NCBI GenBank assembly: GCA_030626475.1
Contig: DAOUOW010000001.1
Span: 108 to 64,107 of the forward strand
From: Chloroflexota bacterium
Lineage (GTDB): Bacteria; Chloroflexota; Dehalococcoidia; E44-bin15
Reading direction: 5' to 3'
DNA: 64,000 nucleotides
Shown: positions 1-64,000 of the stretch, one piece after another
Layout of the letters: every line of letters starts with the position of its first letter
Position numbering within the stretch: the stretch's first letter is position 1
The notes under the pieces: generated by a model
The model's input: the letters and a program-made list of their open reading frames with translations, nothing else
What the model was told of the DNA's origin: nothing
The model's database searches: none
Program-made: the position numbers and the translations under genes

Positions 1-812
1 ACCTGGAGGTCATCGCCAAGCAAACGGTGGGATTCAGCGGTGCTGACCTTGCCAACCTGGTGAACGAGGCAGCTATCCTGGCTGCCAGACGCAATAAGAA
101 GGCCATCGGCCTTGCCGAACTGGAGGAATCCATTGACCGGGTGATGGCTGGCCCAGAGAGGAAGAGCAGGGTCATAAGCCACAAGGAGAAGGAGGTCACC
201 GCTCACCATGAGGCTGGCCATGCTTTGGTAGCAAGGATGCTGCCCCATGCCGACCCGGTGCACAAGGTTACCATCGTCACCCGAGGGATGATGGCGGGTT
301 ATACCCGCTTCCTGCCGGCCGAGGACCGCTCTCTATGGACGCGTTCCCAGCTCAACGACCAACTGGCAAGCATGCTGGGTGGTCATGCCGCTGAGGACCT
401 TATCTTTGGCGAAATGACCACCGGAAGCCGCAGCGACATCGAGCAGGCAACGAAAATTGCGCGCAAGATGGTCACCGAATGGGGGATGAGCGAGAGGCTA
501 GGCCCACGCACTTTTGGACGCAGGGAAGAGCTGGTATTCCTGGGCCGAGAGGTGGCGGAGCAGAAAGACTATAGCGAGAAGACAGCCCAGAAGATCGATG
601 AGGAGGTTAACGCCGTTATCCAGCATGCCCATGATGTAGCTACAGAGATCCTCACCAAGAATAGAGCCAAGCTGGTGCAGTTAGCGGAGGCATTGATCGC
701 TGAAGAGACCCTAGAGGGTAAAGATCTGGAGGCGCTGTTCAATGCCCCCGTTCCCTCGCCTGCTGAGGAGCAGGCATCCGAAGAGCAGAAGCCATCCGAC
801 TTGCCTGATTAG
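1..812 (+). CDS. ftsH: ATP-dependent zinc metalloprotease FtsH, C-terminal part; the 5' end lies beyond the window edge
   Basis: HEAGHALVA zinc-binding HEXXH motif, an AAA lid segment (GFSGADLANLVNEAAI) and a typical acidic tail. The reading frame runs open to position 1. Stop codon at 810-812. Confidence 0.85.
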   Translation, partial: LEVIAKQTVGFSGADLANLVNEAAILAARRNKKAIGLAELEESIDRVMAGPERKSRVISHKEKEVTAHHEAGHALVARMLPHADPVHKVTIVTRGMMAGYTRFLPAEDRSLWTRSQLNDQLASMLGGHAAEDLIFGEMTTGSRSDIEQATKIARKMVTEWGMSERLGPRTFGRREELVFLGREVAEQKDYSEKTAQKIDEEVNAVIQHAHDVATEILTKNRAKLVQLAEALIAEETLEGKDLEALFNAPVPSPAEEQASEEQKPSDLPD

Positions 813-813
813 T

Positions 814-1200
814 ATGTTTGAAGCGACGCAAAACCCTATCGATCCCCATCTTGTCCTGGACAGCCTGAAAAGGGATACCCACGGTGCTCTGGTAAGCTTC
901 ATCGGGACGGCACGGGGATATTCCGCAGACGGAAAGAGGGTCCTCTTTGTCGAGTGTGAAGGGGACAAGGAAGTGGTGGAGCAGAAGTTGCAGGAGGTGG
1001 GTGATGATATTCGTAAGCGGTGGCAGCTTGAGGATATAGCTCTTTGCCACCGGCTGGGTCGGATCGGAGTGGGGGAAACCATCCTAGTTGCTGCTGTTGC
1101 CGCCCCTCACCGCCAGGAAGCCTTTGAGGCCTGCCAATACGCAATCGACCGCGTCAAAGAAAGGGTTCTGCTAAGGGAGGTTTTAGCTGAAGGGGCTTAG
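814..1200 (+). CDS. MoaE-like molybdopterin synthase catalytic subunit
   Basis: About 128 aa, with a GALVSFIGTAR segment resembling the MoaE GxVxxFxGxVR region. The ATG at 814 lies directly after the ftsH stop; the ORF-track start at 742 overlaps ftsH and is probably not used. Confidence 0.45.
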   Translation: MFEATQNPIDPHLVLDSLKRDTHGALVSFIGTARGYSADGKRVLFVECEGDKEVVEQKLQEVGDDIRKRWQLEDIALCHRLGRIGVGETILVAAVAAPHRQEAFEACQYAIDRVKERVLLREVLAEGA

Positions 1201-1210
1201 CCCCTATTTT
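1191..1210 (+). terminator. Candidate intrinsic terminator: AGGGGCT-T-AGCCCCT hairpin followed by ATTTT
   Basis: A 7-bp inverted repeat overlapping the moaE-like stop codon, then a short T-run. It lies between convergent genes. Confidence 0.3.
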
Positions 1211-1230
1211 GGCTATATGCTCAGGGTTAG

Positions 1231-2223
1231 TTAAAAGAGCTCGCCGAAGGAGATAAGGAGCCAACTGATCCCGGCGCATATAGGAAAGGTCAGCACCCAG
1301 GCGAGAACGATGTTTCCAGCGACACCCCAGCGCACTGCGGAAAGCCGTTTTGTCGCCCCCACCCCCATAATGGAGGTGCTGATGCAATGGGTGGTGCTCA
1401 CCGGGATGCCAAAGCTAGAGGCAACCTCGATAACCGCTGCCGCCGAGCCTTGGGCGGCAAAGCCGTGAACCGGGCGCAGGGCGGTGATCCTTGTCCCTAC
1501 AGTCCTTACAACGCGCCAGCCGCCAAGTAAAGTGCCCAGAGCGATGGCCGAGCCGGAAAGGACCCACATCCAGGGGTCAATTTGAAGCTGATCCGTGCCG
1601 CGATGGATCATAAGGGCCAGAGCGATGATGCCTATGGGCATCTGGCCATCGTTCTTGCCATGGCTGTAAGCTAAAAAAGCAGCGGTGAGGATCTGGAGGC
1701 GACTGAAAAGGCCTTCCACCCTGAGCGGAGCAGCACGCCGAAGTATCCAGGATAAGCCAACCATCACGGTTAGGCCTCCGGCAAAGCCTAAGAGAGGGGC
1801 GATACCTACTGCCGAGAGCACCTTGCCAAAACCACTCCACATAATAACCCCGCTCCCCTCAGCGGCAAACCCTGCCCCCACCAGCCCGGCAATAAAGCCG
1901 TGGCTTATGCTCACGGGAAGACCCAAGAAGGTTGCTGCCGCTCCCCAGATAATCACCGCAGCCAGGGAGGCAAATATGATGTCATAGCCCTCGCTGAGCA
2001 CACCTGGGTTGATGATCTTGGTGCCTATGAATATAGCTACTGCTGTTCCGGTGGCTGCGCCGGCGAAGTTCATAACGGCAGCCATGCCTACGGCACGGAG
2101 AGGAGAGAGAACGCGGGTACTTACTACAGTGGCGATAGCATTAGCGGCGTCGTTGAAACCATTAACAAGAGCAAAGCCGATAGCGAAAATTATGACAAAA
2201 ATGAAAAGCGCCGACTCAGGCAC
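1231..2223 (-). CDS. pit: Inorganic phosphate transporter, PiT family
   Basis: NGFNDAANAIATVV PiT signature. Multi-pass hydrophobic protein of 330 aa. Confidence 0.85.
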   Translation of the reverse strand: MPESALFIFVIIFAIGFALVNGFNDAANAIATVVSTRVLSPLRAVGMAAVMNFAGAATGTAVAIFIGTKIINPGVLSEGYDIIFASLAAVIIWGAAATFLGLPVSISHGFIAGLVGAGFAAEGSGVIMWSGFGKVLSAVGIAPLLGFAGGLTVMVGLSWILRRAAPLRVEGLFSRLQILTAAFLAYSHGKNDGQMPIGIIALALMIHRGTDQLQIDPWMWVLSGSAIALGTLLGGWRVVRTVGTRITALRPVHGFAAQGSAAAVIEVASSFGIPVSTTHCISTSIMGVGATKRLSAVRWGVAGNIVLAWVLTFPICAGISWLLISFGELF

Positions 2224-2845
2224 GCTTTATCATTACCCCTTCGAGGATATCAGCGATGTCCTCGCATCTGTCGACGGCGTTCTCCATGTTTTCATAGATC
2301 TCCATCCACTTGATCACATTAGTGACGTCCACCTGCTCATGGAAAAGCTCTGCCAGGGCGGAGCGTCTCACAGCGTCAGCCTCATTTTCCAGTCGATTTA
2401 TCTCGATGCAGTGCTCTCTCATGTGGCTCAGCTCACGGCGGTGGCGCAGCCGGGGTATTGCTTTGCTCACCTCGGTAGTCACCGTGACCAGGATATCGGC
2501 TATCTCCTTCGCCCTCTCCGTAGGTTTTTCAATGCCGTAGAGTACCATGCGCACAGCAGCAGCTTCGATGAAGTCCATCACATCGTCCATACGATTGGCA
2601 AGCAGGGCAATGTCCTCCCTGTCGATGGGGGTAACAAAGGTGCCATGAAGTTGGGCAATGATGCGGTGGGTGATGTGGTCCCCGTGGTGTTCCAGCTCAG
2701 TGATTTGCCCTATCTTTCCCTCCACATCCTCCCAATTATGCAGCAGTTCAGCGAGGAGACTGGCCGCCTTTACGAAGTTATGGGTGCTCTCCTCAAAGAG
2801 GTCGAAGAACTTTGCCTCCCGTGGCAGGAAATGGAATCTACGCAA
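2216..2845 (-). CDS. PhoU-like / DUF47 family Pit accessory protein
   Basis: A 209-aa helical protein immediately upstream of pit on the same strand, overlapping it by 8 nt. This is the usual DUF47–Pit pairing. Confidence 0.7.
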   Translation of the reverse strand: MRRFHFLPREAKFFDLFEESTHNFVKAASLLAELLHNWEDVEGKIGQITELEHHGDHITHRIIAQLHGTFVTPIDREDIALLANRMDDVMDFIEAAAVRMVLYGIEKPTERAKEIADILVTVTTEVSKAIPRLRHRRELSHMREHCIEINRLENEADAVRRSALAELFHEQVDVTNVIKWMEIYENMENAVDRCEDIADILEGVMIKRA

Positions 2846-2959
2846 GGGCTATCTCCTTTTATATCAGCTTAAATTAGCAGAGAGGAGCCGCATTGTCAAT
2901 ACAATTCTCTTTAAGCCAGCAATCTGATATAATAATTGAATGCGCTAAAGGGAGGCTGT

Positions 2960-3376
2960 TTGAGCAAAAGGTTTGAGGTCATCGAACATACGGCAGATGT
3001 GTGCATTGCCGCCTATGGCTCAGACGTAAAGGAGGCGTTCGCCAACGCTGCTTATGCCCTCTTTAGCCTGATGATTGACCTTAAGCATGTCAGCGATAAC
3101 CTTGACCGCGAGGTGGAGGTGACGGCGGAGAATCAACAGGACCTTCTTGTAGCCTGGCTCAACGAGCTGATCTATCTTTTTGAGGTGGAGGGCATCCTGT
3201 TTAAGAGGTTTAGGATTGATGAGCTCACCGAGACCAAGCTTAAGTCGAGGTGCTATGGGGAGAAGGTGGACCCGGTGCGACATAAGATAAGGGTGGGGGT
3301 CAAGGCAGCTACCTACCATATGCTCAAGGTAGAGAAGAACAACGGATTTAGAGTTCAGGTGCTGTTCGATATTTAG
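2960..3376 (+). CDS. Archease (RtcB activator)
   Basis: EHTADV motif near the N-terminus and a C-terminal KAATYHMLKVEK...VLFDI region typical of archease. Probable TTG start at 2960, 4 nt after AAAGGGAGG; the ORF-track start at 2936 would precede the RBS. Confidence 0.8.
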   Translation: MSKRFEVIEHTADVCIAAYGSDVKEAFANAAYALFSLMIDLKHVSDNLDREVEVTAENQQDLLVAWLNELIYLFEVEGILFKRFRIDELTETKLKSRCYGEKVDPVRHKIRVGVKAATYHMLKVEKNNGFRVQVLFDI

Positions 3377-3381
3377 AGGGG

Positions 3382-4848
3382 GTGATGGCGATGCCGCGTT
3401 GGCAGGGAACATTAAAGAAAATAGATGATTATCGCTGGGAGATCCCTCAAAGCTACAAGGCGGGTATGAGCGTGCCCGGGCTTATTTATGCCGACGAGGC
3501 CATGCTAGAGCATATTCGGGAGGACCAGACCCCAGAGCAGGTGGCCAACGTTGCTTGCCTCCCCGGGATCGTCGCCAAGTCCCTGGCTATGCCCGATATC
3601 CACTGGGGCTACGGTTTCCCCATAGGGGGGGTTGCTGCTACCAGGGTTGAGGATGGCGTGATCTCTCCTGGAGGGGTGGGCTATGACATTAACTGTGGGG
3701 TGCGCCTCCTCCGCACTAATCTGATGAAGGAGAAGGTCAGCCCCAAGATTGAGGAGCTGGTATCCGAGCTTTATCGAGCTATCCCTTCAGGGGTGGGCTC
3801 TCAGGGAAGATTGAGGTTGGGCCAGAAGGAAATAGACAAGGTTCTGGTCATGGGCGCCAGATGGGCGGTGGAGCAGGGATATGGGGAGGCGAGGGATTTG
3901 GAGGTCACTGAGGCCAACGGGAGTATGCCTGGTGGTGATCCCCAGTGTGTGAGCACTAAAGCGAAGCAGCGAGGCGGTCCCCAGCTAGGGACCTTGGGCG
4001 CGGGGAACCATTTTCTGGAGGTTGAGGTAGTGGAGGAGATCTACGAGCCTGCTATCGCTGCGGTCATGGGGATTGAAAAGGTGGGGCAGGTGCTGCTCCT
4101 GATTCACACCGGCTCGCGAGGCTTTGGTCATCAGGTTTGCACCGACCATTTAGTGACTATGGGAGCGGCGGTGCAGAGATATGGCATCCACCTACCCGAC
4201 CGCCAGCTTGCTTGTGCCCCGGTGAAATCCCCGGAGGGCAAGGACTACTTTGCCGCTATGGTCTGCGCTGCCAACTATGCCTGGGCCAATCGCCAGTGCA
4301 TCACCCACTGGGCACGGGAATGCTTCGTTAAGGTCTTTGGCCAGAGCCAGCGTGAACTGGGCCTGGAGATGGTATATGATGTGGCGCACAATATCGCCAA
4401 GATGGAGGAGCACGAGGTAGATGGGAAGAGGGTTTCCCTCTGCATCCATCGCAAGGGGGCAACCAGGGCCTTCCCCACGGGACATCCGGAGGTTCCCGCT
4501 ATCTATGCCGAGATTGGGCAGCCAGTGCTCATCCCTGGCGATATGGGTCGCTACTCCTACGTCCTGGTAGGCACACAGAGGGCGATGGAGGAAACCTTTG
4601 GTTCCACCTGTCATGGGGCAGGCAGGTTGCAGAGTCGCACGGCAGCCAAGCGAAGCCAGCGCGGGGTTGATGTTGCCCGAAGGCTCGCTCAGAGGGGAAT
4701 TACAGTCAAGACAGGAAGCATGGCGTCCCTCGCTGAGGAGGCATCAGAGGCATATAAGGATGTCACTGCAGTGGTGGAGGTAACCCACAGGGCAGGGATC
4801 TCACGTAAGGTGGCCAAAGCAAGACCCCTAGGGGTAGTCAAGGGCTAG
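3382..4848 (+). CDS. rtcB: RNA-splicing ligase RtcB
   Basis: HWGYGFPIGGVAA and GYDINCGVR metal-site motifs with a C-terminal HGAGR region. 488 aa, directly downstream of archease. Confidence 0.9.
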   Translation: MMAMPRWQGTLKKIDDYRWEIPQSYKAGMSVPGLIYADEAMLEHIREDQTPEQVANVACLPGIVAKSLAMPDIHWGYGFPIGGVAATRVEDGVISPGGVGYDINCGVRLLRTNLMKEKVSPKIEELVSELYRAIPSGVGSQGRLRLGQKEIDKVLVMGARWAVEQGYGEARDLEVTEANGSMPGGDPQCVSTKAKQRGGPQLGTLGAGNHFLEVEVVEEIYEPAIAAVMGIEKVGQVLLLIHTGSRGFGHQVCTDHLVTMGAAVQRYGIHLPDRQLACAPVKSPEGKDYFAAMVCAANYAWANRQCITHWARECFVKVFGQSQRELGLEMVYDVAHNIAKMEEHEVDGKRVSLCIHRKGATRAFPTGHPEVPAIYAEIGQPVLIPGDMGRYSYVLVGTQRAMEETFGSTCHGAGRLQSRTAAKRSQRGVDVARRLAQRGITVKTGSMASLAEEASEAYKDVTAVVEVTHRAGISRKVAKARPLGVVKG

Positions 4849-4978
4849 CTGTATAGTAATTGCGCATCCAGATTTCAACTCTGCCCTGGCTCGTTGACAG
4901 CAGGGAAGCAATGGTGATAAACTGGGCAAAGTTTTTTGCAACGCTTTGATAGCATAGGTCGTAATCTAAGGAACAAAG

Positions 4979-5272
4979 GTGAGCGAAGCTTATAGTGATG
5001 CGTTGGCAATAACCATAATAGCTGTGGGAGCCCTCATTGTTATTTCCTTCTTTTTTATCGGGGTAACCCGCGTCCTGGAATGGGTGGCGAGGCGTGGTGT
5101 CAATGAGGTAGAGGTCAGCGCCCCAGCAGAAGCAGCGAGGAGGAAAAGGGCGCTAATCGCCGCTGCAGCCATAACTCGTTACCTGAAGGCGGAGCGGCGC
5201 GGCACTCCAGGAAGATCCAGAGAAAGCACAGCCGCTAAACCTGAGCCCAGTGAACAAGATGAGGAAAAATGA
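4979..5272 (+). CDS. Small membrane anchor subunit of a Na+-translocating biotin decarboxylase (OadG/MmdD-like)
   Basis: 97 aa with a single N-terminal TM helix and an Ala/Arg-rich tail. GTG start. Overlaps the downstream biotin-carrier gene by 4 nt. Confidence 0.45.
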   Translation: MSEAYSDALAITIIAVGALIVISFFFIGVTRVLEWVARRGVNEVEVSAPAEAARRKRALIAAAAITRYLKAERRGTPGRSRESTAAKPEPSEQDEEK

Positions 5273-5676
5273 AGCGGAAATTCAAGATCACCATAGAGGG
5301 TGAGAGCTACGAGGTAGAGGTGGAGGAGATTGAGGAAGCGGGGCCTAAAGCTCCGCCGTCGCCGGCTAAGGCTCCTCCCACTACTCCAGGGAGGCCCCCA
5401 GCAGACCCTAGAGCGTCATCCTCTTCGGTAACAAAGCCACCACCAGCCAAGGTTGCGGCTGAGGAAGTGGTTACCTCTCCCATGCCGGGAACAATTGTCT
5501 CCATCAAGGTCAAAACTGGCGATGTGGTGAAGACAGGCGACATTCTGCTCATATTGGAGTCGATGAAGATTCAGAACGAGATACCCGCTCCTCGGGATGG
5601 GAAGATAAAGCAAATATTTGTAGCTGAAGGTAAATATGTCAGGAGAAGGGAGCCGCTGGTAGCTATCGAGGGATAA
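5269..5676 (+). CDS. Biotin carboxyl carrier protein (biotinyl domain with an Ala/Pro linker)
   Basis: C-terminal biotinyl domain with LESMKIQNEI around the biotinyl-lysine, preceded by a Pro/Ala-rich linker. Confidence 0.8.
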   Translation: MKRKFKITIEGESYEVEVEEIEEAGPKAPPSPAKAPPTTPGRPPADPRASSSSVTKPPPAKVAAEEVVTSPMPGTIVSIKVKTGDVVKTGDILLILESMKIQNEIPAPRDGKIKQIFVAEGKYVRRREPLVAIEG

Positions 5677-5679
5677 AGA

Positions 5680-6810
5680 GTGCTAGACAAAGTCGTCGAC
5701 TTCTTTCAATTCAGCGGTTTTGCCAATTTCCATTGGGGCAATCCGCTGATGATTTTAGTTGGCTGCGTGCTCATCTATCTCGCCATCCGCAAACAGTATG
5801 AACCCCTGCTTCTAATTCCAATAGGTTTCGGTGTCATCCTCGCCAATCTGCCCGTTACCGGTTTGATGGGGTCAGGTACCGAAGGAGGGCCCGAGGGACT
5901 CCTTTCCTATCTTTACCTGGGGGTAAAGTTTGCCATATTCCCCCCTATAATCTTCCTCGGCATCGGGGCGTTAACCGACTTCAGCCCCCTCCTCTCCAAC
6001 CCCAAGACCTTTTTCCTTGGGGGTGCCGCTCAGCTAGGCATCTTCGCTGCCCTCTTTTGCGCTCTGGCTGCTGGCTTCACCTTAAATGAGGCGGGGAGCA
6101 TTGGCATCATCGGCGGTGCCGATGGCCCTACGGCGATCTATACTTCAGCCCTGCTTGCTCCTAATATATTGGGTCCGGTGGCCATTGCTGCCTATTCCTA
6201 TATGTCTCTGGTACCCATTATTCAGCCGCCGATAATGAGGCTCCTCACCACAAAGAAAGAGAGAGCCATTGTCATGGAGGAGTCCCGCACCGTCTCCAGG
6301 CAGGAGCTCATCCTGTTCCCCATCATCGTTACGGTGATGGTGATCCTGTTGCTGCCTAAAGCGGCACCACTAATCGGGATGTTGATGTTTGGCAATCTAC
6401 TCCGGGAGAGCGGGGTTGTGGAGAGATTGGCGAGAACAGCGGGGAATGAGCTCATAAATATCATCACCATCTTTCTGGCGCTGTCTATCGGGGCAACGAT
6501 GGCTGCGGATACGGTGCTCACCTGGAAGGTCATCGAGATATTTGGCTTAGGTCTCTTCGCCTTTGCTTTCGGGACGGCAGGGGGTGTTTTGATCGGGAAG
6601 GTGATGTGCAAGCTGACCAAGGGTCGGGTCAATCCCCTCATCGGTGCTGCCGGGGTTTCTGCAGTTCCTATGTCCGCTAGAGTGGTCCAGGCTGAGGGGC
6701 AGCGAGAGAATCCACAGAATTTCCTCCTCTATCATGCCATGGGACCAAATGTTGCTGGAGTCATCGCCTCTGCTACCGTGGCCGGATTACTGATAAGCTT
6801 CTTAGAGTAG
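5680..6810 (+). CDS. Na+-transporting oxaloacetate/methylmalonyl-CoA decarboxylase beta subunit
   Basis: 376-aa polytopic membrane protein whose conserved segments match the OadB/MmdB/GcdB family. Confidence 0.85.
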   Translation: MLDKVVDFFQFSGFANFHWGNPLMILVGCVLIYLAIRKQYEPLLLIPIGFGVILANLPVTGLMGSGTEGGPEGLLSYLYLGVKFAIFPPIIFLGIGALTDFSPLLSNPKTFFLGGAAQLGIFAALFCALAAGFTLNEAGSIGIIGGADGPTAIYTSALLAPNILGPVAIAAYSYMSLVPIIQPPIMRLLTTKKERAIVMEESRTVSRQELILFPIIVTVMVILLLPKAAPLIGMLMFGNLLRESGVVERLARTAGNELINIITIFLALSIGATMAADTVLTWKVIEIFGLGLFAFAFGTAGGVLIGKVMCKLTKGRVNPLIGAAGVSAVPMSARVVQAEGQRENPQNFLLYHAMGPNVAGVIASATVAGLLISFLE

Positions 6811-6832
6811 TGGGAAATAGGGGCGGAGCTTT

Positions 6833-7933
6833 TTAGATATTAAAGAGGAAGGTGCTCACATCACCATCACGCACGATGTAGTCCTTTCCCTCCACATGGA
6901 GCAGACCCTGTTTCCGTGCCTCAGCGATGCTGCCGCATTTCACTAAATCGTCAAATGCAATGACCTCCGCCCTGATGAATCCCCGTTCCATATCGGTGTG
7001 GACCTTCCCCGCTGCCTTCACTGCCGGTGTTTGGCGGTGAATAGTCCATGCTTTTACCTCATCGGAGACCACAGTGAAGAAGGAGATAAGCCCTAATAGC
7101 TCATAGGAGAGCCTGATCATCAAGTTTAGCGCCGCTTCTTCCAGACCCAGGGCAGAGCAAAACTCCTGGGCATCGGCATCTTCAAGCTGGGATAGCTCCA
7201 TCTCAAGCTTGCCACAGAGGACAACAGCTTGAGATTGTGAGCGTTGATATTTGGCCCGCCACTCCTGCTCCAGGGAGGAGGTTTGAGATAGCCTGTCCTC
7301 CCCGATATTGAACACCAGAAGCAGGGGCTTGGCGGTGAGAAACTGGTAGCTCAGGATCGCCTTTTTCTCCTCCTCAGTCAATTCCTGCTCCCGAATCGGC
7401 ACCTCATTTTCCAGGGCGCTCCTGATGTTAGCCAAAAGGGCTTTCTCCCTGGAGAAAGCCTCGCGCTCGTGGGGCTTCGCTGCTTTGAGGGAGGTCTCTA
7501 TCCGCTGCAGCCTCCTTTCGATGATGGCAAGGTCAGAGAAGGCAAGCTCCAAATCCAAATTGGCGACGTCTCTTTCTGGGTCGATGCTGCCATCAATATG
7601 GGGCACCGTTTCATCTTCGAAGGCACGCACCACATGGAGCAGGGCATCTGCTTTGCTCAGGTGGGCAAGGAACTGACCGCCAACCCCCTCACTCCGCCCC
7701 CAACCTTTAGGAGGCGCTGCCAGGTCCACATAGGTTACTTCAGCCGCGACTTTCCTCTTGGGGTGAAACATCTGATCCAGGACTTCGAGTCTGGGATCGG
7801 GCACCTTGGCCACCCCCATATTGGGCCCCGCAGCTGCGGGGGTATAGACGCCGACCTCGGCCTTGCCCCTGGTCACGGCATTGAACACTGTTGTCTTGCC
7901 GCTTTTTGGCAGCCCAATGATGGCAATTTCCAT
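6833..7933 (-). CDS. ychF: Ribosome-binding ATPase YchF
   Basis: GLPKSGKTT P-loop at the N-terminus and a C-terminal TGS domain (GKDYIVRDGDV). 366 aa. Confidence 0.9.
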   Translation of the reverse strand: MEIAIIGLPKSGKTTVFNAVTRGKAEVGVYTPAAAGPNMGVAKVPDPRLEVLDQMFHPKRKVAAEVTYVDLAAPPKGWGRSEGVGGQFLAHLSKADALLHVVRAFEDETVPHIDGSIDPERDVANLDLELAFSDLAIIERRLQRIETSLKAAKPHEREAFSREKALLANIRSALENEVPIREQELTEEEKKAILSYQFLTAKPLLLVFNIGEDRLSQTSSLEQEWRAKYQRSQSQAVVLCGKLEMELSQLEDADAQEFCSALGLEEAALNLMIRLSYELLGLISFFTVVSDEVKAWTIHRQTPAVKAAGKVHTDMERGFIRAEVIAFDDLVKCGSIAEARKQGLLHVEGKDYIVRDGDVSTFLFNI

Positions 7934-8036
7934 CTTTTCGCCCTGTTGCCACTAAGGCTATCATACCATATTCTGAATGATGGCTCTAGCCTGATGTTGA
8001 GCCATGCGCTAGAATAGAGGCGGAAAAGGAGGGCTG

Positions 8037-8993
8037 TTGCTCTACATACTTTTTGGCGCTGATGATTTCTCCCTTCGAGAAGAGCTGAAGAGGATCGAAG
8101 AGGGCCTGGGTGAGGGTGAGCTACTGGCATCCAACATCACGCTCTTTGACGGACGCCAGTTACGGTTAGGTCAACTCACGGATGTCTGTTATGCGGCGCC
8201 CTTTTTAGGTTTTCATCGCCTGGTCATCGTGGAGGGGCTTCTGGCCCGTGTTGAAGCGAGCGCCGACGATTGGCTGGCACTCAAAGACGCTGTCGCTGCT
8301 ATGCCACCGACCACGGTGCTGGTGCTTATCGATGGTCAACTGAAGAAGAATAACCCCTTGCTCCGTGAGCTTAGACCCCTAGCCACGGTGAAGGAATTTC
8401 CCCTGTTGCGCGGGGCAGCACTGAGGCAATGGATTGAGGAGCGAGTGACACGGGAAGGGGGCACCATCTCCCCCCAGGCGCTGAGGCTGCTTGCGGCGCT
8501 GGTGGGGAACAACCTCTGGGTTTTGGCCAGCGAGATCGAGAAGTTGCTCCTCTATGCCTCAGGACAGCGTATCGAAGAGGAAGATGTGAAGCGAGTGGTG
8601 AGCTACGCTCAGGAGGCGAGCGTCTTCACCATGGTTGACGCCCTCATCGAGGGCAGAGCCTCGACTGCAGCGCGATTGCTGCACCAGATGCTCGAGGAGG
8701 GGGCAACAGCACCCTATCTTCTAGTCATGATCACCAGGCAGCTTCGCCTTCTGCTTCAGGTAAAGGAGCTTGTCCTCAGCGGGGTTTCCCCTTCTGCGAC
8801 TAAGGGCCGGCTGGGTTTAGCCTCGGAGTATAGCCTGACCAAGGCGCTGGAGCAAAGCAAACGCTACTCCATGAAAAGGCTGGAGCAGGTGTATAAAAAG
8901 CTCCTGGAGACGGATTTGGCGATCAAGACCGGGATGTGGAAGGGGGAGCTTGCCCTCGACATCCTCATTGCCGAGCTCTGCGGTGTGCCCTAG
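8037..8993 (+). CDS. holA: DNA polymerase III delta subunit
   Basis: N-terminal YILFGADDFSLRE delta-subunit signature, 318 aa. TTG start. Confidence 0.75.
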   Translation: MLYILFGADDFSLREELKRIEEGLGEGELLASNITLFDGRQLRLGQLTDVCYAAPFLGFHRLVIVEGLLARVEASADDWLALKDAVAAMPPTTVLVLIDGQLKKNNPLLRELRPLATVKEFPLLRGAALRQWIEERVTREGGTISPQALRLLAALVGNNLWVLASEIEKLLLYASGQRIEEEDVKRVVSYAQEASVFTMVDALIEGRASTAARLLHQMLEEGATAPYLLVMITRQLRLLLQVKELVLSGVSPSATKGRLGLASEYSLTKALEQSKRYSMKRLEQVYKKLLETDLAIKTGMWKGELALDILIAELCGVP

Positions 8994-9136
8994 ATTTCAG
9001 GTTTGCCACCCTGAACCGACCCTCATTTGACTGGACGACCAAGTGCCCTAACCCACCCTTGCCCCAACCACAAACCCCAGAATAGCACCCACTGTAACAC
9101 AAGCCCCGCCTGATGATGACAGCTCCAACTCCCCGC

Positions 9137-9165
9137 TTGACAGCGAGCGAGCAGGGGTTTAGCAT
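9137..9165 (+). promoter_or_regulatory. Sigma70-like promoter candidate: TTGACA, 17 nt, TAGCAT
   Basis: A consensus -35 hexamer, a 17-nt spacer and a near-consensus -10, about 75 nt upstream of the DUF169 start. Confidence 0.3.
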
Positions 9166-9239
9166 AGTCACATTCAGTTGAAATGGGAAATCCCGGTTAA
9201 CGTATGAAAAACAATCGAAAAGGCAAAGGAGAAAAGAAG

Positions 9240-10025
9240 ATGGCAAAATGGGCAGAGTTGGGGCGTGATTTGAGGGACCAATTTCGGTTGAAGGCGTATC
9301 CGATAGGCTTCAAGCATTTTGACACTCCAGAGGAGCTTGACCAGATACCGAACCTGAAGCGGATGGAGCACTATTTTGTCTTTTGCCAGATGCTAGCTCA
9401 AGCACGTAACTGGGGGATTACGGTGGGGGCTAAGAATAGAGATAAGATGTTCGCCCACTGCCAGATGATCCATGGTCTGAGACCGGTGCGCCCTGAGATG
9501 TTTGAAATACCACCTGCTGGTACGGAGATGCCGGAGGGCATGGCCAGATATGTGAGCAGTTGGGAGGATAACGTGAAGCGAAATACAGCCTTCCCTCGAA
9601 TACCGGTGGGGGGTGCAGTGGCGCTGGCTCCTCTGGCAACGATAACGTTTGACCCTGATGTCATCATTGTCTATGGTGACCCTTCTCAGATCGTTCTGAT
9701 GATCCAGTCTATGCAGAAAATCGAGTTCGAACGTTTTGAGTTTGCCTGCATTGGTGAGTCGTCTTGTGCTGACTCACTGGTGGAGTGCTACTTGACGGGG
9801 AAGCCAAAGGTCGGACTGCCCGGTTACGGGGAGCGTGCGCTTGGACACGTGAGGGATGAAGATCTGGTACTCGCGCTTCCACCTTCTTACTTAGACAGGG
9901 TACTGGATGGGTTCCGTGAACTGCGTAAGACGGGCGTAAGTTATCCGGTTGCCCTTGCCGGCATTGATATAGATATCGCAGCTCCTACCTCAAATATCTA
10001 TGATAAAGCTGTAAATATATCGTGA
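9240..10025 (+). CDS. DUF169 family protein
   Basis: PIGFKHF, DPDVIIVYGDPSQ and CIGESSCADS...GYGER segments match the DUF169 (COG2043) pattern. The ATG at 9240 follows AAAGGAG; the ORF-track start at 9204 is less likely. Confidence 0.6.
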   Translation: MAKWAELGRDLRDQFRLKAYPIGFKHFDTPEELDQIPNLKRMEHYFVFCQMLAQARNWGITVGAKNRDKMFAHCQMIHGLRPVRPEMFEIPPAGTEMPEGMARYVSSWEDNVKRNTAFPRIPVGGAVALAPLATITFDPDVIIVYGDPSQIVLMIQSMQKIEFERFEFACIGESSCADSLVECYLTGKPKVGLPGYGERALGHVRDEDLVLALPPSYLDRVLDGFRELRKTGVSYPVALAGIDIDIAAPTSNIYDKAVNIS

Positions 10026-10323
10026 TACGACCTGTTGAAGAAGTAGGCGTGATTTCTTGTGTGAATTGTCAGCGAAAATGGGACACATTTGGGACAAGAG
10101 CTAATGGACACTCTGGGGCTTGTTCCTGCTCTCCGAAGAAAGTAGAGCATCGTCTGAAGAAAGGCAGGACGTCGATTGCACAAACGTCCATCTTGTTCAG
10201 CTAGAACAAAAAGGCTTGACCACGCTATTATAGCCAGCCCTTTCTCTGCTCCAGGCCCCTAGCTCTAAAAGCGTGCAAGCTGCCCTGCTGCTTTGGTTCT
10301 AGCTTTGGCTGTGCTCCTAGCCC

Positions 10324-11778
10324 CTATGCCTGGGCCCTCCTCTCATAATATTGAACCACCTTGGCTATCGCCCTGGCGGCCCGCTCCAGGCTGGGATACA
10401 CGGGAATGCCATTACGCAAGTAGAAATCGCGAAATTGCCGCCTCGCCTTTTCTGCCTCCAGCATGTCCACATCGGTGCCCCCCACGGGCAAGACCATTAT
10501 CACTGGCTTTCCAGAGTTGGTCTTGATATCCACCGGGATTTGAAGGGAATCAGAGATGGAACTTCCCTTGGTATCGAAGAAGTGTCTCCACCTCTCCCCT
10601 CTGAACAGGTGCAGGGCCTGGGTAGCAATGATGGTATCTACTCCTTCGGCGGCGGCCACCTTTTGCCAAATCCTGTGCCATATTCCAGCGGGGACCACTG
10701 GTGCCCCCACGTCCACTGGGTTGCGCACCGCTGTCCCTGCTGGGGGCAGGATTTGCTTTAGCTCCCGCTGCAGCGGCTCGTTGAAAGCCGGGATGTGGAG
10801 ACCCGCCTGGTTGCAGGCGTCGGTGGCGGCTACACTGATACCACCCCCACCCCCAATCACCGCCACCCGCCGACCTGTGGAGACGGGCAAATGCATGAGG
10901 GCAACCGCAGTATCGATGATCTCCTCCAGGCTGCCCACTCGAAGGGCACCCGTTTGCTTGAAAAGAGCATCCCAGGTGGTTTCCTCGCCACTGAGGGAGG
11001 CGGTGTGGGAGTTCACCGCCCTGGCGCCATCCTGGGTAAGCCCTGCCTTCCAGATAAGGACGGGCTTGGTCTGTGAGACCACCTGAACCAGGTGGCGGAA
11101 ACGTTCCCCCTGGCGGGGACCCTCGATATAAGCGGCGATGATCTTGGTATCCGAATCCTGGGCTAGGTATTCCAGCAGGTCTGCTTCGTTTATATCGCAG
11201 GCGTTGCCGTAGCTTATGACCTTGCTGAAGCTGATGCCCCATCCTCTGGCCTGCCGCGCCAGCTCCACAGCGTGGCCTCCGCTCTGGGAGATGAAGGCTA
11301 TGGGCCCAGTCTCCTTGGGGAAGTCGGCACCGGGAAGCAGGGTCATGCCCCCGCCAGGACAGTAGACTCCGAAGCAATTGGGTCCGATGACGCGGATGCC
11401 CCTTCTGGCAATCTCCGCCAGCCGGGCCTCTAGTTGGCGTCCTTCCTCTTCACCTGTTTCCCCGAAGCCAGCAGTGAAAATCTCGGCGGCTTTGACTCCT
11501 CGGGCCAAGCAATCCTCCAGCACCTGGGGCACGACCGGCGCCGGAACGGTGATAGCGGCGAAATCCACGGGTTGGGGGACGTCCCTTACCGTGGGATACG
11601 CCTTCAGCCCAGAAACCTCCACCTGCCGGGGGTTGATGGGATAAAGCGCCCCCCGATAGCCAAATTCCTGGAGGGTCCTCAAGAACCGGGCCCCAAATTT
11701 GCGTTCATCGTTGGAGGCCCCGATCACAGCCATGGATTTGGGATAGAAGATGGGCTCAAATTCCTTGAGCTTTTCCAT
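10324..11778 (-). CDS. Acyl-CoA synthetase (NDP-forming), alpha-type CoA-binding/ligase-CoA protein
   Basis: MAVIGASNDERKFG CoA-binding N-terminus, succinyl-CoA-synthetase-like flavodoxin and ligase-CoA domains, and a GISVAATDAC stretch. Start taken at MEKLKEF (11778); the longer ORF-track extension lacks an RBS. Confidence 0.7.
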   Translation of the reverse strand: MEKLKEFEPIFYPKSMAVIGASNDERKFGARFLRTLQEFGYRGALYPINPRQVEVSGLKAYPTVRDVPQPVDFAAITVPAPVVPQVLEDCLARGVKAAEIFTAGFGETGEEEGRQLEARLAEIARRGIRVIGPNCFGVYCPGGGMTLLPGADFPKETGPIAFISQSGGHAVELARQARGWGISFSKVISYGNACDINEADLLEYLAQDSDTKIIAAYIEGPRQGERFRHLVQVVSQTKPVLIWKAGLTQDGARAVNSHTASLSGEETTWDALFKQTGALRVGSLEEIIDTAVALMHLPVSTGRRVAVIGGGGGISVAATDACNQAGLHIPAFNEPLQRELKQILPPAGTAVRNPVDVGAPVVPAGIWHRIWQKVAAAEGVDTIIATQALHLFRGERWRHFFDTKGSSISDSLQIPVDIKTNSGKPVIMVLPVGGTDVDMLEAEKARRQFRDFYLRNGIPVYPSLERAARAIAKVVQYYERRAQA

Positions 11779-12031
11779 GCTTTCGGATTTTCTCTTCTGT
11801 TTCATTCCTTGACTTGGACTGCTGGCGACCTGCTTGGGATATTGACCTGCCCCCAGTAATTGTACCACTTGTTAAGTTAGAGTTGAAGGTATTAGAGCCG
11901 GCTGTATAGCCTCAGGAGCTGGAGGTCGGTACCCAAGAGGCATTGGCAGACATCTAAAGGCGAAGGTAAAAGCCATCCCAACTTGTGGGAGATTAGAAGC
12001 ACTCTTTAGGTCCTCGCCAGCACCATCTCTC

Positions 12032-12670
12032 TCACAATTGTGATTGTATTCGGAACCTCCCCGCTTTTAGCTCGGTTATCAGCTCTTGAACATTCCTAAT
12101 CCGCCGTTGGAAAAAAGTGGCGCAGGAGCCAATGTCCGAAATCTCATGAGCATCGCTTGAGGCCACGCCCCTGAGGTCTAGTTCCCTGCTTATCTTGATG
12201 GAAAAGGCGTTCTCCTCCTCCGAGCCCCTGCCGTTCAATACTTCGATCGCATCTGCAATCTCGAAAACGGGGTTGTTGCAGGCGCGGGTGAGCGCCGGAT
12301 AATACCGCTCATCTTCGGGCTCGGAACCGATGGGAAAGTGGCGGCGGTAAGGATGGGCGATAATAATGGCACCGCCAGCCTCATCCGCCAACTTCCTGAC
12401 AAAGGAGGCATGGTGCATGCCGAAGACATACTTCTTCAGCCCGAAGACCAGCAGGTGTGCTTCCTCGGTGGTTATCTCCACGCCAGGAAGGACGAGGAAA
12501 TTGTGCCTTTGGCACAACTCCCTTATCTCCTCATCCTCCCAGAACCAGTCGTGCTCGGTGAGGCAGATAGCATCGAGACCAGCGCGTTTGGCCTGAGCGA
12601 TAAGCTCGTCAGGCTTCAGGTAGCTATCGTCTGACCTCGGGGTAGTGTGGGTATGAAGATCAATGAGCAT
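12032..12670 (-). CDS. PHP-domain metal-dependent phosphoesterase
   Basis: MLIDLHTHT N-terminus and further His/Asp metal ligands. 212 aa. Confidence 0.75.
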   Translation of the reverse strand: MLIDLHTHTTPRSDDSYLKPDELIAQAKRAGLDAICLTEHDWFWEDEEIRELCQRHNFLVLPGVEITTEEAHLLVFGLKKYVFGMHHASFVRKLADEAGGAIIIAHPYRRHFPIGSEPEDERYYPALTRACNNPVFEIADAIEVLNGRGSEEENAFSIKISRELDLRGVASSDAHEISDIGSCATFFQRRIRNVQELITELKAGRFRIQSQL

Positions 12671-12686
12671 TTTTCTGACTTCCGCC

Positions 12687-14420
12687 TTATCGCCCCCTCA
12701 CCAGGGACCAAAGGGTGTGTAGCGGCCTTAGCGTGATCAAGGCTGTAGGCAGCTCCAGCTCCCGTTTCTCACACACCGTGGAGATGCTCACCCGGTCGAT
12801 GGTGGGTTTAAGCTGAGACAGTTGCTCCTCGGGGCTTGGTTGGCCGTCGCAAACTATGTCATCGATGCGATGGAGCATTTCCAGGGCTGTGTTTATGCGC
12901 TCTTCTGTGGCTTCAGCCACCTTCCTGGAGATCAGGTCATGCTTTGCCTTGAGCCGATTGAGGCGTAGCCCTGCCTCATAGGAGGTGTCGACGATGTCCT
13001 GGCGGCTCATCCACTGCGTCTCGTAGTTGAGGGTATACTTCCAGCTGGGCTCAAGCAAAGCCTGGCGATGCTCCTCCAGACTGCGGAAAAGAACTCGGTA
13101 GCCATGGCGCTCGGATTCTTCAAAGGCGAGGCTGCCGGGGTCGAGAAAGGGCGCCAGGGGGGAGATGAAGGGGGAAAATCGCTCGTCCCCGCTGAACTTG
13201 TCAAGCAGATAGCCGCAGTAGTCGATGGTATCCAGCACCGATTTCGGCGTCTGTTGAGGGATGCCGATCATGTAGAAAACATCCAGCCGGCCACAGCCTG
13301 CTGACAGGGCAGCCTCCAGGGTTTCCTCCAGATCCTCGTTGGAGTAATGCTTGCCTGTAGCCTTTCGCACCTCGGGGTCGTGGGTTTCGGGCGAGATTTG
13401 GAGGCAGAATCCAGGGCAGGCCTCGCCAATTTTGCTCAAGAGTTCCCTGGGCACAGGGCGGAATAACTCAAAGATAATCTGGTTTTTCACTCGCTCCTCG
13501 GCCAGTAGCTGGAGAAGATGATGCGCATATTCCTCCCCTGGCTGGCGGATATCGCCCAGGATGAAGATTGGGCCTCTGCTAATGAGGCTTATCCTTTTCA
13601 CATCATAGGCCACTGCCTCCGCACTGCGGAAGGCGGGGTAGTCTCGATTAAACTTTCGACGGAAGGCGGCAGCAGAGCCGCCGCAAAAGACGCAGTTCTG
13701 GGTGCAGCCGCGACAGGTGAGCACTGCGGTGATGGGATAGCGCAGCCAGCGCCTGAAGGGAAGGTAACTGGCAAGGTCGCGGTATCTGATTACTGATTGC
13801 ACCGTATAGTCATAATAACGAACCATGACATCGCTGAGCTCACTAGGCACATGTGAAAGCGGGTTTTGGTGCACCTCACCCTTCTCGTCGCGCCAGGTAA
13901 GATTGGGCACTTGTTGCAGTTCTTTCCCCTTCAGGATGCAATCCATCAATTGGCGGAAGGGCTCCTCGGTGGTATCGCCGCGGAGGACATAATCGACCTC
14001 GGGATAATTCATTAGCTCCTGATGGTAGCAAGAGGCGCTGAGGCCGCCGATAACCAATTTTGATTCCGGGTGATGGCTTTTCACCAGGCGGGCGATCTCG
14101 ATGGCACCGTGGGCGTGGGGGAGCCAGTGGAGATCGATGCCATATACCGGCGCATTTAGATTCTGGATCAGCTTTGGGACGTCAAAATTTTGGTCTCTGA
14201 GCATCCGCACCGCCAGATTGAAGATGCGCACCTGGTAGCCAGCGCGCTCCAGATACTCAGCGATGCTGGTAAATCCTATGGGATACATTTCGAAGATGGG
14301 AGATGGAGGAATGAGGTCGCTTATGGGGCCATAGAGAATCGTCCGCTGGCGGAAGTCATAAACAGTGGGAGGGTGAAGCAGAATTAGGTCCGGTTGGGGC
14401 AATGAAAAGGCTCCTTTCAA
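12687..14420 (-). CDS. B12-binding-domain radical SAM protein
   Basis: N-terminal cobalamin-binding-like Rossmann region. CTQNCVFC (CxxxCxxC) radical SAM cluster motif. 577 aa. Confidence 0.8.
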   Translation of the reverse strand: MKGAFSLPQPDLILLHPPTVYDFRQRTILYGPISDLIPPSPIFEMYPIGFTSIAEYLERAGYQVRIFNLAVRMLRDQNFDVPKLIQNLNAPVYGIDLHWLPHAHGAIEIARLVKSHHPESKLVIGGLSASCYHQELMNYPEVDYVLRGDTTEEPFRQLMDCILKGKELQQVPNLTWRDEKGEVHQNPLSHVPSELSDVMVRYYDYTVQSVIRYRDLASYLPFRRWLRYPITAVLTCRGCTQNCVFCGGSAAAFRRKFNRDYPAFRSAEAVAYDVKRISLISRGPIFILGDIRQPGEEYAHHLLQLLAEERVKNQIIFELFRPVPRELLSKIGEACPGFCLQISPETHDPEVRKATGKHYSNEDLEETLEAALSAGCGRLDVFYMIGIPQQTPKSVLDTIDYCGYLLDKFSGDERFSPFISPLAPFLDPGSLAFEESERHGYRVLFRSLEEHRQALLEPSWKYTLNYETQWMSRQDIVDTSYEAGLRLNRLKAKHDLISRKVAEATEERINTALEMLHRIDDIVCDGQPSPEEQLSQLKPTIDRVSISTVCEKRELELPTALITLRPLHTLWSLVRGR

Positions 14421-14534
14421 TAACCATGATACCTAACCTGAACGGGAGAGGTCAATAGCCAAAGGGCTATTCGCTCGCTTTCCTCCCTAATCATCATATG
14501 TTATTATTATGCACAGAGTCAAAGGAGTAAGCAT

Positions 14535-14906
14535 TTGCTGGAGAACTTCGGTTACATCGGGATTTTTCTCGTTGCCGCCCTTCTTTTCACCTTCACCATG
14601 ATAACGCTTCCCCTTCTCCTCAGGCGTTTCCGTATCGTCCCCAATAAGCCCAACCCGGTAAAGAGCTCCACCTATGAATGTGGCATGGATACCGTGGGCA
14701 AGTCCTGGATTCAATTCAACTTCCGCTACTATTTTTACGCCCTGCTCTTCGTGATCTTTGATATCCAGGTGGTTTTTGTCTATCCCTGGGCGGCAGCCAT
14801 GGGAGAGCTTAAGCTCTTTGGCCTAGTAGTGATGGCGGCTTTCTTTTTGATCGTGATTGTCGGCTTTGTCTATGCCTGGAGAAAGGGGGTTCTGGAATGG
14901 AAATAG
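14535..14906 (+). CDS. nuoA: NADH-quinone oxidoreductase subunit A
   Basis: 123 aa with 3 TM helices and a YECG motif. TTG start after AAAGGAG. Confidence 0.9.
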
Positions 14907-15493
14907 AGATACCCTACTCCAGCAGCAAGCTCGATCACGCCGAGGGTCTTGAGATCGAGGCCCTGATTGAAGTTTCCCAGGAGCCTTACCCCGATCCGGT
15001 CGCCTGGCTGGAGGAGGAGGTGAAGAGGAATGTCCTGGTTACCTCCATTGATCACATCTTAGATTGGGGCCGACGCTACTCAGTCTGGCCGATAAACTTC
15101 GGGCTAGCCTGTTGCGCCTTCGAGATGATCGCCACCGCAGTATCCAGGTTTGACATCGCTCGCTTCGGCATGGAGCTTCTGCGCCCCTCGCCGCGCCAGG
15201 CAGACCTCATGATTGTAGCCGGAACCGTGACCTGGAAGATAGCGCCAGCGCTGAAGCGAATCTATGAGCAGATGCCAGAGCCAAAGTGGGTCATCGCCAT
15301 GGGGGTATGTGCCATCAGTGGCGGGCCTTTTCGCGACTCCTACAGTGTAGTGCCGGGGGTGAACCGCATCGTGCCCGTGGATGTCTATGTCCCCGGATGC
15401 CCACCGCGTCCCGAGGCGCTTCTCCACGGGATTATCATGCTTCATGAGAAGATTAGCAGGGAGACTTTGGCGAAGGGCAGGGAGGATGACTAA
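14897..15493 (+). CDS. nuoB: NADH-quinone oxidoreductase subunit B
   Basis: [16 protein letters not shown] and VPGCPP motifs, which are the N2 cluster ligands. Confidence 0.9.
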
Positions 15494-15941
15494 GCCCCTT
15501 TCCCCCTCAGAGGTCGCCAGGCAAATAGGGGAGCACATCCCTGATGCTGTCACCGATTCCAATGAAAGCGCCGTCTATGTCAAGGGTGAAGCCCTTTTCG
15601 AGGTGGCGCGCCTGCTTAAAGAGAATCTTGACCTCGACTACCTCGCCACCATCACCGCTGTAGACTTTTTGGAACATTTTGAGCTGATTTATCACTTGAC
15701 CTCGATTACAAAAAACCACAGCGTTATCCTAAAGACACGGTGCGAAAAGGGCGAAAAGGGCGAAAAAGTGCCTTCGGTGGTCAGCTTATGGCAGGGTGCC
15801 GATTTACAGGAAAGGGATATCTTTGACCTCATGGGAATCGCCTTCACCGGGCATCCCAATCTCAAGCGCATCTTCCTCTGGGATGGATATAAGGGGCACC
15901 CGCTGAGAAAGGACTGGTCGAAAAATGGCGCTCAAGACTGA
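15486..15941 (+). CDS. nuoC: NADH-quinone oxidoreductase subunit C
   Basis: NuoC 30-kDa family pattern ([10 protein letters not shown]). The ATG at 15486 follows GGAGG and overlaps the nuoB stop; the ORF-track start at 15381 is internal to nuoB. Confidence 0.85.
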
Positions 15942-17028
15942 GCCAGTAATGATCAACTTCGGTCCCCAGCACCCTTCAACCCACGGGGTGTTTCGAATGA
16001 GGATAACCTTTGATGGCGAGGTGATCGTCGATCTGGAGCCGGTATTTGGCTACCTCCATCGCGGCATTGAGAAGCTGGCCGAGTCCAAGACCTATACCCA
16101 GGTCATTCCCTATACCGATAGGCTGGACTACCTTGCTTCCATGTCCAACAACTTCGCCTATGTGATGGCAGTGGAGAAGCTGGCCGACATCGAGGTTCCG
16201 GAGCGGGCCCAATATCTGAGGGTGATCATGGCCGAGCTAATGCGCATCGCCAGTCACCTTATCGCCGTGGGCGCCTTTTTCAACGACCTGGGTGCCTTCT
16301 TCACCCCCTTTATGTACATGTTCCGCGAGCGTGAGAAGATCCTGGACCTGTTTGAGATGGTATGCGGGCAGCGCCTGACCTATAACTATATGCGCATTGG
16401 CGGGGTGAGCCACGACATTCCCGAGGAATTCTTGCCCGCTCTCAGGCGGTTTATCGATGAAATGCCCGGTTTCATTGAGGAATACGATTGGCTCCTCGCT
16501 GAGAACGAAATCGTGCTGGCGCGCACCAAGGGGGTGGGGGTTTTGCCTCCCGAGAAGGCGATCAATGCCTCGGCCAGCGGTCCCATGCTGCGTGCCAGCG
16601 GGGTGAAATGGGATATTCGCAAGGCTGACCCCTATTCGGTATATGATCGCTTCGACTTTGCAATCCCGGTGGGCACGATGGGCGATGCCTATGACCGCTA
16701 CTGGGTGAGGATTCAGGAGATCACGCAGAGCACGCACATCGTGAAGCAGGCTATAGAGCAGCTTCCAGTAGGGGAGATTCGAACTAAGGTTCCCACCATG
16801 CTGCGACCGCCCAAAGGGGAGGCTTATGCCCACATCGAGTCGCCGAGGGGTGAGCTGGGTTTCTACCTGGTGAGCGACAACTCCCCCTACCCCTATCGGT
16901 TCAAGGTCCGCGCCCCATCGCTGATAAACCTCACCGTGCTCCGCGACCTGTGTGTCGGCTGGAAGCTGGCTGATGCCATCGCCATCTTGGGCAGCATTGA
17001 CATCGTTTTGGCCGAGGTGGACCGCTAG
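15925..17028 (+). CDS. nuoD: NADH-quinone oxidoreductase subunit D
   Basis: [14 protein letters not shown]-terminus, 367 aa. Confidence 0.9.
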
Positions 17029-20000
17029 TGAATGTTCTGGAGCAATTTCACGATTGGCTCATGAACTACTGGCCCTCCTGGGCAGCTTACCTGGTGCCGG
17101 CGCTGGTTGCCTTCGTCGTCCTCTCCGCCTTCATCACACTGGTAGTGATGGCCTTTATCTATATCGAGCGTCGGGGAATAGGCAGGTTCCAGATTCGCCG
17201 TGGCCCCAACCGTGCCGGCCCCTTTGGCATCCTGCAACCGGTGGCGGATGCGATAAAGGTGCTGGTAAAGGAAGACATTATCCCCGCCGCCAGCGATCGC
17301 TGGATTCACTGGCTAGCTCCAGTCATCGCCTTCGTCCCCGCTATGGCAATCTTTGCTGTTATACCCTTTGAGGGGAGGGCAATCTTTGCCGACCTTAACA
17401 TCGGCATTCTTTACATAATCGCTATCTCCTCCCTGGGCGTGATCGGGGTTTTTATGGCCGGCTGGGGATCCAATAATAAATTTTCGATGATCAGCGCCAT
17501 GCGCTCCATAGCCCAGATGGTAAGCTATGAAATCCCACTGGTGCTTTCCATTGCCGGGGTGCTCATAATCGCCGGATCCCTCTCCATGACGAGCATCGTA
17601 GAGGCACAGAATGTCCCCTTCTTCCTGCTCCAACCCCTGGGATTCCTGATCTTCTTCATCGCCGCTGCCGCCGAGCTCCAGCGCACCCCTTTCGACCTCC
17701 TGGAAGCGGAGTCCGAGATCGTCGCCGGCTACCATATCGAATACTCGGGGATGAAGTTCGCCCTCTTCTACCTCGGGGAGTACACCCATGCCTTCGCCAT
17801 TTCTGCCATCGTGGCCACCCTTTTCCTCGGTGGCTGGCACGGCGTGCTGCTGCCCGGCGCCCTGTGGTTCATGATAAAGGTATTTTTGGTCTTTGGTGCT
17901 CTTATCTGGGTTCGCAGCACACTGCCCCGACTGAGGGTGGACCAACTGATGGCCTTTGCCTGGAAATGTCTTTTCCCCCTGGCGGTGATCAACCTCTTTG
18001 TCACCGCAATCGAGGTTGTCATTTGGCCTGAGTTTCCATGGCAGCTTATGATCCTCAATATCCTCATTGCCGCCCTGTTGATAGTCCTGTGGTCGGGCTT
18101 CTTCAGGGTAGCAGGGGAGAGGGTGCGCTTCAAAAGATACGGGCGAGGCATTGGCAAGGGCATGACGGTAACCTTCGGGCATCTCTTTCGCCCCCCGATC
18201 ACAGTACAGTATCCAGAGCAGAGGCTCACCGTTTCCAAGCGGGCCCGAGGTAACCGGTTTATTTGGGATGATAGTAAGCGTGCCCCCTGTGTGTTGGCGT
18301 GTCCTGCCAGGGTGGATGCTCAGGGCTATGTCACCCTTATTTCCCAGGGCAAGTTTAAGGAGGCACTTGAACTCGTCAGGCGAAATCTTCCTTTCCCAGC
18401 CGTCTGTGGTAGAGTTTGCACTCATCCGTGCGAAACAGCATGCAATCGGGGGAAGATAGATGAACCCATCGCTATCCGCGACCTCAAGCGCTTCCTGGCT
18501 GACTACGAAATGAGAGCGGAGGAAGAAGAGATAACCCCTGCTCCACGCACCAAAGAGGAAAGGGTGGCTATTATTGGCTCAGGTCCAGGAGGTTTAACTG
18601 CAGCTCGTGATCTGGTAAACATGGGCTATGGGGTGACCGTCTTTGAAGCGCTCCCTATTCCTGGCGGGATGCTGGCTGTGGGTATTCCAGAGTATCGCTT
18701 GCCCAAGGACATACTTCAAAAAGAGATCGAGGCTATTCAAAAACTCGGTGTCGAGATAAGGCTGAACAGCCCTGTAGGCAAAGATGGCCTGACCCTGGAG
18801 GCTCTTTACAAGCAGTATGAAGCAATTCTTGTGGCTGTGGGTGCCCACGACAGCATGAGACTGAATATCCCCGGTGAGGAATTTGAGGGCGTGTATCACG
18901 GTGTTTCCTTCCTCAGAGATGTAAGCCTGGGTAAAGAGGTCAAGGTGGGGGAAAGGGTGGCCATAATTGGCGGGGGTAACGTAGCTATCGATGCTGCCAG
19001 AACAGCCCTCCGACTTGGCTCCAAGGAAGTAATCATTGTCTATCGGAGGTCAAGGCAGGAGATGCCCGCCAGCGAGGAGGAGATAGAAGAGGCTGAGCAT
19101 GAGGGGATCAAGCTCAATTATCTGGCGGCGCCGGTCAAAGTCCTGGGCAAGCAAGGAAAGGTAGTGAGCTTGGAGTGTATTCGGATGGAGTTGGGCGAAC
19201 CTGATGACAGCGGCAGAAGGCGCCCAATACCTGTTGAGGGGTCTGAATTTGTCCTTGACATCGACATGCTCATCCCGGCCATCGGTCAAACCCCTGACCT
19301 CGCCTTCCTACCAGGGGACCATGAATTCCTCATAACAGCTAGAGGAACGTTTGAGGCCGATCCTGCCTCTTTAGCTACTAATATACCTGGCATATTCGCC
19401 TGCGGCGATGCCGTAACCGGACCGGCTACAGCTATTGAGGCGGTAGCAGCTGGAAGCAAAGCCGCCATCGCCATTGATATCTACCTCCGTGGGGAAGAAG
19501 TGGTGCTAGAGGAAAGGCTACCGCTACATGAGGTAGTTATTGAGGATATGGATACCAGTGACATAGTGAGTAAGGATAGGCAGCCTCTGCCTCATCTCTC
19601 CCTCAGGGAAAGAACCCCCGGATTTAAGGAAGTAAATCTCGGCTTTACAGAGGAAATGGCTGCAGAAGAAGCCAATAGGTGCCTCAACTGTGGTGTTTGC
19701 TCTTGGTGTCAACAGTGTGAAAAGGCATGCCCCCAGGGGGTTATCAAGATAGAATGGGACCGCACTCAGGAGGAGGAGCTAGGGGTGAAAAGGTTTGACA
19801 TCGACCTTACAGCCTGCATATTCTGTGGCCTGTGCATCGAGGCATGCCCCGCCCACAGGCTTTATTTCGAGAGAGGCTATGAGACATCCACCTACTGCTT
19901 CGGAGACATAGCGCTGGATAAGGAGGGGCTAAGACCATCCCCCCAGAAGCAGCCGAGCGCCTATGCCCGACCCGAGCTTGAGCCGACCTTGCCCCAACAG

Positions 20001-20039
20001 ACCCTTCTCGTAGACCGCACCAAGGTGAGGAAAGGATAG
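17028..20039 (+). CDS. nuoH/nuoI: NuoH fused to a NuoI carrying an embedded GltD/NfnB-like Fe-S/FAD/NAD(P)H oxidoreductase module
   Basis: Residues 1 to about 330 are a complete NuoH (RRGPNRAGPFG...RVDQLMAFAWK). An extra hydrophobic helix and a basic linker follow. The NuoI N-terminus (MTVTFGHLFRPPITVQYPEQ) then leads into a GltD-like module with an Fe-S region (CVLACP...CGRVCTHPCETAC), two Rossmann motifs (IIGSGPGGLTAA, IIGGGNVAIDAA) and FACGDAVTG. The ORF ends in a canonical NuoI 2x[4Fe-4S] core (CSWCQQCEKACP...CIFCGLCIEACP). There is no stop codon anywhere in this frame; an in-frame ATG at 18162 could also give a separate 625-aa NuoI-GltD product. Confidence 0.8.
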   Translation: MNVLEQFHDWLMNYWPSWAAYLVPALVAFVVLSAFITLVVMAFIYIERRGIGRFQIRRGPNRAGPFGILQPVADAIKVLVKEDIIPAASDRWIHWLAPVIAFVPAMAIFAVIPFEGRAIFADLNIGILYIIAISSLGVIGVFMAGWGSNNKFSMISAMRSIAQMVSYEIPLVLSIAGVLIIAGSLSMTSIVEAQNVPFFLLQPLGFLIFFIAAAAELQRTPFDLLEAESEIVAGYHIEYSGMKFALFYLGEYTHAFAISAIVATLFLGGWHGVLLPGALWFMIKVFLVFGALIWVRSTLPRLRVDQLMAFAWKCLFPLAVINLFVTAIEVVIWPEFPWQLMILNILIAALLIVLWSGFFRVAGERVRFKRYGRGIGKGMTVTFGHLFRPPITVQYPEQRLTVSKRARGNRFIWDDSKRAPCVLACPARVDAQGYVTLISQGKFKEALELVRRNLPFPAVCGRVCTHPCETACNRGKIDEPIAIRDLKRFLADYEMRAEEEEITPAPRTKEERVAIIGSGPGGLTAARDLVNMGYGVTVFEALPIPGGMLAVGIPEYRLPKDILQKEIEAIQKLGVEIRLNSPVGKDGLTLEALYKQYEAILVAVGAHDSMRLNIPGEEFEGVYHGVSFLRDVSLGKEVKVGERVAIIGGGNVAIDAARTALRLGSKEVIIVYRRSRQEMPASEEEIEEAEHEGIKLNYLAAPVKVLGKQGKVVSLECIRMELGEPDDSGRRRPIPVEGSEFVLDIDMLIPAIGQTPDLAFLPGDHEFLITARGTFEADPASLATNIPGIFACGDAVTGPATAIEAVAAGSKAAIAIDIYLRGEEVVLEERLPLHEVVIEDMDTSDIVSKDRQPLPHLSLRERTPGFKEVNLGFTEEMAAEEANRCLNCGVCSWCQQCEKACPQGVIKIEWDRTQEEELGVKRFDIDLTACIFCGLCIEACPAHRLYFERGYETSTYCFGDIALDKEGLRPSPQKQPSAYARPELEPTLPQQTLLVDRTKVRKG

Positions 20040-20041
20040 CG

Positions 20042-20527
20042 TTGGAAGTAGCCTTCTGGATTCTGGCAGTAATTAGTGTAGCCTCAGCCCTGGCGGTGGT
20101 TTTCCTCCGCCATATCTTCCGTGCTGCCCTATTTCTGGTTCTGTGCTTCTTCGCCATAGCTGGAATCTACGCCACCCTTAATGCCGATTTTCTAGCCGCA
20201 GCCCAGGTGCTGATCTATGTCGGCGCAATAGCGGTACTTATCATCTTTGCCATCATGCTCACCAGAGAGACTCAGCAGGGAAGTCCTTCAGGCAGGTTTC
20301 GCCTTATCGCCTTTCTGGTGGGGGCTATGTTCCTGGTCACCATGATCCTGGTGGTGACCGGCACTGACTGGCAAGTGATCACCGAGGCTCCCACTGAGCC
20401 CACAACCTCATCCCTCGCTCAGGCACTTTTTAGCCGCGAGGAGGGCTTTGTCCTCCCCTTTGAAATAGTGGCAGCGCTTTTGCTGGCGGCGGTGATCGGA
20501 GCCATCGCCCTGGTTAGGGAGAAATAG
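20042..20527 (+). CDS. nuoJ: NADH-quinone oxidoreductase subunit J
   Basis: 161 aa with the NuoJ TM pattern. TTG start after AGGAAAGGA. Confidence 0.85.
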   Translation: MEVAFWILAVISVASALAVVFLRHIFRAALFLVLCFFAIAGIYATLNADFLAAAQVLIYVGAIAVLIIFAIMLTRETQQGSPSGRFRLIAFLVGAMFLVTMILVVTGTDWQVITEAPTEPTTSSLAQALFSREEGFVLPFEIVAALLLAAVIGAIALVREK

Positions 20528-20833
20528 ATGACTGTCGGACTTGAGCATTTTCTCATCCTTTCCGCAATCCTTTTCTCCATAGGTTTATATGGCGCTCTGG
20601 CGAAGCGGAATGCGGTGGTCATTCTGATGTCCATCGAAATCATGCTCAATGCAGTGAATATCGCCATGGTTGCCTTCTGGCGGTATGGCCATCTCATCAC
20701 CGGCCAGGTGTTTGCCATCTTCATTATGGTGGTGGCCGCCGCTGAGGCTGCTGTGGGCTTGGCAATAATAATTTCCATTTATCGCAGTCGGGAAACGGTG
20801 GATGTGGAGAAAATTGACCTGATGAAATGGTAG
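20528..20833 (+). CDS. nuoK: NADH-quinone oxidoreductase subunit K
   Basis: 101 aa, 3 TM helices, conserved Glu-containing helices. Confidence 0.9.
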   Translation: MTVGLEHFLILSAILFSIGLYGALAKRNAVVILMSIEIMLNAVNIAMVAFWRYGHLITGQVFAIFIMVVAAAEAAVGLAIIISIYRSRETVDVEKIDLMKW

Positions 20834-20851
20834 CATATTGAGGAAGGACTG

Positions 20852-22786
20852 ATGCCATCTGGTGTACCGTTAGCTATTTTCCTTCTCCCCTTCTTCTCGT
20901 TCATTGTTATCTCTTTTGTCATCAGGCCCTTCCTCAACAGCAAGCCGCAGCTCAGTGGGTACATCACCATTACCTCCATTGGCACCTCTCTAATTCTTTC
21001 CCTTTGGGTCCTGGCTGAGGTAAGCAGTGCTCCGGGGCACATGCTCTCCATGCCCGACTACGAGTGGCTGGTCATCGGCGATACCGTAATTCGGTTCGGG
21101 GTAACCGTAGATGCACTGGCTGCGATTATGCTCATCGTGGTCACCTCAGTCAGCTTGCTGGTTCAGGTCTACTCCCAGGGTTACATGCATGGCGACCCCG
21201 GCTATTCCCGCTACTTCGCCTTCATGTCGCTATTCACCGCCTTCATGCTGGGGCTGGTCTTGGCCGATAACCTCATCATACTCTATGTATTCTGGGAGGG
21301 GGTGGGACTCTGCTCCTATCTCCTTATCGGCTTCTGGTTCCACCGACCGGCGGCAGCAAGGGCGGCGACCAAGGCGTTTATCGTCACCCGCATTGGCGAT
21401 TTCGGCTTCTTGGCCGCCATCCTTTTCCTCTACTTCAAGACGGGCACTTTCGACATCGGGGAGCTCCACCACCTGGCCCTGGCGGGCGCCATTGGGGGCA
21501 CAGTCCTCACCTGGGCTGCAATCGGCGTCTTCTCCGGGGCAATAGGCAAGTCAGCGCAATTCCCGCTCCATACCTGGCTTCCCGATGCCATGGAGGGTCC
21601 GACCCCGGTGAGCGCCTTGATCCATGCAGCCACCATGGTGGCTGCCGGCATATATCTGGTGGCTCGCATGTTCCCTATATTTGCCTCCTCCCTTACAGCA
21701 GTAACCACAGTGGCGGCAATCGGAGGCTTTACCGCTATCTTCGCTGCCACCATGGGCCTGGTGATGAACGATATTAAGCGGGTACTGGCCTACTCCACCA
21801 TCAGCCAATTGGGCTACATGATGCTGGGTTTAGGAGTGGTAGGCATAGGCGTGGCCAACGATGCCATTTCCTTAGAGGTTGGTTTGGGGCTAGGTGTGGC
21901 AGTAGGCATTTTCCATCTGTTCAATCACGCCTTCTTCAAGTCGCTCCTCTTCCTGGGCGCAGGGAGTGTTAATCATGCCACCGGCACCTTTGACATTCGG
22001 GAGATGGGCGGACTGAGAAAGGTGATGCCCTGGACTTATGCCACCTTCCTCATCGCTTCCCTCAGCATCGTCGGTATCTGGCCTCTGGCCGGGTTCTGGA
22101 GCAAAGAGGGCATCCTGGACCATGCCTGGGACCATCAAACCGCATTATTCTTCCTGGCTATGATCACGGTCTTCATGACCGCCTTCTACATGTTCCGCCT
22201 AGTCTTCCTCACCTTTGCTGGAGAGTATCGCGGTGGCAATGCTGGCCACGGTGGGGCAAGCGCCCACGCTCCCTCACTTCGGGAGTCACCCCTGATGATG
22301 GTGGCGCCCATGGGCTTATTGGCCATCCTCGCCGTGATCTCGGGGTGGCTGCCGGTAAGCAGCTTCTTAGGCGGGAAATCGGAGAGCTTCTTCGGTGCCC
22401 TTGCCCACCCTATGGCCTGGGTCTCCATGGTATTGGCTGGTTTGGGCATCCTTCTTGCCTACGCCCTGTATAGCGCAAGATGGCTTTCTGTGGAATCATT
22501 GCGGCGGCGCTTTGCCCCTCTTCATACGCTCTTTTCCCGGAAGTACTGGTTCGATGAGCTCTACGAGAGGGTGATCGTGGTCAGGGTTCTGGTGGACGGG
22601 ATTTTCGCTCTCCTTAACTGGTTTGATACCCGCATTGTCGATGGCGTGGTGAACGGCGTGGCTGGTGGCACCATAGCGGCGGGTAGAGTGATAAGAAGAC
22701 TGGAGACAGGACAATTGCAGGTCTATGGGATTGCCATCTTTATCGGCGTCTTGGCTATTGTCGCCTGTTTCTTAATCTTTGGTTAG
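20852..22786 (+). CDS. nuoL: NADH-quinone oxidoreductase subunit L
   Basis: 644-aa antiporter-like subunit with a C-terminal long-helix region. Confidence 0.9.
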   Translation: MPSGVPLAIFLLPFFSFIVISFVIRPFLNSKPQLSGYITITSIGTSLILSLWVLAEVSSAPGHMLSMPDYEWLVIGDTVIRFGVTVDALAAIMLIVVTSVSLLVQVYSQGYMHGDPGYSRYFAFMSLFTAFMLGLVLADNLIILYVFWEGVGLCSYLLIGFWFHRPAAARAATKAFIVTRIGDFGFLAAILFLYFKTGTFDIGELHHLALAGAIGGTVLTWAAIGVFSGAIGKSAQFPLHTWLPDAMEGPTPVSALIHAATMVAAGIYLVARMFPIFASSLTAVTTVAAIGGFTAIFAATMGLVMNDIKRVLAYSTISQLGYMMLGLGVVGIGVANDAISLEVGLGLGVAVGIFHLFNHAFFKSLLFLGAGSVNHATGTFDIREMGGLRKVMPWTYATFLIASLSIVGIWPLAGFWSKEGILDHAWDHQTALFFLAMITVFMTAFYMFRLVFLTFAGEYRGGNAGHGGASAHAPSLRESPLMMVAPMGLLAILAVISGWLPVSSFLGGKSESFFGALAHPMAWVSMVLAGLGILLAYALYSARWLSVESLRRRFAPLHTLFSRKYWFDELYERVIVVRVLVDGIFALLNWFDTRIVDGVVNGVAGGTIAAGRVIRRLETGQLQVYGIAIFIGVLAIVACFLIFG

Positions 22787-22808
22787 AAAATAATAGGAGA
22801 GAAGGCTT

Positions 22809-24293
22809 TTGGACTTTCCTTATCTCTCAATAATCGTCTTTCTCCCCATAATCGGGGCTATTCTCATTGCCCTTCTGCCTCACGCTGATCCGAGGCGGAT
22901 AAAGCTCACTGCGGCCTTTTTCACCCTGGTCACTTTTGCCCTGTCTTTGTCTTTGTTCTTCATGTTTGACCAGTCACTGGAAGGCGCCCAGTTCGTGGAA
23001 AGGGCATCGTGGATTCCCCCCCTCGACGCTCAATACTTCCTCGGCATCGATGGGCTGAGCCTGCCGATGCTTATTCTGGCCACATTCCTGGGCTTCATCG
23101 CTGTCCTCGTCTCATGGAAGATTGACCTCAGGGTTCGGGAATACTTTGCCTGGCTCCTGGTGCTTGAAACCGGTGTCCTGGGTGTCTTTTGCTCCCTGGA
23201 CCTGCTGCTCTTCTTCCTCTTCTGGGAAGTGGAGATCCTGCCCATGTATCTCTTGATCTCCATCTGGGGCACGGGGAGGAAAGAGTATTCAGCAATGAAA
23301 TTCGTTATTTTTACCCTTGCCGGCAGTGCCATGATGCTGGCTGGAATTCTGCTCCTCTATTTCCATGGCGGCACCTTCGACATGATGGAGCTGGCCGGGA
23401 TGGGGCTTGAGGGAGCCATAAGCACCCTGCTGGCCACAGCGATCTTCTTCCTCCTCTTCATCGGCTATGCGGTTAAGCTGCCTGTTTTCCCCTTTCACAC
23501 CTGGCTGCCGGATGCCCATACCGACGCTCCCACGGCGGTAAGCGTCATCCTCGCCGGGATACTGCTCAAGATGGGTGGCTACGCCATTATTCGCGTCTGC
23601 GTCAGCATATTCCCCGGCGTATCGCAAGACTATGCTGTGCTTCTCGTGGCTTTAGCTTTGGTCAATATTCTTTATGGGGCGGCAGTAACCTTTAGACAGC
23701 GGGACCTGAAACGGCTGATTGCATATAGCAGCATCAGCCATATGGGCTATGTGCTCTTGGGCATCTTTGCCCTGAGCCAGGTGAGCATGACCGGTGCCAC
23801 CCTCCAGATGTTCAGCCATGGCCTGATTACCGGGCTTCTCTTCGCCCTTGTCGGGCTGGTCTACAACAAGACGCATGTCAGGGATATCACCCAGCTTGGC
23901 GGTCTTGCCCGCCGCATGCCAATCATTGCTGTCGTCTTCAGTGTCGCCGGGCTTGCTGCCCTTGGGCTTCCCGGCACCAGCGGCTTCGCTGCTGAGTTTC
24001 TGGTATTCCTCGGCAGCTTCAAGAGCACATTGGTTGATGGCATCCAGACCTATGCCATCCTTGGCATCGTGGGCATCGTGCTCACCGCAGGATATATCCT
24101 TTGGCTATTGCAACGAGTTTTCTATGGCCCAGCCAAGGCCCAGTATGATGGGGTGCCCGATGCCGATAGGCTTGAGCGGTTTACCATCTTCTCCATGGTG
24201 GCGGTGATCATGCTCATCGGCATCTATCCCGCAGTGCTAACCGATATCATCAAGACGGGGGTGTCGCCAATAATGGCCTCTTTGGGCCTGTGA
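22809..24293 (+). CDS. nuoM: NADH-quinone oxidoreductase subunit M
   Basis: 494-aa antiporter-like subunit with a WLPDAH motif. Confidence 0.9.
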   Translation: MDFPYLSIIVFLPIIGAILIALLPHADPRRIKLTAAFFTLVTFALSLSLFFMFDQSLEGAQFVERASWIPPLDAQYFLGIDGLSLPMLILATFLGFIAVLVSWKIDLRVREYFAWLLVLETGVLGVFCSLDLLLFFLFWEVEILPMYLLISIWGTGRKEYSAMKFVIFTLAGSAMMLAGILLLYFHGGTFDMMELAGMGLEGAISTLLATAIFFLLFIGYAVKLPVFPFHTWLPDAHTDAPTAVSVILAGILLKMGGYAIIRVCVSIFPGVSQDYAVLLVALALVNILYGAAVTFRQRDLKRLIAYSSISHMGYVLLGIFALSQVSMTGATLQMFSHGLITGLLFALVGLVYNKTHVRDITQLGGLARRMPIIAVVFSVAGLAALGLPGTSGFAAEFLVFLGSFKSTLVDGIQTYAILGIVGIVLTAGYILWLLQRVFYGPAKAQYDGVPDADRLERFTIFSMVAVIMLIGIYPAVLTDIIKTGVSPIMASLGL

Positions 24294-24348
24294 CAAGGTG
24301 TCTTATGCAGGAAAACGATTTATGGGCTAATTATCGAGAGGTCTTGAA

Positions 24349-25764
24349 TTGAACGTTTATCTGCTATCGCCTGCGATGAGCCTCTGTGGCCTGGCCATAG
24401 TGGTGATCCTGCTCGACCTCGTCCTCAAGCGGAAGTGGATCCTGGGAGCAGTGAGTGTCGCTGGACTCATTGTCCCCGCCGCCTTTACCCTTGCCCTGTG
24501 GGGAAGAGAGGAGACCTCCTTTAATGGAATGCTGGCGGTGGACGAGTTCTCCCTGTTCTTCAACCTCTTTTTCCTGGTGTGCGCGGCATTGGTCATCCTC
24601 TCCTCTATGGATTATGTATCCAAATTCAAGGCGTTTCAGGGAGAGTACTATGCCCTTGTTCTCCTCGCTGCTACGGGGATGATGCTTATGGCATCCACCA
24701 GGGAGTTGATCTCGGTCTATGTTGCCTTGGAGTTAACCGCCATTTCCCTTTATGCCTTGACTGGCTTTTTGAAGGACCCCAAGTCCAGCGAAGCGGGGAT
24801 AAAATATCTCCTCCTCGGGGCGGTGGCCAGCGCCGTTTTGCTCTACGGCATGGCCATGGTTTTCGGACTCAGCGGCAGCACCCATTTTAAGGATATCGCT
24901 GCGGCAATCCCGGGAGGGGTGTTGGATAATCCAGCACTGCTCATGGGAATGGTGTTATTGGTGGCTGGCTTTGGCTTTAAGATTGCTACCGTCCCCTTCC
25001 AGATGTGGGTCCCCGATGTCTACGAAGGAGCGCCGACGCCGATAACCGCCTATCTCTCCGTTGCCAGCAAGGCTGCCGGGTTTGCCGTAATCCTCAGGGT
25101 TTTCTATGAGGCCCTGGGGCCGGTGAGCCTGGACTGGGGGATAATGTTTGGTGTCCTAGCCGCCATTACCATGACCCTGGGCAACGTGGTGGCTATCGCC
25201 CAGACGAACATAAAGCGTATGCTGGGGTATTCCAGCATCGCCCAGGCGGGCTACCTGATGATAGGACTGGCTGCCGTCAGCGCCCTCGGTCGCAGCGGCC
25301 TGGTCTTCTTCCTCATTGCCTATGCTCTTACCAATCTGGGAGCATTTATCGCCATCATCGCCATCTCCAACAAGACCAATAGCGACCTCATCAGCGACTA
25401 CTCAGGAATGGCAAAGCGGGCCCCGCTTCTGGCATTAGCCCTTGGCCTGTGCCTCATCTCCCTTATCGGCATCCCGCCCACGGCTGGGTTCATGGCCAAA
25501 ATATACATCTTCAATGCCGCGGTAGACCACGACCTGATGTGGCTGGTGATCGTGGCTGTAATTAATACCGCCATTTCCGCCTACTACTATCTAAGGGTGG
25601 TCAGGGTAATGTTTCTTGGCGCCCCCACATCAGAGGAGGCGATTCCCTCCTCAGGGGCGCTTCGTACCGCCCTCTCTGTTGCCTGCCTTGGTGTCCTCTT
25701 GCTCGGTGTTTACCCCTGGGCACTGCTGAAAATTGCTGAAACCGCTGTTAACGTGTTTCCTTGA
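24349..25764 (+). CDS. nuoN: NADH-quinone oxidoreductase subunit N
   Basis: 471-aa antiporter-like subunit with MWVPDVYEGAPTP. Confidence 0.9.
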   Translation: MNVYLLSPAMSLCGLAIVVILLDLVLKRKWILGAVSVAGLIVPAAFTLALWGREETSFNGMLAVDEFSLFFNLFFLVCAALVILSSMDYVSKFKAFQGEYYALVLLAATGMMLMASTRELISVYVALELTAISLYALTGFLKDPKSSEAGIKYLLLGAVASAVLLYGMAMVFGLSGSTHFKDIAAAIPGGVLDNPALLMGMVLLVAGFGFKIATVPFQMWVPDVYEGAPTPITAYLSVASKAAGFAVILRVFYEALGPVSLDWGIMFGVLAAITMTLGNVVAIAQTNIKRMLGYSSIAQAGYLMIGLAAVSALGRSGLVFFLIAYALTNLGAFIAIIAISNKTNSDLISDYSGMAKRAPLLALALGLCLISLIGIPPTAGFMAKIYIFNAAVDHDLMWLVIVAVINTAISAYYYLRVVRVMFLGAPTSEEAIPSSGALRTALSVACLGVLLLGVYPWALLKIAETAVNVFP

Positions 25765-25853
25765 CAGCCTTAAATGGTGGTGATAGACTTCGCAATGCAC
25801 GCTATAGCTCTCGCACTTGTTGATTTATTGGCCCAAAACCCGGTGATAACAGC

Positions 25854-26669
25854 TTGAAAAAGGTTGGAATTCTCTACCATCCCAAGATCGCCGCTGCTGG
25901 TGCCCTGGCAGAGGAGTTAGCGAGCTTTCTGCCTTCCCTTAAGACCTCAGTTTGGCTCTGCTCCGCCTGGGAGGAGGAGAAGGTCAAGACACAGGTAGAA
26001 GGTACAGAACTGATCCTCAGCGTTGGCGGCGATGGCACCATCCTCAGGGCTGCCCGCGCCGTTGTCCCCCGGGCTATTCCCATCGTTGGCATAAATCTGG
26101 GTAGGCTCGGATTTATGACTGAGCTCAGCGCCGATGAGGCGCAGGAAAAGATTCCCGCTTTTTTGGCCGGAGAAGGCTGGATCGATGAACGGGCTATGCT
26201 CCAGGCCGAGCTAGAGGGCAAAGCTCCCCTCCATGCCTTGAATGACGTGGTTGTAGGGCGGGGAGCCATATCCCGGGTGGTGTGGGTGGATGTCACTATC
26301 GATGGTGCCCCTCTAACCACTTATAAGGCCGATGGGGTTATCGTGGCCACTGCCACAGGGAGCACGGGCTACTCTCTGGCTGCTGCTGGCCCCATTCTCT
26401 ACCCCTCTTCCAGGGATATATTGCTCAACCCTGTTTCTCCTCACCCTATCTATGCCAACCCGACCTTGGTTCCACCAACGGCCACCGTGGAACTGAAAGT
26501 GCATACTGACTATCAGGCGATGCTCAGCATCGATGGCCAGATAGATATCGAGCTGAAGAGCGGGGACAGCATCCTGGTCAGGCTTAGCCCTCATGTTACC
26601 CGTTTTCTCAGGGCCCAGCCGCCCACTTTTTTCTATAGTAGTTTGATGGAGAGATTGCTACAGAGGTGA
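25854..26669 (+). CDS. nadK: NAD+ kinase
   Basis: GGDGTIL and NDVVVGRG motifs. TTG start. Confidence 0.85.
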   Translation: MKKVGILYHPKIAAAGALAEELASFLPSLKTSVWLCSAWEEEKVKTQVEGTELILSVGGDGTILRAARAVVPRAIPIVGINLGRLGFMTELSADEAQEKIPAFLAGEGWIDERAMLQAELEGKAPLHALNDVVVGRGAISRVVWVDVTIDGAPLTTYKADGVIVATATGSTGYSLAAAGPILYPSSRDILLNPVSPHPIYANPTLVPPTATVELKVHTDYQAMLSIDGQIDIELKSGDSILVRLSPHVTRFLRAQPPTFFYSSLMERLLQR

Positions 26670-26673
26670 TGAA

Positions 26674-27147
26674 ATGAAGGTGGAAAAGGCGCGCATCGAC
26701 GACATACCTCAAATTCATCGGCTGGTCAATCACTTTGCCGATAAGGGGGAGATGTTGCCCCGCGCCATAAGCGAGCTCTATGAGAACATCAGGGACCTAT
26801 TTGTGGTCAAAGATGGCGACCAGCTAATTGCCTGTGCTGCGTTCCATATATTCTGGTCCGATCTGGCCGAGATCAGGTCCGTCGCCGTTGTCGAGGAGAA
26901 GCAGGAGCAGGGGGCTGGTGCCTTGCTCATTCAGGCCTGCCTTGAGGAGGCGAGAGACCTGGGCCTTGAGACTGTCTTTTGCCTTACCTATAAGCCAGAT
27001 TTCTTCGAGCGCTTTGGTTTTCATCGAGTGGACGTTATGAACCTGCCGCGCAAGGTCTGGGGGGAGTGCCAGCGCTGCCCCAAGTTCCCCAACTGCGATG
27101 AGATCGCTCTGGTCTATAAGCTGGAGCACCCCAGGAGCAGCCCTTAA
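26674..27147 (+). CDS. GNAT family N-acetyltransferase (ArgA-like acetyl-CoA domain)
   Basis: 157 aa with a GNAT fold pattern (RSVAVVEEKQEQGAGALL). Confidence 0.65.
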   Translation: MKVEKARIDDIPQIHRLVNHFADKGEMLPRAISELYENIRDLFVVKDGDQLIACAAFHIFWSDLAEIRSVAVVEEKQEQGAGALLIQACLEEARDLGLETVFCLTYKPDFFERFGFHRVDVMNLPRKVWGECQRCPKFPNCDEIALVYKLEHPRSSP

Positions 27148-27689
27148 TGAAGGAGCGAACCCTGGAGAGCGAGCGAATCTATGAAGGACGTGAGGTCTCC
27201 CTTAGAGTGGATACCGTTGAGTTGCCGTCCGGCAGGAGGACGACGCGAGAGGTGGTGGAGCACGTTGATTGTGTCGCCGTTGTCGCCCTGGATTCTGAGG
27301 ATAATGTTATCCTGGTGCGCCAGTTTCGCCACCCTGCGGCGAGGGTGCTTCTGGAGATTCCAGCAGGGGGGATTGAGCCCGGTGAGAAGCCCTCAGATAG
27401 CGCAATCCGAGAGCTGGAGGAGGAGACCGGCTACCATGCCCGTAAGCTGGAGCATCTTGGCGGGTTCTACAGTAGCCCCGGCTTCTGCACCGAATATTTG
27501 CATCTCTTCCTCGCCACCGAGCTTGGCCAGGCTAAACCCCTTGCTCACCAGGACGAGATTATCGAGGTGGTGCGCCTCCCCTTAAGGGAGATGCCAAATC
27601 TTATAGCATCGGGCGAGATCTGTGATGCCAAGAGCATCGCTGGTCTTCTCAGTGTTCTAATCCGAGACTTAAGTTATAAAGGGGTATAG
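27147..27689 (+). CDS. NUDIX hydrolase (ADP-ribose pyrophosphatase-like)
   Basis: Nudix box GGIEPGEKPSDSAIRELEEETGY. Confidence 0.8.
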   Translation: MKERTLESERIYEGREVSLRVDTVELPSGRRTTREVVEHVDCVAVVALDSEDNVILVRQFRHPAARVLLEIPAGGIEPGEKPSDSAIRELEEETGYHARKLEHLGGFYSSPGFCTEYLHLFLATELGQAKPLAHQDEIIEVVRLPLREMPNLIASGEICDAKSIAGLLSVLIRDLSYKGV

Positions 27690-27700
27690 AAGGGAAAAGA

Positions 27701-28921
27701 GTGAGGATATGCCTCTTATGCAATAGAGGTAACATGTACTGCGGAGGGCAGGGAGTTTACCTCTATTATTTGTCCCGCGAGTTGCAGCGGCTGGGTCATG
27801 AGGTCGATGTGGTTGTCGGCCCCCCTTATCCTGATATTGCCCCCGGGGTAGAGGAACATAGAGTTGAAAACTTGAACTTCTTTGAGAATCGATTCCCCAA
27901 AAAGACACCGTTCAGGGTCTTCACCCCCCTTAACCTCTACGAGCTGGCAGTGACCCGGGTGGGGATGTTCCCCGAGATGTTCGCCTTCAGCATGAGAGCC
28001 TACGAGAAGGTGCGCCAACTCCTTTGCCAACGTCGATTCGACATCATCCACGACAATCAGACCCTGGGCTATGGGATACTGCTGATGAAGGCGTTCAAGA
28101 TTCCCATCGTCGCCACGGTGCACCATCCCCTGCCTATCGATAGGAAGACCGACCTTGCCTATCTGGAGAGTGTAAAGGATAGATTGTGGCGCATAATGTT
28201 CTACCCGTTCCTGATGCAGCATGTGGTGACGAAGAGGATGGATCGGGTGATCACTGTCTCGGCGAGTGCCGCCGAGGAAACAAAGAATGTATTTAAGGTG
28301 CCCACCCAAAAGATGAGGGTGATTTACAATGGCATTGATACCACCATCTTCAGGAAACTGGATGGCGAGGGCAAGCAGCACGGGCACCTCATTATGGTGG
28401 GCAATACCCAGGACCGCAAGAAGGGGCTCGTCTATCTGCTTGAGGCCCTCCGCTTGCTCCAGAGGAAGAATGATGTCAAATTGACCATTGTCGATCGGGG
28501 ACTGCCCGATAATGAGTATGCCCCCCAATTGGTGAACAGATATAGCCTTGATGGGAGGGTCAATTTTACCGGCAAAGTAGGCCTGGAGGAACTGGTTAAG
28601 CATTATGCCCGGGCGGAGGTGGCAGTGGTTCCCTCCCTCTATGAGGGCTTTGGTCTCCCCGCTGCCGAGGCCATGGCCTGCGGCCTGCCCGTGATCGCTA
28701 CCAGTGCCGGGGCATTGCCTGAGGTAGTGGAGGATGGCAAAAGCGGCATCCTGGTGCCGCCCCAGGATGCTCATGCCTTAGCTAAGGCGATTGAGCAACT
28801 GCTCAGTGACGAGCAGTTGCGGCGGGTGATGGGGGAGGAGGGGAGGAAAAGAGTGCAAACGCATTTTACCTGGGAGCAGGCAGCGAAGAAAACGCTTGAG
28901 GTATACCAGGAGGTCTTGTAA
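27701..28921 (+). CDS. Glycosyltransferase family 4 (GT-B, group 1), paralog A
   Basis: C-terminal GT1 motif (EGFGLPAAEAMACGLPVIAT) and an N-terminal CGGQGVY region. Confidence 0.75.
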   Translation: MRICLLCNRGNMYCGGQGVYLYYLSRELQRLGHEVDVVVGPPYPDIAPGVEEHRVENLNFFENRFPKKTPFRVFTPLNLYELAVTRVGMFPEMFAFSMRAYEKVRQLLCQRRFDIIHDNQTLGYGILLMKAFKIPIVATVHHPLPIDRKTDLAYLESVKDRLWRIMFYPFLMQHVVTKRMDRVITVSASAAEETKNVFKVPTQKMRVIYNGIDTTIFRKLDGEGKQHGHLIMVGNTQDRKKGLVYLLEALRLLQRKNDVKLTIVDRGLPDNEYAPQLVNRYSLDGRVNFTGKVGLEELVKHYARAEVAVVPSLYEGFGLPAAEAMACGLPVIATSAGALPEVVEDGKSGILVPPQDAHALAKAIEQLLSDEQLRRVMGEEGRKRVQTHFTWEQAAKKTLEVYQEVL

Positions 28922-29629
28922 GTGCTAACCGTCAATTTCAAGCTCCTCCCCGTAGATAGCGGCAATAGGGTCTTGGATGTTGGCTGCGGTGAGGGAAGGC
29001 ATAGCTATGAGGTTTGCCGCTTGAACCATTGCGCCCTATGTGCTCTGGACATGGACTTCCAGTGCGTGAGGAAGACCCGCTACGTTCTACTCCACATGGA
29101 TTCGCAGCGCGTTTCAAAAGGGTATTGGAATGTAATGCGCGCCGATGCCCTCAGCCTCCCGTTCAAAGATGCCTCCTTCGACAGGATAATATGCTCTGAG
29201 GTGCTGGAGCACGTGGCGGATGATGAGCTGGGGATCAGGGAGCTGGTGAGGGTACTGAAGCCTGGCGGGGCGATGGCCATCACCGTTCCCACTTACCTCA
29301 CTGAAACAGTCTACTGGACCCTGGATCAAGACTATTATAACCATCCCGGCGGTCATGTGAGGAAGTATAAGACCCAAGAACTTTTGCGTTCTCTGGCAAG
29401 GAATCACATGGCTATTTACGCCATTCATCATGAGCATGCCTTCCATTCTATATATTGGCTGCTGCGCTGTATCTTCAGACTTAAGAATGAGGAGGCCCGA
29501 ATTCCAGCTCTATACTTCAAACTGCTGGAGTGGCATATATTAACCAAGTCCAGGTTCATTAGCCTTATGGAGCGGATCTTAAACTTCGTCTTCCCCAAAA
29601 GCGTAGTTATTTACGCCAGGAAATTGTAA
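28922..29629 (+). CDS. Class I SAM-dependent methyltransferase
   Basis: VLDVGCGEGRHS motif I and LPFKDASFDRIIC. Start is immediately adjacent to the upstream GT4 stop. Confidence 0.75.
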   Translation: MLTVNFKLLPVDSGNRVLDVGCGEGRHSYEVCRLNHCALCALDMDFQCVRKTRYVLLHMDSQRVSKGYWNVMRADALSLPFKDASFDRIICSEVLEHVADDELGIRELVRVLKPGGAMAITVPTYLTETVYWTLDQDYYNHPGGHVRKYKTQELLRSLARNHMAIYAIHHEHAFHSIYWLLRCIFRLKNEEARIPALYFKLLEWHILTKSRFISLMERILNFVFPKSVVIYARKL

Positions 29630-29642
29630 CTATTGGGGGATT

Positions 29643-30899
29643 ATGTTGAAAATATGCCTTCTTTGCTATCGGGGAAACAAGTACTGCGGCGGTCAGGGGA
29701 TTTATCTCTATTACCTCTCCCGTGAATTGCAGCGCATGGGGCATGAGGTGGATGTAATAGTGGGACCTCCGTACCCCGATATTGCCGAGGGCATCAGGAT
29801 GCACAGGTTGGAAAGCCTGAACCTCTACGATCGGCTAATTGAAGGGAAGAAGGGTTTTCTCCCCCAGGACAACCCGCTGCATATTCTCACTCCCCTCAAC
29901 CTCTTCGAACTCGGGGCGACCTCCCTAGGTATGTTCCCGGAGATATTTACCTTCAGCATCAGAGCCTATCTCAGGATTCGCCAGCTTCTTCCCCATCATC
30001 GCTTCGATATTGTCCATGATAACCAGTGCCTGGCCTATGGTTTACTCCAGATAAGAGCCTCGGGGCTGCCTGTGGTGGCCACCATCCATCATCCACTGCC
30101 TATCGATACTAAGGCTGACCTGGCTCAGACATCAAGTATCCGAAAGAAGATCAGGCGCACCCTTTTCTATCCCCCGTTTATGCAGGGCATCGTCGCCAGA
30201 AGGCTGGATGGAGTGATTACCGATTCTGAGAGTTCGGCGCAGGAGATAAGGAGGATATTCAAGGTGCCCCCGGGCAAAATGAGAACCGTTTATCTCGGCG
30301 TGGATACCAACGTCTTCCGCAAACTGGACGGGCATAACAAGGAGTCCAATAGCCTGATAATGGTAGGCAGAACCGAGGATCGAAAGAAGGGCATCATCTA
30401 CTTGCTTCAGGCCCTCAGACTGCTCAAGGGGGATGACCTCCGTCCCAAAGTGACCATTGTCGATCAGGTGAACTCAGGAAGCCTGGCCCTGGATTTGGTC
30501 AGTAAGTATGCACTACAGGATATGGTTAGCTTTACCGGGAGGTTAACCACAGAGGAGTTGGTGAGCCACTATTCAGCAGCGGAGGTTGCTATAACCCCCT
30601 CTGTTTATGAGGGTTTTGGGCTTCCTGTTGCCGAGGCTATGGCCTGCGAGGTCCCTGTGATCGCTACCCGTGCCGGGGCTCTTCCCGAAGTGGTGGGAGA
30701 AGGGGAGACCGGGATTTTGGTGCCTCCCCAGGACCCCCATGCCCTGGCCAGCGCTATCAAGCGCCTCCTTGCGGATGAATCTATGCGCCGCAGGATGGGC
30801 AGTGAGGGCAGAAGACGGGTACAAAAGCACTTCTCATGGCCAGAGGCGGCAAGTAAAATGCTTCAGGTATATGAGGAGGTTTTATCTCAGCGTCGCTAG
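29643..30899 (+). CDS. Glycosyltransferase family 4, paralog B
   Basis: N-terminus nearly identical in pattern to paralog A (MLKICLLCYRGNKYCGGQGIYLYYLSRELQRMGHEVDV). EGFGLPVAEAMACEVPVIAT motif. Confidence 0.75.
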   Translation: MLKICLLCYRGNKYCGGQGIYLYYLSRELQRMGHEVDVIVGPPYPDIAEGIRMHRLESLNLYDRLIEGKKGFLPQDNPLHILTPLNLFELGATSLGMFPEIFTFSIRAYLRIRQLLPHHRFDIVHDNQCLAYGLLQIRASGLPVVATIHHPLPIDTKADLAQTSSIRKKIRRTLFYPPFMQGIVARRLDGVITDSESSAQEIRRIFKVPPGKMRTVYLGVDTNVFRKLDGHNKESNSLIMVGRTEDRKKGIIYLLQALRLLKGDDLRPKVTIVDQVNSGSLALDLVSKYALQDMVSFTGRLTTEELVSHYSAAEVAITPSVYEGFGLPVAEAMACEVPVIATRAGALPEVVGEGETGILVPPQDPHALASAIKRLLADESMRRRMGSEGRRRVQKHFSWPEAASKMLQVYEEVLSQRR

Positions 30900-31663
30900 C
30901 TCTTTGGGGTGCACTTGATAACGATGACATCGCTCAGCGAGGGAAATCTGCGAGCAATCCTATCCCCGAAGGCTAATATGATTGCTGAAATCCTCCGCGG
31001 CAAGAGGGCCAGTATCTTCCCCCAATAAGGAGCCATCCACAGCAAAGAGATGCCGAGGGTCTTTTTGACCTCAAAATGGCGACTGACCACGCTTTTGAGC
31101 AACTGGTAATCGAATTTGTAGGTATGGTCCGGAGGGGGCTGCCAAGGCTGCCTCTCATTCTTCTCCCGAAAGGGAAGCCTCTTGCCTATAGGATACCAAA
31201 GCCTCCCCAGGCGGCAGCTGAGGCTTTCGAAATTGGCGACAGCGATTATCGCCTCCCCATCGGGCTTGAGAACATGATGCATCTCCTCCACCGTCTTTTC
31301 CGGATCGAGGAAGTGGTCCAGGGAACCCTTGCACATGACTTTATCCAGGGAGTGCTTTCTGAACGGGAGTGCCTCACCAATCCCGCGTACCAGGGAAACA
31401 TCGCTTTCGCCTACATGCCCTTTAGCCGCGGTGAGCATTTTCCTTGAGGGATCAAGTCCTATCGCCTTTCCCCCCTTTATCGCCAAATGGATGATGCCCA
31501 TCGCCCGGCCACAGCCGATATCGAGAACAATCTCCCCCGGGGTGAGAGAAACCATGCCCAGGGTTTTCTCATCCACCTTGGAAAAGACGAAAGCGGTATC
31601 AGGATAAACCTTTTCTGGAACTACCCCGGCGTCATCCCACTCCAGGTCAACCCCTCTCTCCAT
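30896..31663 (-). CDS. Class I SAM-dependent methyltransferase
   Basis: LDIGCGRAMG motif I, 255 aa. Convergent with GT4 paralog B, overlapping it by 4 nt. Confidence 0.7.
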   Translation of the reverse strand: MERGVDLEWDDAGVVPEKVYPDTAFVFSKVDEKTLGMVSLTPGEIVLDIGCGRAMGIIHLAIKGGKAIGLDPSRKMLTAAKGHVGESDVSLVRGIGEALPFRKHSLDKVMCKGSLDHFLDPEKTVEEMHHVLKPDGEAIIAVANFESLSCRLGRLWYPIGKRLPFREKNERQPWQPPPDHTYKFDYQLLKSVVSRHFEVKKTLGISLLWMAPYWGKILALLPRRISAIILAFGDRIARRFPSLSDVIVIKCTPKS

Positions 31664-31674
31664 TGGCCCTCCGC

Positions 31675-32223
31675 TTATCTGCCGTACTTTGCTTTCCCTT
31701 CCTGGTAGAGGTCGCCTCCGTGGGCGTCATTGACCACAGTAGCGGGGAAATTCTCCACCTCAAGGCGCAGGACAGCCTCGGCGCCCAACTCCTCATAGGC
31801 CACCGTATCCGACTTCTTGATCGCCCTGGCGATAAGGGCACCGGCACCGCCGATGGCGGCGAAATAGACCGCCTTGTGCTTTTTGATCGCCTCCTTCACC
31901 TCCTGGGAGCGAGACCCCTTACCTATCATCCCCTTAAGACCCTCGGTCAGCAAACGCGGTGAATAGGCATCCATGCGCCCACTGGTGGTGGGGCCAGCGG
32001 CACCGATAACCTGCCCCGGCTTGGCCGGTGAGGGGCCCATGAAATATATTGTCTGCCCCCGGACATCAAATGGCAAATCCTGTCCCTGATCCAGGGCCTC
32101 GACCATTCTCTTATGGGCTGCATCACGGCCAACATACATGACACCAGTAAGCAAAACGTTGTCCCCGGCTTTGAGGTCTCTTATGGCCTCGTCTGTCAAA
32201 GGTAGTGTAACTTTCTTCTGCAT
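31675..32223 (-). CDS. fumB: Class I fumarate hydratase / Fe-S hydro-lyase beta subunit
   Basis: 182 aa matching the tartrate/fumarate hydro-lyase beta family (GPTTSGRMD, AIGGAGA). Confidence 0.8.
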   Translation of the reverse strand: MQKKVTLPLTDEAIRDLKAGDNVLLTGVMYVGRDAAHKRMVEALDQGQDLPFDVRGQTIYFMGPSPAKPGQVIGAAGPTTSGRMDAYSPRLLTEGLKGMIGKGSRSQEVKEAIKKHKAVYFAAIGGAGALIARAIKKSDTVAYEELGAEAVLRLEVENFPATVVNDAHGGDLYQEGKAKYGR

Positions 32224-32319
32224 TGCTATCCTCCTTAGACCGAAGCGAGAACAATCGAAAGACTACCCCCGCGCCAGTTCGAATATCCTCTAGCTCCCTC
32301 CCAAATTTAGTGAAACCTA

Positions 32320-33162
32320 TTAGCGTTTCGCTGTAAATTCTGGCACTGGCAGCTTGGGTTTTTCCTCTGCTGGAGGCGGAGCTACAAGAGACGGCTCTTT
32401 CTTTTTGCGCAATCTCAAAGTTTGTGCCAGCACTGTCCTCTTGAGCAATTGAATAGCCAAGGCGGGGTCCACCCCCTTAGGGCAAGCCTCAGAGCAAGCT
32501 CCGGCAAGGTGGCAAAGCCAAACGCCATGCCCAGAGTCAACTATAGCAGTCCTTTCCCTTACCCCCTCATCTCGACTATCTGCGCAATACCGATAAGCCT
32601 GAGCCAATGACTGAGGTCCTAAGAAGAGCACATCTGTAGCTGAAGTAGGGCAAGCCGCCAGGCATATCCCACATTTCACGCAATAGCTAAACTGCAAGTA
32701 TTCCTCTAGCTCTTGAGGCGACTGGGTATATTCAGCAGTAGGCTCCTCCATCTCCTCACTATCCGAGCGCAGGATGTAAGGCTTTATTGCCTTGTGGCTC
32801 TCAAATAGTGGGATGAGATCAGGGATGAGGTCTTTTATGATGCCATAATTAGGCAGGGACTTGATTTCTACTACATCTTTCCCCAGCTCCTCCACCGGCG
32901 TGTGGCACGCGAGCTTGGGCAAGCCATTAATCAGCATGCCACAGGAGCCACAAATACCCATCCGGCACGAGGTGCGAAAGGCGAGGGTGTTATCTATCTT
33001 TTCCTTGATGTAGTTAAGACCATCAAGCACTGTCATACCTTTGGTGAAGGGGATGACAAACTCCTGCAAATGAGACTTCTCATCACGAGTGGGCTCATAC
33101 CTTTGAACCCTGAACGTCAGTTCTTCCGCAGTTAAACTTTTCTCTTTCTCTGTCATAACCAT
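32320..33162 (-). CDS. sdhB: Succinate dehydrogenase / fumarate reductase iron-sulfur subunit
   Basis: CRMGICGSCGML [2Fe-2S] motif, plus CVKCGICLAACP and CHLAGACSEACP Fe-S motifs. Confidence 0.85.
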   Translation of the reverse strand: MVMTEKEKSLTAEELTFRVQRYEPTRDEKSHLQEFVIPFTKGMTVLDGLNYIKEKIDNTLAFRTSCRMGICGSCGMLINGLPKLACHTPVEELGKDVVEIKSLPNYGIIKDLIPDLIPLFESHKAIKPYILRSDSEEMEEPTAEYTQSPQELEEYLQFSYCVKCGICLAACPTSATDVLFLGPQSLAQAYRYCADSRDEGVRERTAIVDSGHGVWLCHLAGACSEACPKGVDPALAIQLLKRTVLAQTLRLRKKKEPSLVAPPPAEEKPKLPVPEFTAKR

Positions 33163-33167
33163 CTCTC

Positions 33168-33530
33168 CTAGGAATAATAGGCATTAAGCGCAATAAAAGT
33201 TCCATATCCAAAGACGGCAATCCCGATTCCCATCATAATGTAATTAAGCGAACGGGCGATAACAGGCGGCCAAGGTAGCTCCATAAGAACAACCCTCAAA
33301 CCATAAAGCGCGTGGTAAATAGCCACCGCCAAAAGGATAATGTAGAAGCTGGCCCAGCCGGCGCTGGTTGCCCTGTCCATTACACTGCCCCATGATGTTG
33401 GCTCCTCTATATGTACGCCAAAGACGCCAGCGAAATCATCCAACCGTAGCGCTGTGACATGTGCCGCGATAAGGAAAAACACAGCAACCCCGGTAATCAG
33501 CTGTAGAACACGAAAGTAAGATTGACGCAT
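33168..33530 (-). CDS. Succinate dehydrogenase / fumarate reductase membrane anchor subunit (small)
   Basis: 120-aa, 3-TM protein located between sdhC and sdhB. Confidence 0.5.
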   Translation of the reverse strand: MRQSYFRVLQLITGVAVFFLIAAHVTALRLDDFAGVFGVHIEEPTSWGSVMDRATSAGWASFYIILLAVAIYHALYGLRVVLMELPWPPVIARSLNYIMMGIGIAVFGYGTFIALNAYYS

Positions 33531-33539
33531 TGCACACCT

Positions 33540-33983
33540 CTATACTACAAAGTCAATTAGGATAAGGAGCAGAAGAATCGCTCCCAGCGCACCCATTGCC
33601 AATACGATGGGGCGCCTTCGTTGCAGAGCATGACTATAAGGATATATCGGTGGTTTGGGAGCACCTAAGGTGTAACCCAGTTGCTGCAGAATGAGCCTTA
33701 GCCCGTTAAGGGCATGGATGAGAAAGGCGGCAATAACAAGGTACTCCCCGACTGCGAATACCGGGTTCTCAAACAGGCTCATGGTGTCTTCCCAAAGCCC
33801 CTCTCCGCTAATGCGCATACCATTGGCTGTGAGGTGGAGGATGCCGTATAAAATTATGCCGAGCCCGGTCACCCTCTGGAGAGTATAGAGATAGCGCTCC
33901 ACATTATATCTGCCAGCCCATACCCAACCCCAGATACCCAGGTAATTCTTCAACGGTTTCTTCTTCACTTCTGCCACGTTCAT
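33540..33983 (-). CDS. Succinate dehydrogenase / fumarate reductase cytochrome b subunit
   Basis: 147-aa TM protein with His residues, immediately downstream of sdhA. Confidence 0.55.
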   Translation of the reverse strand: MNVAEVKKKPLKNYLGIWGWVWAGRYNVERYLYTLQRVTGLGIILYGILHLTANGMRISGEGLWEDTMSLFENPVFAVGEYLVIAAFLIHALNGLRLILQQLGYTLGAPKPPIYPYSHALQRRRPIVLAMGALGAILLLLILIDFVV

Positions 33984-33986
33984 AGG

Positions 33987-35702
33987 TCAATACTTCCTTT
34001 CTACCGGCTGCCACATCGTAATGGTCATCGGAATATAGTCAAGCCGTGGTCCTTCTGGGGTATAGTAAGCCAAGGTATGTTTGCCCCAATTAACATCGTC
34101 TCTCTGGGGGCAGTCCCTCCGGGAATGAGACCCCCGAGATTCAGTGCGTGCTATTCCTCCGACTACGATCGCTTCTGCTATATCGAGGAGGTTAGCCACT
34201 TCCAAAATATTGAGAAGGTTAGTATTGTACACCCTGCTTTCGTCCTTGACCCGCACCCTCTTCATTCGCTCTCTTAATTCCCTTATTTTCTCTAGCGCCT
34301 TCTCCATCTCCGGACCGGTGCGGAAAACCCCCACCTGACGATCCATGGCGCTTTGCAGTTCGCTTCTGATGACGTAAACGTCTTCCTCGCCGCTCTGATG
34401 GCGGTACTGGTCAAATATGAGCGCCTCCTCCTGACGCACCCTTTCTTGAGAAACCGAAACCAGAGCTTTTTGTTCTCGGGCAAATTTAGCTGCTTTTTCA
34501 CCGGTGATCTTCCCCCAGAGCAAGCACTCAGCAGTGGAATTGGAGCCGAGACGATTTGCCCCATGTAACGAAATACAAGCAGCCTCACCTGAAGCCCAGA
34601 TTCCTTGTATTGGGGTTGCGCCATCGATATCGACATGGATACCACCCATGAAATAATGAGCCGCTGGTCGAATGGGGATAGGCTCATCAATAGGGTCGAT
34701 GAAAGCCAACTTTATCGCCACCTCCCTTATTAAGGGCAGGCGCTCATTGATCTTCGCCGCACCGAGATGGCGCAGGTCTATGTGTAAGTAGTCCAGGCCG
34801 TCAGGTCCTGGGAATCCCCTTCCCTCCTCGATCTCAGTTATCTCGGAGCGAGACACGATATCCCTGGGAGCTGTTTCCTTTCTCTCAGGGGCATACTTTT
34901 CCATAAATCTTTCGCCCTTGTTATTTCTCAGATAGCCTCCTTCACCCCTCGCTGCTTCGGTAATTAGGATGCCGGAGGGTATCAGCCCAGTAGGATGAAA
35001 CTGGACGAACTCCATGTCCTTGATTGGGAACCCAGCCCTGTAGGCCATGGCCAGGCCATCCCCGGTAGCGGTGAGGGAATAAGTGGTAAAACCAAACATA
35101 CGACAGGCACCACCGGTAGCGATAACCAAAGCCTTCGCCCTGATCACGAAAAACTCGCCACTTGTCAAATCCCACACCGTTACCCCTTGAAAGGAATTGT
35201 CGCCCACCAAGATTGAGGTCACATAGCACTCATCATAACGGGTGACAGAGGCATACTTTTGGAGGATATCATAGAGGGTCTGCATCTCAAAGAAGCCGGT
35301 TTTATCGGCGGCGAAAACAGCTCGGTCGAAGGTATGACCACCAAAGGCTCGTTGGTCGATGCGACCATCAGGACGGCGCGACCAGGGGATACCCCAGTGC
35401 TCTAGCTGCAGGATCTCTTGCGGCATTTCTTCGACGAAGCGCTGCACAACATCCTGGTCAGCCAGGAAGTCGCTTCCCCTCACTGTGTCCCAGGCATGCA
35501 GCTCGAAGCTATCGCCCTCTTCGGGGCGCATCATTGCCGCTGTACCGCCTTCGGCACAAACCGAGTGGGAACGCATTAGCTGAACTTTGGAAACGATGGC
35601 AATATCCAGCTCCCCTTTGCTCACCCGGGCTGCCTCAACCGCCGCTCGCAGTCCTGCTATCCCAGAGCCTAAAACTAGCAGATCGTGACTAACACCATTC
35701 AT
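33987..35702 (-). CDS. sdhA: Succinate dehydrogenase / fumarate reductase flavoprotein subunit
   Basis: GSGIAGLRAA FAD-binding motif and RSHSVCAEGG covalent-FAD histidine motif. 571 aa. RBS AAGGGGG. Confidence 0.9.
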   Translation of the reverse strand: MNGVSHDLLVLGSGIAGLRAAVEAARVSKGELDIAIVSKVQLMRSHSVCAEGGTAAMMRPEEGDSFELHAWDTVRGSDFLADQDVVQRFVEEMPQEILQLEHWGIPWSRRPDGRIDQRAFGGHTFDRAVFAADKTGFFEMQTLYDILQKYASVTRYDECYVTSILVGDNSFQGVTVWDLTSGEFFVIRAKALVIATGGACRMFGFTTYSLTATGDGLAMAYRAGFPIKDMEFVQFHPTGLIPSGILITEAARGEGGYLRNNKGERFMEKYAPERKETAPRDIVSRSEITEIEEGRGFPGPDGLDYLHIDLRHLGAAKINERLPLIREVAIKLAFIDPIDEPIPIRPAAHYFMGGIHVDIDGATPIQGIWASGEAACISLHGANRLGSNSTAECLLWGKITGEKAAKFAREQKALVSVSQERVRQEEALIFDQYRHQSGEEDVYVIRSELQSAMDRQVGVFRTGPEMEKALEKIRELRERMKRVRVKDESRVYNTNLLNILEVANLLDIAEAIVVGGIARTESRGSHSRRDCPQRDDVNWGKHTLAYYTPEGPRLDYIPMTITMWQPVERKY

Positions 35703-35975
35703 TCTACCCCCTTATCGACATCAGCAAAATGGCTCCGAATGAAATATGAGACTACACTGAGCCCTGGAGCCATCTCGCTGAAAGCTCGACGGTCATAATT
35801 TTGCCTTTTTCTTCACACCCTGTGATTTTGGCGGGGGGAGTTCCATGGCAAAGGACATAAGATACCTTGGAGAGCATTGACCACGCTAATAGTACAAGGA
35901 CATGATCTCCCCCCATCTCCTTAACCTTTGCCACAAATTCGCTTTGCAGCCTGTTACTGGAAATGGTGAGCGCCT

Positions 35976-36821
35976 CTAAAGCACCGCCTCCTTGTGCCGA
36001 GCAGCGTGGCATTGCAGGTTTACCGCCACGGGAAGGCTGGCTATGTGCGCAGGGAAGACCTCAGCATGCACCGCTAGGGCAGTAATTCTTCCCCCGAAGC
36101 CTTGCGGTCCAACGCCGGTATTATTAACCCGTTCCAGGATTTCCCGCTCTAGCTCCGCCACCTCAGGGTCAGGATTAGGCTCTCCCACCCGGCGCAGCAG
36201 CACCTTCTTGGCCAGGATCATTGCCTTGTCTGCCGTGCCTCCAATCCCCACCCCGACAATCACCGGAGGACAAGGATTGCTTCCCGCCTCGTCAACCGCC
36301 CTCACCACGAAGTCGACGACCCCCTGGCGACCTTCCGCCGGCTTGAGCATGGCAAGGCGGCTCATATTCTCACTGCCGCCTCCTTTGGGCATCACCGTGA
36401 TGTGGAGCTTATCGCCGCTCACCACTTCGGTGTGAATAACAGCAGGGGTGTTATCCCTGGTGTTCACCCTTGCCGAGAAGGGCTGGCGCGCTATCGACTT
36501 TCGCAGATAACCCTCGTTGTAGCCCTGGCGTACCCCCTCCTCCACCGCAGCGTAAAGGTCGCCGCCGACGATGTGAACATCCTGGCCCAGCTCGAGATAG
36601 ACCACAGCGAAGCCACAGTCCTGACAAATAGGAATGCGCTCCTTAGCCGCAATATCCGCATTTTCCAGAATCTGCTCTAAGACCTGGCGTCCTAAAGGGG
36701 ACTCCTCCCTCTCTATCCCCTGCTTCAGGGAATCCAAGACATCATCCCCAAGAAAGAAGTTTGCCTCCTGAAACAGGCGAGCCACGGTTTCGGTCACTTT
36801 CTTGGCATCAATCTCTCTCAT
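35976..36821 (-). CDS. fumA: Class I fumarate hydratase / Fe-S hydro-lyase alpha subunit
   Basis: CQDCGFAVVYLELG cluster-ligand region, 281 aa. Confidence 0.85.
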   Translation of the reverse strand: MREIDAKKVTETVARLFQEANFFLGDDVLDSLKQGIEREESPLGRQVLEQILENADIAAKERIPICQDCGFAVVYLELGQDVHIVGGDLYAAVEEGVRQGYNEGYLRKSIARQPFSARVNTRDNTPAVIHTEVVSGDKLHITVMPKGGGSENMSRLAMLKPAEGRQGVVDFVVRAVDEAGSNPCPPVIVGVGIGGTADKAMILAKKVLLRRVGEPNPDPEVAELEREILERVNNTGVGPQGFGGRITALAVHAEVFPAHIASLPVAVNLQCHAARHKEAVL

Positions 36822-36836
36822 AGCCCTTACCCTTAA

Positions 36837-37763
36837 TCAGAGCTTCATAATGTTGACCAGCTCCCTCACCGCCTCAGCTGACTTCTTCAGCGCAGCATCC
36901 TCCTCAGAGTCCAGCTTTATCTCGATGATTTGCTCGACCCCATTCGCCCCCACCTTTATCGGGACGCTCAAAAATACCCCCTTGATGCCATATTCGCCAT
37001 CGAGATAAACGGCGCAAGGGAGTATCCTCTTCTTATCGAGGAGGATTGAATCCACCATCTGGGCCACCGCCGCCGATGGGGCATAGTAAGCACTGCCAGT
37101 CTTGAGCAGGCTAACGATCTCGCCGCCGCCCTTCACCGTGCGCGTGACGATACGCTCGATGGTCTCTGGGGGCAGAATATTGGTTATCGGCACGCCGCCA
37201 ACAGTGGAGAGTCTGGGGATGGGCACCATGCTATCGCCATGTCCCCCCAGGACACAGGCAAAGACATCCTCCACCGAGACATCGAGTTCCGCAGCGAGGA
37301 AGGTTCTAAATCTGGTGGTATCGAGGATGCCTGACATGCCTATAACACGGTTCTTGGGAAACTTACTCACATGAAGCGCGAGTTGAGCCATAGCATCCAG
37401 GGGGTTGGTAACCACGATAATGATGCAATTAGGGGAATACTTCACCACGCTCTCGGTGACCCCTTTAATGATCTCCATATTGGTGAACAGCAGGTCGTCC
37501 CGGCTCATCCCTGGCTTTCTCGGCACACCAGAGGTGATGACAGCGATGTCGGAATCCGCCGTCTCCTCATAGCTGTTGCTGCCGATGAGGCGGGCATCGG
37601 AAGAAACCACAGGGCCGCTCTCGAGCATGTCCAGGGCCTTCCCCTGGGGTAGCCCCTCGATAATGTCCACCAGCACCACATCGGCATGTCCCCGCTCAGC
37701 GAGCCTTTGGACGCAACTAGCGCCTACATTCCCGGCACCAACAACTGTTACTTTTTTGCGCAT
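36837..37763 (-). CDS. mdh: Malate dehydrogenase (LDH-like family)
   Basis: [13 protein letters not shown]-binding motif and an Arg-containing substrate loop ([13 protein letters not shown]). 308 aa. Confidence 0.9.
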
Positions 37764-37767
37764 CGTC

Positions 37768-38850
37768 CTACTCCTCCATTTTTTCTATTACTGCGTCAGC
37801 TACCTCGGAAGTGCTCACCGCTGTGGGGTCGTTGCGATCGGGCTTCATGTCGTAGGTAACCGACTTTCCTTCGACGATAACCTTTGCTACCGCCCTTTCC
37901 ACCCGATCGGCGACTTCTTTCTCCCCCAGATAGCGCAGCATCATCACCCCTGAGAGCATCATGGCCATAGGGTTTACCTTGTTTTGCCCCGTATATTTTG
38001 GGGCGCTGCCGTGCGTGGGTTCAAATACAGCGATATCGTCCCCTATGTTGGCACCAGGGGCAAGGCCGAGGCCACCGATGAGACCAGCACAAAGCTCGGA
38101 GACGATGTCCCCGTAGAGATTGGGCAGAACGAGGACGTCGTGTCGCTGGGGGAAGCGCGCCAGTTGCATGCAAAGGCTATCGACGATTATGGTTTCAAAA
38201 TCTATATCGGGGTATTCCCGGGCTACCTTGGAGGCAGTGGAGAGGAACAGGCCATCAGTGTATTTCAGGATGTTTGCTTTGTGAACCGCGGTCACCCTTT
38301 TCCTGTTATTGGCACGAGCGTAGTCGAAAGCATACTTCACAATCCTTCTCGTGGCGCTTTCGGAGATGGCCTTGATGCTAAAGTTCGAATCGTCCCTGAT
38401 CCCATCAGCGCCGGACTCGATGATGAAACGAGCAAGCATCTCCCCTTCCACGGTCTCCCTTTCGAACTCGATCCCAAGATAAAGGTCCTCCGTGTTCTCC
38501 CTAATGACCACAATATCCACATCTGGGTGCAAAGTGGGGGCCCCGGGGTAGCTCTTACAAGGGCGGAGGCAAACATAAAGGTCCAGCTCTTTGCGCACCG
38601 CTACGTTGACGCTTCTAAAGCCAGAGCCTATGGGGGTAGTGATGGGGCCTTTAAGGGCTACCTTGTGTCTCCTGATCGAGTCCAGCACATAACCGGGGAG
38701 AGGAGTGCCATATGTGTCCTGGGCACGGTCGCCGGCGTAGGCCATATCCCAGTTGAACTTGACCCCCGTGGCTTCCAGCACCCTCACCGCAGCCTCGGTA
38801 ACCTCAGGACCGATGCCATCGCCAGGGATCAGGGTAACATCATAGGCCAA
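37768..38850 (-). CDS. icd: Isocitrate dehydrogenase (isocitrate/isopropylmalate dehydrogenase family)
   Basis: GDGIGPEV motif. [31 protein letters not shown] closely resembles the IDH phospho-serine loop region rather than LeuB. 360 aa. Confidence 0.65.
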
Positions 38851-38864
38851 GTCGCCGCTCCTTT

Positions 38865-39362
38865 CTAAGAGATGTCGAAGTCTTTGTGCTTCTTAATATA
38901 CGGGATAAGCCCGCCTTCATCAATAATGCTGAGCATTACCTCGGGGAATTTGCCTGAGGTAAGCTCTGACCCGGTGGTAACATTCTTAACCTTACCTCCC
39001 TTGAGATCAACCTCAAGCTCATCCCCATCCCTTATTTTATCACTATCACAAATCAAAACGGGAAGCCCCACATTTATTGCGTTTCTAAAGAAGATTCGTG
39101 CCACCGATTTTGCCACGATGGCGCTCACCCCGGCCATCTTTATGATGACCGCAGCATGCTCTCGGCTAGAGCCTTGACCAAAGTTCCTGCCGGCAACAAT
39201 GAAGTCTCCGGGCTTCACCCGGGAAACAAAATCAGGGTTAACATCCTCGAGAAGATGCTTCGCCAGCTCAGGCAAGTTGCTCCTGAGGTGAAACCACCTC
39301 CCGGGCGCGATGTCATCTGTGGAGATATTATCCCCGAACTTAAACGCTCTTCCCCTAAGCAT
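38865..39362 (-). CDS. leuD: Archaeal-type 3-isopropylmalate dehydratase / homoaconitase small subunit (LeuD-like)
   Basis: 165 aa, FGDNISTDDI motif. Confidence 0.75.
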   Translation of the reverse strand: MLRGRAFKFGDNISTDDIAPGRWFHLRSNLPELAKHLLEDVNPDFVSRVKPGDFIVAGRNFGQGSSREHAAVIIKMAGVSAIVAKSVARIFFRNAINVGLPVLICDSDKIRDGDELEVDLKGGKVKNVTTGSELTSGKFPEVMLSIIDEGGLIPYIKKHKDFDIS

Positions 39363-40616
39363 CTACAATAGCTCCCTGGGGTCAGTGATTTCGCCAGCGA
39401 TGGCAGTGGCAGCAGCGGTAGCTGGACTTCCCAGATAGATAAAACTCTGGGGATTGCCCATGCGCCCCCTAAAATTGCGGTTGGCGGTAGAAAGGCAGCG
39501 CTCCCCATCGCCTAGGACTCCCTGGTGGATTCCCACGCACGGGCCACAACCAGGAGGCAAAACTGTTGCCCCTGCCTCGAGGAAGTCCGTGATATAACCA
39601 GCATTCATCGCCGCCATAAGCACCTTTCTGGAGGCGGGGGCAATTATCAGCCTGGTGGTAGGATGGCGTTTTCGTCCTTTTAGCATTTTGGCGGCAATCG
39701 CCATATCCTCCAACCGACCATTAGTGCAGGTGCCGATAAATACCTGCTCGATTTTTTCGCCCTTTAGGTCTTTGGCTAAGGCGACGTTATCCACAGCATG
39801 GGGCATGGAAACCGCAGGCTCCAGAGAAGTGACATCGATTTCGATAGTTTGTTCATACTCGGCATCGGGATCAGGTTGAAAAGAGCGAAAAAGATCGCCC
39901 CGACCTCGAAATTCCAGATAGCGGCGGGTGATGTCATCGGAGGAGAAGATCCCTGCTTTGGCCCCTGCCTCCACCGTCATATTAGCTAGAGTGAAACGCG
40001 CAGACATATTCATATTATCAATGGTTGGACCACAAAACTCCAGTGCCTTGTAGGTAGCGCCATCGGCACCGATGATCCCGATAAGGTGAAGACTGAGGTC
40101 CTTAGCATACACCCCTTCTTTAAAGCCGCCGCTCACCACTACCTTGAAGCTCTCCGGCACCCTGAGCCAGGTCTTCCCCAGGGCGATGGCAATGGCGACA
40201 TCGGTAGAGCCCATCCCGGTGGCGAAGGCACTCAGCGCCCCAGCGGTGACGGTATGAGAGTCAGCGCCAATTATTACCTCGCCAGGGTTGGCATAGGATT
40301 CCACAACGATCTGGTGACAGATACCCTCCCCGATGTCACAAAGCTGGGCACCATTCTTCACCGCGAAGTCGCGGATAAGGACATGGTCGTTAGCTAGCTC
40401 TGGGGTTGGGCTCGGCGAAGCATGGTCGATAAAAAACACCACCCGTTTGGGGTTGGCCACCTGCTCAAGCCCGCTCGCTGCAAGCTGCCTCAACGCCAGA
40501 GGCGCAGTGCCATCTTGAAGGAAAGCCAGATCGACCTTGGCAATAACTATGTCTCCGGCGCGGGCATCACTCCCCGAATTCTGGCTCAGTATCTTCTCAG
40601 CGAGGGTTTTCCCCAT
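39363..40616 (-). CDS. leuC: 3-isopropylmalate dehydratase / aconitase-family large subunit (LeuC-like, archaeal type)
   Basis: 417 aa with aconitase-family Fe-S ligand regions (GTCTNGR, PGCGPCVG). The gene pair is directly abutting leuD. Confidence 0.8.
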   Translation of the reverse strand: MGKTLAEKILSQNSGSDARAGDIVIAKVDLAFLQDGTAPLALRQLAASGLEQVANPKRVVFFIDHASPSPTPELANDHVLIRDFAVKNGAQLCDIGEGICHQIVVESYANPGEVIIGADSHTVTAGALSAFATGMGSTDVAIAIALGKTWLRVPESFKVVVSGGFKEGVYAKDLSLHLIGIIGADGATYKALEFCGPTIDNMNMSARFTLANMTVEAGAKAGIFSSDDITRRYLEFRGRGDLFRSFQPDPDAEYEQTIEIDVTSLEPAVSMPHAVDNVALAKDLKGEKIEQVFIGTCTNGRLEDMAIAAKMLKGRKRHPTTRLIIAPASRKVLMAAMNAGYITDFLEAGATVLPPGCGPCVGIHQGVLGDGERCLSTANRNFRGRMGNPQSFIYLGSPATAAATAIAGEITDPRELL

Positions 40617-40623
40617 GGCAGCG

Positions 40624-42576
40624 CTAACCGATTACCGCTAAGACATCGTCTTTCGCCACCCGATCCCCTGATTTGAACCTCAGTTCCTTGATTGTTCCAT
40701 CGATAGGGGCAGGGATGGTGGTCTCCATCTTCATCGCCTCTAATATAACCACTGTATCGCCAGCTTTAACCTGTTGTCCCACCTCCGCCTCGTATCTGAT
40801 GATCATCCCAGGCATGGGGGCGAGGACGGCTCCCTCTACGGCGACTGCTGGTGCCGCCTTTGGCGGGGCTGCGGGAGCGGAAGCGGTGGCAGGTCGGTTG
40901 GCAGGCATTGCAGAAATGCGCGTCCCTCCTGTCGGCTCTACCTCCACCTGGTAGTACTCATCGCCGACAAAGACGTTGTAAACTCGGAGCCCTGGCCCCT
41001 TGGCCGGAACCGGTTTCTCCACCTTCTCCACCAGCTTGCCCGCTTTCGCCTTGGCAATGAGCTCATCCTCCCGCTTTATCTCCTCCATGGTCTTGGGGGC
41101 ACGGGGAGGCTTCCAATCCGATGGGATCTCCTTGTCCAATCCATACTTGTATCTCAGGAAGCGCATCCCGGTGGTAGGATAGAGGGCGTAGGTTAACACA
41201 TCCTTGTCATCTTTGGCGATGTCTTTGGCAGCCTCTCTCGCTTTTTCCAACTCGGGCTCAACCATATCTGCAGCACGACAGGTGATCGGCTCCTCGCCAC
41301 GCTCATAGCCTTTAAGAACCATCTTCTGGATCTTAGGGTCAATGGGAACTGGTGGCTTGCCATATAGGCCCCAACAGTAGTCCTTCACCTCTTTCGAGAT
41401 AAACTTGTAAGGCCCGAGGAGGGTGTTCTGAACCGCTTGAACCCCCACAATCTGGCTTGTAGGAGTAACCAGAGGAGGAGAACCAAGCTCCGCTCGAGTT
41501 TTGGCCGTCATTGCCCGGCATTCATCCAACCTATCAAGTGCATCAGCCTCCCTTAGCTGTGACACCAGGTTGGTGGTCATCCCACCAGGGATCTGGTGGA
41601 CGAGGACGCCAGCGTCGATAACCGACATCCGCGAGGTGTCCAGGAAATCCCTGTACTTGGGGGCTATCTGCTCAAGCATCTGACCACAGTTGAATAGCTG
41701 CTCGATATCAAGCCCGGTATCCCTATCAGTCCCATAGAGAGCCACCACTAAAGGCTCGATCGCCGGCTGTGAAGACCTTAAGGCAAAGGGGGATAGAGCG
41801 GTATCGATGATATCAACCCCGGCCTCGATTGCTTTTAGCAGAGACATGGAACCCTGCCCGCTAGTGTAGTGGGTATGGAGCTCGATAGGGACATCTAATG
41901 CCTCCTTTAGAGCTTTGATTAGCTCATAGGCATCATATGGGGATATCAGCCCTGCCTGGTCCTTAATGCAGATGCTATCAGCACCCAAATCCCGCAGGGT
42001 GAGGGCCTTCTTGACATAATAATCCATGCTATACACCGGTCCACCCATCCTGGGCTGTGTGAGGGAATAACATATAGCCCCTTGGTAATGCTTTCCCGTT
42101 TTCTTGATTGCCTTAGCGGCGCGTTCGTGATTGCGCTCATCATTCACGGCATCAAAGACGCGGAAGATATCAATCCCGGCATCGGCAGCATTCTCAACGA
42201 AGCAATCGACCAAGTCATCAGGGTGGTTTCGATAGGCAACCAGGTTCTGCCCTCTGAGAAGCATCATAAGCGGGGTGTCGGGCATGAGTTTTTTTAATAT
42301 CCGAGGCCTATCCCAAGGATCCTCACCCAAAAAGCGGTGTGGGACATCAAAGGTTGCCCCTCCCCAAACCTCCATGGAATAGAAGCCACACTTATTCATC
42401 TCCGCAGCCATCCATTCCATATCCTCGGTTCGCATCCTGGTAGCGAGACAGGACTGGTGTCCATCCCGAAAGGTAGTATCACAGACCTTAACCGGATTTG
42501 CTGCTTTTGGCCTTTCCTTTACCTTTTCAGTGGTCAACTCGCTTGCCTTATATGGGCCCTCTCCCATGCCAGTCAT
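40624..42576 (-). CDS. Carboxyltransferase 5S subunit with C-terminal biotinyl domain (pyruvate carboxylase subunit B / oxaloacetate decarboxylase alpha / transcarboxylase 5S-like)
   Basis: TTFRDGHQS TIM-barrel carboxyltransferase N-terminus and a C-terminal biotinyl domain (LEAMKMETTI). 650 aa. Confidence 0.85.
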   Translation of the reverse strand: MTGMGEGPYKASELTTEKVKERPKAANPVKVCDTTFRDGHQSCLATRMRTEDMEWMAAEMNKCGFYSMEVWGGATFDVPHRFLGEDPWDRPRILKKLMPDTPLMMLLRGQNLVAYRNHPDDLVDCFVENAADAGIDIFRVFDAVNDERNHERAAKAIKKTGKHYQGAICYSLTQPRMGGPVYSMDYYVKKALTLRDLGADSICIKDQAGLISPYDAYELIKALKEALDVPIELHTHYTSGQGSMSLLKAIEAGVDIIDTALSPFALRSSQPAIEPLVVALYGTDRDTGLDIEQLFNCGQMLEQIAPKYRDFLDTSRMSVIDAGVLVHQIPGGMTTNLVSQLREADALDRLDECRAMTAKTRAELGSPPLVTPTSQIVGVQAVQNTLLGPYKFISKEVKDYCWGLYGKPPVPIDPKIQKMVLKGYERGEEPITCRAADMVEPELEKAREAAKDIAKDDKDVLTYALYPTTGMRFLRYKYGLDKEIPSDWKPPRAPKTMEEIKREDELIAKAKAGKLVEKVEKPVPAKGPGLRVYNVFVGDEYYQVEVEPTGGTRISAMPANRPATASAPAAPPKAAPAVAVEGAVLAPMPGMIIRYEAEVGQQVKAGDTVVILEAMKMETTIPAPIDGTIKELRFKSGDRVAKDDVLAVIG

Positions 42577-42653
42577 TTGCTTTCACCTCCCAAAAACTTT
42601 TAATCTAAAGACGAACTGCTGCGCTTACTTTCTATCGCCTCCTTCTTGAATGG

Positions 42654-42848
42654 CTAGCGAGCTTGCGCCCTTCCTATTCTCATTTGCCATAACACCCGCA
42701 TACTCATCATTTCTTCTAGCCCGGCATATTTCCAAAAACTGAGCTCATAGCGAGGCCTGGGTGGCACTGCTAGAGCTTGAGCTTCCTCTTCCATAAGGTG
42801 GTCTATGGCCACCATGATCGCAGCCATGACCCCTGCTTTATCGCTCAC
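42654..42848 (-). CDS. Small subunit, possibly an acyl-CoA carboxylase/decarboxylase epsilon-like protein
   Basis: 64-aa ORF sitting between the 12S and 5S genes on the same strand. Its helical N-terminus loosely resembles ACC-epsilon/MmdE small subunits. Confidence 0.25.
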   Translation of the reverse strand: MSDKAGVMAAIMVAIDHLMEEEAQALAVPPRPRYELSFWKYAGLEEMMSMRVLWQMRIGRAQAR

Positions 42849-42857
42849 TTTTCACCT

Positions 42858-44408
42858 CTAAAGTGGTATGTTCCCATGCTTCTTAGGCGGATTGGTATCC
42901 CGCTTGTTTTGTAGCATCTCTAGTGCTTTAATCAACCTGGGGCGTGTCTCCCTGGGGTCGATGACATCATCAATATAGCCCAAGGAAGCAGCCACATAGG
43001 GATTGGCAAATTTCTCCACATATTCAGCCACAAGCTGGCTGCGGGTCTCATCTGGCTTATCCGACTTGGTGATGGTTTCCCTGTGGATGATGTTCACCGC
43101 ACCCTCAGGGCCCATGACCGCGATCTCAGCCGTGGGCCAGGCATAATTGATGTCGGCTCGCAGGTGCTTACTGCTCATCGCAATATAGGCACCGCCATAG
43201 GCTTTCCTGGTGATCACGGTTACTTTGGGGACCGTGGCTTCCGAATAGGCGTAGATCATCTTGGCGCCATTTGAGATGATTCCTCCGTATTCTTGATCCA
43301 CCCCGGGCATATATCCCGGGACATCGGTAAAGGTGATTATGGGGATATTGAAGGCGTCGAGGAAGCGAACAAAGCGGGCTGCTTTGTTTGAGGCGTCAAT
43401 ATCGATAACCCCTGCCGACATCAAGGGCTGCTGGGCAACAATGCCCACCGAGCGCCCATCGAGCCTGGCAAAGCCGGTGATGATGTTGGGGGCATAATAC
43501 TCGTGGACCTCCAGGAATTCGCCGTTATCCATCAACCGCCCGATGATCTCCTTCATATCGTAGGCTTTGGTGGGGTCATCAGGAACGATGTAAAGAAGTT
43601 CCTCATCCATCCTTTCAGGGTAATCGCTGGGCTCCACAAGAGGGGTCTCCTGCATATTGTTCTGCGGCACGTAGCTTAGGAGCAAGCGCACCTTATCCAG
43701 GCAGTCCTGATCATTCTCGGCGACGAAGTGGCAAACACCGCTGTTAGAGGCATGAACCATCGCTCCGCCCAGTTGCTCATGGGTCACCTCCTCGCCAGTC
43801 ACCGCCTTAATCACATCAGGGCCGGTAATATACATCTGCCCCGTCCCTTTCACCATAAAGACGAAGTCAGTTAGTGCCGGGGAGTAGACGGCGCCTCCGG
43901 CACAGGGACCCATGATCACTGAGATCTGGGGGATAACCCCCGAGGACAGGGTATTGCGGAGGAAGATGTCGCCATATCCAGCGAGGCTGAGCACCCCCTC
44001 CTGGATCCTGGCCCCTCCGGAATCATTGAGCCCGATGAACGGGGCCCCATTTTTCACCGCCAGGTCCATGACCTTGCAAATCTTCTGCGCCACCACCTCC
44101 GATAGCGATCCGCCAAAGACGGTGAAATCCTGGGCGAAGAGGTAAACCGTCCTGCCATTGACCGTGCCGTACCCGGTGACTACAGCATCGCCCGGGAATT
44201 TCCTGTCGGCGAGACCGAACTCCGTGGCGCGATGGGTGACAAAAGCATCCATTTCCTCGAAGCTGCCTTCATCGAGGAAATAAGAGATGCGCTCTCTAGC
44301 GGTAAGCTTGCCCCGCTCATGCTGAGCTTCGATGCGCTTGGCTCCACCCCCCAGCTTTGACTCCTCCCTCCGTTTGCCCAGTGCTTCTATCCTATCTTCA
44401 ATTGCCAT
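42858..44408 (-). CDS. Acyl-CoA carboxyltransferase, 12S type (propionyl-CoA carboxylase beta / methylmalonyl-CoA decarboxylase alpha)
   Basis: 516 aa from [10 protein letters not shown], preceded by AAAGGCGGGG. The crotonase-fold carboxyltransferase halves are conserved. The 20-aa ORF-track extension is unlikely to be real. Confidence 0.85.
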
Positions 44409-44445
44409 TTCCCCGCCTTTAGTTTGTGATGATATGCACATTCTT

Positions 44446-44475
44446 ATTTTACCACCCCCCTTCCCCAAAATGCAA
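44446..44475 (-). promoter_or_regulatory. Sigma70-like promoter candidate on the minus strand: TTGCAT, 18 nt, TAAAAT
   Basis: Found by reading the minus strand upstream of the 12S gene, about 35 nt before its start codon. Confidence 0.3.
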
Positions 44476-44537
44476 GGAAAAAGGGAGTGAAGTTGAACTG
44501 GTGATCCTATCTCGGGATGCGATTTGAAGTCGATTTT

Positions 44538-45428
44538 TCAGCGGGGGTTGTCCTTTTCTCTCTGGGCAATGGACTCCGCCATCGCCAACAGCCTCTGAGC
44601 TCTTCGGGCTTGGGGTATGTCGATCATCTTTCCCTCAAGAGAGGTAGAGGCGAAGCCCTGGGCTTCAGCGGTGGCAAAGGCCTCCACGATCCCCCTCGCT
44701 TGAGTTATCTCCTCCGGAGTAGGGCGGAAGACCTGATTAACCGGGTCTACCTGGCTGGGGTGAATCAGGAACTTGCCCTCAAAGCCGAGGCTTCGGGCAA
44801 GCCTCGCCTCTTTAATCAGCCCTTCTTCATCCCTGAAATTGTTATACGGGGTATCTATGGCGATTACATCGGCAGCCTTGGCAGCGAGGACTACCATGAT
44901 GCGGGGGAAGAGAAGCTCGTTCCCCTCCTCGGTGCGCTCCATGCCGGTGTCCAAGGTTAAGTCCTCAGCACCCAAGGAAACGCCCACCACCCTGGGGGAG
45001 GCGCTGGCGATATCGAAGGCATTGAGAAGCCCCTTTGCTGTCTCAATCCAGGGGATGAGCTTGACGTGACCATGCTTGATCCCCCTTTCCATTTCTAATC
45101 TCTCGATGATAGCCTCCACCTGCCTTACCTCGTCCCCGGAGCTGGGCTTGGGCTGGTTGATGCCATCGATGCCATCGGTGATCACAGCCTCCAAATCCTG
45201 CTGGCCATAGCCGCTGAGGATGGAGTTAATACGCACAAAAACCTTCTGCCCCTTAAGCGCCAGTCCGGCTATGGAGTCGGCTACTATGGCTCTGGCCTTG
45301 GCTTTCTCCGCCGCCGGTACCGAGTCCTCAAGGTCAAGCACGAGGACATCAGCAGGAAGGGAGCGCGCCTTCTCGATCATGTTCTGCCTGATTGCAGGGA
45401 CAGAGAGGAGTGTTCTCAGTGGCTCCAT
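44538..45428 (-). CDS. CitE-like lyase (citrate lyase beta / citryl-, malyl- or citramalyl-CoA lyase family)
   Basis: LDLEDSV motif and an HpcH/HpaI TIM-barrel pattern. 296 aa. Confidence 0.75.
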   Translation of the reverse strand: MEPLRTLLSVPAIRQNMIEKARSLPADVLVLDLEDSVPAAEKAKARAIVADSIAGLALKGQKVFVRINSILSGYGQQDLEAVITDGIDGINQPKPSSGDEVRQVEAIIERLEMERGIKHGHVKLIPWIETAKGLLNAFDIASASPRVVGVSLGAEDLTLDTGMERTEEGNELLFPRIMVVLAAKAADVIAIDTPYNNFRDEEGLIKEARLARSLGFEGKFLIHPSQVDPVNQVFRPTPEEITQARGIVEAFATAEAQGFASTSLEGKMIDIPQARRAQRLLAMAESIAQREKDNPR

Positions 45429-45546
45429 TTCTTGCCTCCGCGATGCTCAGGCTAGTATGCTTTTTTCTGCTGCTGGTTGTCAAGCGCATATGATACCTCG
45501 AGCAAGTATTCTCAAAGGCATAGCCATGTGCTAGAATCTGAGGGCG

Positions 45547-46383
45547 ATGAGCACTATTCTTGGCGTTACCCGATGCGGCAAAATGGAGTTCAGATGGGGG
45601 GAGAAGACCTATATCATGGGCGTGATCAACCTCACCCCCGATTCCTTCGCCGGCGATGGGCTGGGGGGCGATGTTGAGGCTGCGATGGCCCAGGCAAGAC
45701 GCCTAGTGGAGGAGGGGGCTGACATTCTGGATGTCGGCGGTGAGTCCACGCGCCCGGAATCCAGTCCCACAGCAGTGGATGAAGAGCTGCGGAGGGTGAT
45801 ACCGGTGATTGAGCGGTTAGCTGCCGAGGTCAGCGTGCCCGTGAGCATTGACACCTACAAATCGGCGGTGGCGCGGCACGCCCTGGATGCGGGGGCGAGG
45901 ATGATTAACGACGTCTGGGGATTGAGACGCGACCCCGAGCTTGCCTGGGTCGCTGCCGAGGCGGGGGTCCCCATTGTTATCGTGGCCAATCAGCGGGAAA
46001 CAACCTATCAAGAGGTTGTGCCTGAGGTTATGGCCGCCTTGAAGAGTGGCATAAGGCTGGCACTGGATGCCGGGGTAGCCTGGGAGAACATCATCATTGA
46101 CCCCGGCATCGGTTTTGGCAAGACACTGGAGGGAAATCTGGAGCTCATCCACCGCCTCGGGGAGCTTAGGGCGCTGGAGAGACCAATCCTGCTCGGCACA
46201 TCACGCAAATCGATGATTGGCCTGGTGCTAGACCTGCCCGTGGATCAGCGATTGGAAGGCACGGCAGCTACCGTGGCTCTGGGCATTGCCAACGGCGCCG
46301 ATATGGTGCGGGTGCACGATGTCTTGCCCATGGTGCGCGTCTCAAGAATGACCGACGCCATCGTCAGGGGACAAGCGAAATGA
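45547..46383 (+). CDS. folP: Dihydropteroate synthase
   Basis: IMGVINLTPDSFAGDG pterin-binding motif. The start may instead be at M13 (45583). Confidence 0.85.
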   Translation: MSTILGVTRCGKMEFRWGEKTYIMGVINLTPDSFAGDGLGGDVEAAMAQARRLVEEGADILDVGGESTRPESSPTAVDEELRRVIPVIERLAAEVSVPVSIDTYKSAVARHALDAGARMINDVWGLRRDPELAWVAAEAGVPIVIVANQRETTYQEVVPEVMAALKSGIRLALDAGVAWENIIIDPGIGFGKTLEGNLELIHRLGELRALERPILLGTSRKSMIGLVLDLPVDQRLEGTAATVALGIANGADMVRVHDVLPMVRVSRMTDAIVRGQAK

Positions 46384-46913
46384 GGGTGAGGCATCATCTG
46401 CCGCCGGGGCCAGTGACCATTTATCTTGGTCTGGGGTCCAATCTGGGAGACCGAAAGGCAAACCTGGAAAAGGCGCTCCAATTTCTTGGTCAGACGCTCT
46501 CTGTAGAGCAAATCTCCTCCGTCTATGAGACCCAGCCGGTGGGAAACGAGGACCAACCCCTGTTTCTCAATGCCGTTTGTCGTGCCGCCACTGATATCGG
46601 CCCCTTCCAGCTTCTCTCCCTGATTAAGGGGATCGAGGTCGCCCTGGACAGAGTGCCGAGCTTCCCCAATGCCCCCCGCACCATCGACATCGACATCCTT
46701 CTTTATGGCAATCTGGTAATAGAGGCACCAGAACTGGTCATCCCCCATCCTCGTTTGGAGGAGAGGGCCTTTGCCCTTGTTCCCCTGGCTGAGATCGCCC
46801 CCGACCTCATCCACCCCATAAGCAGTCGCAGCATCCAGGAGCTGGCGACCAGGGTTCAGGGAAGGGATGAGGTGGTGAAAGTAGGTAAGCTTGATGATGA
46901 ACTTAGGAAATAA
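46380..46913 (+). CDS. folK: 2-amino-4-hydroxy-6-hydroxymethyldihydropteridine pyrophosphokinase
   Basis: YLGLGSNLGD and QPLFLNAV motifs. Overlaps folP by 4 nt. Confidence 0.85.
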   Translation: MRVRHHLPPGPVTIYLGLGSNLGDRKANLEKALQFLGQTLSVEQISSVYETQPVGNEDQPLFLNAVCRAATDIGPFQLLSLIKGIEVALDRVPSFPNAPRTIDIDILLYGNLVIEAPELVIPHPRLEERAFALVPLAEIAPDLIHPISSRSIQELATRVQGRDEVVKVGKLDDELRK

Positions 46914-46924
46914 AGGGAGACACT

Positions 46925-47893
46925 ATGCCAGAACCCGCGAAGGATAGCGCTGCGGATGCCAGAGCGTCACTCTGGGGGCCTCTAGGCCATGCTATGCGCT
47001 CTCTATACCAATACAGTAAGAGATCGTCGGTTCAGTCCCTTAGAGAATTGGCAGATAGACTATGGGACACTATTGGTCGCATTTGGTTTATGGTAATCAT
47101 ACCCGAGCAATTTTTAATCCACGAGCAAAGCAACTTACGGTTTTACTGGCATCACCTCGTGGCTGCACTGAAAACTGGAACACTAGGATCCACAGACACT
47201 CTAACGGACGATGAAAGAGAAGCATATGAAGCGGCGATGAAAGAATTATACGAAAAAACCGCTAGCGATGTAGAACAGGAGAAGTTATTTGAAGAGTGGC
47301 TCAGCAAGGCTATGCGAGAGAAACCCCACGTCATCGAAATGCTCCAGATGGATGAACCATACAAATCTCTGCTTTATTCAGGATTAATATGGGCATGGAT
47401 ATCTTTTGAGGTGTTCGCTAGCGACTTGTGGGAAGCAGTGGTTAATACGGCTACAGGGAAAGTTAGATCAAGGATACTGCATTCTATTAGTGCTGCCAGA
47501 CCCTCAGTAAAGATAGACCACATTGCAAAATACGATTATGACGTTAGAGGTCACCTAGGAACAATCATGAAAGATAGCTGCGATTTTACGTCATTGGATG
47601 GTATTCAGAAAGCCTATAAGGTGATATTTCCGAAAAGCCAAAGTATTTCAAAGGCTCTAGGCAAGAGAGAGTTACTCGAACTGGAGGCAAGCCGCCATCT
47701 AATCGTGCACCGGTCTGGAATAGTAGATGATGAATTTCTCCGAAGGACAAAACTGAAACTGAAAAAAGGAGATGAGTTGCCTGTCACTGATAAACAGGTG
47801 CGTGATTATTGCACTCTGACCGTGGAAGTTGCGCTTATTCTGCTGGCAGCAGCAGAATCGCTAGTCGGAAGAAAGTCGCCAAAAAATAAATGA
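46925..47893 (+). CDS. Hypothetical protein with low GC and a C-terminal Rx4H (HEPN-like) motif
   Basis: 322 aa. RBS AAGGGAG lies 6 nt upstream. The GC content is markedly lower than in the flanking genes. No family recognised; SRHLIVHRSG carries an Rx4H motif. Confidence 0.5.
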   Translation: MPEPAKDSAADARASLWGPLGHAMRSLYQYSKRSSVQSLRELADRLWDTIGRIWFMVIIPEQFLIHEQSNLRFYWHHLVAALKTGTLGSTDTLTDDEREAYEAAMKELYEKTASDVEQEKLFEEWLSKAMREKPHVIEMLQMDEPYKSLLYSGLIWAWISFEVFASDLWEAVVNTATGKVRSRILHSISAARPSVKIDHIAKYDYDVRGHLGTIMKDSCDFTSLDGIQKAYKVIFPKSQSISKALGKRELLELEASRHLIVHRSGIVDDEFLRRTKLKLKKGDELPVTDKQVRDYCTLTVEVALILLAAAESLVGRKSPKNK

Positions 47894-47916
47894 GTCCTCC
47901 CCAAACCCCCTCTGCT

Positions 47917-48675
47917 TTACCAGGCGATCGAAATCTCTTTGACTACGCCTTCCATGGGCAACAAGTAAAAGTCGGAACAAGAAAATACAAGTTCGAATGT
48001 GATTTGCTTGCCCTTTCTCAGTGTAACTATTTTATCTGAGGAGCAACGACCCATATCCGCATTGCCTACATCAATAAAAACCAGTCCTTGGTCTATCGTG
48101 TTAAAGGCGTTTACGGCATGACCTACATCGTTGTAATAGAAAGCAATGCCCACCCAGGCAGCACGTATCCCCGCTGATTCAGCATTATTATGCAGCATCT
48201 CTGCATAGTCGCCGCAGACAAATATTTCCTCCCTATATGGAATTTCATCTGTCTTATCTTGCCGAAGGAAGTCTTTCAGCTCAGACCAAGTAACGTCAGT
48301 GGCCTCAGGATTATCGCATAATCTTATCTTGTGGCCATCTGCTCCTGTCTGTATGTAAGTGATTCCGTTTTCTCTGGTCTCTACAAACTTGCATTCAAGA
48401 GCAGGACTATGCCCGGGTGTAGGTGTCGGTGTCGGTGCTAGCGAAGATATATGCGAACTTCCACCTTTTTCCTGAAACAATTCTTGTGGGTCAACGATGC
48501 CCTGTGAATATAAAGAGGCCAGGCATAATATGGGAATAAAAACGAGGACAAATAATATCGCTAAAGATGGCCGAACTAGCCTTGCCTTTTTCGTTCTTGC
48601 GAGGGGCCACCCACATTCCGTGCAGAACCTGGCATTTTCGTCAACTTCACTACCGCAACTGGGACACAATCGCAT
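47917..48675 (-). CDS. Hypothetical zinc-ribbon membrane protein
   Basis: N-terminal CPSCG...CTECG zinc ribbon, one TM helix and a TPTPTP linker, then a 150-aa domain with a conserved-looking Cys/His pattern. Low GC. Confidence 0.5.
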   Translation of the reverse strand: MRLCPSCGSEVDENARFCTECGWPLARTKKARLVRPSLAILFVLVFIPILCLASLYSQGIVDPQELFQEKGGSSHISSLAPTPTPTPGHSPALECKFVETRENGITYIQTGADGHKIRLCDNPEATDVTWSELKDFLRQDKTDEIPYREEIFVCGDYAEMLHNNAESAGIRAAWVGIAFYYNDVGHAVNAFNTIDQGLVFIDVGNADMGRCSSDKIVTLRKGKQITFELVFSCSDFYLLPMEGVVKEISIAW

Positions 48676-48945
48676 ATTCGAAACCCGTTTGGCCTTTATC
48701 TCTATCCGCAGATGACTCTAGCATCTTCACAGGGCAAGCACAAGACCCAAAAGTCCTATTAGCCCAGTCCTATCTAACCCGCTATTTCAGACTGTGCAAT
48801 ATTATACCATTTTATACTATTTTTGACAATGCGGGGAGCACGGCTGCGACTTTGGCCATAGCTAAAAGCCATCCTTATCACCGGGCTCAATTCAAAGGGG
48901 CTAAGCCCCGCCCACGCTTCTACAGTTTCTCGGTTTAGGTTATAA

Positions 48946-49344
48946 TTGGTGAAGATAGGGAAGGAGGACTTTGTGTTCGAAGTATCAGTGCGAGAGCACT
49001 TTGATGCCGCGCACTACCTGAGGGGCTACCGCGGGAAGTGTGAGAACCTTCATGGACACCGCTTTCAGGTGATGGTCACGGTGCGGACTGCGGATGTTGA
49101 CGAAATCGGGCTGGCATTTGACTTTGTCGAGCTGAAGAGGCATCTCAGGGAGATTCTGGAGCGCCTGGATCACACCTGCCTCAATGAGGTGCCGCCCTTT
49201 GACAGTATAAACCCCTCGTCGGAAAACATCGCTGCTACCATCTGTAACGAGCTTGAGAAAAGGCTGACCGGGATATCCATCTCCAGCGTCCAGGTGTGCG
49301 AATCCCCTGAGGCTTGTGTCACCTATTTGCCTGAGGATGGTTAG
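48946..49344 (+). CDS. queD: 6-pyruvoyl-tetrahydropterin synthase family protein (QueD/PTPS)
   Basis: CENLHGHRF zinc-binding motif, and EHFDAAHYL. 132 aa. GTG start after GGAAGGAGG. Confidence 0.8.
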   Translation: MVKIGKEDFVFEVSVREHFDAAHYLRGYRGKCENLHGHRFQVMVTVRTADVDEIGLAFDFVELKRHLREILERLDHTCLNEVPPFDSINPSSENIAATICNELEKRLTGISISSVQVCESPEACVTYLPEDG

Positions 49345-49580
49345 TCCTTGGCCTCCAATGAGGCGCTTTCCTCGGTCAGTTCAGGCTTTGGGGCCTCGAT
49401 CTCGGTTACCGCTAATGTCCAACCGATCCAGAATGACAGTGCCAGCACTGCCAGGAAGCCGATCGCTACCGGAATCGCAACCGCCCAGTAGTTGCGGAGA
49501 GCAATCCCCCAGATGAAAGCGACCCCCACCAAAACAGTTCCCAAACAGATCACAACGCCTACTGTTCGAGACTTCTCCAT
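49341..49580 (-). CDS. Small membrane protein (2 TM helices)
   Basis: 79 aa with two hydrophobic helices and an acidic tail. Confidence 0.4.
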   Translation of the reverse strand: MEKSRTVGVVICLGTVLVGVAFIWGIALRNYWAVAIPVAIGFLAVLALSFWIGWTLAVTEIEAPKPELTEESASLEAKD

Positions 49581-49600
49581 GCTTTATCATACCTCCTATT

Positions 49601-49783
49601 CTAACTGTGGAGCTGTGGCGGAAGCAGGTTGGGAATGCTATCCTCTATGGGATAGCTTACCAAGCATTTATTGCAGTAAAGAGAACCCTTGATCACTTCT
49701 CTTTCATCTTCTTCTTCAATGCTAAGTTCAAGGGAGCCCTTGCACAGCGGGCAAGCCAGGGTCTCCATGAGGTCTTTTTTCAT
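49601..49783 (-). CDS. Trm112-like protein (UPF0434/DUF343)
   Basis: ACPLCKG...YCNKC...YPIEDSIPNLL zinc-ribbon pattern. 60 aa. Confidence 0.65.
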   Translation of the reverse strand: MKKDLMETLACPLCKGSLELSIEEEDEREVIKGSLYCNKCLVSYPIEDSIPNLLPPQLHS

Positions 49784-49928
49784 TATCCCTCCTGTGTTAA
49801 AGGCTTAGGGCAAATAGAATTCTACTTGATAGGGACTCGCCCCGTCAATATCGGCTCTCTCTGCCTTGACATTGCACTTCCCACACCGATAGAATGCCAG
49901 GGCTAGCATGGATTAAAAGGGGGACAAC

Positions 49929-50891
49929 GTGAAAAGGACGAGGGTCTGCGATCTGCTGGGCATCGACTATCCCATCATCCAAGGGGGGATGGCATGGGTT
50001 GCCAACGCTGAACTCGCTGCCGCCGTTTCCAACGCCGGGGCGCTGGGGATACTCAGTCCCAATGCTGGCATGAAGCTTGAAGCGGATGTGGTAGAGCATC
50101 TCAGGAGCCAAATAACAAAGACGAAAGGACTCACCGATAAGCCTTTTGGGGTGAACCTGCCGGTGCTGATTCCCGAGATCAAGGAGCTGATCGATGTACT
50201 GGTGAGCGAGGGGGTAAAGGTGGTCACCACCTCAGCGGGCAGCCCTGCCCCTTATACCGGCCTGCTGAAAGAGGGTGGGGTCACGGTTCTCCATGTAGCA
50301 GCCTCGGTGAGGCATGCCCTGAGCGCTGAGAGACAGGGTGTGGATGCCGTTATCGCCGAGGGGTATGAAGCTGGGGGGCACAACGGCTTCGATGAGCTGC
50401 CGACCATGGTCCTGGTCCCCCAGGTGGTGGACGCAGTGAGCGTTCCTGTGATAGCGGCGGGGGGCATCGCCGATGCCCGAGGCGTTGTCGCCGCCCTGGC
50501 TCTGGGTGCTGAGGGGGTTCAGATAGGCACTCGCTTTGTCGCCACCCATGAATGCATCGCCCATCAGAACTTCAAGGATGGCGTTGTGAACGCCAGCGAC
50601 ACCGGCACCATCATCACAGTGCGAAAGCTCGGTCCCGCCAGGGTATTAAAAGGCGAGTTTGCCTCCAAACTACAGGAGATGGAGGGCAGGGGGGCAACGC
50701 CTGAGGAGTTTCTGGCCTTCATAGGCATTGCCCGGGCGCGAACCGGGGAACTGGACGGCAACTTGATCGATGGCGAGGCATATTGCGGTGCCATAGCCGG
50801 GATGATCAAGGAGATCGTGAGTGCCGGCGATGTGGTGCGTGACATCGTGGAAGGCTATGCACAGGTGGTGGCAGGGCTAAAGGCGGATTAG
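49929..50891 (+). CDS. Nitronate monooxygenase family / enoyl-ACP reductase FabK-like FMN oxidoreductase
   Basis: DYPIIQGGMAWV motif and a TIM-barrel FMN pattern. 320 aa. Confidence 0.75.
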   Translation: MKRTRVCDLLGIDYPIIQGGMAWVANAELAAAVSNAGALGILSPNAGMKLEADVVEHLRSQITKTKGLTDKPFGVNLPVLIPEIKELIDVLVSEGVKVVTTSAGSPAPYTGLLKEGGVTVLHVAASVRHALSAERQGVDAVIAEGYEAGGHNGFDELPTMVLVPQVVDAVSVPVIAAGGIADARGVVAALALGAEGVQIGTRFVATHECIAHQNFKDGVVNASDTGTIITVRKLGPARVLKGEFASKLQEMEGRGATPEEFLAFIGIARARTGELDGNLIDGEAYCGAIAGMIKEIVSAGDVVRDIVEGYAQVVAGLKAD

Positions 50892-50913
50892 CGCAGATTC
50901 GTCCTTCTCCTGC

Positions 50914-52143
50914 CTACTGCTCTGCCTTGCTTTCCTGAATCAGACTCTCTCCATATTCCAGGAGCACCTTGCCATCCAGGCGCGTCTTCTTCGAATCCAG
51001 ATAGACCTTGAGCGCCTCCAATGGTGTCATCGCCTCGGCAGACCAGCCTGCCATCCGCGTACGGCGTTCTCGCTCCACTCCCCTGGCGATGGCGGCGATG
51101 AAGTGAGCATCTTTGAGCGCCTTGCGGACCTCCCCCTCCTGCAGCATCCCCTCCAGCCGCTCCGGGATTTTCACCTGAAGGCGCACTACGGCGTCCTTGA
51201 TCTCTCGCTCGCGGCGTTCGATGGCGCGCAGCACTGCCTGGGTGGGGTCTTGCTCCTCGGGGCTGACATCAACCTTGATGGTGAGAAACGGGCGCGCCTT
51301 CACCGCGTGGAAGTCGAAGGACACTTCCCCTTTTCGCTCTATCTCCACCAAGAAGAACCCCTTATCATCCTCCTCCTCGCTGAAGTCGATGCATTGCAGG
51401 CTGCCGGGGTAGACCACCGGCGGATTGTCGGAGAGGACCTGCTTCCTGTGGATGTGTCCCAAAGCAACGTAGTCAAAGGCGGGGTTGGCAACAACGCTGT
51501 GGAGCAGCACGTAGTCGTGGCCCATTATCATGCTCCGCTCCGAACCATACCTGGCATTGGACAGGGAAACATGGGCGGCAAGGATGGCGGGCAAGTTTGA
51601 GTCCAGCGTCTCGACCTCCACCCTGAGGCGCTCGGTCAGTATCTGCTCCAGCCTGTCATTGATCTCATCGAGGGTGAGATTCTTTGTCTCCTCCCTGGAG
51701 AGCAGGGCGCTTCTCCTCGCCCAGGGCAGGGCCACGATCTGGATAACCCCACCCTTTGTTTCCGCGCGGTAAGTCCCGGCGGTATTGGCCACGATAACAT
51801 TTTCAATCTCCAGCGTGCGGAAAATCTCCATCGTTGTGGCGCGGCCGAAGGCACTGGGGAGGTCGTGGTTGCCGATGAGAAGGAAGACGGGGATGCCGCC
51901 CGATGCCAGCCTCCAGATGCGGCGGGCAAACTCTCGCTGGTGGGTCTGGGAGGGCTCGCGGCTCTTGTAAGCATCGCCGCAGAAGAGCACCAGGTCAACA
52001 TCCTGGCTCAGGGCGTATTCCACCACCTCATCGAAGGTGGAGAGGAAGTCGTGGAAGCGCCACGAGAGCCCGGTCTCGGTGTTGACGCCCCCGCTGTAGT
52101 TCTCCACCCCGAGGTGCAGGTCGGCGAAATGAAGGATTCTCAT
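50914..52143 (-). CDS. sbcD: DNA repair exonuclease SbcD / Mre11 family
   Basis: MRILHFADLHLG calcineurin-like phosphoesterase N-terminus, with GDAYKS and GNHD motifs. 409 aa. Confidence 0.8.
   Translation of the reverse strand: MRILHFADLHLGVENYSGGVNTETGLSWRFHDFLSTFDEVVEYALSQDVDLVLFCGDAYKSREPSQTHQREFARRIWRLASGGIPVFLLIGNHDLPSAFGRATTMEIFRTLEIENVIVANTAGTYRAETKGGVIQIVALPWARRSALLSREETKNLTLDEINDRLEQILTERLRVEVETLDSNLPAILAAHVSLSNARYGSERSMIMGHDYVLLHSVVANPAFDYVALGHIHRKQVLSDNPPVVYPGSLQCIDFSEEEDDKGFFLVEIERKGEVSFDFHAVKARPFLTIKVDVSPEEQDPTQAVLRAIERREREIKDAVVRLQVKIPERLEGMLQEGEVRKALKDAHFIAAIARGVERERRTRMAGWSAEAMTPLEALKVYLDSKKTRLDGKVLLEYGESLIQESKAEQ
52093..52143. repeat. 51-bp perfect direct repeat, copy 1 (the native sbcD start region)
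   Basis: gctgtagttctccaccccgaggtgcaggtcggcgaaatgaaggattctcat is identical to 52667..52717. Confidence 0.8.
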
Positions 52144-52173
52144 TGTCTCAAGCGAAGAGAGGCATTATAGGAA

Positions 52174-52406
52174 TTACGTTCGACCGATAGATTGCAAAAA
52201 CTCTTCCTCGGCAATCTCAAGCTGTCTTAGGATGTCGGAGAGCAAGTAACGGCTGATAGTCTTAGCAGGGTGAATGGGAATCGGGGCGCGGCGACAGTCC
52301 CGATGATGAAATATTGCTGACCACCCTTTTGTCGCACCCTCTCGAACCCCAGCGCCTGAAGTCCCCTGATAACTTCTCGAGTTTTAAGTGAGGGTGGCTT
52401 TGTCAT
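52174..52406 (-). pseudogene. hicA: hicA-like toxin gene, apparently frameshifted
   Basis: The ATG overlaps the hicB stop in an ATGA arrangement. The N-terminal half (MTKPPSLKTREVIRGLQALGFERVRQKG) is in one frame. The HicA-like C-terminal half (FHHRDCRRAPIPIHPAKTISRYLLSDILRQLEIAEEEFL) lies in the adjacent frame, switching near an AAAAGGG run. Confidence 0.5.
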
Positions 52407-52615
52407 ACCGCAATAGTAACCTGTCTGGTACCAACTTCCTGCGGGATTTCCTCGCCGCGGTCTTTGCGGTATTCAAGGCAAAGCTCGAGCGCCTCTTTAA
52501 TATTAGCCAGGCATTCTTCATAGGTCTTGCCCTGGGCGTGGGCTTCCGGAATAAGAGGGCAGCTAGCTATATAGAATCCGTCGGGTGCCTTCCTGATGAT
52601 GACAGTGTATTCCAT
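52403..52615 (-). CDS. hicB: HicB-family antitoxin (UPF0150)
   Basis: MEYTVIIRKAPDGFYIASCPLIPEAHAQGKTYEECLANIKEALELCLEY is a HicB N-domain. The six-frame ORF continues upstream in-frame to 52717, where it borrows the duplicated first 17 codons of sbcD. Confidence 0.65.
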   Translation of the reverse strand: MEYTVIIRKAPDGFYIASCPLIPEAHAQGKTYEECLANIKEALELCLEYRKDRGEEIPQEVGTRQVTIAV

Positions 52616-52666
52616 ACCCACCTCTACAGCGTATATTATAGCACAGTTGCGGTGAAGGTGCCCAGA

Positions 52667-52717
52667 GCTGTAGTTCTCCACCCCGAGGTGCAGGTCGGCG
52701 AAATGAAGGATTCTCAT
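52667..52717. repeat. 51-bp perfect direct repeat, copy 2 (duplicated sbcD 5' end fused to hicB)
   Basis: Identical to 52093..52143, and includes the sbcD ATG plus 16 codons. Confidence 0.8.
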
Positions 52718-52721
52718 GCGG

Positions 52722-53108
52722 TCAATCCAAAAGCCTCTTCTCGCCCTCTATGGTCTTGATGTCCGTTATATCCTGGGTGACCTCAAGGCAACCGATGTAG
52801 CTCCCCGACTTGTCCCTGACGGGGAAGTAGCGTATCAATATCATCCGCCCCTTGAGGTTGATCCAGAACTGGGCAACATCCCTTTTCCCTGCCTTAAAAT
52901 CGTCAAGTATTTGCTGTACCTTATGCACGCTTTTCTGGGGATGGCAGTTCTGGACCTTCATGCCGATGACCGAAGGGGTCCTCCTGAAGATGCGCGCCTC
53001 TCCCTTGCTGTAGTACATTACAATGTCGTCCTTATCGACAAAGGAGCATTCAATCGGCAGCGCATCGAAGATGTTGGCGATGGTCTCAGTTGACAGTTTG
53101 TCCAGCAT
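52722..53108 (-). CDS. PAS-domain protein (stand-alone)
   Basis: 128 aa with a PAS-like core (FVDKDDIVMYYS...NCHP...LEVTQDIT). Confidence 0.55.
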   Translation of the reverse strand: MLDKLSTETIANIFDALPIECSFVDKDDIVMYYSKGEARIFRRTPSVIGMKVQNCHPQKSVHKVQQILDDFKAGKRDVAQFWINLKGRMILIRYFPVRDKSGSYIGCLEVTQDITDIKTIEGEKRLLD

Positions 53109-53400
53109 GGTCCTCCTCCTTTGGTGATTGAGCCGCCAGCCGCTTCGAGACCTCGGCCTGGCTCAGCCCGCTGACGCCGATGACCTTCCTCCTGCTGGCA
53201 GCGCCCTTCTCCAGCGTTATGCTGCCCCTGCTCACCTTCAGAAGCTGGCTCAGGAACTCGATAAGCTCCCTGTTTGCCCTGCCCTTCACCGGCGGCGCTG
53301 CGATTTTGACCTTCAGCACGCCATCCTCAAACCCCAGCACCTCATTGCACCTGGCGTTGGGCTGGACCTGGACGGTGATATTAGTCTCCTTCAGCCTCAA
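53086..53400 (-). CDS. DUF167 (YggU/UPF0235) family protein
   Basis: ITVQVQPNARCNEV...GVLKVKIAAPPVKGRANRELIEFL...ITLEKGAASRRKVIGV matches the DUF167 pattern. Confidence 0.65.
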   Translation of the reverse strand: MRLKETNITVQVQPNARCNEVLGFEDGVLKVKIAAPPVKGRANRELIEFLSQLLKVSRGSITLEKGAASRRKVIGVSGLSQAEVSKRLAAQSPKEEDHAGQTVN

Positions 53401-53447
53401 ATCCTATGATACCCCCTTGAGCGGAGGCCTGCCGAATGAGAAAGTTG

Positions 53448-54545
53448 TCACAGAATTCTTCCAAACCGAAACAGAGTGCCCACGGTCATGACTTTATTCT
53501 GCAACTCAACAGACTTACCTGTGAGCACATCCTCGAAAATGTATCTATCAATGTTGTTTTCACCAATTAGGTCTGTACCCACCCGCCTAAGTTCAACTAT
53601 TATAAATAGTGCCCTTCGCACAATATCTTCCAGTTGAAGCACGTTAGAGATAAACCACTGCCTAGCTTCGTTCCTAGTCCTTCTTGCACCATGTACCAAG
53701 TTACTTCGGTGCCCGTACGCCTCCTTGATGAAACCGACAGTTTTGTACAGATTTGCGCTACCAAATTCCAATATACAGCTTGTCCTATATGCCAACTTGA
53801 AACGAATACTTTCTGGACCTTGGCTAAATAAAGACTCGAGGCAGGTGATAAGGTTCAGACCCCTCTCAATAGCATCAGCCTTGTAAAATGAGTCTCGGAA
53901 TATCTCCATGGGAACCTGATAAGGAGCTAAATCCGCAGTAGATACTTCATCTGCCAACCTAGTCAGAAAATCGCAGTCCTGCTCTGTAAGTTTAACTATA
54001 ACGCTCTCCCCATAAGGCTCAGGCATTGGCTGATCAAGCCCGCTCCGGGATACCGCATTTCTATCGCCCCCTTGAAGTTTAGCAGGGAGCATTATGATTC
54101 TCGCTTTCGTGCCAAGCCGCAGTGGTAGGATGGCTCTTTCGAGTTCATCTCTTGCTTGACCACGGAAGACGCTCAGTGCAGCAGCGCCAGTAGCAACTAC
54201 CGATCCCGACCCAGATACAGCAACTCCCCCGGTATCTCCTTCGAGTGCACCACTCAGGCTATCCACTTCAATGTCAACAAGGTATTTGACAACATCTCTA
54301 TCAATTTGTCGCTGTCCTCCAACATCTTTGTACAAAGTAATATTCGCACCCGGGCTATGCCCAAAATCCTCCCCCGCGACGATCGGATTTTTGAAAACCC
54401 TGCCATCCCCCAAATACAGCTCATTAATGGCGGGAGGCAATTCTATTCCGAAGAGAGTTCCTATCAATGTCAGCCTCACCAAACCGCTCCCCTCTACGTT
54501 ATTCCAATAACAGCCCCGGGCCAGATTCAACGTCTCTCCACTCAC
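53448..54545 (-). CDS. Hypothetical protein with low GC, translationally coupled to glyQS
   Basis: 365 aa with no recognisable motif. The start overlaps the glyQS stop in an ATGA arrangement. GC is lower than in the neighbouring genes. Confidence 0.45.
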
Positions 54546-55942
54546 CCCTCAAATCCAAGCCAGTAGCTGCCGCCGGGGGGGAGGACTTCCAGGGGCTCGC
54601 CGGCAAGCTTGGCTGCCAGGCTGTTCCTTAGCTCGGCTACCGGCACCCTTATCTGCTTCATGCTGTCGCGGTCGCGGATGGTTACCTGGTTGTCTTCCAG
54701 CGATTGAAAGTCTATGGTGACGCACAAGGGGGTGCCGATCTCGTCCTGCCTGCGGTAGCGCCTGCCAATGCTCTGGGCATCATCGTACTGGGTCATGAAG
54801 CGCTGGCGCAGGTCGGCGTAGACTTCACTGGCCATGGGGAGCAGCGCCTCGTTGCGGCTCAAGGGGAGGATGGCAACCTTCACCGGCGCCAGGTCGGGAT
54901 GGAGGCGGAGGAGGACCCTGATCTCATCCTTGTCCGGCTCCTCATCGTAGGCATCGACGAGGAAGGCGAGGGCAGAGCGGTCCACTCCCGCCGAGGGCTC
55001 GATGACATAGGGGATGTAGCGCTCCTCGCTGTCGGGGTCAAAGTAGCTGAGGTCGCGGCCGCTGGATTGCCAGTGCTGGGTGAGGTCGAAATCGCCCCTG
55101 TTGGCGATGCCCTCCAGCTCCGCCCACCCCATGGGGAAAAGGTAATCGATATCGTAGCAATCGCGGGCATAGTGGGCTAGCTCATCCTTGGCATGCTGGC
55201 GGAGGCGGAGGTTCTCCTTGCTGATGCCCAGCTTGACATACCAGTTCAAGCGCTCCTCAAGCCAGTATTTGAGCCACTCCTCATCAGTTCCCGGCTTGAC
55301 AAAGAACTCCACCTCCATCATCTCAAACTCGCGGCTTCTGAAGATGAAGTTGCCGGCGGTGATCTCGTTCCTGAAGGCTTTGCCGATCTGGGCGATGCCG
55401 AAGGGCAGCTTCTTCCTCGCCGTATCCAGTATATTGGCGAAGTTGACGAATATGCCCTGCGCCGTCTCCGGGCGCAGATAGACCACCTGCGCCTCCTCCT
55501 CAACGGCGCCGAAGAAGGTCTTGAACATCAGGTTGAACATGCGCGGCTCGGTGAGCTCGCCGCCACAGTCGGGGCATTTGCCATCCTTGGCTTCGTCGGC
55601 GCGCCACCGCTGATGGCAGGCCTTGCATTCCACCAATGGGTCCTTAAACCCCTCCACGTGCCCGCTGGCAACCCATGTCCTGGGGTGCATCATGATGCTG
55701 GAGTCCAGACCCACCATGTCATCCCTTTCCTGAACCATAGAGCGCCACCAGGCGTCCTTAATATTACGCTTTAGCTCGATTCCCAGCGGTCCATAGTCCC
55801 AGCAAGCGGAGAGCCCGCCATAAATCTCGCTGGAAGGGAAGATAAAGCCCCGCCGCTTGCAAAGTGAGACCAGCTTCTCCATATCAACCTTGCTTGTCAC
55901 TCCATGCTCCTGAGGTAAGGTTTTTGCAGATGGGCTTAGCAA
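54542..55942 (-). CDS. glyQS: Glycine--tRNA ligase, dimeric (archaeal/eukaryotic-type GlyRS)
   Basis: Class II aaRS motifs and [25 protein letters not shown]. 466 aa. Confidence 0.85.
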
Positions 55943-56010
55943 AAGTTACCAGTTTTGCCGTCAAATGTCAAAGACTTGACACGGGCAGTGGAAATAGCCA
56001 AAAATAGGGG

Positions 56011-56643
56011 TTGATGATTTTAAGAGCGCTAGAACTGGGCATGTTCGCCTCCAACTGCTATATTGTGGGGTCGGAGGCGACCAAGGAAGGCATGATCATC
56101 GACCCCGGCGCTGAAGGCGATTCCATACTGGAGCATGTGACAGAGCTTGGACTTGACATAAAGCTCATCGTGGTTACCCATGCCCATATCGATCACATTG
56201 GGGCGCTGCGTGCGGTCAAGGAGGCCACCGGGGCCACATTCGCCATCCATGAGGCAGACGCTAACCAGAAAGTATTGCAGGGCATGGCTCGCATGATGGG
56301 GATGGTGTCTCGCTCCTCTAGTCCGCTGCCGAAGCCAGATAGATTGCTTAAGGAAGGCGACACTTTAGAGATTGGTGACCTGAGCTTCACCGTTATCCAT
56401 ACGCCGGGTCACAGCCCTGGGGGGATTTCCATTTACGGGCATGGTATAGTCTTCACCGGCGATACCCTGTTCAATTTTGGTATTGGCAGGACAGACTTCC
56501 CCGGCTGCAGCCATGAAAAGCTGATGGACAGCATCAACAGCAAACTTATGACATTGCCCGATGAGACCGCAGTTCTCCCCGGTCACGGGCCGCACACCAC
56601 CATCGGCACCGAGCGCCGGTATAACCCCTTCCTGCGGGATTAA
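56011..56643 (+). CDS. MBL-fold metallo-hydrolase
   Basis: VVTHAHIDHIGA motif, and HTPGHSPG. 210 aa. Confidence 0.8.
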   Translation: MMILRALELGMFASNCYIVGSEATKEGMIIDPGAEGDSILEHVTELGLDIKLIVVTHAHIDHIGALRAVKEATGATFAIHEADANQKVLQGMARMMGMVSRSSSPLPKPDRLLKEGDTLEIGDLSFTVIHTPGHSPGGISIYGHGIVFTGDTLFNFGIGRTDFPGCSHEKLMDSINSKLMTLPDETAVLPGHGPHTTIGTERRYNPFLRD

Positions 56644-58685
56644 CCAAGGAGTCCGGTCACATCCACCAGGACCGGAGCCAAGACCAGCGATACTATGGAC
56701 ATCAACTTTATCATTATATTCAGGGACGGCCCCGAGGTATCCTTGAACGGGTCTCCCACGGTGTCACCGACCACTGCTGCCTTATGAGCATCCGACCCCT
56801 TCCCCCCGTAGCTACCCCTCTCTATCCACTTCTTGGCATTATCCCAGGAGCCGCCAGCGTTGGCCATCATTACCGCAATCAGGAATCCGCTAGCGATGGC
56901 CCCAATTAGAAACCCGGCTAACGCCACTGGCCCTAATACAAAGCCGATAATGATAGGAGCGGCCACGCACATCAAGCCAGGAGCGAGCATCTCCTTCAAA
57001 GCTGCCTTGGTGCAGATATCAACACACCTGCCATACTCAGGCCTGGCCTCACCTTCCCACAGCCCCTTTATCTCGCGGAACTGGCGGCGCACCTCATTTA
57101 TTATGTGGAACGAGGTTCTGCCCACCGCATTGAGGGTCATGGCACAGAAGACCGCCGGCAGCATGACACCCAGAAGTAGCCCCGCTATCACCCCGATATC
57201 CAATAGCTGGATCTCTTCGATGTCAATCCCCACTGCTTGAGTATAGGCTAACATGAGGGCCAGGGCGGTAAGGGCTGCTGACCCGATGGCAAATCCCTTG
57301 CCCGTTGCCGCAGTGGTATTGCCCAGGGAATCCAGGGCATCGGTGCGCTCTCTGATCTCCGGCGGCAGCCCTGACATCTCCACGATTCCACCAGCGTTAT
57401 CGGCCACAGGTCCGTAGGCATCGGTGGCTAGGGTGATGCCCAGTGTGGAAAGCATGCCGATGCCAGCAATGGCGATGCCGTAGATGTCGGCGAATTCGTG
57501 GGCCACGATGATGGCGATGACCACTATGATAATAGGGGGCATGGTGCTCAGGAGGCCATTGGCAAATCCTCTGGTTATATTCGTTCCCGCCCCTGTCTGG
57601 GAGGCCTCCGAGATGCGGCGCGTCGGCGAGTAGCTGTAAGAGGTGAAGTAGTTGGTGCTCTCCCCGATGAGGACGCCAGCAATGAGACCGGCGAGAACAG
57701 CCCACAGTATCCCCCAGTTAGCATCAAGAATATGTATCGCTAGCGCGGCAAAGCCGGCAGTCATAATCGATGCCGCAAAGGTGCCACGACGAAGGGCACC
57801 GAGCAGCGCCCTCATCTCCGGCTTTTCGCCCACCCGGACCAGGAAGACCCCGATAATCGAGGCTATTATCCCCCCTGTCGCTATCATCATCGGCAGCCAC
57901 CATGCCGTCTCCGCATCGGGAACCAGGGATTTATCCAAAGTGGTGGAGAAAACTGCTATCATGCCCAGCGCCATAGTAGCAATGATGGCGTCCACATAAG
58001 ACTCAAAGAGGTCGGCACCCATGCCAGCCACATCCCCCACATTATCGCCGACAAGGTCGGCGATGACAGCAGCATTCCTGGGGTCGTCCTCGGGGATACC
58101 CTTTTCCACCTTCCCCACCAGATCAGCCCCGGTATCCGCTGCCTTGGTATAGATGCCGCCGCCGACCCGGGCGAAGATAGCCACTGCTGACGCGCCGAAG
58201 CCAAAGCCGGGGATGATCTCAAGGAAATCGACTCTGTTATTGAAGGCGAAGTAAAGGATGCTCAAGCCCACGATGCCTATGCCGACGACGGTGATCCCCA
58301 TCACCGCGCCGCTGCGGAAGGAAACCCTCAGCCCCTGGTTCAGGCTAGTCTGGGCGGCGGCAGCCGTTCTGGCATTGGACCTTATCGCCATGTTCATTCC
58401 GATAAATCCAGCAAGCCCGGAACAGAGGGCGCCGAAAACGAAGGCTAAGGAAACCCACCAACCAAGATGGGGGATGAGTCCAAGAGCGATGGCCACAACC
58501 ACTACAAATACGGCCAGAGTTCGATATTCCCGCCCCAGGAAAGCCAGGGCGCCTTCCTTGATCGCCGCCGATATCTCCCTCATCCGCTCTGAGCCCTGAT
58601 CCTGCCTTAAGACGTAGGATGCCAAAAAGGCAGCAAAAGCAAGCCCCAGAACCCCTGCTATCACTGCCAGAAATATAGCATCCAT
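56640..58685 (-). CDS. hppA: Membrane-bound H+/Na+-translocating pyrophosphatase
   Basis: [19 protein letters not shown], and [17 protein letters not shown]. 681 aa, polytopic. Confidence 0.9.
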
Positions 58686-58714
58686 ATATCGACCTCCTTA
58701 TACTTTTCTCGGTG

Positions 58715-59410
58715 CTAATCCCCCCTTTTTCGCCTACCCCCTCGAGGTGGCTTTTCGGGTTCTGGGAAAGGCTCCAGCCTCTGATTAAAGGAATCCAGTT
58801 TTTGCTCCAGTTCTCTCTGTCTCAAGCTGACGGTGAGGTCACCGCGGGTCCTCTCCAGAATGCCACGCACGATGTCAGTGGTTCTTCTCAGCCCCCCGGT
58901 TACAGCATCGGGGAAGTCCATGGTCACCAGCACCCCGTAGACGTCATCCATGATCGAAAGTAGCTCCTCGCAACGGGAGATCTCCCCCCTCCTGGTGCAA
59001 TCGAGGAGATGGCGGCGCAGTTCACCCACTGCTTCCCCCATCCCGTTGAGGTAAGAAGCGTAGCTCACGCCCAGCTCATCGGGGTCAGGAAAATCGCCTC
59101 CGGCGATCAGGGCGTGCGTGACGCAGCCCTCGACATATTCCTTCTGGGCATTGTAGACAAAACCAGCATCCAAGAGCTCCTGGTGCTTGCTCAGGGTCTT
59201 GTCTAGATCCCTAAGCAGGAGGCGGGCCGACGCCAGCAGGTTTTGAGACTCTTCATACTGGCCGCGGTGGACGGCGCGGATGGCGTTGGTAGAGTAGCGC
59301 AGAACCTCCCGGCACAGCTTAAGGGACTTCTCCCGGGCAGCATCCTTAGCAGCCAAATTTTTTCGCGCCTTCTCCCCGATTAGATCCAGCCTTTCTGTTA
59401 GTGTTCCCAT
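58715..59410 (-). CDS. Translin-family protein
   Basis: VSYASYLNGMGEAVGELRRHLLD...IMDDVYGVL aligns by eye to the translin SYSDYLLGVSDLTGELMRF...NELDSGFRLL region. 231 aa. Confidence 0.6.
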   Translation of the reverse strand: MGTLTERLDLIGEKARKNLAAKDAAREKSLKLCREVLRYSTNAIRAVHRGQYEESQNLLASARLLLRDLDKTLSKHQELLDAGFVYNAQKEYVEGCVTHALIAGGDFPDPDELGVSYASYLNGMGEAVGELRRHLLDCTRRGEISRCEELLSIMDDVYGVLVTMDFPDAVTGGLRRTTDIVRGILERTRGDLTVSLRQRELEQKLDSFNQRLEPFPEPEKPPRGGRRKRGD

Positions 59411-59414
59411 TTAT

Positions 59415-60443
59415 TTAACTCCCTATCTTATTTACCAGCTTCCGAGTTGCCCTTTCTGCATCATCAGCCCCTAAAACGGCGCTAATCACCGCTAGGGAAT
59501 CCGCCCCCGCCTCAATGACCGCAGCGGCATTCCCCTCATTGATGCCGCCGATGGCAACGATGGGCAGCGATACCACCTGCCTGATCTGACGCAACATTTC
59601 CAATCCCACCCCTTTAGTTCCCTCTTTTGAGGTGGTGGGATAAATGGAACCCACAGCGATGTAATCGGCACCCTCAGCCTGAGCCTGAAGCGCCTCTTGG
59701 GAAGAGGTTGTGGAGCAGCCCAAAATCTTGTCCCCGGGCAGTAAGCAGCGCGCTGCCGAAAAGGGCAGGTCACCTTGCCCCAAGTGGAGGCCATCGGCAT
59801 CTGAGGCAAGGGCGATATCAAGGTGGTCGTTGACGATGAAAAGCACTTCAGATCGGGAACAAAGCTGCCTTAACTCAGTCGCTGTGGCCAGTATCTCTCG
59901 CTTTTCCCGCTGCTTGTCCCGCAGCTGGATCGCCTTTGCCCCACCGCTGATCACCTTGCCGGCTACCTCCACTTCCTCTCGTCCCTGCAGCGCCTCATAG
60001 TCGAGGATTACATAGAGACCTGCTACCCTCTCTCTCTTGTCGCGGCGAAGGAGGCTGAGGGTGAGTTTCTGCTCTATTTGATAGAGATCAAACCGTGCCT
60101 TCTTGAACCTCGCCGAGTCCAGTGCCTGATCAGGGAGCTTGGCAAACTCTTCCACCACCCTGAGCGATTCTTCAACCCTCTTGGCGTTGGCAGTAACGAG
60201 GGAGGGGATGTCCTCCCGCTGGAGCTCACCGGAGACCTCAGCGAAGGCACCGACATCGGCTGCTGAATCTCGGGCCGAGAGCAGCTTCCTTTGTAGCGAG
60301 GGGTCATCTGCCGCCAGGTCATGGCGCAGGGATTTTAATTGCTCGCTTAGTGCGGCATCATTGAGGAGAAAGCGGGCCACATCCTCGAGGAGGCGAAGCC
60401 CCTCGCTGATGCGGTTGAGGTTGGCATCGATGAGGCGTAGCAT
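59415..60443 (-). CDS. thiE: Thiamine-phosphate synthase with an ~140-aa N-terminal extension
   Basis: C-terminal ThiE TIM barrel (GLYVILD, HLGQGDLP, IAVGSIYPTTSK, IVAIGGIN). The N-terminal domain is unassigned. Confidence 0.8.
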   Translation of the reverse strand: MLRLIDANLNRISEGLRLLEDVARFLLNDAALSEQLKSLRHDLAADDPSLQRKLLSARDSAADVGAFAEVSGELQREDIPSLVTANAKRVEESLRVVEEFAKLPDQALDSARFKKARFDLYQIEQKLTLSLLRRDKRERVAGLYVILDYEALQGREEVEVAGKVISGGAKAIQLRDKQREKREILATATELRQLCSRSEVLFIVNDHLDIALASDADGLHLGQGDLPFSAARCLLPGDKILGCSTTSSQEALQAQAEGADYIAVGSIYPTTSKEGTKGVGLEMLRQIRQVVSLPIVAIGGINEGNAAAVIEAGADSLAVISAVLGADDAERATRKLVNKIGS

Positions 60444-60453
60444 TGAAAATAGC

Positions 60454-60822
60454 CTAAATGTCCTTGAGCGACTCTGGCATTTCTCCCTCTCGTGCAGCGT
60501 CGATCATCTCACGCACTTCGGAAAAGGTATTCCGGTATTCCTCGCTGCGCATATCCATCCCCACCTCCTTGAGCCTGTGCTCAGCCCACCTGCCGATATT
60601 GCGCGGGTCTTTGTAGTAGTCGGGGCCAGGGTAAGACTGTGGCGGGCCAGCTTCCTCAAGGCGCGCGTGCTCCGATTTGTGATGAGCAAAGCTGGAGATC
60701 AAACGGCTGAGCTCCTCACCACCGCAGTGAGGGCACCGCGGGGATGGAGAATCGCTTATGCTCCTCACAAGCAGGCTCAGCTTACTATGGCAATTATGAC
60801 AGCTGAACTCGTAGATAGGCAT
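60454..60822 (-). CDS. FmdB-family zinc-ribbon protein, paralog 1
   Basis: MPIYEFSCHNC...CPHCG pattern. 122 aa. Confidence 0.7.
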   Translation of the reverse strand: MPIYEFSCHNCHSKLSLLVRSISDSPSPRCPHCGGEELSRLISSFAHHKSEHARLEEAGPPQSYPGPDYYKDPRNIGRWAEHRLKEVGMDMRSEEYRNTFSEVREMIDAAREGEMPESLKDI

Positions 60823-60828
60823 AGCACA

Positions 60829-61185
60829 TCACTCTGGCTCTTCCCCGGCCATCTCGGGCCCCTCGGGCATCTCCCCGTGCTCCATCTTCTTAAGCATTTC
60901 CTTATGTTCAGGGGAGACATCCTCATCCATTCCCCGGCTCATCCTTTTGTTCCACTCCGCCAGAGCCCTGGGGTCATTTCGCATCATGGCATCTGACAGG
61001 CGCTGGTCACTAAGGATATCCTCGTAGATCTCCTTATAGCCTCCTCTACGCATGGCGAAGGAGGAGAACAGCCGCACCAGCTCCTCACTGCCGCAGAAGG
61101 GGCACTGGGGCGATGATGCGGGGTCTCGAAGATAGATAGAAACCCTACGTTGACAGCTTTGACACCGATACTCATAGATCGGCAT
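60829..61185 (-). CDS. FmdB-family zinc-ribbon protein, paralog 2
   Basis: MPIYEYRCQSC...CPFCGS pattern and an acidic C-terminus. 118 aa. Confidence 0.7.
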   Translation of the reverse strand: MPIYEYRCQSCQRRVSIYLRDPASSPQCPFCGSEELVRLFSSFAMRRGGYKEIYEDILSDQRLSDAMMRNDPRALAEWNKRMSRGMDEDVSPEHKEMLKKMEHGEMPEGPEMAGEEPE

Positions 61186-61243
61186 AAAGCCTCACCTCTG
61201 GGTGTAATTTTAACATATCAGGTGCAATAGGTAAATGCGAAGC

Positions 61244-61603
61244 TCAGCTTGTGGCATCCTCAATGAGCTCGATGCGGGAAACCTGCCCCCGAGGCGTCAG
61301 TTCCACAACGACGACATCGATGCGCCACGAAGGCGGCAGGTCCTCGTGGCTCTGAATATAGCTTTGAGCTATGGCGATGAGCCTCTCTATCTTGTTAGGG
61401 GTCACTGATTCCTCGGCGGTGCCGAAGGATGAGCTTATCCTGGTGCGCACCTCGACGAAAACGAGGAAATCATCCTTTTCGACGATGATATCGATCTCCC
61501 CCTCCCGCAAGCGGAAGTTTCGCTCCCGGACACGGTAGCCCTCCTTCTGGAGATAATCCGCCGCTATCCTTTCACCCAGGGCACCAACTTCTCTGCGATT
61601 CAC
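61244..61603 (-). CDS. yraN: YraN family endonuclease (UPF0102)
   Basis: GEIDIIVEKDDFLVFVEVRTR motif. Probable GTG start overlapping the rnhB stop; the ORF-track start at 61660 is internal to rnhB. Confidence 0.7.
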   Translation of the reverse strand: MNRREVGALGERIAADYLQKEGYRVRERNFRLREGEIDIIVEKDDFLVFVEVRTRISSSFGTAEESVTPNKIERLIAIAQSYIQSHEDLPPSWRIDVVVVELTPRGQVSRIELIEDATS

Positions 61604-62271
61604 CGGATGCACTCCATGACCGGGGCAAAGCACCTTCTGTGAATGGGGCATGCCCCCCATCGCTGCAGGTTCAAAAGATGTTCTCTGGTAGCATAACCCT
61701 TGTGCCTGGCAAAGCCATAATCGGGATACACCTCATCAAGCGCCATCATAATGCGATCCCGGGTCACCTTGGCAACAATGGAGGCACAGGCGATTGAAAG
61801 GCAGAGGCTATCTCCCCGGGTGATGTTCTTTTGGGGTACATCAAGCTCAGGCAGTCTGATGTGGTCAATAAGGAGGAAATCGGGGGGATGGGGGAAATGC
61901 TCTACTGCGGAGCACATTGCCAGCCTTGTCGCCCTCATAATTCCCTGAGCATCTATGGCATCCGGTGGCGAGAGGCCAATGCCAATGCCGATAGCTGCCC
62001 CCTCGATTAAAGGAAAGAGGAACTCTCTCCTCTTTGGGGTCAGCTGTTTGCTATCGCGCACCAGGGTCAGCCAGCGGGCGTCGAGATTGGGGGGCAATAT
62101 CACAGCAGCAGCAACAACAGGCCCCGCTAATGGACCACGTCCCACCTCATCGATGCCGGCGATGAAGCAGTAGCCTTGCTCCGCCAGCTTTCGCTCTTCA
62201 GCAAAATTTGGTTTGGTAGCTATCCTACGCCGCACTTTCAATGATTCCTCCTCCCAAGACCTCATCCCCAT
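61600..62271 (-). CDS. rnhB: Ribonuclease HII
   Basis: IAGIDEVGRGPLAGPVV active-site motif. The start is uncertain: M25 (62271) is used here, and candidates run up to 62343, overlapping the end of mnmA. Confidence 0.85.
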   Translation of the reverse strand: MGMRSWEEESLKVRRRIATKPNFAEERKLAEQGYCFIAGIDEVGRGPLAGPVVAAAVILPPNLDARWLTLVRDSKQLTPKRREFLFPLIEGAAIGIGIGLSPPDAIDAQGIMRATRLAMCSAVEHFPHPPDFLLIDHIRLPELDVPQKNITRGDSLCLSIACASIVAKVTRDRIMMALDEVYPDYGFARHKGYATREHLLNLQRWGACPIHRRCFAPVMECIR

Positions 62272-63256
62272 GGTAAAAAACGACCGCCTGGCCTGGTGTG
62301 ATAGCTCGCTGGGGCTCATAAAAGCGAAGCTCACAGCGCTCACCTTGCGGCGAGAGCACCGCCCTTGCCTCCGCCGACCGATAGCGGATCTTAGCCCCGA
62401 CCTCGATATCCCCCCGGGAAACCTCTCCTAAGATGAAATTGACCCTGCTTGCCACCAGGGTATCGCTGAAAAGCTCATCCTCTAATCCCACGACCAAGGT
62501 GTTAGTCGGAGCATCGATCCTTAGCACATAGAGAGGCTCCATGGAGGCGATACCCAAGCCCCGCCTTTGTCCGATGGTGTATAAAGCGATGCCCTGATGT
62601 CTCCCCAGCACCTTTCCCTCAAGGTCTACGATCTCCCCCAGCGCAGGAGGGAGACGCTGAACGAGGAAGCTACCGTAGTTTCCATCAGGAATGAAACAGA
62701 CCTCCTGACTCTCGTCCTTATCGTAGGTGTGAAGCCCCCTCTCTGCCGCCATGTGCCGCACTTCATCCTTGCAGTATTCACCCAGGGGAAATAGGAGATG
62801 CTTTAGCTGAGCCTGTCCCACGGTATAGAGGAAGTAGGACTGATCCTTAGCTCGGTCGATGCCCTTGAGCAAGCGATATCTCCCCCGAGAGCGGTCGATT
62901 CTGGCATAGTGACCGGTGGCCAAATAGTCCGCCCCCAATGCCAATGCCTTTTTGAGGAGGAGTTCAAACTTTATCCTCTCGTTACAAGCAATGCACGGGT
63001 TTGGTGTTCTGCCACGACCATATTCTTCACAGAAGTAATCGATGATGTAGTTTTGGAACTCTGGGGCAAAGTTGAGCACATGAAAGGGGATGCCAAGGTC
63101 GTGGCACACTCGCTTGACATAATCAGCACCCTGCTGAGATTCAGGCCACAACTGCATGTTGACGCCGCTGACCTCATGCCCTTTCTCCTTTAGCAGCGCC
63201 GCCGCAAGCGAGGAGTCAACACCACCGCTCATAGCGACAAAAACGCGACCGCTCAT
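62225..63256 (-). CDS. mnmA: tRNA-specific 2-thiouridylase MnmA
   Basis: VAMSGGVDSS PP-loop motif. 343 aa. Confidence 0.9.
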   Translation of the reverse strand: MSGRVFVAMSGGVDSSLAAALLKEKGHEVSGVNMQLWPESQQGADYVKRVCHDLGIPFHVLNFAPEFQNYIIDYFCEEYGRGRTPNPCIACNERIKFELLLKKALALGADYLATGHYARIDRSRGRYRLLKGIDRAKDQSYFLYTVGQAQLKHLLFPLGEYCKDEVRHMAAERGLHTYDKDESQEVCFIPDGNYGSFLVQRLPPALGEIVDLEGKVLGRHQGIALYTIGQRRGLGIASMEPLYVLRIDAPTNTLVVGLEDELFSDTLVASRVNFILGEVSRGDIEVGAKIRYRSAEARAVLSPQGERCELRFYEPQRAITPGQAVVFYHGDEVLGGGIIESAA

Positions 63257-63382
63257 CTTTCTCCGCCAAACTGAAGTCTAGCATAAAGCTTTATTCACTA
63301 TCAACATTCACGATCCCGATTGCGGACCGAAATACCAGGGCAGGATGCTCTTTGTGGTGCAAGAGATTGACCCCTCTAGACC

Positions 63383-63411
63383 TTGACACAGCATTTTTGT
63401 GGTATTATATA
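63383..63411 (+). promoter_or_regulatory. Sigma70-like promoter candidate: TTGACA, 17 nt, TATATA
   Basis: Consensus hexamers in the divergent mnmA/rsfS intergenic region. Its position conflicts with the TTG start assumed for rsfS, so either the start or the promoter call needs revision. Confidence 0.3.
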
Positions 63412-63412
63412 G

Positions 63413-63775
63413 TTGAGAAGAGGTGGGTCTCTGGAAACAATCGAGCTGGCAAGGAAGGCTATAGAAGCGGCCTCAGACAAACAGGCGATAGACGTTGTAA
63501 TGCTGGATATGAGAGAGGTCTGCAACTTTGCCGATTACTTTGTCATCTGCAGTGGCGACACCAAGCGCCAGATGGAGGCCATCTGTGATGAGATCCACGG
63601 GGTGCTGGAAAAGGAGGGAATAACGCTGCGGCGCCGCGAGGGCGCTACGGGCTCAGGCTGGATACTGATGGATTTTGGCGATGTTATCATTCATGTCTTC
63701 GCCCCCAGGGATCGGGAGTATTACCAGCTAGAAAGGCTATGGAGCAAAGCTACGCCGCTGGTCAGGATTCAGTGA
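63413..63775 (+). CDS. rsfS: Ribosomal silencing factor RsfS (Iojap)
   Basis: IDVVMLDMREVCNFADYFVICSG motif. 120 aa. Confidence 0.8.
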   Translation: MRRGGSLETIELARKAIEAASDKQAIDVVMLDMREVCNFADYFVICSGDTKRQMEAICDEIHGVLEKEGITLRRREGATGSGWILMDFGDVIIHVFAPRDREYYQLERLWSKATPLVRIQ

Positions 63776-64000
63776 TCCACCTTTCTATCTCTCTCGAGTA
63801 GTGAAATATTTCCTCTTCTGAGAAAAATATATCGATCTCCTCTTCTGCGGTCTGCTCCGAATCGGAGCCATGAATCAGGTTGCGCCCAATATCTAAAGCC
63901 AGGTCTCCCCTTATCGTTCCTGGCAGCGCAAGAGCAGGGTCGGTCTCCCCCATAGTCCGGCGCACTACATCGACAGCATTTTCCCCTTCAAAAATGGCGG
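63762..64000 (-). CDS. ndk: Nucleoside diphosphate kinase, C-terminal part; the 5' end lies beyond the window edge
   Basis: PGTIRGDLALDIGRNLIHGSDS NDK motif. The frame runs open to the end of the window. Confidence 0.8.
   Translation of the reverse strand, partial: AIFEGENAVDVVRRTMGETDPALALPGTIRGDLALDIGRNLIHGSDSEQTAEEEIDIFFSEEEIFHYSREIERWITES

Follow-up and report, generated by a model that had tools for sequence, protein, structure and literature searches.

The window analysed here, i.e., the whole stretch of 64 kb of DNA from an uncultured Dehalococcoidia bacterium, encodes a nuoEFG-less complex I of the 11-subunit type in which NuoH and NuoI form one polypeptide and a NfnB/GltD-like flavoprotein is built into NuoI. 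Considering sequence comparison and analogy to characterized homologues, it is suggested with moderate confidence that this complex functions as a self-contained, proton-pumping NADPH:quinone oxidoreductase which would receive its electrons via the module within NuoI.

Architecture of the NuoH-NuoI fusion

The fusion gene (17028..20039, + strand) is a single unbroken frame in the ORF listing of the window, which starts with GTG and encodes 1003 aa in the order NuoH with an extra ninth helix, NuoI N-terminus, a NfnB/GltD-like Fe-S/FAD/NADPH module of ~470 aa and the NuoI 2x[4Fe-4S] core (Table 1). The joining of NuoH and NuoI in one 1003-aa frame, proposed in a first-pass annotation, is supported by Pfam, which identified NADHdh (29-327, E 2.4e-118), Fer4_20 (417-497), Pyr_redox_2 (512-809) and Fer4_7 (891-942), and by NCBIfam, whose NuoH models matched, whose GltD/NfnB-type models cover 412-945 and whose NuoI model TIGR01971 hits the protein in two pieces, the N-terminus and 890-966. 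The motifs quoted at that time (MTVTFGHLFRPPITVQYPEQ, GSGPGG, GGGNVA) are all present. The module had further been described as standing in place of the NuoI ferredoxin core; it is indeed inserted into NuoI but replaces nothing, as it resides upstream of an intact core.

Table 1. Features of the complex I operon and its downstream neighbour.
Feature	Position	Strand	Evidence
nuoA	14535..14906	+	Pfam Oxidored_q4, E 9.5e-34
nuoB, carrier of cluster N2	14897..15493	+	Pfam Oxidored_q6; PDB matches
nuoC	15381..15941	+	Pfam Complex1_30kDa
nuoD, quinone-site subunit	15925..17028	+	PDB match to Nqo4; conserved His/Tyr
NuoH portion, aa 1-365	17028..18122	+	Pfam NADHdh 29-327; hydropathy profile
Relic of ancestral nuoI ribosome-binding site and start: GGGGAGAGG, then GTG (V366)	18114..18125	+	nucleotide sequence; V366 alignment
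NuoI N-terminal segment, aa 366-411	18123..18260	+	first TIGR01971 stretch; aligns with Nqo9 and P0040
Circularly permuted NfnB/GltD-like module, aa 412-888	18261..19691	+	Pfam Fer4_20 and Pyr_redox_2; PDB sequence matches; AlphaFold; Foldseek
NuoI 2x[4Fe-4S] core, aa 889-975	19692..19952	+	Pfam Fer4_7; NuoI/NdhI/NDUFS8 matches
Lineage-specific NuoI C-terminal tail (PSAYARPELEPTLPQQTLLV...) and stop codon	19953..20039	+	comparison with relatives
nuoJ	20042-20527	+	ORF; Pfam Oxidored_q3/Oxidored_q2 for nuoJ and nuoK on identical contig
nuoK	20528-20833	+	as for nuoJ
nuoL, antiporter-like	20852-22786	+	ORF; Pfam Proton_antipo_M/N on identical contig; orthologues in L001-L003
nuoM, antiporter-like	22809-24293	+	as for nuoL
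nuoN, antiporter-like	24349-25764	+	as for nuoL
NAD kinase	25854..26669	+	Pfam NAD_kinase; 90 bp downstream of nuoN

According to its hydropathy profile, the NuoH portion possesses nine hydrophobic helices, the extra ninth one (~aa 338-360) also being found in the plain H-I fusions P0040 and P0132. This helix is predicted to bring the chain back to the cytoplasmic side and renders the covalent fusion of NuoH and NuoI possible. The subsequent NuoI N-terminal segment comprises an amphipathic helix, a TVQYP motif and a RxRG strand, and shares 65-70% identity with type B stand-alone forms of the insert-bearing NuoI (NuoI*). Within the NuoI core, motif 1 (C891/C894/C897/C901-P) and motif 2 (C930/C933/C936/C940-P) align with the positions of clusters N6a and N6b, and their cysteines are invariant across 56 sequences; motif 1 is presumably the entry cluster N6a, as in the T. 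thermophilus structure. The C-terminal part of the fusion matches NdhI, NDUFS8 and Nqo9 in a PDB sequence search (E ~1e-16) with the alignment reaching beyond the motifs, and together with the two TIGR01971 pieces this confirms the earlier assignment of both flanks to NuoI. The C-terminal tail is common to the fusion, the plain fusions P0040 and P0132 and type B stand-alone NuoI*.

The inserted module

The middle segment had been assigned to the GltD/NfnB-type Fe-S/FAD/NAD(P)H modules, which is borne out by the HMM matches named above, by sequence and by fold. The solved structures closest to it are 9bov_A, 9n5u_A, 8oh5_C, 4ylf_B and 5jca_L (E 1e-144 to 1e-106, PDB sequence search), and its confident AlphaFold model (pLDDT 80-97) retrieved 9bov_A, 8oh5_C and 9n5u_A as best Foldseek matches. 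Its Fe-S subdomain holds C421, C425, C460, C464, C468 and C472, followed by the FAD site GSGPGG (~aa 515) and the NADPH site GGGNVAID...YRRS (~aa 645-676). Residues 846-905 of the fusion match residues 7-58 of 5jca_L, its N-terminus (E 2.4e-8), and hence correspond to the N-terminus of canonical NfnI-L/NfnB/GltD, which identifies C885 and C888 as counterparts of the 'RCLxC' cluster ligands. As judged from this alignment, the module is circularly permuted, like StnC and NfnA of NfnABC, the relocated N-terminal segment being aa 846-888 and ending with R-C885-LN-C888. These last cluster ligands ("RCLNC") are located only two residues before C891 of NuoI motif 1. As the NuoI core was modelled with a pLDDT of only 45-68, the spacing between N6a and the distal cluster of the module was deduced from this adjacency only; the other inter-cluster distances and the occupancy of the module by its cofactors are likewise predicted from motifs and homologues.

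In 56 sequences, GGGN, YRR and the fifteen Fe-S cysteines that the fusion shares with stand-alone type A NuoI* never vary, and the three NuoI* groups carry the NADPH motif YRR[ST] in 21/21, 43/43 and 113/118 of their members. The YRR motif and the homologues suggest that NADPH would be preferred over NADH. In characterized homologues, the [4Fe-4S] clusters of GltD-like modules are of very low potential (PMC8097209), and therefore the electron-transfer kinetics of the proposed chain are uncertain.

Integrity of the fusion

At the H/I junction V366 aligns with Met1 of stand-alone relatives starting 'MRFERYG...', and as a relic ribosome-binding site with GTG is retained at 18114-18125, nuoH and nuoI* were reasoned to have formerly been separate genes; in the relative L087 they still are, overlapping by 11 nt. 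These features, together with the separate NuoI* that could come from an internal translation start, which may exist at V366, would suit the idea that a missed stop codon or frameshift joins nuoH, a gltD-like gene and nuoI, or that the module is an inactive remnant within a decaying gene. However, this idea is largely refuted and its residual probability is very small: the identical protein is encoded on at least four contigs from independent assemblies (also GenBank MBA7596236.1), ~20 clusters with 66-92% identity keep the same full-length architecture as one ORF of ~1004 aa, all cofactor motifs are conserved, and every segment of the fusion is under purifying selection (dN/dS ~0.18 overall, 0.07-0.18 across the junction and ~0.2 in the module). 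A separate gltD gene is impossible, as the N- and C-terminal halves of NuoI flank the module in one frame. The frameshift or assembly join that the first-pass annotation had named as a potential refutation is thereby excluded, and its proposal to survey related genomes yielded, next to the ~20 clusters, three Dehalococcoidia species representatives with the same operon.

Operon context

The operon is arranged as nuoABCD-[H-I*]-JKLMN and extends from 14535 (nuoA) to 25764 (end of nuoN). Judged by its subunit sequences, everything apart from NuoI belongs to a genuine quinone-reducing complex I: NuoB shows the CC...C...C pattern of the N2 ligands and finds complex I NuoB as best PDB matches (8e9g_B, E 8.7e-61), far above MbhJ (3e-33), and NuoD, matching best T. 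thermophilus Nqo4 (E 2.7e-118), well above MBH/FHL, keeps the equivalents of His38 (QHPSTHG) and Tyr87 (DRLDY). The true start of nuoC is probably near 15486, with gene calls on identical contigs yielding 151 aa.

As stated earlier for the operon, nuoE, nuoF and nuoG were found neither there nor anywhere in the 64-kb window; the same holds for an NfnA/PyrK-like gene, and the operon shows no evident ferredoxin-docking subunits (NdhS/V/O-like). These absences refer to the window, hence nuoEFG, an NfnA-like partner or docking subunits could be located elsewhere in the genome; in a Chloroflexi genome reported by Sewell et al., nuoEFG resides in an operon of its own (PMC5736913). Near the complex I operon lie genes for a membrane-anchored Sdh/Frd (Sdh_cyt), and TCA genes are present in the same window. 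The NAD kinase gene takes the same position in L001, L002 and L088 and was also found near the type B locus L085, which makes it a conserved neighbour and candidate associate of the system.

Relation to known systems

With the canonical complex I (NuoA-N; T. thermophilus Nqo1-14) the window complex shares the full Q- and P-modules (NuoB N2 ligands, NuoC, NuoD His/Tyr, NuoH, A, J, K, L, M and N) and both NuoI cluster motifs. It differs in that the NuoE/F/G N-module is absent from operon and window, NuoI is split by the flavoprotein, NuoH and NuoI are one polypeptide via the added helix, and the predicted donor would be NADPH via FAD instead of NADH via FMN. The same 11 core genes without nuoEFG constitute cyanobacterial and chloroplast NDH-1 (ferredoxin), archaeal Fpo (FpoF/F420H2) and the 'Nuo11' of Dehalococcoidia and OPB41. 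The question of the electron donor, raised for 11-subunit NuoEFG-less complexes (PMC4959651, PMC9686372, PMC5736913), applies equally to the window complex, which is distinguished from these relatives by a pyridine-nucleotide flavoprotein residing covalently within NuoI.

The top sequence and fold matches of the module, StnC of Sporomusa ovata StnABC (8oh5; aa 102-565) and NfnA of Bfu-type NfnABC (9bov, 9n5u), carry the same circularly permuted GltD/NfnB-like module in a host Fe-S scaffold, where it acts as a non-bifurcating, FAD- and NADPH-binding unit at the head of a linear [4Fe-4S] chain (PMC10482914, PMC11829005). There the module resides in a soluble NuoG/Fdh-like subunit that pairs with a HydBC/NuoEF-like bifurcating core, whereas its host in the window is NuoI of a membrane complex; neither quinone reduction nor ion pumping takes place in these systems, unlike what is proposed here. 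The nearest sequence relatives of the module, which share 62-73% identity with it and form its sister clade in the tree, are HdrA proteins with an NfnB-like insertion (ANME-1 HdrA9-11; Dehalococcoidia P0025-P0030), which possess the same 6-Cys junction motif RCLNCG-C-SWC-xxC-xxxC and in which a 2x[4Fe-4S] ferredoxin domain is again split by the module (PMC9012536), but within a soluble host of the heterodisulfide-reductase type instead of complex I. Fold and cofactor set (two [4Fe-4S], FAD, NADPH) are those of the NfnAB/NfnSL transhydrogenase and GltD, yet their segment order is lost in the module, whose C-terminal end now bears the N-terminal helix and 'RCLxC', and no NfnA or GltB partner gene is located near the fusion. 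In the Mbx-like operons of Thermotoga and some proteobacteria, compared here by description, a gltD-related flavoprotein takes the place of the NuoI homologue, which likewise puts a GltD-type NAD(P)(H) site where a complex-I-superfamily enzyme would have NuoI (Degli Esposti 2015, PMC4758237); these Mrp-Mbx-type non-quinone complexes were read as ferredoxin:NAD(P)+ oxidoreductases, whereas the window scaffold is a true Nuo complex with quinone site and L/M/N.

Versions related to the fusion are common in metagenomes and part of a large unrecognised family. Stand-alone insert-bearing NuoI occupies the nuoI slot of nuoEFG-less operons in at least 118 clusters from Dehalococcoidia, where the insert separates the two NuoI motifs, and in at least 43 clusters from Actinomycetota, a Firmicutes-labelled MAG and others; beyond the window, insert-bearing NuoI was seen in this slot at 7 loci from several lineages or phyla. 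Capture took place at two different points of NuoI and involved different module lineages, and the discordance between module and host phylogenies implies at least two independent events, which was taken to argue that selection favours exactly this union of module and NuoI. Full-text literature searches found no description of a NuoI with built-in NAD(P)H flavoprotein. Such complexes thus appear undescribed, in line with the earlier statement that no complex I of this architecture was known, but the architecture is not unique to the window.

Proposed reaction and alternative physiologies

The suggested reaction assumes that the flavoprotein, inserted after the NuoI N-terminal strand and ahead of the first cluster motif, binds NADPH and that a hydride is transferred to FAD, from which electrons would leave singly via the module's own two [4Fe-4S] clusters. 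They would next pass NuoI N6a and N6b and N2 in NuoB to reach (mena)quinone at the NuoD/NuoH site, a flow expected to drive proton pumping by NuoH/A/J/K/L/M/N, with the NuoH-NuoI fusion tying the entire input arm to the membrane arm. The complex might thereby feed, e.g., the membrane-anchored fumarate reductase/succinate dehydrogenase of the same window. The earlier idea that the flavoprotein could deliver NAD(P)H electrons into the NuoI clusters gains comparative support from the motifs, the two-residue adjacency, the recurrence of the architecture and from StnC and NfnA, for which non-bifurcating NADPH input through this permuted module is proven (PMC10482914, PMC11829005). The reading as a NADPH:quinone oxidoreductase is further favoured by the N2 and quinone-site residues of NuoB and NuoD, the lack of nuoEFG in the window, purifying selection, the nearby Sdh/Frd and the neighbouring NAD kinase.

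The same wiring may also serve a mainly ferredoxin-driven complex, with the module being an outlet or second port which reduces NADP+ from ferredoxin (as a membrane-bound FNR) or from quinol at the cost of proton-motive force, or acts as a redox-balancing valve or auxiliary donor beside another input. In Stn and NfnABC, which produce NADPH in vivo, the GltD-like module works reversibly (PMC10482914, PMC11829005), 11-subunit complexes of these lineages are conventionally taken as ferredoxin- or F420-dependent (PMC9686372, PMC4959651), and the GltD-related subunit of Mbx-like operons was interpreted as a NAD(P)+-reducing site (PMC4758237). Furthermore, some stand-alone type A operons hold five antiporter-like genes, suggesting a driving force larger than NADPH-to-menaquinone gives, and one of these adjoins Wood-Ljungdahl genes. 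The sequence itself dictates no direction, but the window complex has an ordinary L/M/N set, its operon is accompanied by TCA and Sdh/Frd genes, which make and use reducing equivalents via quinone, and ferredoxin-docking subunits are not evident there; a mainly ferredoxin-driven physiology of this kind is regarded as rather unlikely for it. Markedly less probable still is a membrane-bound flavin-based bifurcating or confurcating complex I, coupling NADPH oxidation to the reduction of quinone (via NuoI) and of ferredoxin or another partner. The module is ~45% identical to the bifurcating NfnB and NfnI-L subunits and retains the conserved 'IPEYRLP' context of the flavin-N5-contacting Arg of NfnB (alignments; PMC10482914). 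However, in StnC and NfnA, which share the permuted topology and are structurally closest, a non-bifurcating FAD ends a linear chain, the operon and window offer no NfnA/PyrK-like second exit path, and the [4Fe-4S] pair, which is the low-potential branch in NfnB, here leads to a high-potential acceptor.

If the preferred reading as a NADPH:quinone oxidoreductase holds true, electron input into this complex I would require neither a separate docking subunit nor a soluble ferredoxin.

A single reading frame spanning NuoH and NuoI

The fused ORF was found to be one unbroken frame of 1003 amino acids inside a nuoA-B-C-D-[fused ORF]-J-K-L-M-N cluster, its NuoI portion standing between the nuoH and nuoJ positions. 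Pfam placed NADHdh (NuoH) at residues 29-327 (E 2.4e-118), Fer4_20 at 417-497 (89.4 bits, cutoff 25.8), Pyr_redox_2 at 512-809 (123.4 bits, cutoff 26.1) and a 2x[4Fe-4S] domain at 891-942, Fer4_20 and Pyr_redox_2 scoring above the Pfam thresholds, and NCBIfam placed NuoH models at residues 2-360 (best 23-332) and GltD/NfnB-type models at 412-945. The NuoI model TIGR01971 matches in two stretches, the N-terminus and residues 890-966, and because the insert splits the match, the whole-protein score (72.7) stays below the cutoff of 113. The fused ORF possesses the N-terminal amphipathic helix of NuoI with TVxYP and RFRG, two CxxCxxCxxxCP motifs and the C-terminal YE..Y...L..DKE; with solved NdhI/NDUFS8/Nqo9 it aligns over residues 890-975 (E about 1e-16). 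The first-pass annotation had read this frame as NuoH followed by a NuoI with a GltD/NfnB-like module in its middle, and the profile matches of the middle segment and of its flanks bear this out. PRK12771 scores 542.5 (cutoff 516). That the C-terminal ferredoxin belongs to a GltD-Fer4 protein of the PRK12771 type instead of NuoI was ruled out, as the NuoI/NDUFS8 match continues past the Cys motifs and the tail is common to P0040 and P0132, two NuoH-NuoI fusions which lack the insert. By hydropathy the NuoH part has nine helices, and the ninth (about aa 338-360) leads the chain back to the cytoplasm, the side on which NuoI has to be placed.

The identical 1003-aa protein occurs on at least four contigs of separate assemblies, one GenBank entry from a subsurface metagenome (MBA7596236.1) being annotated only as "subunit 1", and an architecture of about 1004 aa is kept in some 20 protein clusters at 66-92% identity. 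A scan of a genome collection with patterns specific to close relatives identified the same operon in three species-representative Dehalococcoidia MAGs (L001-L003). Compared with these three by the Nei-Gojobori method, the fused ORF as a whole has a dN/dS of about 0.18, with 0.07-0.18 across the NuoH/NuoI junction and about 0.2 within the module, hence it is under purifying selection. An assembly join or a frameshift is ruled out by the identical ORF in at least four assemblies, the full-length clusters and the low dN/dS across the junction.

Inside the fused ORF, GGGGAGAGG precedes a GTG that encodes V366, and V366 lines up with the first Met of stand-alone relatives; this GTG is thus what is left of the start codon of an ancestral nuoI. 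Translation beginning here could yield a separate NuoI* (NuoI carrying the insert) beside the fusion. In a relative (L087) nuoH and nuoI* share an overlap of 11 nt, and fusing them would take no more than a small indel.

Positions of features in the window and in other loci carrying NuoI*
Locus	Position	Strand	Feature
Window	5680-6810; 40624-42576; 42858-44468; 56640-58685	+; -; -; -	Other membrane-energetics genes: Na+-translocating oxaloacetate decarboxylase beta, biotin-carrying carboxylase alpha-like, carboxyltransferase, H+/Na+-pyrophosphatase
Window	12687-14420	-	B12-binding radical SAM gene, divergent, upstream of nuoA
Window	14535..25764		nuoA-B-C-D-[fused ORF]-J-K-L-M-N
Window	15381-15941		nuoC ORF as mechanically listed
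Window	17028..20039	+	Fused ORF (NuoH-NuoI*)
Window	18114-18125		GGGGAGAGG followed by the GTG of V366
Window	25854-27689		NAD kinase (90 bp downstream of nuoN), then GNAT and NUDIX genes
Window	31675-40616	-	sdhA-C-D-B with Sdh_cyt anchor; same cluster: fumarase beta and alpha, malate dehydrogenase, isocitrate dehydrogenase, aconitase-family large and small subunits
L081	12985-21259		Five Proton_antipo_M genes and a gene of about 100 aa in place of the usual L/M/N
L082	12655-21077		As in L081
L084	12855-21169		As in L081
L084	1-4649		Adjoining the NuoI* operon: GltD-like protein fused to FlpD/MvhD domain, MTHFR (MetF), DUF5981, CdhD/pterin-binding gene
L081, L082, L084			nuo(A)BCDH-[I*]-JK and five antiporter-like genes
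L083			nuoABCDH-[I*]-JKLMN
L085			[I*]-JKLMN; contig begins at I*
L086			nuoBCD-[I*]-AHJK…
L087			nuoABCDH-[I*]-JKLMN

Anatomy of the inserted module

Residues 418-940 match solved NfnA of NfnABC (9bov_A, 9n5u_A), StnC (8oh5_C), T. maritima NfnB (4ylf_B), P. furiosus NfnI-L (5jca_L), GltD and DPD. Alignment with Nqo9, P0040 and relatives sets the start of the module directly after the NuoI "RxRG" strand (…KRARGNRFIWDDSK/RAPC421VLAC425P…, the slash marking the junction), and it ends with …EEANRC885LNC888, two residues ahead of NuoI motif 1 (C891-x2-C894-x2-C897-x3-C901-P; motif 2 comprises C930/C933/C936/C940). Homology to the N-terminus of canonical NfnI-L (5jca_L residues 7-58, E 2.4e-8), NfnB and GltD was detected in the 60 residues preceding motif 1, from which it follows that the module is circularly permuted. 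A canonical module starts with the N-terminal helix and RCLxC-x6-C-x3-CP. Here this order is not kept: the N-terminal segment has moved to aa 846-888 and the motif is divided, with C-x3-CP at the opening of the insert and RCLxC at its close. This permutation rules out a plain head-to-tail insertion of a canonical GltD. StnC (in its GltD domain, aa 102-565), NfnA and those HdrA proteins that have an NfnB insert share this permuted topology.

The module provides eight ligands for two [4Fe-4S] clusters (C421, C425, C460, C464, C468, C472, C885 and C888), a FAD motif GSGPGG (GxGxxG) and an NADPH motif GGGNVA...YRRS (GxGxxA followed by basic residues). Together with the NuoI core it holds 16 cysteines, enough for four [4Fe-4S] clusters; 15 of the 16 are invariant in 56 sequences, as are GGGN and YRR, and YRR[ST] is near-universal throughout all NuoI* groups. 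YRR, its basic residues being taken to bind the 2'-phosphate, is read here as NADPH-specific. AlphaFold2 modelled the module, relocated segment included, with pLDDT 80-97 and the NuoI core with only 45-68, even with a deeper alignment, the two runs giving no reliable inter-domain geometry. When the module model was submitted to Foldseek, 9bov_A, 8oh5_C and 9n5u_A were the best matches, followed by NfnI-L, NfnB, GltD and DPD.

The wider NuoI* family

Among 1.84 billion representatives, searched exhaustively with HMMER, stand-alone proteins of about 620-680 aa (P0169, P0171 and P0198) were found that align through the NuoI N-terminus, the module and the NuoI core. Further searches and an analysis of motifs distinguished two classes by the position of the insert. 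In type A the module lies ahead of motif 1; this class comprises the NuoH-fused family of the window and at least 43 stand-alone clusters, the latter labelled, where named, Actinobacteria/Actinomycetota or Firmicutes. In type B it lies between motifs 1 and 2, and here at least 118 stand-alone clusters, labelled where named Chloroflexota, Dehalococcoidia or Dehalococcoidales, were found along with a truncated NuoH-fused protein (P0031). All seven genomic contexts examined have NuoI* in the nuoI slot of a nuo operon, and none has nuoEFG within 10 kb as far as the contigs reach. The five antiporter-like genes of the stand-alone type A operons L081, L082 and L084, which come from other phyla, suggest that more ions are moved per electron or that the driving force differs. 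The genes adjoining the NuoI* operon of L084 form a Wood-Ljungdahl and MetFV-Hdr-like context which likewise uses a GltD module. In P0151 (621 aa) a NuoI/HycF-like N-terminus runs directly into the module with one shared CxxCxxCxxxCP motif, and the RCxxC closure and the ferredoxin motif come again at the C-terminus; this protein may be a GltD subunit of the Mbx-like/Thermotoga type.

Public labels of NuoI* and fused proteins read NuoH, FAD-dependent oxidoreductase, glutamate synthase or formate dehydrogenase beta, and as a consequence metabolic reconstructions miss NuoI* proteins and may call nuoI absent. For one cultured OPB41 (Anaerosomatales) strain the nuo locus was given as NuoACDHJKLM, neither NuoI nor NuoB having been recognised (PMC9686372). 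An unrecognised NuoI* annotated as FAD-dependent oxidoreductase could explain this gap, in which case the strain would be a culturable test organism.

Origin of the module

The other subunits encoded in the window are nearest to type B Dehalococcoidia complexes (NuoD 73%, NuoK 67-82%, NuoL 61-68% and the N-terminal part of NuoI 65-70% identity) and share 30-55% identity with type A complexes of other phyla. The module shows a different affinity: it is 53-56% identical to type B modules and 45-56% to any other NuoI* module, with 45-54% given for the stand-alone ones, yet 62-73% identical to those of HdrA-type (P0025-30) and DHOD-type (P0033/34) fusions from Dehalococcoidia, and the HdrA-type proteins have the same 6-Cys junction motif. 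A neighbour-joining tree of the module recovered the NuoH-fused NuoI* proteins as monophyletic (100/100 bootstrap) with the HdrA- and DHOD-type modules as sister group (56/100). A single origin of the insert was therefore rejected, given two insertion sites and the disagreement between module and subunit affinities. This makes at least two independent captures, the NuoI of one host lineage having gained or re-gained a module of other origin at another site; at a bootstrap of 56/100 for the sister grouping, module replacement and de novo capture both fit. Scattered placement of the stand-alone type A modules hints at captures beyond two. A ferredoxin-type Cys motif already closes the donor modules, which makes that of NuoI a natural junction for recombination.

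The remainder of the complex and its neighbourhood

NuoA, B, C, D, H, I, J, K, L, M and N are encoded in one cluster of the window, H and I being fused. The mechanically listed nuoC frame overlaps nuoB by 113 nt; a start near 15486 (151 aa), as in gene calls on identical contigs, is likelier. The best structural relative of NuoD is Thermus Nqo4 (E 2.7e-118), as compared to 1e-57 to 1e-63 for MBH/MBS; aligned to Nqo4, it keeps the equivalents of the quinone-site residues His38 and Tyr87 (T. thermophilus numbering) in QHPSTHG and DRLDY, and it is devoid of NiFe ligands. NuoB has the four N2 cysteines including the tandem CC (GLACCAFEM...GVCAISGG...PGCPP) and its best PDB matches are complex I NuoB. 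An Mbx-like, Mrp-Mbx or hydrogenase-type complex was rejected, since for both NuoD and NuoB the match to complex I is far ahead of that to MBH/MBS, and the NuoL/M/N set is standard. Mbx-like operons with a gltD-related subunit at the NuoI position were noted before (PMC4758237), whereas the complex of the window is a true Nuo. The membrane-anchored succinate dehydrogenase/fumarate reductase encoded with TCA-cycle genes in the window points to an organism with a quinone pool.

The 14-subunit complex I is defined by its N-module NuoE/F/G. The first-pass annotation had stated that these genes are missing from the operon; none was found there, nor in the whole 64-kb window.

With respect to flanking genes, the arrangement of NAD kinase directly 3' of nuoN is kept in L001, L002 and L088, and an NAD kinase gene is again found close to the type B locus L085; in two operons of type A from other phyla, L081 and L082, the nuo cluster is followed by nadC (quinolinate phosphoribosyltransferase). 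This adjacency may reflect a functional link of NAD(P) supply to an NADPH-dependent complex, or plain synteny. A B12-binding radical SAM gene was also found upstream of NuoI* nuo operons in the relatives L002 and L089 and in the distant type A locus L081.

Proposed electron path and alternative readings

Complex I is already known to be modular, with NuoEFG, FpoF or ferredoxin docking as alternative input modules, and GltD-like modules are likewise known from other Fe-S scaffolds, i.e., GltB, DPD, NfnA/StnC and HdrA (PMC8097209, PMC9012536). Complexes of 11 subunits without NuoEFG occur in many bacteria and archaea, where the donor is usually given as "probably ferredoxin" or "perhaps F420" (PMC4959651, PMC9686372), and for the carrier lineages the input module was stated to be unknown (PMC4959651, PMC5736913, PMC9686372). 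No description of a true Nuo complex with a GltD/NfnB insert in NuoI was found in full-text searches of the open-access literature. What the window itself adds is the NuoH fusion and a type A insertion into a Dehalococcoidia-type complex.

The best-supported reading of the sequence is that the module would serve as a built-in N-module. NADPH would be oxidised at the FAD, and electrons would pass via the two module [4Fe-4S] clusters to N6a and N6b of NuoI, to N2 of NuoB and finally to quinone, the transfer being coupled to proton pumping. For the first part of this path precedents exist: in StnC and NfnA, which possess the same permuted module, NADPH is oxidised at a non-bifurcating FAD and electrons move singly along a linear cluster chain (PMC10482914, PMC11829005). 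Like their canonical counterparts, C885 and C888 probably bind the distal cluster of the module. As C885/C888 lie two residues from C891, the distal cluster is expected near the motif-1 cluster, probably within tunnelling distance, by analogy with a ferredoxin motif, whose third and fourth Cys belong to clusters that are about 12 Å apart. We take the motif-1 cluster to be N6a, the entry cluster, following the T. thermophilus assignment. To our knowledge, no characterised complex I uses NADPH, and the NADPH preference put forward here is suggested by YRR and by the homologues.

The rival readings concern the direction of electron flow and the chemistry of the FAD. The complex might be driven by ferredoxin, the donor usually assumed for 11-subunit complexes, with the module as NADP+ outlet or second port, or it might operate in reverse; the forward direction appears the probable one. 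Alternatively, the FAD might have kept bifurcating chemistry and couple NADPH oxidation to the reduction of both quinone and ferredoxin. Bifurcating NfnAB/NfnSL needs its partner NfnA/NfnS, and no such PyrK-like protein with [2Fe-2S] and FAD, which would form the NAD+ branch, was found in the operon or the 64-kb window; this reading is considered quite improbable. Taken as a whole, the interpretation given in the first-pass annotation is supported, at the level of sequence, by homology, motif conservation, topology, context, recurrence and purifying selection. To the broadest reading, in which NuoI* marks an unrecognised multi-phylum class of self-sufficient complex I, the permuted NfnB-type module functionally replacing NuoEFG and yielding an NADPH-specific, proton-pumping NADPH:quinone oxidoreductase, we assign an even chance.

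Implications

Recurrent capture of an NADPH module by NuoI is revealed: the permuted module was captured by HdrA, by NuoG-like scaffolds, by DPD/DHOD-like proteins and repeatedly by NuoI, always spliced at a ferredoxin Cys motif, and in the lineage of the window the membrane subunit NuoH, NuoI and the entire input module have become one polypeptide. If the proposed reading holds true, NuoI* answers the long-standing donor question for the "orphan" complex I with 11 subunits that Dehalococcoidia share with other anaerobes of the subsurface, as the donor site would sit within NuoI and be NADPH-specific, a concrete answer for a large subset of NuoEFG-less complexes, for which this question is now directly testable. 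A proton-pumping NADPH:quinone oxidoreductase would alter models of energy conservation and NADPH turnover in the abundant subsurface Dehalococcoidia, and the same change would apply to Actinomycetota-labelled, Firmicutes-labelled and other carrier MAGs.

What the first reader, a model, noticed from the sequence alone, without database searches (positions are those of the whole stretch)
18030..18165. Extra hydrophobic helix and Arg/Lys-rich linker joining NuoH to NuoI
After the canonical NuoH C-terminal region (RVDQLMAFAWKCLFPLAVINLFVTAIEVVIW) there is an additional segment (WQLMILNILIAALLIVLWSGFF) followed by RVAGERVRFKRYGRGIGKG, and then the NuoI start. This looks like a purpose-built transmembrane linker with a positive-inside signal. 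That argues the fusion is genuine rather than a lost stop codon.
Basis: seen in the sequence. Interest (0 to 1): 0.6.

Follow-up and report, generated by a model that had tools for sequence, protein, structure and literature searches.

The report
NuoH ninth helix joined to NuoI
The "extra helix plus basic linker" is the ordinary ninth membrane helix and tail of this lineage's NuoH run straight into the ordinary start of NuoI, after one base was apparently lost in the overlap between the two genes; the fusion is real and conserved, but nothing was built to make it.

Summary
ORF 17028-20039 (1003 aa) reads NuoH, then a strongly hydrophobic helix (aa 338-359), then RVAGERVRFKRYGRGIGKG, then NuoI.

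The helix is not extra for this lineage. Ninety-six unfused Dehalococcoidia NuoH proteins end with the same helix and tail (...LPWPVIFLNLAIMAVLVVLWSKFFRLGGGRVEV*). Mycobacterium NuoH aligns through it, and Thermus Nqo8 has a C-terminal extension at the same position.

The "linker" contains no new residues. RVAGERV is the NuoH tail, and RFKRYGRGIGKG is the native NuoI N-terminus (MKFERYGIGIAKG in unfused relatives). NuoI homology begins at about R367, not at M379.

In four unfused loci, nuoI starts at a TTG 11 nt inside nuoH. The fused loci differ by a net single-base loss (AGGGTTG to AGGGTG), which puts nuoI in frame.

The fusion is genuine. Thirty-six independent proteins keep an indel-free junction that is as conserved as its flanks. 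Other junction types show that the fusion arose repeatedly. The ninth helix permits it by placing the NuoH C-terminus on the cytoplasmic side (inferred).

This is of modest interest. The more striking feature lies outside the finding: an NfnB/GltD-like flavoprotein module spliced into NuoI, in an operon with no nuoEFG genes among its ten.

The parts
17028..18026 (+). NuoH core, aa 1-333: eight canonical transmembrane helices, including the EAESE loop motif at aa 226-230
   Evidence: Pfam PF00146 covers aa 29-327, E=2.4e-118. E. coli NuoH 7nyh_H aligns to aa 20-333, E=1e-81. Hydropathy and AF2 helices agree.
18027..18038 (+). Short periplasmic turn P-E-F-P (aa 334-337) between helices 8 and 9, with no Lys or Arg
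   Evidence: Loop count. The conserved turn is WPEFPW in fused proteins and LPEALPW in unfused ones.
18039..18104 (+). Ninth transmembrane helix of NuoH (aa 338-359, WQLMILNILIAALLIVLWSGFF). It is ancestral to the lineage, not added for the fusion.
   Evidence: KD19 peak 2.51. AF2 helix 339-357. The same helix is present in 96 unfused NuoH. It aligns with the C-terminal helix of M. smegmatis NuoH 8e9g_H, residues about 350-371.
18105..18125 (+). Remnant of the native NuoH cytoplasmic tail, RVAGERV (aa 360-366), equivalent to RLGGGRV of unfused NuoH. GTG 18123-18125 (V366) is the codon formed where GTT (NuoH Val) and TTG (nuoI start) merged.
   Evidence: DNA comparison of the window, L001-L003 and L082 with the unfused loci L081, L083, L084 and L085.
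18126..18185 (+). Native NuoI N-terminus, RFKRYGRGIGKGMTVTFGHL (aa 367-386), predicted to be a helix. It corresponds to (M)KFERYGIGIAKGMALTLEHL of unfused NuoI.
   Evidence: Unfused NuoI proteins P0251, P0256, P0262 and P0264 align from residue 2 to about aa 367. L081 nuoI translation. AF2 helix 368-386, low pLDDT.
18186..18275 (+). Conserved NuoI N-terminal segment, aa 387-416, including ITVQYPE (aa 391-397)
   Evidence: Matches NdhI/NuoI chains 6hum_I and 7q5y_D. Motif position.
18276..19676 (+). NfnB/GltD-like module inserted in NuoI (aa 417-883): Fer4_20 Fe-S domain (CVLACP 421-426, CGRVCTHPCETAC 460-472) and FAD/NAD(P)H domains (GSGPGG 517-522). This is context, outside the finding.
   Evidence: Pfam PF14691 and PF07992. 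PDB sequence hits 9bov_A 7e-144 and 4ylf_B 5e-114. Foldseek 4ylf_B TM 0.81.
19677..19850 (+). RCLNC (aa 884-888) followed by the NuoI ferredoxin core with two CxxCxxCxxxCP motifs (aa 891-902 and 930-941)
   Evidence: Motif scan. NuoI/TYKY chains align to this region.
19851..20039 (+). NuoI C-terminal region and stop codon. nuoJ starts at 20042.

Best explanation
The segment 18030-18165 contains three pre-existing pieces joined end to end:
- the ninth transmembrane helix that NuoH already has in Dehalococcoidia, and also in Thermus and Mycobacterium;
- seven residues of NuoH's own cytoplasmic tail;
- the first twelve or so residues of NuoI's own N-terminus.

In unfused relatives, nuoI starts at a TTG 11 nt before the nuoH stop codon, one base out of frame. 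The Shine-Dalgarno sequence GGAGG lies inside the NuoH 'GGG' codons. A net loss of one base (AGG GTT GAA GTT TGA becoming AGG GTG ...) put nuoI into the nuoH frame. NuoH lost its last two residues and its stop codon, NuoI lost its initiator Met, and no residue was added (shown by DNA and protein comparison).

The fusion is tolerated because helix 9 already delivers the NuoH C-terminus to the cytoplasmic face, where NuoI's N-terminal helix sits on the membrane arm. This step is inferred from the charge distribution, from the 8-9 helix range known for this subunit, and from the mycobacterial structure, in which the NuoH C-terminus reaches the peripheral arm.

The result is a single polypeptide that covalently ties the quinone-module subunit NuoI to the first membrane subunit. 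It has been kept under purifying selection across a clade and has arisen more than once.
For: 1. Ninety-six unfused NuoH proteins have the same helix and tail. Eighty-eight share an identical 70-residue length after the PRLR motif, with consensus ...LPWPVIFLNLAIMAVLVVLWSKFFRLGGGRVEV.
2. Unfused NuoI N-termini read MKFERYGRGIAKG or MRFERYGIGIAKG. They match aa 367-379 and align from their residue 2.
3. Four unfused loci (L081, L083, L084, L085) have an 11-nt nuoH/nuoI overlap with a TTG start. Five fused loci (window, L001, L002, L003, L082) read ...AGG GTG MGC TTY..., one base shorter and in frame.
4. Thirty-six fused proteins have a junction of fixed length. Column conservation is 0.78-0.81 in the junction, against 0.83-0.89 in the flanking NuoH and NuoI cores.
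5. In a neighbour-joining tree of the NuoH core, the fused clade is nested among unfused NuoH that carry helix 9. Other junction types (P0040/P0241, P0031, P0253) branch separately.
6. Topology: Lys+Arg counts are 1 periplasmic against 15 cytoplasmic. E. coli NuoH ends before the helix, whereas M. smegmatis NuoH aligns through it. The M. smegmatis NuoH C-terminus extends from the membrane to the peripheral arm (PMC10068793). A review table lists NuoH with 8-9 TMH (PMC10212512).
7. AF2 models helix 339-357, coil 358-367, then helix 368-386.
Against: - The single-base-loss scenario is a comparison with modern unfused relatives, not a reconstructed ancestor. Other paths, such as compensating indels, would give the same net result.
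- The tree is neighbour-joining on BLOSUM distances without support values. Two fused sequences with the same junction type (P0136, P0176) fall outside the main fused clade, so 'one origin' for the window-type junction is likely but not proven.
- AF2 confidence is below 50 for aa 360-409. No coordinates were available, so the proximity of the helix-9 exit to the NuoI N-terminal helix was not measured.
- No expression or proteomic data show the 110-kDa product.
Confidence: 0.85

Rival explanations
1. One reading: the helix and the basic stretch are a purpose-built transmembrane linker that evolved with, or for, the fusion to carry the chain across the membrane to NuoI.
For: The helix is absent from E. 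coli and mitochondrial NuoH/ND1. A ninth helix is topologically required for a fusion to a cytoplasmic subunit. The junction is slightly more basic in the window (7 K/R, 1 D/E) than the two separate termini (5 K/R and 2 D/E in RLGGGRVEV plus MKFERYGIGIAKG; my count from the sequences).
Against: The same helix and tail occur in 96 unfused NuoH of the same lineage and in M. smegmatis. No residue in aa 338-379 lacks a counterpart in the unfused NuoH or NuoI. Unfused NuoH with helix 9 sits next to both a plain NuoI (L084, L085) and a NuoI with the flavoprotein insert (L081).
Confidence: 0.04
2. The fusion is an artefact of this assembly: a sequencing or assembly indel in the nuoH/nuoI overlap, with the organism actually making two proteins.
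For: The fusion differs from the unfused state by a net single base, the commonest kind of sequencing error. The database does hold apparent NuoH-NuoI 'fusions' without helix 9 that degenerate into frame-shifted junk (for example P0286, P0298, P0342).
Against: The same in-frame junction is present in independent MAGs and metagenomes at 66-92% identity, with many synonymous and non-synonymous differences around it (L001-L003, L082, P0001-P0020, P0121-P0138). The NuoH tail has diverged from the GGGRVEV consensus, which is near-invariant in unfused relatives. That fits release from the dual-coding constraint over evolutionary time.
Confidence: 0.02
3. This explanation is not exclusive of the best one. 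The fused ORF may also yield a free NuoI by internal initiation at GTG 18123-18125 (V366), the relic of the old nuoI start, behind the purine-rich relic of its Shine-Dalgarno sequence (GGGGAGAGG). The cell would then make both tethered and free NuoI.
For: GTG and the upstream GGGGARAGG are retained in all five fused loci for which DNA was read.
Against: The spacing from GGAG to GTG is only 3 nt. In other fused family members position 366 is F, L, A or M (GERFSL, GEGLSF, GEGASF), so a start-capable codon is not conserved. The Val is also simply the conserved NuoH tail residue.
Confidence: 0.08

Closest known systems
Nine-helix NuoH/Nqo8 of Thermus thermophilus (4HEA/4HE8 chain H, 365 aa) and Mycobacterium smegmatis (8E9G chain H, 408 aa)
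   Same: A C-terminal extension follows the eight helices shared with E. coli NuoH and mitochondrial ND1. M. smegmatis NuoH aligns residue by residue through the window's helix 9. Its C-terminus runs from the membrane to the peripheral arm (PMC10068793). NuoH is listed with 8-9 TMH (PMC10212512).
   Different: In those organisms NuoH ends as a free C-terminus. Here the chain continues into NuoI. For Thermus the alignment covers only the start of the extension.
Unfused Dehalococcoidia NuoH (353-374 aa, e.g. P0144, P0148, P0160) with overlapping nuoI (L081, L084, L085)
   Same: About 65-70% identity over NuoH. The same helix 9 and tail are present. The nuoA-B-C-D-H-I-J-K-L-M-N order without nuoEFG holds in L081, L083 and L085; the L084 contig is too short to show it.
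   Different: A stop codon follows ...GGGRVEV, and nuoI is translated separately from a TTG 11 nt upstream of that stop.
Known complex I subunit fusions (NuoC-NuoD in E. coli and relatives; NuoB-C-D in some deltaproteobacteria)
   Same: Adjacent genes of the nuo operon are joined in frame into one polypeptide without change of function (PMC4758237; PMC3144371).
   Different: Those fusions join two peripheral-arm subunits. This one joins a membrane-arm subunit to a peripheral-arm subunit and depends on an odd number of helices. I found no paper describing a NuoH-NuoI fusion.
NfnB / NfnABC NfnA / StnC / GltD flavoproteins (4YLF_B, 5JCA_L, 9BOV_A, 8OH5_C, 2VDC_G). These relate to the insert in NuoI, not to the linker.
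   Same: 46% identity to NfnB 4ylf_B (420 columns) and 40% to 9bov_A (611 columns). Foldseek TM 0.81 to 4ylf_B. Fer4_20 cysteines and a GxGxxG motif (GSGPGG, aa 517-522) are present.
   Different: The module is embedded inside NuoI of a complex I operon rather than in a soluble transhydrogenase or glutamate synthase.

Membership tests
NuoH/ND1/Nqo8 (Pfam PF00146) | Full-length match to the family profile and to solved NuoH chains | tested here: met
   PF00146 E=2.4e-118 over aa 29-327. 7nyh_H E=1e-81 and 4he8_H E=5e-76.
NuoH/ND1/Nqo8 (Pfam PF00146) | Position in a nuo operon between nuoD and nuoJ | tested here: met
   nuoA 14535, nuoB 14897, nuoC about 15381, nuoD 15925, this ORF 17028, nuoJ 20042, nuoK 20528, nuoL 20852, nuoM 22809, nuoN 24349.
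Nine-helix subclass of NuoH (Thermus/Mycobacterium type) | A hydrophobic helix after helix 8 that is homologous to that of solved 9-helix NuoH | tested here: met
   KD peak 2.51. AF2 helix 339-357. Alignment with 8e9g_H through residue 371.
Nine-helix subclass of NuoH (Thermus/Mycobacterium type) | C-terminus on the cytoplasmic side, next to the peripheral arm | not testable with these tools
   Inferred from K/R counts of 1 periplasmic against 15 cytoplasmic and from the M. smegmatis structure description. No coordinates or topology assay were available.
NuoI/TYKY/Nqo9 | N-terminal helix plus the (I/V)T(V/T)QYPE segment, and two CxxCxxCxxxCP motifs | tested here: met
   ITVQYPE at aa 391-397, CSWCQQCEKACP at 891-902 and CIFCGLCIEACP at 930-941. 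Matches to NdhI and NuoI chains.
Evolved or 'purpose-built' inter-domain linker | Residues at the junction that have no counterpart in the unfused parent proteins | tested here: not met
   aa 338-366 match the unfused NuoH helix 9 and tail. aa 367-379 match the unfused NuoI N-terminus. The junction is one base shorter than the overlapped unfused genes.
Genuine, fixed gene fusion (as opposed to an assembly frameshift) | The same in-frame junction in independent, diverged genomes, with conservation comparable to the flanks | tested here: met
   36 proteins share an identical junction length, with conservation 0.78-0.84. Five loci were checked at the DNA level.

The most novel reading that the evidence does not exclude
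The helix-9 tether may be one part of a self-contained enzyme. This would be a NuoEFG-less complex I whose NuoI has acquired its own NAD(P)H-oxidising input module: an NfnB/GltD-like unit with FAD and Fe-S clusters, aa 417-883. The whole NuoI-flavoprotein unit would be covalently anchored to the membrane arm through NuoH.

If so, this lineage would show directly what feeds electrons into an '11-subunit' complex I. That question is described as still open in the literature (PMC11238625). The H-I fusion would act as an assembly or retention anchor for an enlarged, otherwise loosely held peripheral subunit.

The evidence does not exclude this, but it does not require coupling either. Fused forms without the flavoprotein exist (L082), and so do unfused forms with it (L081).
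Probability: 0.4. Interest if true: 0.75.

Novelty: new variant of a known kind. Interest (0 to 1): 0.3.

Why it matters
For the finding as stated, the value is mainly corrective. The helix is a known lineage feature of NuoH, and the 'linker' is two native termini.

It is also a clean, nearly base-resolved example of how overlapping, translationally coupled genes fuse. One base lost in an 11-nt overlap is enough. A pre-existing odd-numbered helix makes a membrane-subunit-to-soluble-subunit fusion neutral, which explains why it recurs.

I found no description in the literature searched of a covalent link between the membrane arm (NuoH) and the quinone module (NuoI). Such a link would give structural biologists a natural tether at the interface where coupling is thought to occur.

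The greater significance lies in the neighbouring NfnB-like insert in NuoI. It may identify the electron input of a NuoEFG-less complex I.

Tried and rejected
- Literature searches for NuoH-NuoI fusions, and for GltD/NfnB-like inserts in NuoI of Dehalococcoidia. None described either. The nearest item is a GltD-related flavoprotein said to replace NuoI in Mbx-like operons (PMC4758237).
- The Thermus whole-complex paper (PMC3672946) is not held. A search for 'TM9' in PMC5938582 returned only antiporter-subunit helices.
- The Foldseek search of the AF2 model against the PDB was dominated by the flavoprotein domain. It gave no information on helix 9.
- AF2 gave pLDDT below 50 for aa 360-409, so the junction geometry could not be judged.
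- I considered that the window might hold a second, paralogous nuo operon that would explain the forms with and without the flavoprotein insert. This was rejected. The window and L082 are syntenic, down to the NAD kinase gene, with 80-94% identity in the other genes, so they are alleles of one locus.
This was rejected because unfused NuoI proteins begin 12 residues earlier.
- Apparent database fusions lacking helix 9 (P0259, P0286, P0298, P0342) were examined. They run into frame-shifted, low-complexity sequence, so I treated them as gene-calling or sequencing artefacts.
Full report
**What is there**

The window carries a nuo operon: nuoA 14535, nuoB 14897, nuoC about 15381, nuoD 15925, one long ORF at 17028-20039, nuoJ 20042, nuoK 20528, nuoL 20852, nuoM 22809 and nuoN 24349. 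There are no nuoEFG genes among them.

The long ORF encodes 1003 aa. Pfam finds the following:
- NuoH (PF00146) at aa 29-327, E=2e-118;
- a GltD/DPD-type Fe-S domain (PF14691) at aa 417-497;
- a pyridine-nucleotide-disulfide oxidoreductase domain (PF07992) at aa 512-809;
- a 2x[4Fe-4S] ferredoxin domain at aa 891-942.

WQLMILNILIAALLIVLWSGFF is aa 338-359 (nt 18039-18104). RVAGERVRFKRYGRGIGKG is aa 360-378.

The closest genomes are Dehalococcoidia (Chloroflexota) MAGs. L001 is 92% identical over the whole protein, and L002 and L003 are 76-81% identical.

**Is the helix a transmembrane helix?**

Yes, on four counts:
- Its 19-residue Kyte-Doolittle mean peaks at 2.51, within the 1.8-2.9 range of the eight canonical NuoH helices.
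- AlphaFold2, run with a 70-sequence alignment (A1), models helix 339-357, a coil at 358-367 and a second helix at 368-386. Confidence falls below 50 from aa 360 to 409.
- With the known N-out orientation of NuoH, the periplasmic loops hold 1 Lys/Arg in total. The cytoplasmic loops hold 15, seven of them after helix 9. The turn between helices 8 and 9 (PEFP) has none.
- The topology is therefore N-out, nine helices, C-in.

**Is the helix 'extra'?**

It is extra only against 8-helix NuoH. E. coli NuoH (325 aa) aligns up to W333 of the window protein and stops there.

The nearest unfused NuoH proteins have the same helix. They are 353-374 aa long, about 65-70% identical, and several are labelled Dehalococcoidia or Dehalococcoidales by their sources. 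They end ...LPWTIIFLNLAIMAVLIVLWSKFFRLGGGRVEV-stop. I found 96 such proteins. Eighty-eight have an identical 70-residue distance from the PRLR motif to the stop, and the last eight residues are almost invariant.

M. smegmatis NuoH (8E9G chain H, 408 aa) aligns through the helix...EGTWAAWLLTAAVVVVVALIWG against PEFPWQLMILNILIAALLIVLWS. T. thermophilus Nqo8 (365 aa) also extends past helix 8. A review table lists 8-9 helices for this subunit (PMC10212512). In the mycobacterial structure the NuoH C-terminus runs from the membrane to the peripheral arm (PMC10068793).

That condition is met.

**What is the 'linker'?**

It consists of two native termini. A search of 1.84 billion representative proteins with aa 296-420 gave two classes of hit. 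NuoH fragments align up to about aa 367. NuoI proteins align from their own residue 2 starting at about aa 367.

Unfused NuoI N-termini read MKFERYGRGIAKGL..., MRFERYGIGIAKGM... and MKLERYGIGIAKGL.... The window has RFKRYGRGIGKGM at the equivalent position.

So RVAGERV (aa 360-366) is the NuoH tail, equivalent to RLGGGRV. RFKRYGRGIGKG (aa 367-378) is already NuoI. M379 is an internal, conserved Met/Leu of NuoI, not its start.

**How the fusion arose (DNA level)**

In four unfused loci (L081, L083, L084, L085), nuoH ends ...GGA GGA GGA AGG GTT GAA GTT TGA. nuoI starts at the TTG inside it (G TTG AAG TTT GAR ...). This gives an 11-nt overlap, one base out of frame, with GGAGG as the ribosome-binding site.

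In five fused loci (window, L001, L002, L003, L082) the same place reads ...GAG AGG GTG MGC TTY MAA AGA TAC GGG. AGGGTTG has become AGGGTG, a net loss of one base. That change merges the NuoH Val codon with the nuoI start codon and carries the reading frame into nuoI.

NuoH loses two residues (Glu-Val) and its stop codon. NuoI loses its Met. Nothing is inserted. This rests on a comparison of living relatives, not on a reconstructed ancestor, so the exact mutational path is inferred.

**Is the fusion real?**

Yes. Thirty-six proteins from independent sources share the window-type junction with no length variation. ITVQYP lies exactly 92 residues after the PRLR motif in all 36. Mean column conservation is as follows:

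| Region | Mean column conservation |
|---|---|
| Helix 9 | 0.81 |
| NuoH tail | 0.78 |
| NuoI N-terminus | 0.81 |
| Flanking NuoH and NuoI cores | 0.83-0.89 |

In a neighbour-joining tree of the NuoH core, these proteins form a clade nested among unfused NuoH that carry helix 9. That tree has no support values.

Other fused proteins have different breakpoints and branch elsewhere, which indicates repeated, independent fusions:
- P0040 and P0241: ...LWSLLFKRGYGLGLLKGL...;
- P0031: ...AIMAVLIL|KGLSVTLRN..., with a shortened helix;
- P0253.

By contrast, database 'fusions' that lack helix 9 (for example P0286, P0298, P0342) run into frame-shifted junk and look like errors. This fits the expectation that only a 9-helix NuoH can be fused productively.

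**Mechanistic reading**

Helix 9 was already there. It places the NuoH C-terminus on the cytoplasmic face, where NuoI's N-terminal helix binds. The two genes overlapped, so a one-base change was enough to fuse them, and the product was topologically neutral.

The steps that are shown:
- homology of every junction residue to the unfused termini;
- the overlap and the one-base difference;
- conservation of the junction and recurrence of the fusion.

The steps that are inferred:
- the cytoplasmic location of the junction;
- the proximity of the two termini in the assembled complex;
- any selective benefit, such as stoichiometric co-assembly or tethering of NuoI.

A minor rival is that the relic GTG (18123-18125), behind the relic purine-rich stretch, still initiates a free NuoI. 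The codon is kept in the five DNA loci read. However, position 366 is F, L, A or M in other family members, so this is unlikely to be a conserved feature.

**Comparison with what is known**

The helix belongs to the known 9-helix class of NuoH/Nqo8. The event belongs to the known kind 'fusion of adjacent nuo genes', such as NuoCD and NuoBCD. An H-I fusion links membrane arm and peripheral arm, and I found no description of it in four full-text searches. I rate it a new variant of a known kind, of modest interest.

**Outside the finding**

NuoI in this ORF is interrupted by a module of about 470 residues. The module is 46% identical to NfnB 4YLF_B (420 aligned columns) and 40% to 9BOV_A (611 columns). 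The sequence match to 9BOV_A has E=7e-144, and the fold match to 4YLF_B has TM 0.81.

An unfused relative (L081) has a 629-aa NuoI with a comparable module inserted after the first ferredoxin motif. In the window it lies before that motif.

The window and L082 are syntenic alleles. Their other nuo genes and the downstream NAD kinase are 80-94% identical, and the NuoH part is 89% identical. L082 has a plain NuoI whose ferredoxin part is only 38% identical to the window's, which suggests a cassette exchange.

The electron donor of NuoEFG-less complex I is described as unresolved (PMC11238625). This insert therefore deserves its own follow-up.

Noticed in passing
window 18276-19690 (aa 417-888 of ORF 17028-20039): NuoI is interrupted by an NfnB/GltD-like flavoprotein module with a Fer4_20 Fe-S domain and a Pyr_redox_2 (FAD/NAD(P)H-type) domain with a GSGPGG motif. 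It is 40-46% identical to NfnB and to NfnABC NfnA. The operon has no nuoEFG, so this could be a built-in NAD(P)H input module for an '11-subunit' complex I. No paper describing it was found.
   Followed up: partly
L081 6574-8463 compared with window 18126-20036: There are two architectures of the flavoprotein insert. In unfused L081 (and in P0256, P0031, P0264) the module follows the first CxxCxxCxxxCP motif of NuoI. In the window it precedes both motifs. The two are only about 53% identical, which suggests separate insertion events or a rearrangement.
   Followed up: partly
window 14535-26669 compared with L082 734-11501: The window and L082 are syntenic, with 80-94% aa identity in nuoA, B, D, J, K, M, N and the downstream NAD kinase, and 89% in the NuoH part. 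L082 has a plain 526-aa NuoH-NuoI whose ferredoxin part is only 38% identical to the window's. In the NuoH tree, forms with and without the flavoprotein insert are interleaved. This looks like repeated cassette exchange of the NuoI 3' portion.
   Followed up: partly
L081 6540-6590; L083, L084 and L085 nuoH 3' ends: The last eight residues of unfused Dehalococcoidia NuoH (LGGGRVEV) are almost invariant across 88 proteins. Their codons double as the Shine-Dalgarno sequence (GGAGG), the TTG start and the first codons of the overlapping nuoI. The conservation is probably a dual-coding constraint, and it relaxes in the fused clade (RVAGERV).
   Followed up: partly
protein P0022 (778 aa): In this variant the NuoH tail runs directly into the flavoprotein domain (...FFRVVGERDMKCAPCVWACPAGVD...), skipping the whole NuoI N-terminal segment (ITVQYPE and the rest). 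It could be a real deletion or an assembly artefact on a 2.9-kb contig.
   Followed up: no
window 25854-26669 (+): An NAD kinase gene (PF01513/PF20143) lies immediately downstream of nuoN, here and in L082. The link is suggestive if the complex uses NADPH, but it is also present at the locus without the flavoprotein insert.
   Followed up: no
proteins P0259, P0270, P0286, P0298, P0332, P0342: These are apparent NuoH-NuoI 'fusions' from other, high-GC lineages. They lack a ninth helix and run into frame-shifted, Arg/Pro/Ala-rich sequence. They are probably indel or gene-calling artefacts at overlapping nuoH/nuoI genes.
   Followed up: partly
L082 5620-8724: tblastn finds nuoL (90% identity, residues 1-607) and nuoM (94% identity, residues 100-494) only about 100 nt apart, with no nuoL gene called. 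There may be a deletion or frameshift across the nuoL/nuoM boundary in that contig. A NUDIX gene also sits between nuoM and nuoN there, but not in the window.
   Followed up: no
window 17313-18425 (-) and 17768-18238 (-): Long antisense ORFs (370 and 156 aa) overlap the NuoH/NuoI junction region. Their translations are low-complexity and Gly/Asp/Glu/His-rich. They are most likely shadow ORFs of the coding strand, not genes.
   Followed up: no
window 12687-14420 (-): A B12-binding radical SAM protein (PF02310 and PF04055) is encoded divergently just upstream of nuoA. No relation to the operon is known.
   Followed up: no

Follow-up and report, generated by a model that had tools for sequence, protein, structure and literature searches.

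The window analyzed here, a stretch of 64,000 nucleotides (64 kb), carries a 16-gene block on its minus strand, in which a transcarboxylase-like biotin enzyme trio heads most of the TCA cycle genes. Judged from ORF and family calls, the block is best explained as the supercluster for central carbon (TCA) metabolism in a subsurface member of Dehalococcoidia that has not been cultured and is represented by a metagenome-assembled genome (MAG). The full reading, according to which a transcarboxylase-type trio would feed this supercluster and a Na+-decarboxylase might provide an additional outlet, is given about an even chance of being correct.

Organization of the Gene Block

Family and profile assignments recovered all of the genes named in the first-pass annotation, on the minus strand and in the order claimed there (Table 1). 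The span it gave, 31675–44408, runs from the ATG of the 12S gene to the stop codon of fumB and fits the core of the block, but not its complete ends, as two genes on the same strand had been overlooked: one for a CitE-like lyase and one for an S-adenosylmethionine (SAM) methyltransferase. Intergenic gaps within the block measure 0–129 bp, with the single exception of that between fumA and sdhA, which spans 273 bp in the window versus about 50 bp in the related loci L087 and L088. An internal promoter or an insertion may lie in this gap; the search for terminators gave no convincing candidate. Among the sigma-70-like promoter matches of the region, the best one lies just upstream of the CitE-like gene and faces the divergent folP. 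It is a consensus match only, and the promoter scan returned 19 promoter-like sites versus 10.7 expected. The genes from the CitE-like gene through the methyltransferase gene probably form one or two transcription units.

Table 1. Features of the window (coordinates are counted from its first nucleotide; bit scores are followed by model cut-offs where these apply).
Feature	Coordinates	Strand	Evidence or remark
OadG/MmdD-like anchor, 97 aa	4979..5272	+	N-terminal transmembrane helix, ...ALIAAAAITRYL... tail
Free-standing biotin carrier (BCCP), 135 aa, MmdC-like	5269..5676	+	ESMKIQ motif; PF00364 71 bits; MmdC model 97 bits, under cut-off
Na+-translocating decarboxylase beta subunit (carboxybiotin decarboxylase)	5680..6810	+	PF03977 E=2e-156; TIGR01109 479 bits vs 191
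Class-I SAM methyltransferase	30896..31663	-	11 bp downstream of fumB
Class-I fumarate hydratase beta, FumB	31675..32223	-	PF05683 208 bits; NF005310 279 vs 238
Iron-sulfur subunit SdhB/FrdB	32320..33162	-	NF004616 280 bits vs 228
Membrane anchor SdhD	33168..33530	-	PF01127 weak; TIGR02970 E=8.5e-5, under cut-off
Membrane anchor, cytochrome b subunit SdhC	33540..33983	-	PF01127; TIGR02970 E=3e-9, under cut-off
Flavoprotein SdhA/FrdA	33987..35702	-	NF004724 899 bits vs 826
Intergenic gap fumA-sdhA, 273 bp	35703..35975		Sole long gap in the block
Class-I (Fe-S) fumarate hydratase alpha, FumA	35976..36821	-	PF05681 390 bits; NF004885 413 vs 276
NAD-dependent malate dehydrogenase (MDH), LDH-like type	36837..37763	-	TIGR01763 460 bits vs 352
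Isocitrate dehydrogenase (ICDH), 360 aa	37768..38850	-	PF00180 342 bits
LeuD/HacB-type small subunit	38865..39362	-	TIGR02087 193 bits vs 109
LeuC/HacA-type hydro-lyase large subunit	39363..40616	-	NF001614 578 bits vs 385
5S-type pyruvate/oxaloacetate carboxyltransferase with C-terminal BCCP, 650 aa	40624..42576	-	PYC_OADA, HMGL-like and Biotin_lipoyl domains
Conserved small subunit, 64 aa, PccX/epsilon-like	42654..42848	-	GTG start; position equals mmcI
12S-type (PccB/MmdA family) acyl-CoA carboxyltransferase, 516 aa	42858..44408	-	PF01039 684 bits
CitE-like HpcH/HpaI-family CoA-ester lyase, 296 aa	44538..45428	-	PF03328 E=7e-53
Sigma-70-like promoter match	45454..45483	-	TTGACA-18-CATACT, 10/12; consensus match only

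A 129-bp gap separates the CitE-like gene from the 12S gene, which follows it. Its product scores 254 bits with the TIGR01588 citE model, under the cut-off of 443, and 177 bits with that of RipC/Ccl, and its PDB neighbours are 1sgj, CLYBL (5vxc) and malyl-CoA lyase (4l9y); its putative substrate is of the citryl-, malyl- or citramalyl-CoA type. Only the window and L087 have this lyase gene beside that for 12S; most related clusters lack it. At the other end of the block, the methyltransferase meets no NCBIfam cut-off and reaches 40–48 bits with demethylmenaquinone methyltransferase models, being UbiE/MenG-like at best. It directly follows fumB in L088, L093 and L094, and is found farther downstream in L087. 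FabK is encoded in the same window (49929..50891).

Carboxyltransferase Trio

The 12S protein reaches 858 bits with the TIGR01117 mmdA model, under its cut-off of 998.8, and has its top PDB match in 1vrg (728 bits), with 612 bits to the 12S subunit 1on3. At the position of PccB D422 it carries Ile. Since the same residue occurs in mutant PccB and in the T. maritima and S. tokodaii enzymes, while true PCC has Val, it does not discriminate between substrates.

The 64-aa protein encoded next has 421 homologues at E ≤ 1e-3, and every named one belongs to Dehalococcoidia. The motif AAI.AAI..YLEEE...P.PRP...W...GR.E.MRMR.LWQRR is kept in register across the related loci, and the homologues show a weak precomputed match to PF26062 'PccX'. 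One small protein, P0140, weakly matches the C-terminal end of OAD_gamma (E=0.068), and a profile comparison with OadG was not significant (probability 11%).

The third member of the trio carries its biotinyl-Lys motif (EAMKME) on a fused BCCP domain. It scores 692 bits with the PycB model NF006761 (cut-off 402), 652 bits with oadA (756) and 464 bits with the 5S model (827). Its PDB matches are 5ks8_C, 2nx9 and 1rqb, of which 5ks8_C, the beta chain of a pyruvate carboxylase built from two subunits, is the closest solved relative; public databases name the protein 'pyruvate carboxylase subunit B'. Pfam and NCBIfam scans detected no biotin carboxylase domain, either across the 64-kb window or within the examined flanks of about 17 related loci. 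As predicted from sequence, the 12S, small and 5S/BCCP genes make up a transcarboxylase architecture parallel to mmcH-I-J/L.

Conservation of Gene Order

The core order 12S, 64-aa subunit, 5S/BCCP, MDH, FumA and FumB recurs, unchanged or in modular variants, in about 17 independent related loci (numbered with the prefix L); therefore, the arrangement of the block is not due to chance. The order within the trio is kept in every locus whose contig spans the three genes. Downstream of the trio, usually past an optional insert of aconitase (with or without ICDH) or of 2-oxoacid:ferredoxin oxidoreductase (OFOR), MDH and/or split fumarase are found, the exceptions being L104, which is without MDH, and several short contigs that stop early. 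Variation is seen at three slots. The first harbors a LeuCD-type or a fused aconitase, accompanied or not by ICDH, and the third, located inside or beside the cluster in L103 and L104, harbors OFOR. The second lies between fumA and fumB and is filled by the classical SdhACDB in the window, L087, L088 and L093, and by a CCG-type fumarate reductase (Fer4/CCG/flavoprotein) in L092 and L104. Two unrelated types of fumarate reductase in one and the same slot argue that joint expression of the trio and the route from oxaloacetate to succinate has been under selection. In L006, a CoA-transferase of the AcetylCoA_hydro family is encoded 2.7 kb from the 12S gene.

Probable Aconitase and Isocitrate Dehydrogenase

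The LeuC-like protein matches PDB entries 4nqy and 4kp2 and is probably the large subunit of an aconitase. The substrate loop of its LeuD-like partner reads GRWFHLRS, Arg included, when aligned to 3vba (YLVY), 2pkp (YLRT) and 1v7l. The dehydrogenase encoded next has the isocitrate-type RSVN motif together with the NADP-type Lys-Tyr pair (APKYTG), and aligns to 6lky and 2iv0 with 364 and 314 bits, respectively. Fused aconitases fill the LeuCD slot in L006, L100 and L103, and in D. mccartyi the genes at the equivalent operon position are annotated as aconitase, with a separate leu operon present and IDH biochemically verified (PMC4720418 and its supplement). The assignment to aconitase and isocitrate dehydrogenase is based on these observations together with the RSxN and Lys-Tyr motifs. 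The idea that LeuCD and ICDH extend a propionate module was not borne out, as LeuCD-ICDH-MDH-fumarase is a class-typical TCA operon, published for D. mccartyi.

Na+-Decarboxylase Module

Elsewhere in the window, an alpha-less Na+-decarboxylase module (4979..6810) consists of an anchor, a BCCP and a beta subunit. The anchor has no Pfam or NCBIfam match and is 39% identical to its counterpart in L096. No carboxyltransferase alpha gene is found beside the beta subunit gene, and the same alpha-less layout is present in L097 and L098. In L096, methylmalonyl-CoA mutase and a separate carboxyltransferase alpha paralog, 48% identical to the 12S protein of the window, are encoded directly beside the module, which indicates that the mutase pathway exists in the lineage; this mutase gene is not beside the TCA cluster.

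Proposed Pathway and Alternatives

According to the preferred reading, the trio would most likely assemble into a soluble complex of the transcarboxylase type that depends on biotin but not on ATP. The 5S domain would shuttle CO2 between oxaloacetate and pyruvate via the biotin carrier on its own C-terminus, while a 12S hexamer would load this carboxyl group onto an acyl-CoA or take it off one, with propionyl-CoA/(S)-methylmalonyl-CoA as the most likely substrate pair and acetyl-CoA/malonyl-CoA as the alternative. The 64-aa protein may be an epsilon/PccX-like subunit that assists in the assembly of these two. Oxaloacetate would be linked to malate by MDH, malate to fumarate by the split Fe-S fumarase, and fumarate to succinate by a quinone-linked SdhACDB, which may act either as a fumarate reductase or as a succinate dehydrogenase. 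The two-subunit LeuCD-type aconitase and the NADP-type isocitrate dehydrogenase would form an arm from citrate to 2-oxoglutarate. Finally, the Na+ module could take carboxyl groups from the 12S protein in trans, which would provide an energy-conserving outlet for methylmalonyl-CoA.

The first-pass annotation had regarded a 12S plus 5S-biotin pair next to mdh/fum/sdh as the signature of the methylmalonyl-CoA (propionate) pathway. The linkage of the trio with MDH and split fumarase, often also with a fumarate reductase or succinate dehydrogenase, agrees with this view, as do the parallel to the mmc cluster and the lack of a nearby biotin carboxylase. On the other hand, methylmalonyl-CoA mutase, epimerase, succinyl-CoA synthetase and propionate/succinate CoA-transferase are absent from the 64-kb window (all ORFs of at least 150 aa were scanned) and from the examined flanks of the related clusters, the L096 mutase lies beside a different paralog, and the alpha-less Na+ module makes a decarboxylase a live alternative to a transcarboxylase. 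A propionate role of the block is plausible, though only partly supported. In D. mccartyi, a PccB-type gene annotated as propionyl-CoA carboxylase heads the operon (PMC4720418) although methylmalonyl-CoA mutase is reported lacking in the terrestrial Dehalococcoidia group to which this species belongs (PMC7506110); the carboxyltransferase there probably has another role, such as making malonyl-CoA.

The same two reports fit an anabolic split-TCA operon, which is possible but clearly less probable than the preferred reading. In such an operon, 5S-BCCP would be PycB, the 12S protein would belong to an acetyl-/propionyl-CoA carboxylase as its carboxyltransferase, and PycA/AccC encoded elsewhere would charge the two. 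The block would provide biosynthesis with oxaloacetate, malate, fumarate, succinate, 2-oxoglutarate and malonyl-CoA, the role that has been proposed in D. mccartyi. However, organisms with a two-subunit pyruvate carboxylase usually have pycA and pycB adjacent, and neither the window nor the related loci contain a biotin carboxylase. The database name of 5S-BCCP and its top family and structure matches favor PycB, but the PycB-like gene is always found beside that for 12S and a short, linker-like gene, as in a transcarboxylase. Ile/Leu at the D422 position fits acetyl-CoA acceptance, and the presence of FabK calls for a source of malonyl-CoA, whereas the repeated insertion of respiratory-type SdhACDB or of alternative fumarate reductases exceeds the needs of an anabolic branch.

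It is unlikely that the 12S and/or 5S proteins serve mainly as catalytic alpha subunits of Na+-translocating decarboxylases, the 12S protein as MmdA together with the 4979..6810 module and 5S-BCCP as OadA, in a cluster that would couple Na+ export to succinate-to-propionate conversion or to the decarboxylation of oxaloacetate instead of recycling carboxyl groups. The intact, above-cut-off beta subunit with its own BCCP and transmembrane anchor does lack an alpha subunit, as in L097 and L098, but the module is 36 kb away from the 12S/5S pair and never adjoins it, and because the L096 module has a dedicated alpha paralog, the partner in alpha-less genomes may be another paralog encoded elsewhere. 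The mmdA score of the 12S protein and the OadA architecture and oadA score of 5S-BCCP are consistent with such roles, as is the adjacency of OadA and OadB in gammaproteobacterial relatives; a 5S protein with a fused BCCP, however, has no need of a free one. A Na+-pumping methylmalonyl-CoA decarboxylase has been predicted in a Chloroflexi genome (Hug et al. 2013), and a role of this kind does not conflict with the transcarboxylase reading.

It is very improbable that the cluster belongs to a TCA cycle run reductively or reversibly to fix CO2 or oxidize acetate, with the CitE-like lyase cleaving or forming citryl-CoA and the biotin enzymes as an anaplerotic node only: although aconitase, ICDH, MDH, fumarase and fumarate reductase are all encoded, the block opens with the CitE-like gene both in the window and in L087, and OFOR genes accompany the cluster in L103 and L104, the window is without ATP-citrate lyase, citryl-CoA synthetase, succinyl-CoA synthetase and OFOR, most related clusters are without CitE, and the lyase scores well under the citE cut-off.

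Comparison with Known Systems

The alignment of 5S-BCCP to the beta subunit of PycA/PycB covers the whole protein (Methylobacillus flagellatus 5ks8; 460 bits), whereas no PycA gene is found in the window or beside the related clusters, and the 12S gene is in the neighbouring place. The likeness to the methylmalonyl-CoA:pyruvate transcarboxylase of Propionibacterium freudenreichii subsp. shermanii (12S, 5S, 1.3S) comprises the match of the 12S protein to 1on3, that of the 5S protein to 1rqb (407 bits), and a biotin carrier with no adjacent biotin carboxylase. In contrast to that enzyme, which has a free 1.3S carrier, the carrier of the window is fused to 5S, an arrangement known from OadA and PycB. 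Moreover, the 64-aa subunit is additional, and the 5S protein obtains a lower score with the actinobacterial 5S model than with those of PycB and OadA. The beta subunit, free BCCP and anchor of the window resemble those of MmdABCDE (Veillonella) and OadGAB (Vibrio, Klebsiella), the 12S protein being MmdA-like and 5S-BCCP OadA-like. Like the 64-aa protein, MmdE is small, with a mass of about 6 kDa. Unlike in these decarboxylases, the alpha candidates belong to the distant TCA cluster, and there is no alpha-beta operon.

In the mmc cluster of Pelotomaculum thermopropionicum and other Peptococcaceae (Kosaka 2006, summarised in PMC8892533), mmcH (12S) is followed by mmcI (small epsilon), mmcJ (biotin carrier), mmcK (MDH) and mmcL (5S), with mmcB/C coding for the split fumarase. 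The mmc cluster also has succinyl-CoA synthetase, mutase, MeaB, epimerase, PFOR and a regulator, all six lacking from the window, and is without Sdh, whereas the window has Sdh, aconitase, ICDH and the CitE-like gene, with the carrier fused to 5S.

A counterpart in gene order comes from D. mccartyi, also a member of Dehalococcoidia. Its 'TCA operon' (DET0450 region) lists propionyl-CoA carboxylase, aconitase large and small subunits, IDH, MDH, a hypothetical protein, FumA, FumB and HIT (PMC4720418, Fig. S2), i.e., the same succession of PccB-type carboxyltransferase, LeuCD-type aconitase, IDH, MDH and split fumarase. The species has a separate leuCDB operon, its IDH was assayed as NADP-dependent (PMC4720418), and the published legend of the operon names no 5S gene and no Sdh. 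The window differs in having the 64-aa subunit and the 5S-BCCP gene directly after the carboxyltransferase, SdhACDB between fumA and fumB, the CitE-like lyase upstream and the methyltransferase downstream. The aconitase-IDH-MDH-fumarase part with a carboxylase head is already published for D. mccartyi, and the window holds an enlarged version of it.

Gene Content and Organization of the Cluster

ORF listing and profile searches reproduced the gene list, the gene order and the minus-strand orientation of the first-pass annotation, and added two genes that it had missed, one at either end of the block. Most of the catalytic subunits exceed the curated NCBIfam cut-offs, and the Sdh anchor subunits score below theirs. 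The enzyme set connecting oxaloacetate, malate, fumarate and succinate is complete (MDH, FumA/B, SdhACDB).

Features of the window and of related loci (L-numbers), with coordinates and supporting evidence
Feature	Coordinates	Strand	Evidence or remark
CitE/HpcH-family CoA-ester lyase	45428..44538	-	129 bp 5' of 12S
Best promoter-like site of the region	45483..45454		immediately 5' of the CitE-like gene
12S carboxyltransferase	44408..42858	-	ORF listing, profile search
Small ORF (64 aa)	42848..42654	-	ORF listing
5S carboxyltransferase, biotin carrier fused C-terminally	42576..40624	-	profile search
LeuC-like	40616..39363	-	LeuC family, 578 bits (NCBIfam cut-off 385)
LeuD-like	39362..38865	-	profile search
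Isocitrate dehydrogenase (ICDH)	38850..37768	-	profile search
Malate dehydrogenase (MDH)	37763..36837	-	460 bits (NCBIfam cut-off 352)
Fumarase alpha (FumA)	36821..35976	-	413 bits (cut-off 276)
86-aa ORF at the fumA–sdhA gap	35752..36012		no family match
fumA–sdhA gap	35703..35975		273 bp, non-coding; ~50 bp in L087 and L088
SdhA, SdhC, SdhD, SdhB	35702..32320	-	SdhA 899 bits (826); SdhB 280 bits (228)
Fumarase beta (FumB)	32223..31675	-	279 bits (cut-off 238)
Class-I SAM methyltransferase	31663..30896	-	11 bp past fumB
Membrane anchor, 97 aa	first gene in 4979..6810	+	N-terminal transmembrane helix, ALIAAAAITRYL tail
Free biotin carrier, 135 aa	second gene in 4979..6810	+	
Na+-translocating decarboxylase beta	third gene in 4979..6810	+	TIGR01109, 479 bits (190.6); PF03977, E = 2e-156
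DUF169 gene	9204..10025	+	
ADP-forming acyl-CoA synthetase alpha-like	10324..11868	-	TIGR02717, 390 bits, below cut-off
TIGR04190-family B12-binding radical SAM protein	12687..14420	-	adjoins nuo cluster
nuo cluster	14897..25764		
1003-aa fusion ORF	17028..20039	+	within nuo cluster
FabK-type enoyl-ACP reductase	49929..50891	+	
Glycyl-tRNA synthetase, dimeric type	54542..55942	-	
Membrane H+/Na+-pyrophosphatase	56640..58685	-	
CoA-transferase, AcetylCoA_hydro/transferase family	L006 1015..2520	-	501 aa, 2.7 kb 5' of 12S
Methylmalonyl-CoA mutase site	L096 5536..11920		
2-oxoacid:ferredoxin oxidoreductase, two subunits	L103 2481..5145; L104 7824..10390		between 5S and aconitase in L103; beside TCA cluster in L104
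Non-classical four-gene fumarate reductase	L092 14166..17966; L104 3015..6836		

Spacing between the genes of the block is 0–129 bp, with the fumA–sdhA gap, possibly an insertion or the site of an internal promoter, as the sole exception. Because the scan for intrinsic terminators was not above chance (12 observed, 14.1 expected), the operon boundaries were drawn from spacing only, and the most economical reading of this spacing would be one or two transcription units of ~14.5 kb. Scans of the window for tRNA and Rfam RNAs found none.

The Biotin-Dependent Carboxyltransferases

The 12S protein is a carboxyltransferase of the PccB/MmdA family with a double crotonase fold (PF01039, 684 bits) and carries the transcarboxylase 12S feature. 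Among solved structures it matches the protein of T. maritima (1vrg, 728 bits) and the 12S subunit of P. shermanii (1on3, 612 bits), and its score against TIGR01117 (mmdA; 858 bits) lies under the strict cut-off of 998.8. At the position of PccB D422 it has Ile; this position was rejected as a specificity discriminator, because enzymes of different specificity share the residue. The 5S protein is a TIM-barrel pyruvate/oxaloacetate carboxyltransferase (HMGL-like and PYC_OADA; 1rqb, 407 bits) with the transcarboxylase 5S feature and with a fused Biotin_lipoyl domain bearing the EAMKME motif, the candidate biotinyl carrier for both carboxyltransferases. It scores 464 bits against the 5S-specific model NF008984, under the cut-off of 827, and 692 bits against the PycB model NF006761, above the cut-off of 402, so a PycB-like subunit is present. 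The alignment with the beta subunit of a two-subunit pyruvate carboxylase runs from end to end of the 5S protein, and OadA and the transcarboxylase 5S subunit align with it as well; these three proteins have one half-reaction in common. As the EAMKMETT pattern is universal, scans of genome and metagenome contigs with the 5S protein mostly picked up ordinary pyruvate carboxylases and yielded only 2 and 8 relevant loci, respectively.

No biotin carboxylase domain was found in the 64-kb window or in the examined flanks of ~17 related loci, and the same sequences contain no PycA partner for the PycB-like 5S protein. Two carboxyltransferases with one carrier, a small linker-like protein and no carboxylase in these sequences make up the architecture of a transcarboxylase. 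For this reason, a transcarboxylase-headed TCA/C4 cluster was ranked first among the models, and we give it an even chance of being correct. Here, pyruvate/oxaloacetate would exchange the carboxyl group with an acyl-CoA, for which propionyl-/methylmalonyl-CoA is the likeliest pair, and the Na+ module would offer an optional outlet. A tentative second reading assumes ATP-dependent carboxylases for pyruvate and for acyl-CoA that draw on a common, unlinked biotin carboxylase, in a cluster that serves an anabolic split TCA pathway as in Dehalococcoides mccartyi; the PycB score is in keeping with it, and the missing carboxylase subunit in window and flanks argues against it. A 2-oxoglutarate carboxylase (CfiAB) was dropped as a candidate, since that enzyme requires a biotin carboxylase subunit and not a 12S carboxyltransferase.

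The 64-aa Protein

The small ORF between the two carboxyltransferase genes is a real gene. In total, 421 homologues of its product were found, and six orthologues align with conservation of the motif AAI.AAI..YLEEE…P.PRP…W…GR.E.MRMR.LWQRR. All of the named close homologues of this protein, of the 5S protein and of the Na+-decarboxylase beta subunit belong to Dehalococcoidia, and these names place the window in that class. Identical proteins are encoded on metagenomic contigs (ENA ERZ3612388, JGI 3300030655, the MAG GCA_034410445.1 and a 78.8-kb contig of a subsurface metagenome). Pfam and NCBIfam searches gave no match for the 64-aa ORF or the 97-aa anchor of the window; for a few homologues of the small protein, PF26062 ('PccX') is assigned in precomputed annotation, though weakly, and in one the C-terminal end of OAD_gamma is matched below threshold (E = 0.068). 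Because profile–profile comparison with OadG sequences gave the family a non-significant probability of 11% and Pfam and NCBIfam gave no match, the resemblance to the OadG tail was kept only as a lead. In the methylmalonyl-CoA (mmc) cluster of Pelotomaculum thermopropionicum, mmcI ('epsilon') lies between mmcH (12S) and mmcJ (carrier), a position matching that of the small ORF, and mmcJ is followed by mmcK (MDH) and mmcL (5S) (PMC8892533). The searchable literature held no description of the 64-aa family or of this enlarged arrangement, and nothing useful on PccX, on DET0447, DET0119 and DET0120, on a transcarboxylase in Dehalococcoidia or on the cluster in Chloroflexi.

The Na+-Decarboxylase Module

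The beta subunit encoded on the plus strand is a carboxybiotin decarboxylase by both TIGR01109 and PF03977. No alpha carboxyltransferase was found beside the anchor, carrier and beta genes, and the related loci L097 and L098 have the same alpha-less layout. In these two loci, two adjacent family-III CoA-transferase genes lie near the module. The flanks past the left end of the window encode FtsH, MoaE and DUF3786 only. The window organism would have to supply an alpha subunit in trans; the 12S protein of the cluster is the only visible candidate, but an unseen paralog may take this role.

The relative L096 has the same flanking synteny at this site and a beta subunit 82% identical to that of the window, and encodes there a methylmalonyl-CoA mutase, an anchor, two carriers, beta, a crotonase and a dedicated carboxyltransferase that shares only 48% identity with the 12S protein of the window. 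By virtue of this gene content, L096 shows a predicted methylmalonyl-CoA pathway in the lineage and a beta module that would work with an alpha subunit of the PccB type, and further that the putative methylmalonyl-CoA enzyme can be a paralog other than the 12S protein of the TCA cluster.

It is rather unlikely that the 12S and 5S proteins act primarily as alpha subunits of Na+-pumping decarboxylases, a reading that overlaps with the transcarboxylase model; the vacant alpha position in the window speaks for it and the separate paralog in L096 against it. More doubtful is a dual-mode biotin hub, in which the trio of 12S, 64-aa and 5S proteins would either act as a soluble transcarboxylase, recycling onto pyruvate the carboxyl group taken from (methyl)malonyl-CoA, or lend its 12S protein in trans to the anchor–carrier–beta complex, where the carboxyl group would be freed as CO2 and Na+ pumped. 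An 'AAI.AAI..YL' helix is common to the membrane anchor and the 64-aa protein, which is restricted to Dehalococcoidia, and the two might be competing adaptors for carboxyl recycling and for ion-motive energy conservation.

Enzymes of the Propionate Pathway

The first-pass annotation had proposed that the cluster could encode much of a propionate/TCA module. The part of this reading that stood comprises the oxaloacetate–succinate enzymes and the mmc-like trio; the mutase, the epimerase and succinate activation were not recovered in the window. Neither methylmalonyl-CoA mutase nor epimerase, nor succinyl-CoA synthetase or a propionate/succinate CoA-transferase, was found among the ORFs of at least 150 aa in the window or in the examined flanks of related 12S/5S clusters, and a mutase was found only in L096, next to the different carboxyltransferase paralog. 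For succinate activation, the only candidate of the window is an ADP-forming acyl-CoA synthetase alpha-like protein, which has no adjacent beta/ATP-grasp subunit, adjoins the DUF169 gene and could activate acetate, propionate or succinate. The Acidobacteriota-labelled relative L006 alone has, near the cluster, a CoA-transferase of the AcetylCoA_hydro/transferase family, to which propionyl-CoA:succinate CoA-transferases belong.

The FabK-type reductase of the window implies a need for malonyl-CoA. According to the literature, the D. mccartyi operon is headed by a PccB-type gene, and the terrestrial Dehalococcoidia cluster is reported to be without methylmalonyl-CoA mutase (PMC7506110); given that report, the D. 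mccartyi carboxyltransferase probably serves another purpose, plausibly malonyl-CoA formation, which counts against a simple propionate module.

LeuCD-Like and Isocitrate Dehydrogenase Genes

The ICDH has the isocitrate-binding RSxN motif, and its closest solved relatives are isocitrate dehydrogenases. It carries Lys-Tyr (APKYTG) at the position of the Asp of NAD-dependent enzymes; the roles of these residues are established for the IDH of E. coli. Nearest to the LeuCD-like pair are archaeal isopropylmalate/homoaconitate hydro-lyases, and the substrate loop of the pair (GRWFHLRS) has Arg as in homoaconitase (YLRT), in contrast to isopropylmalate isomerase (YLVY). The LeuCD and ICDH genes had been read as an extension of the propionate-type cluster. 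They are not a propionate-specific addition: the window order matches the published D. mccartyi TCA operon, with a PccB-type carboxyltransferase, two-subunit aconitase, IDH, MDH, FumA and FumB (PMC4720418, Fig. S2), and the extension is therefore the class-typical TCA operon. Expression and assay of the IDH from the DET0450 orthologue group have been published for D. mccartyi, in which a separate leuA-leuC-leuD-leuB operon is present (PMC4720418 and supplement). A leucine/citramalate role for LeuCD/LeuB was rejected on account of the RSxN motif, the separate leu operon of D. mccartyi and the fused true aconitases that fill the LeuCD slot in relatives.

Conserved Head and Variable Slots in Related Loci

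Synteny was compared across about 17 related loci. The order 12S – small ORF – 5S/BCCP is held wherever a contig spans all three genes, with MDH and/or split fumarase downstream, and L005, L085, L086 and L095 have the bare core 12S – small – 5S – MDH – FumA – FumB. Between 5S and MDH, the window, L087 and L088 carry LeuC-LeuD-ICDH, L006 and L100 a fused aconitase of 656–669 aa, and L103 a two-subunit 2-oxoacid:ferredoxin oxidoreductase with a fused aconitase and an ICDH-like gene. Such an oxidoreductase also lies beside the TCA cluster of L104.

At the position between fumA and fumB, the window, L087, L088, L093 and L094 have classical SdhACDB, and L092 and L104 an unrelated four-gene fumarate reductase (Fer4, CCG-domain, Fer4 and a 557-aa flavoprotein). 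That two non-homologous fumarate reductases fill the same slot is good evidence of selection for expressing the biotin trio together with the oxaloacetate-to-succinate route, which may run towards fumarate reduction or towards succinate oxidation.

Two 12S clades, with GGAYIAM in one and GG[AS]YLAM in the other, occupy the same position: the window, L087 and L006 stand on one side, and L005, L085, L088, L092, L093 and L095 on the other. Their mutual identity is 57–59%, while the adjacent 5S proteins are 65–79% identical to that of the window, which suggests that the 12S carboxyltransferase was replaced in place.

The methyltransferase gene lies downstream of fumB in the window, L087, L088, L093 and L094, and is itself followed by a B12-radical-SAM gene in the last three. 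In the window, a B12-binding radical SAM gene adjoins the nuo cluster. Placed between NuoB/C/D and NuoJ–N of this cluster, the 1003-aa ORF is a three-part fusion of NuoH (residues ~20–335), a GltD-like NAD(P)-binding module (~412–945) resembling the glutamate synthase small subunit, and a NuoI-like 2×[4Fe-4S] part (~883–966). NuoE/F/G were not found in the window, and the fusion may give an 11-subunit-type complex I an unusual module for electron input as part of its own chain. A membrane pyrophosphatase and a glycyl-tRNA synthetase are also encoded in the window.

The CitE-like gene stands 5' of the cluster only in the window and L087. Its product scored 254 bits against TIGR01588, below the equivalog level (cut-off, 443), and neither citD nor citF was found within the window. 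Heading the unit, the lyase might form citrate or malate by a non-canonical step; a reductive-TCA reading centred on it is, with these scores, very improbable.

Significance and Comparison with Known Systems

In the subsurface and in marine sediments, few bacteria are as abundant as the non-dehalogenating Dehalococcoidia, and we know of no cultured member of these lineages. Their central carbon node has been inferred from annotation only ('pyruvate carboxylase subunit B', 'propionyl-CoA carboxylase'). Should the trio prove to be an ATP-independent transcarboxylase wired to fumarate reduction, fermentation to succinate or propionate, or oxidation of propionate and odd-chain fatty acids, could proceed at very low energy cost, and models charging one ATP per oxaloacetate would be wrong. 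Under the carboxylase alternative, the cluster would simply enlarge on the TCA operon known from Dehalococcoides. Concrete targets are the 64-aa subunit, which is conserved and unannotated, and the Na+-decarboxylase module that lacks an alpha gene.

The kind of system is known, with precedents in the mmc cluster, the transcarboxylase of P. shermanii and the TCA operon of D. mccartyi. What is new is that Dehalococcoidia TCA clusters share an invariant 12S – small – 5S/BCCP head, that aconitase and fumarate reductase modules plug into slots of these clusters, and that the Na+ module has no alpha gene beside it.
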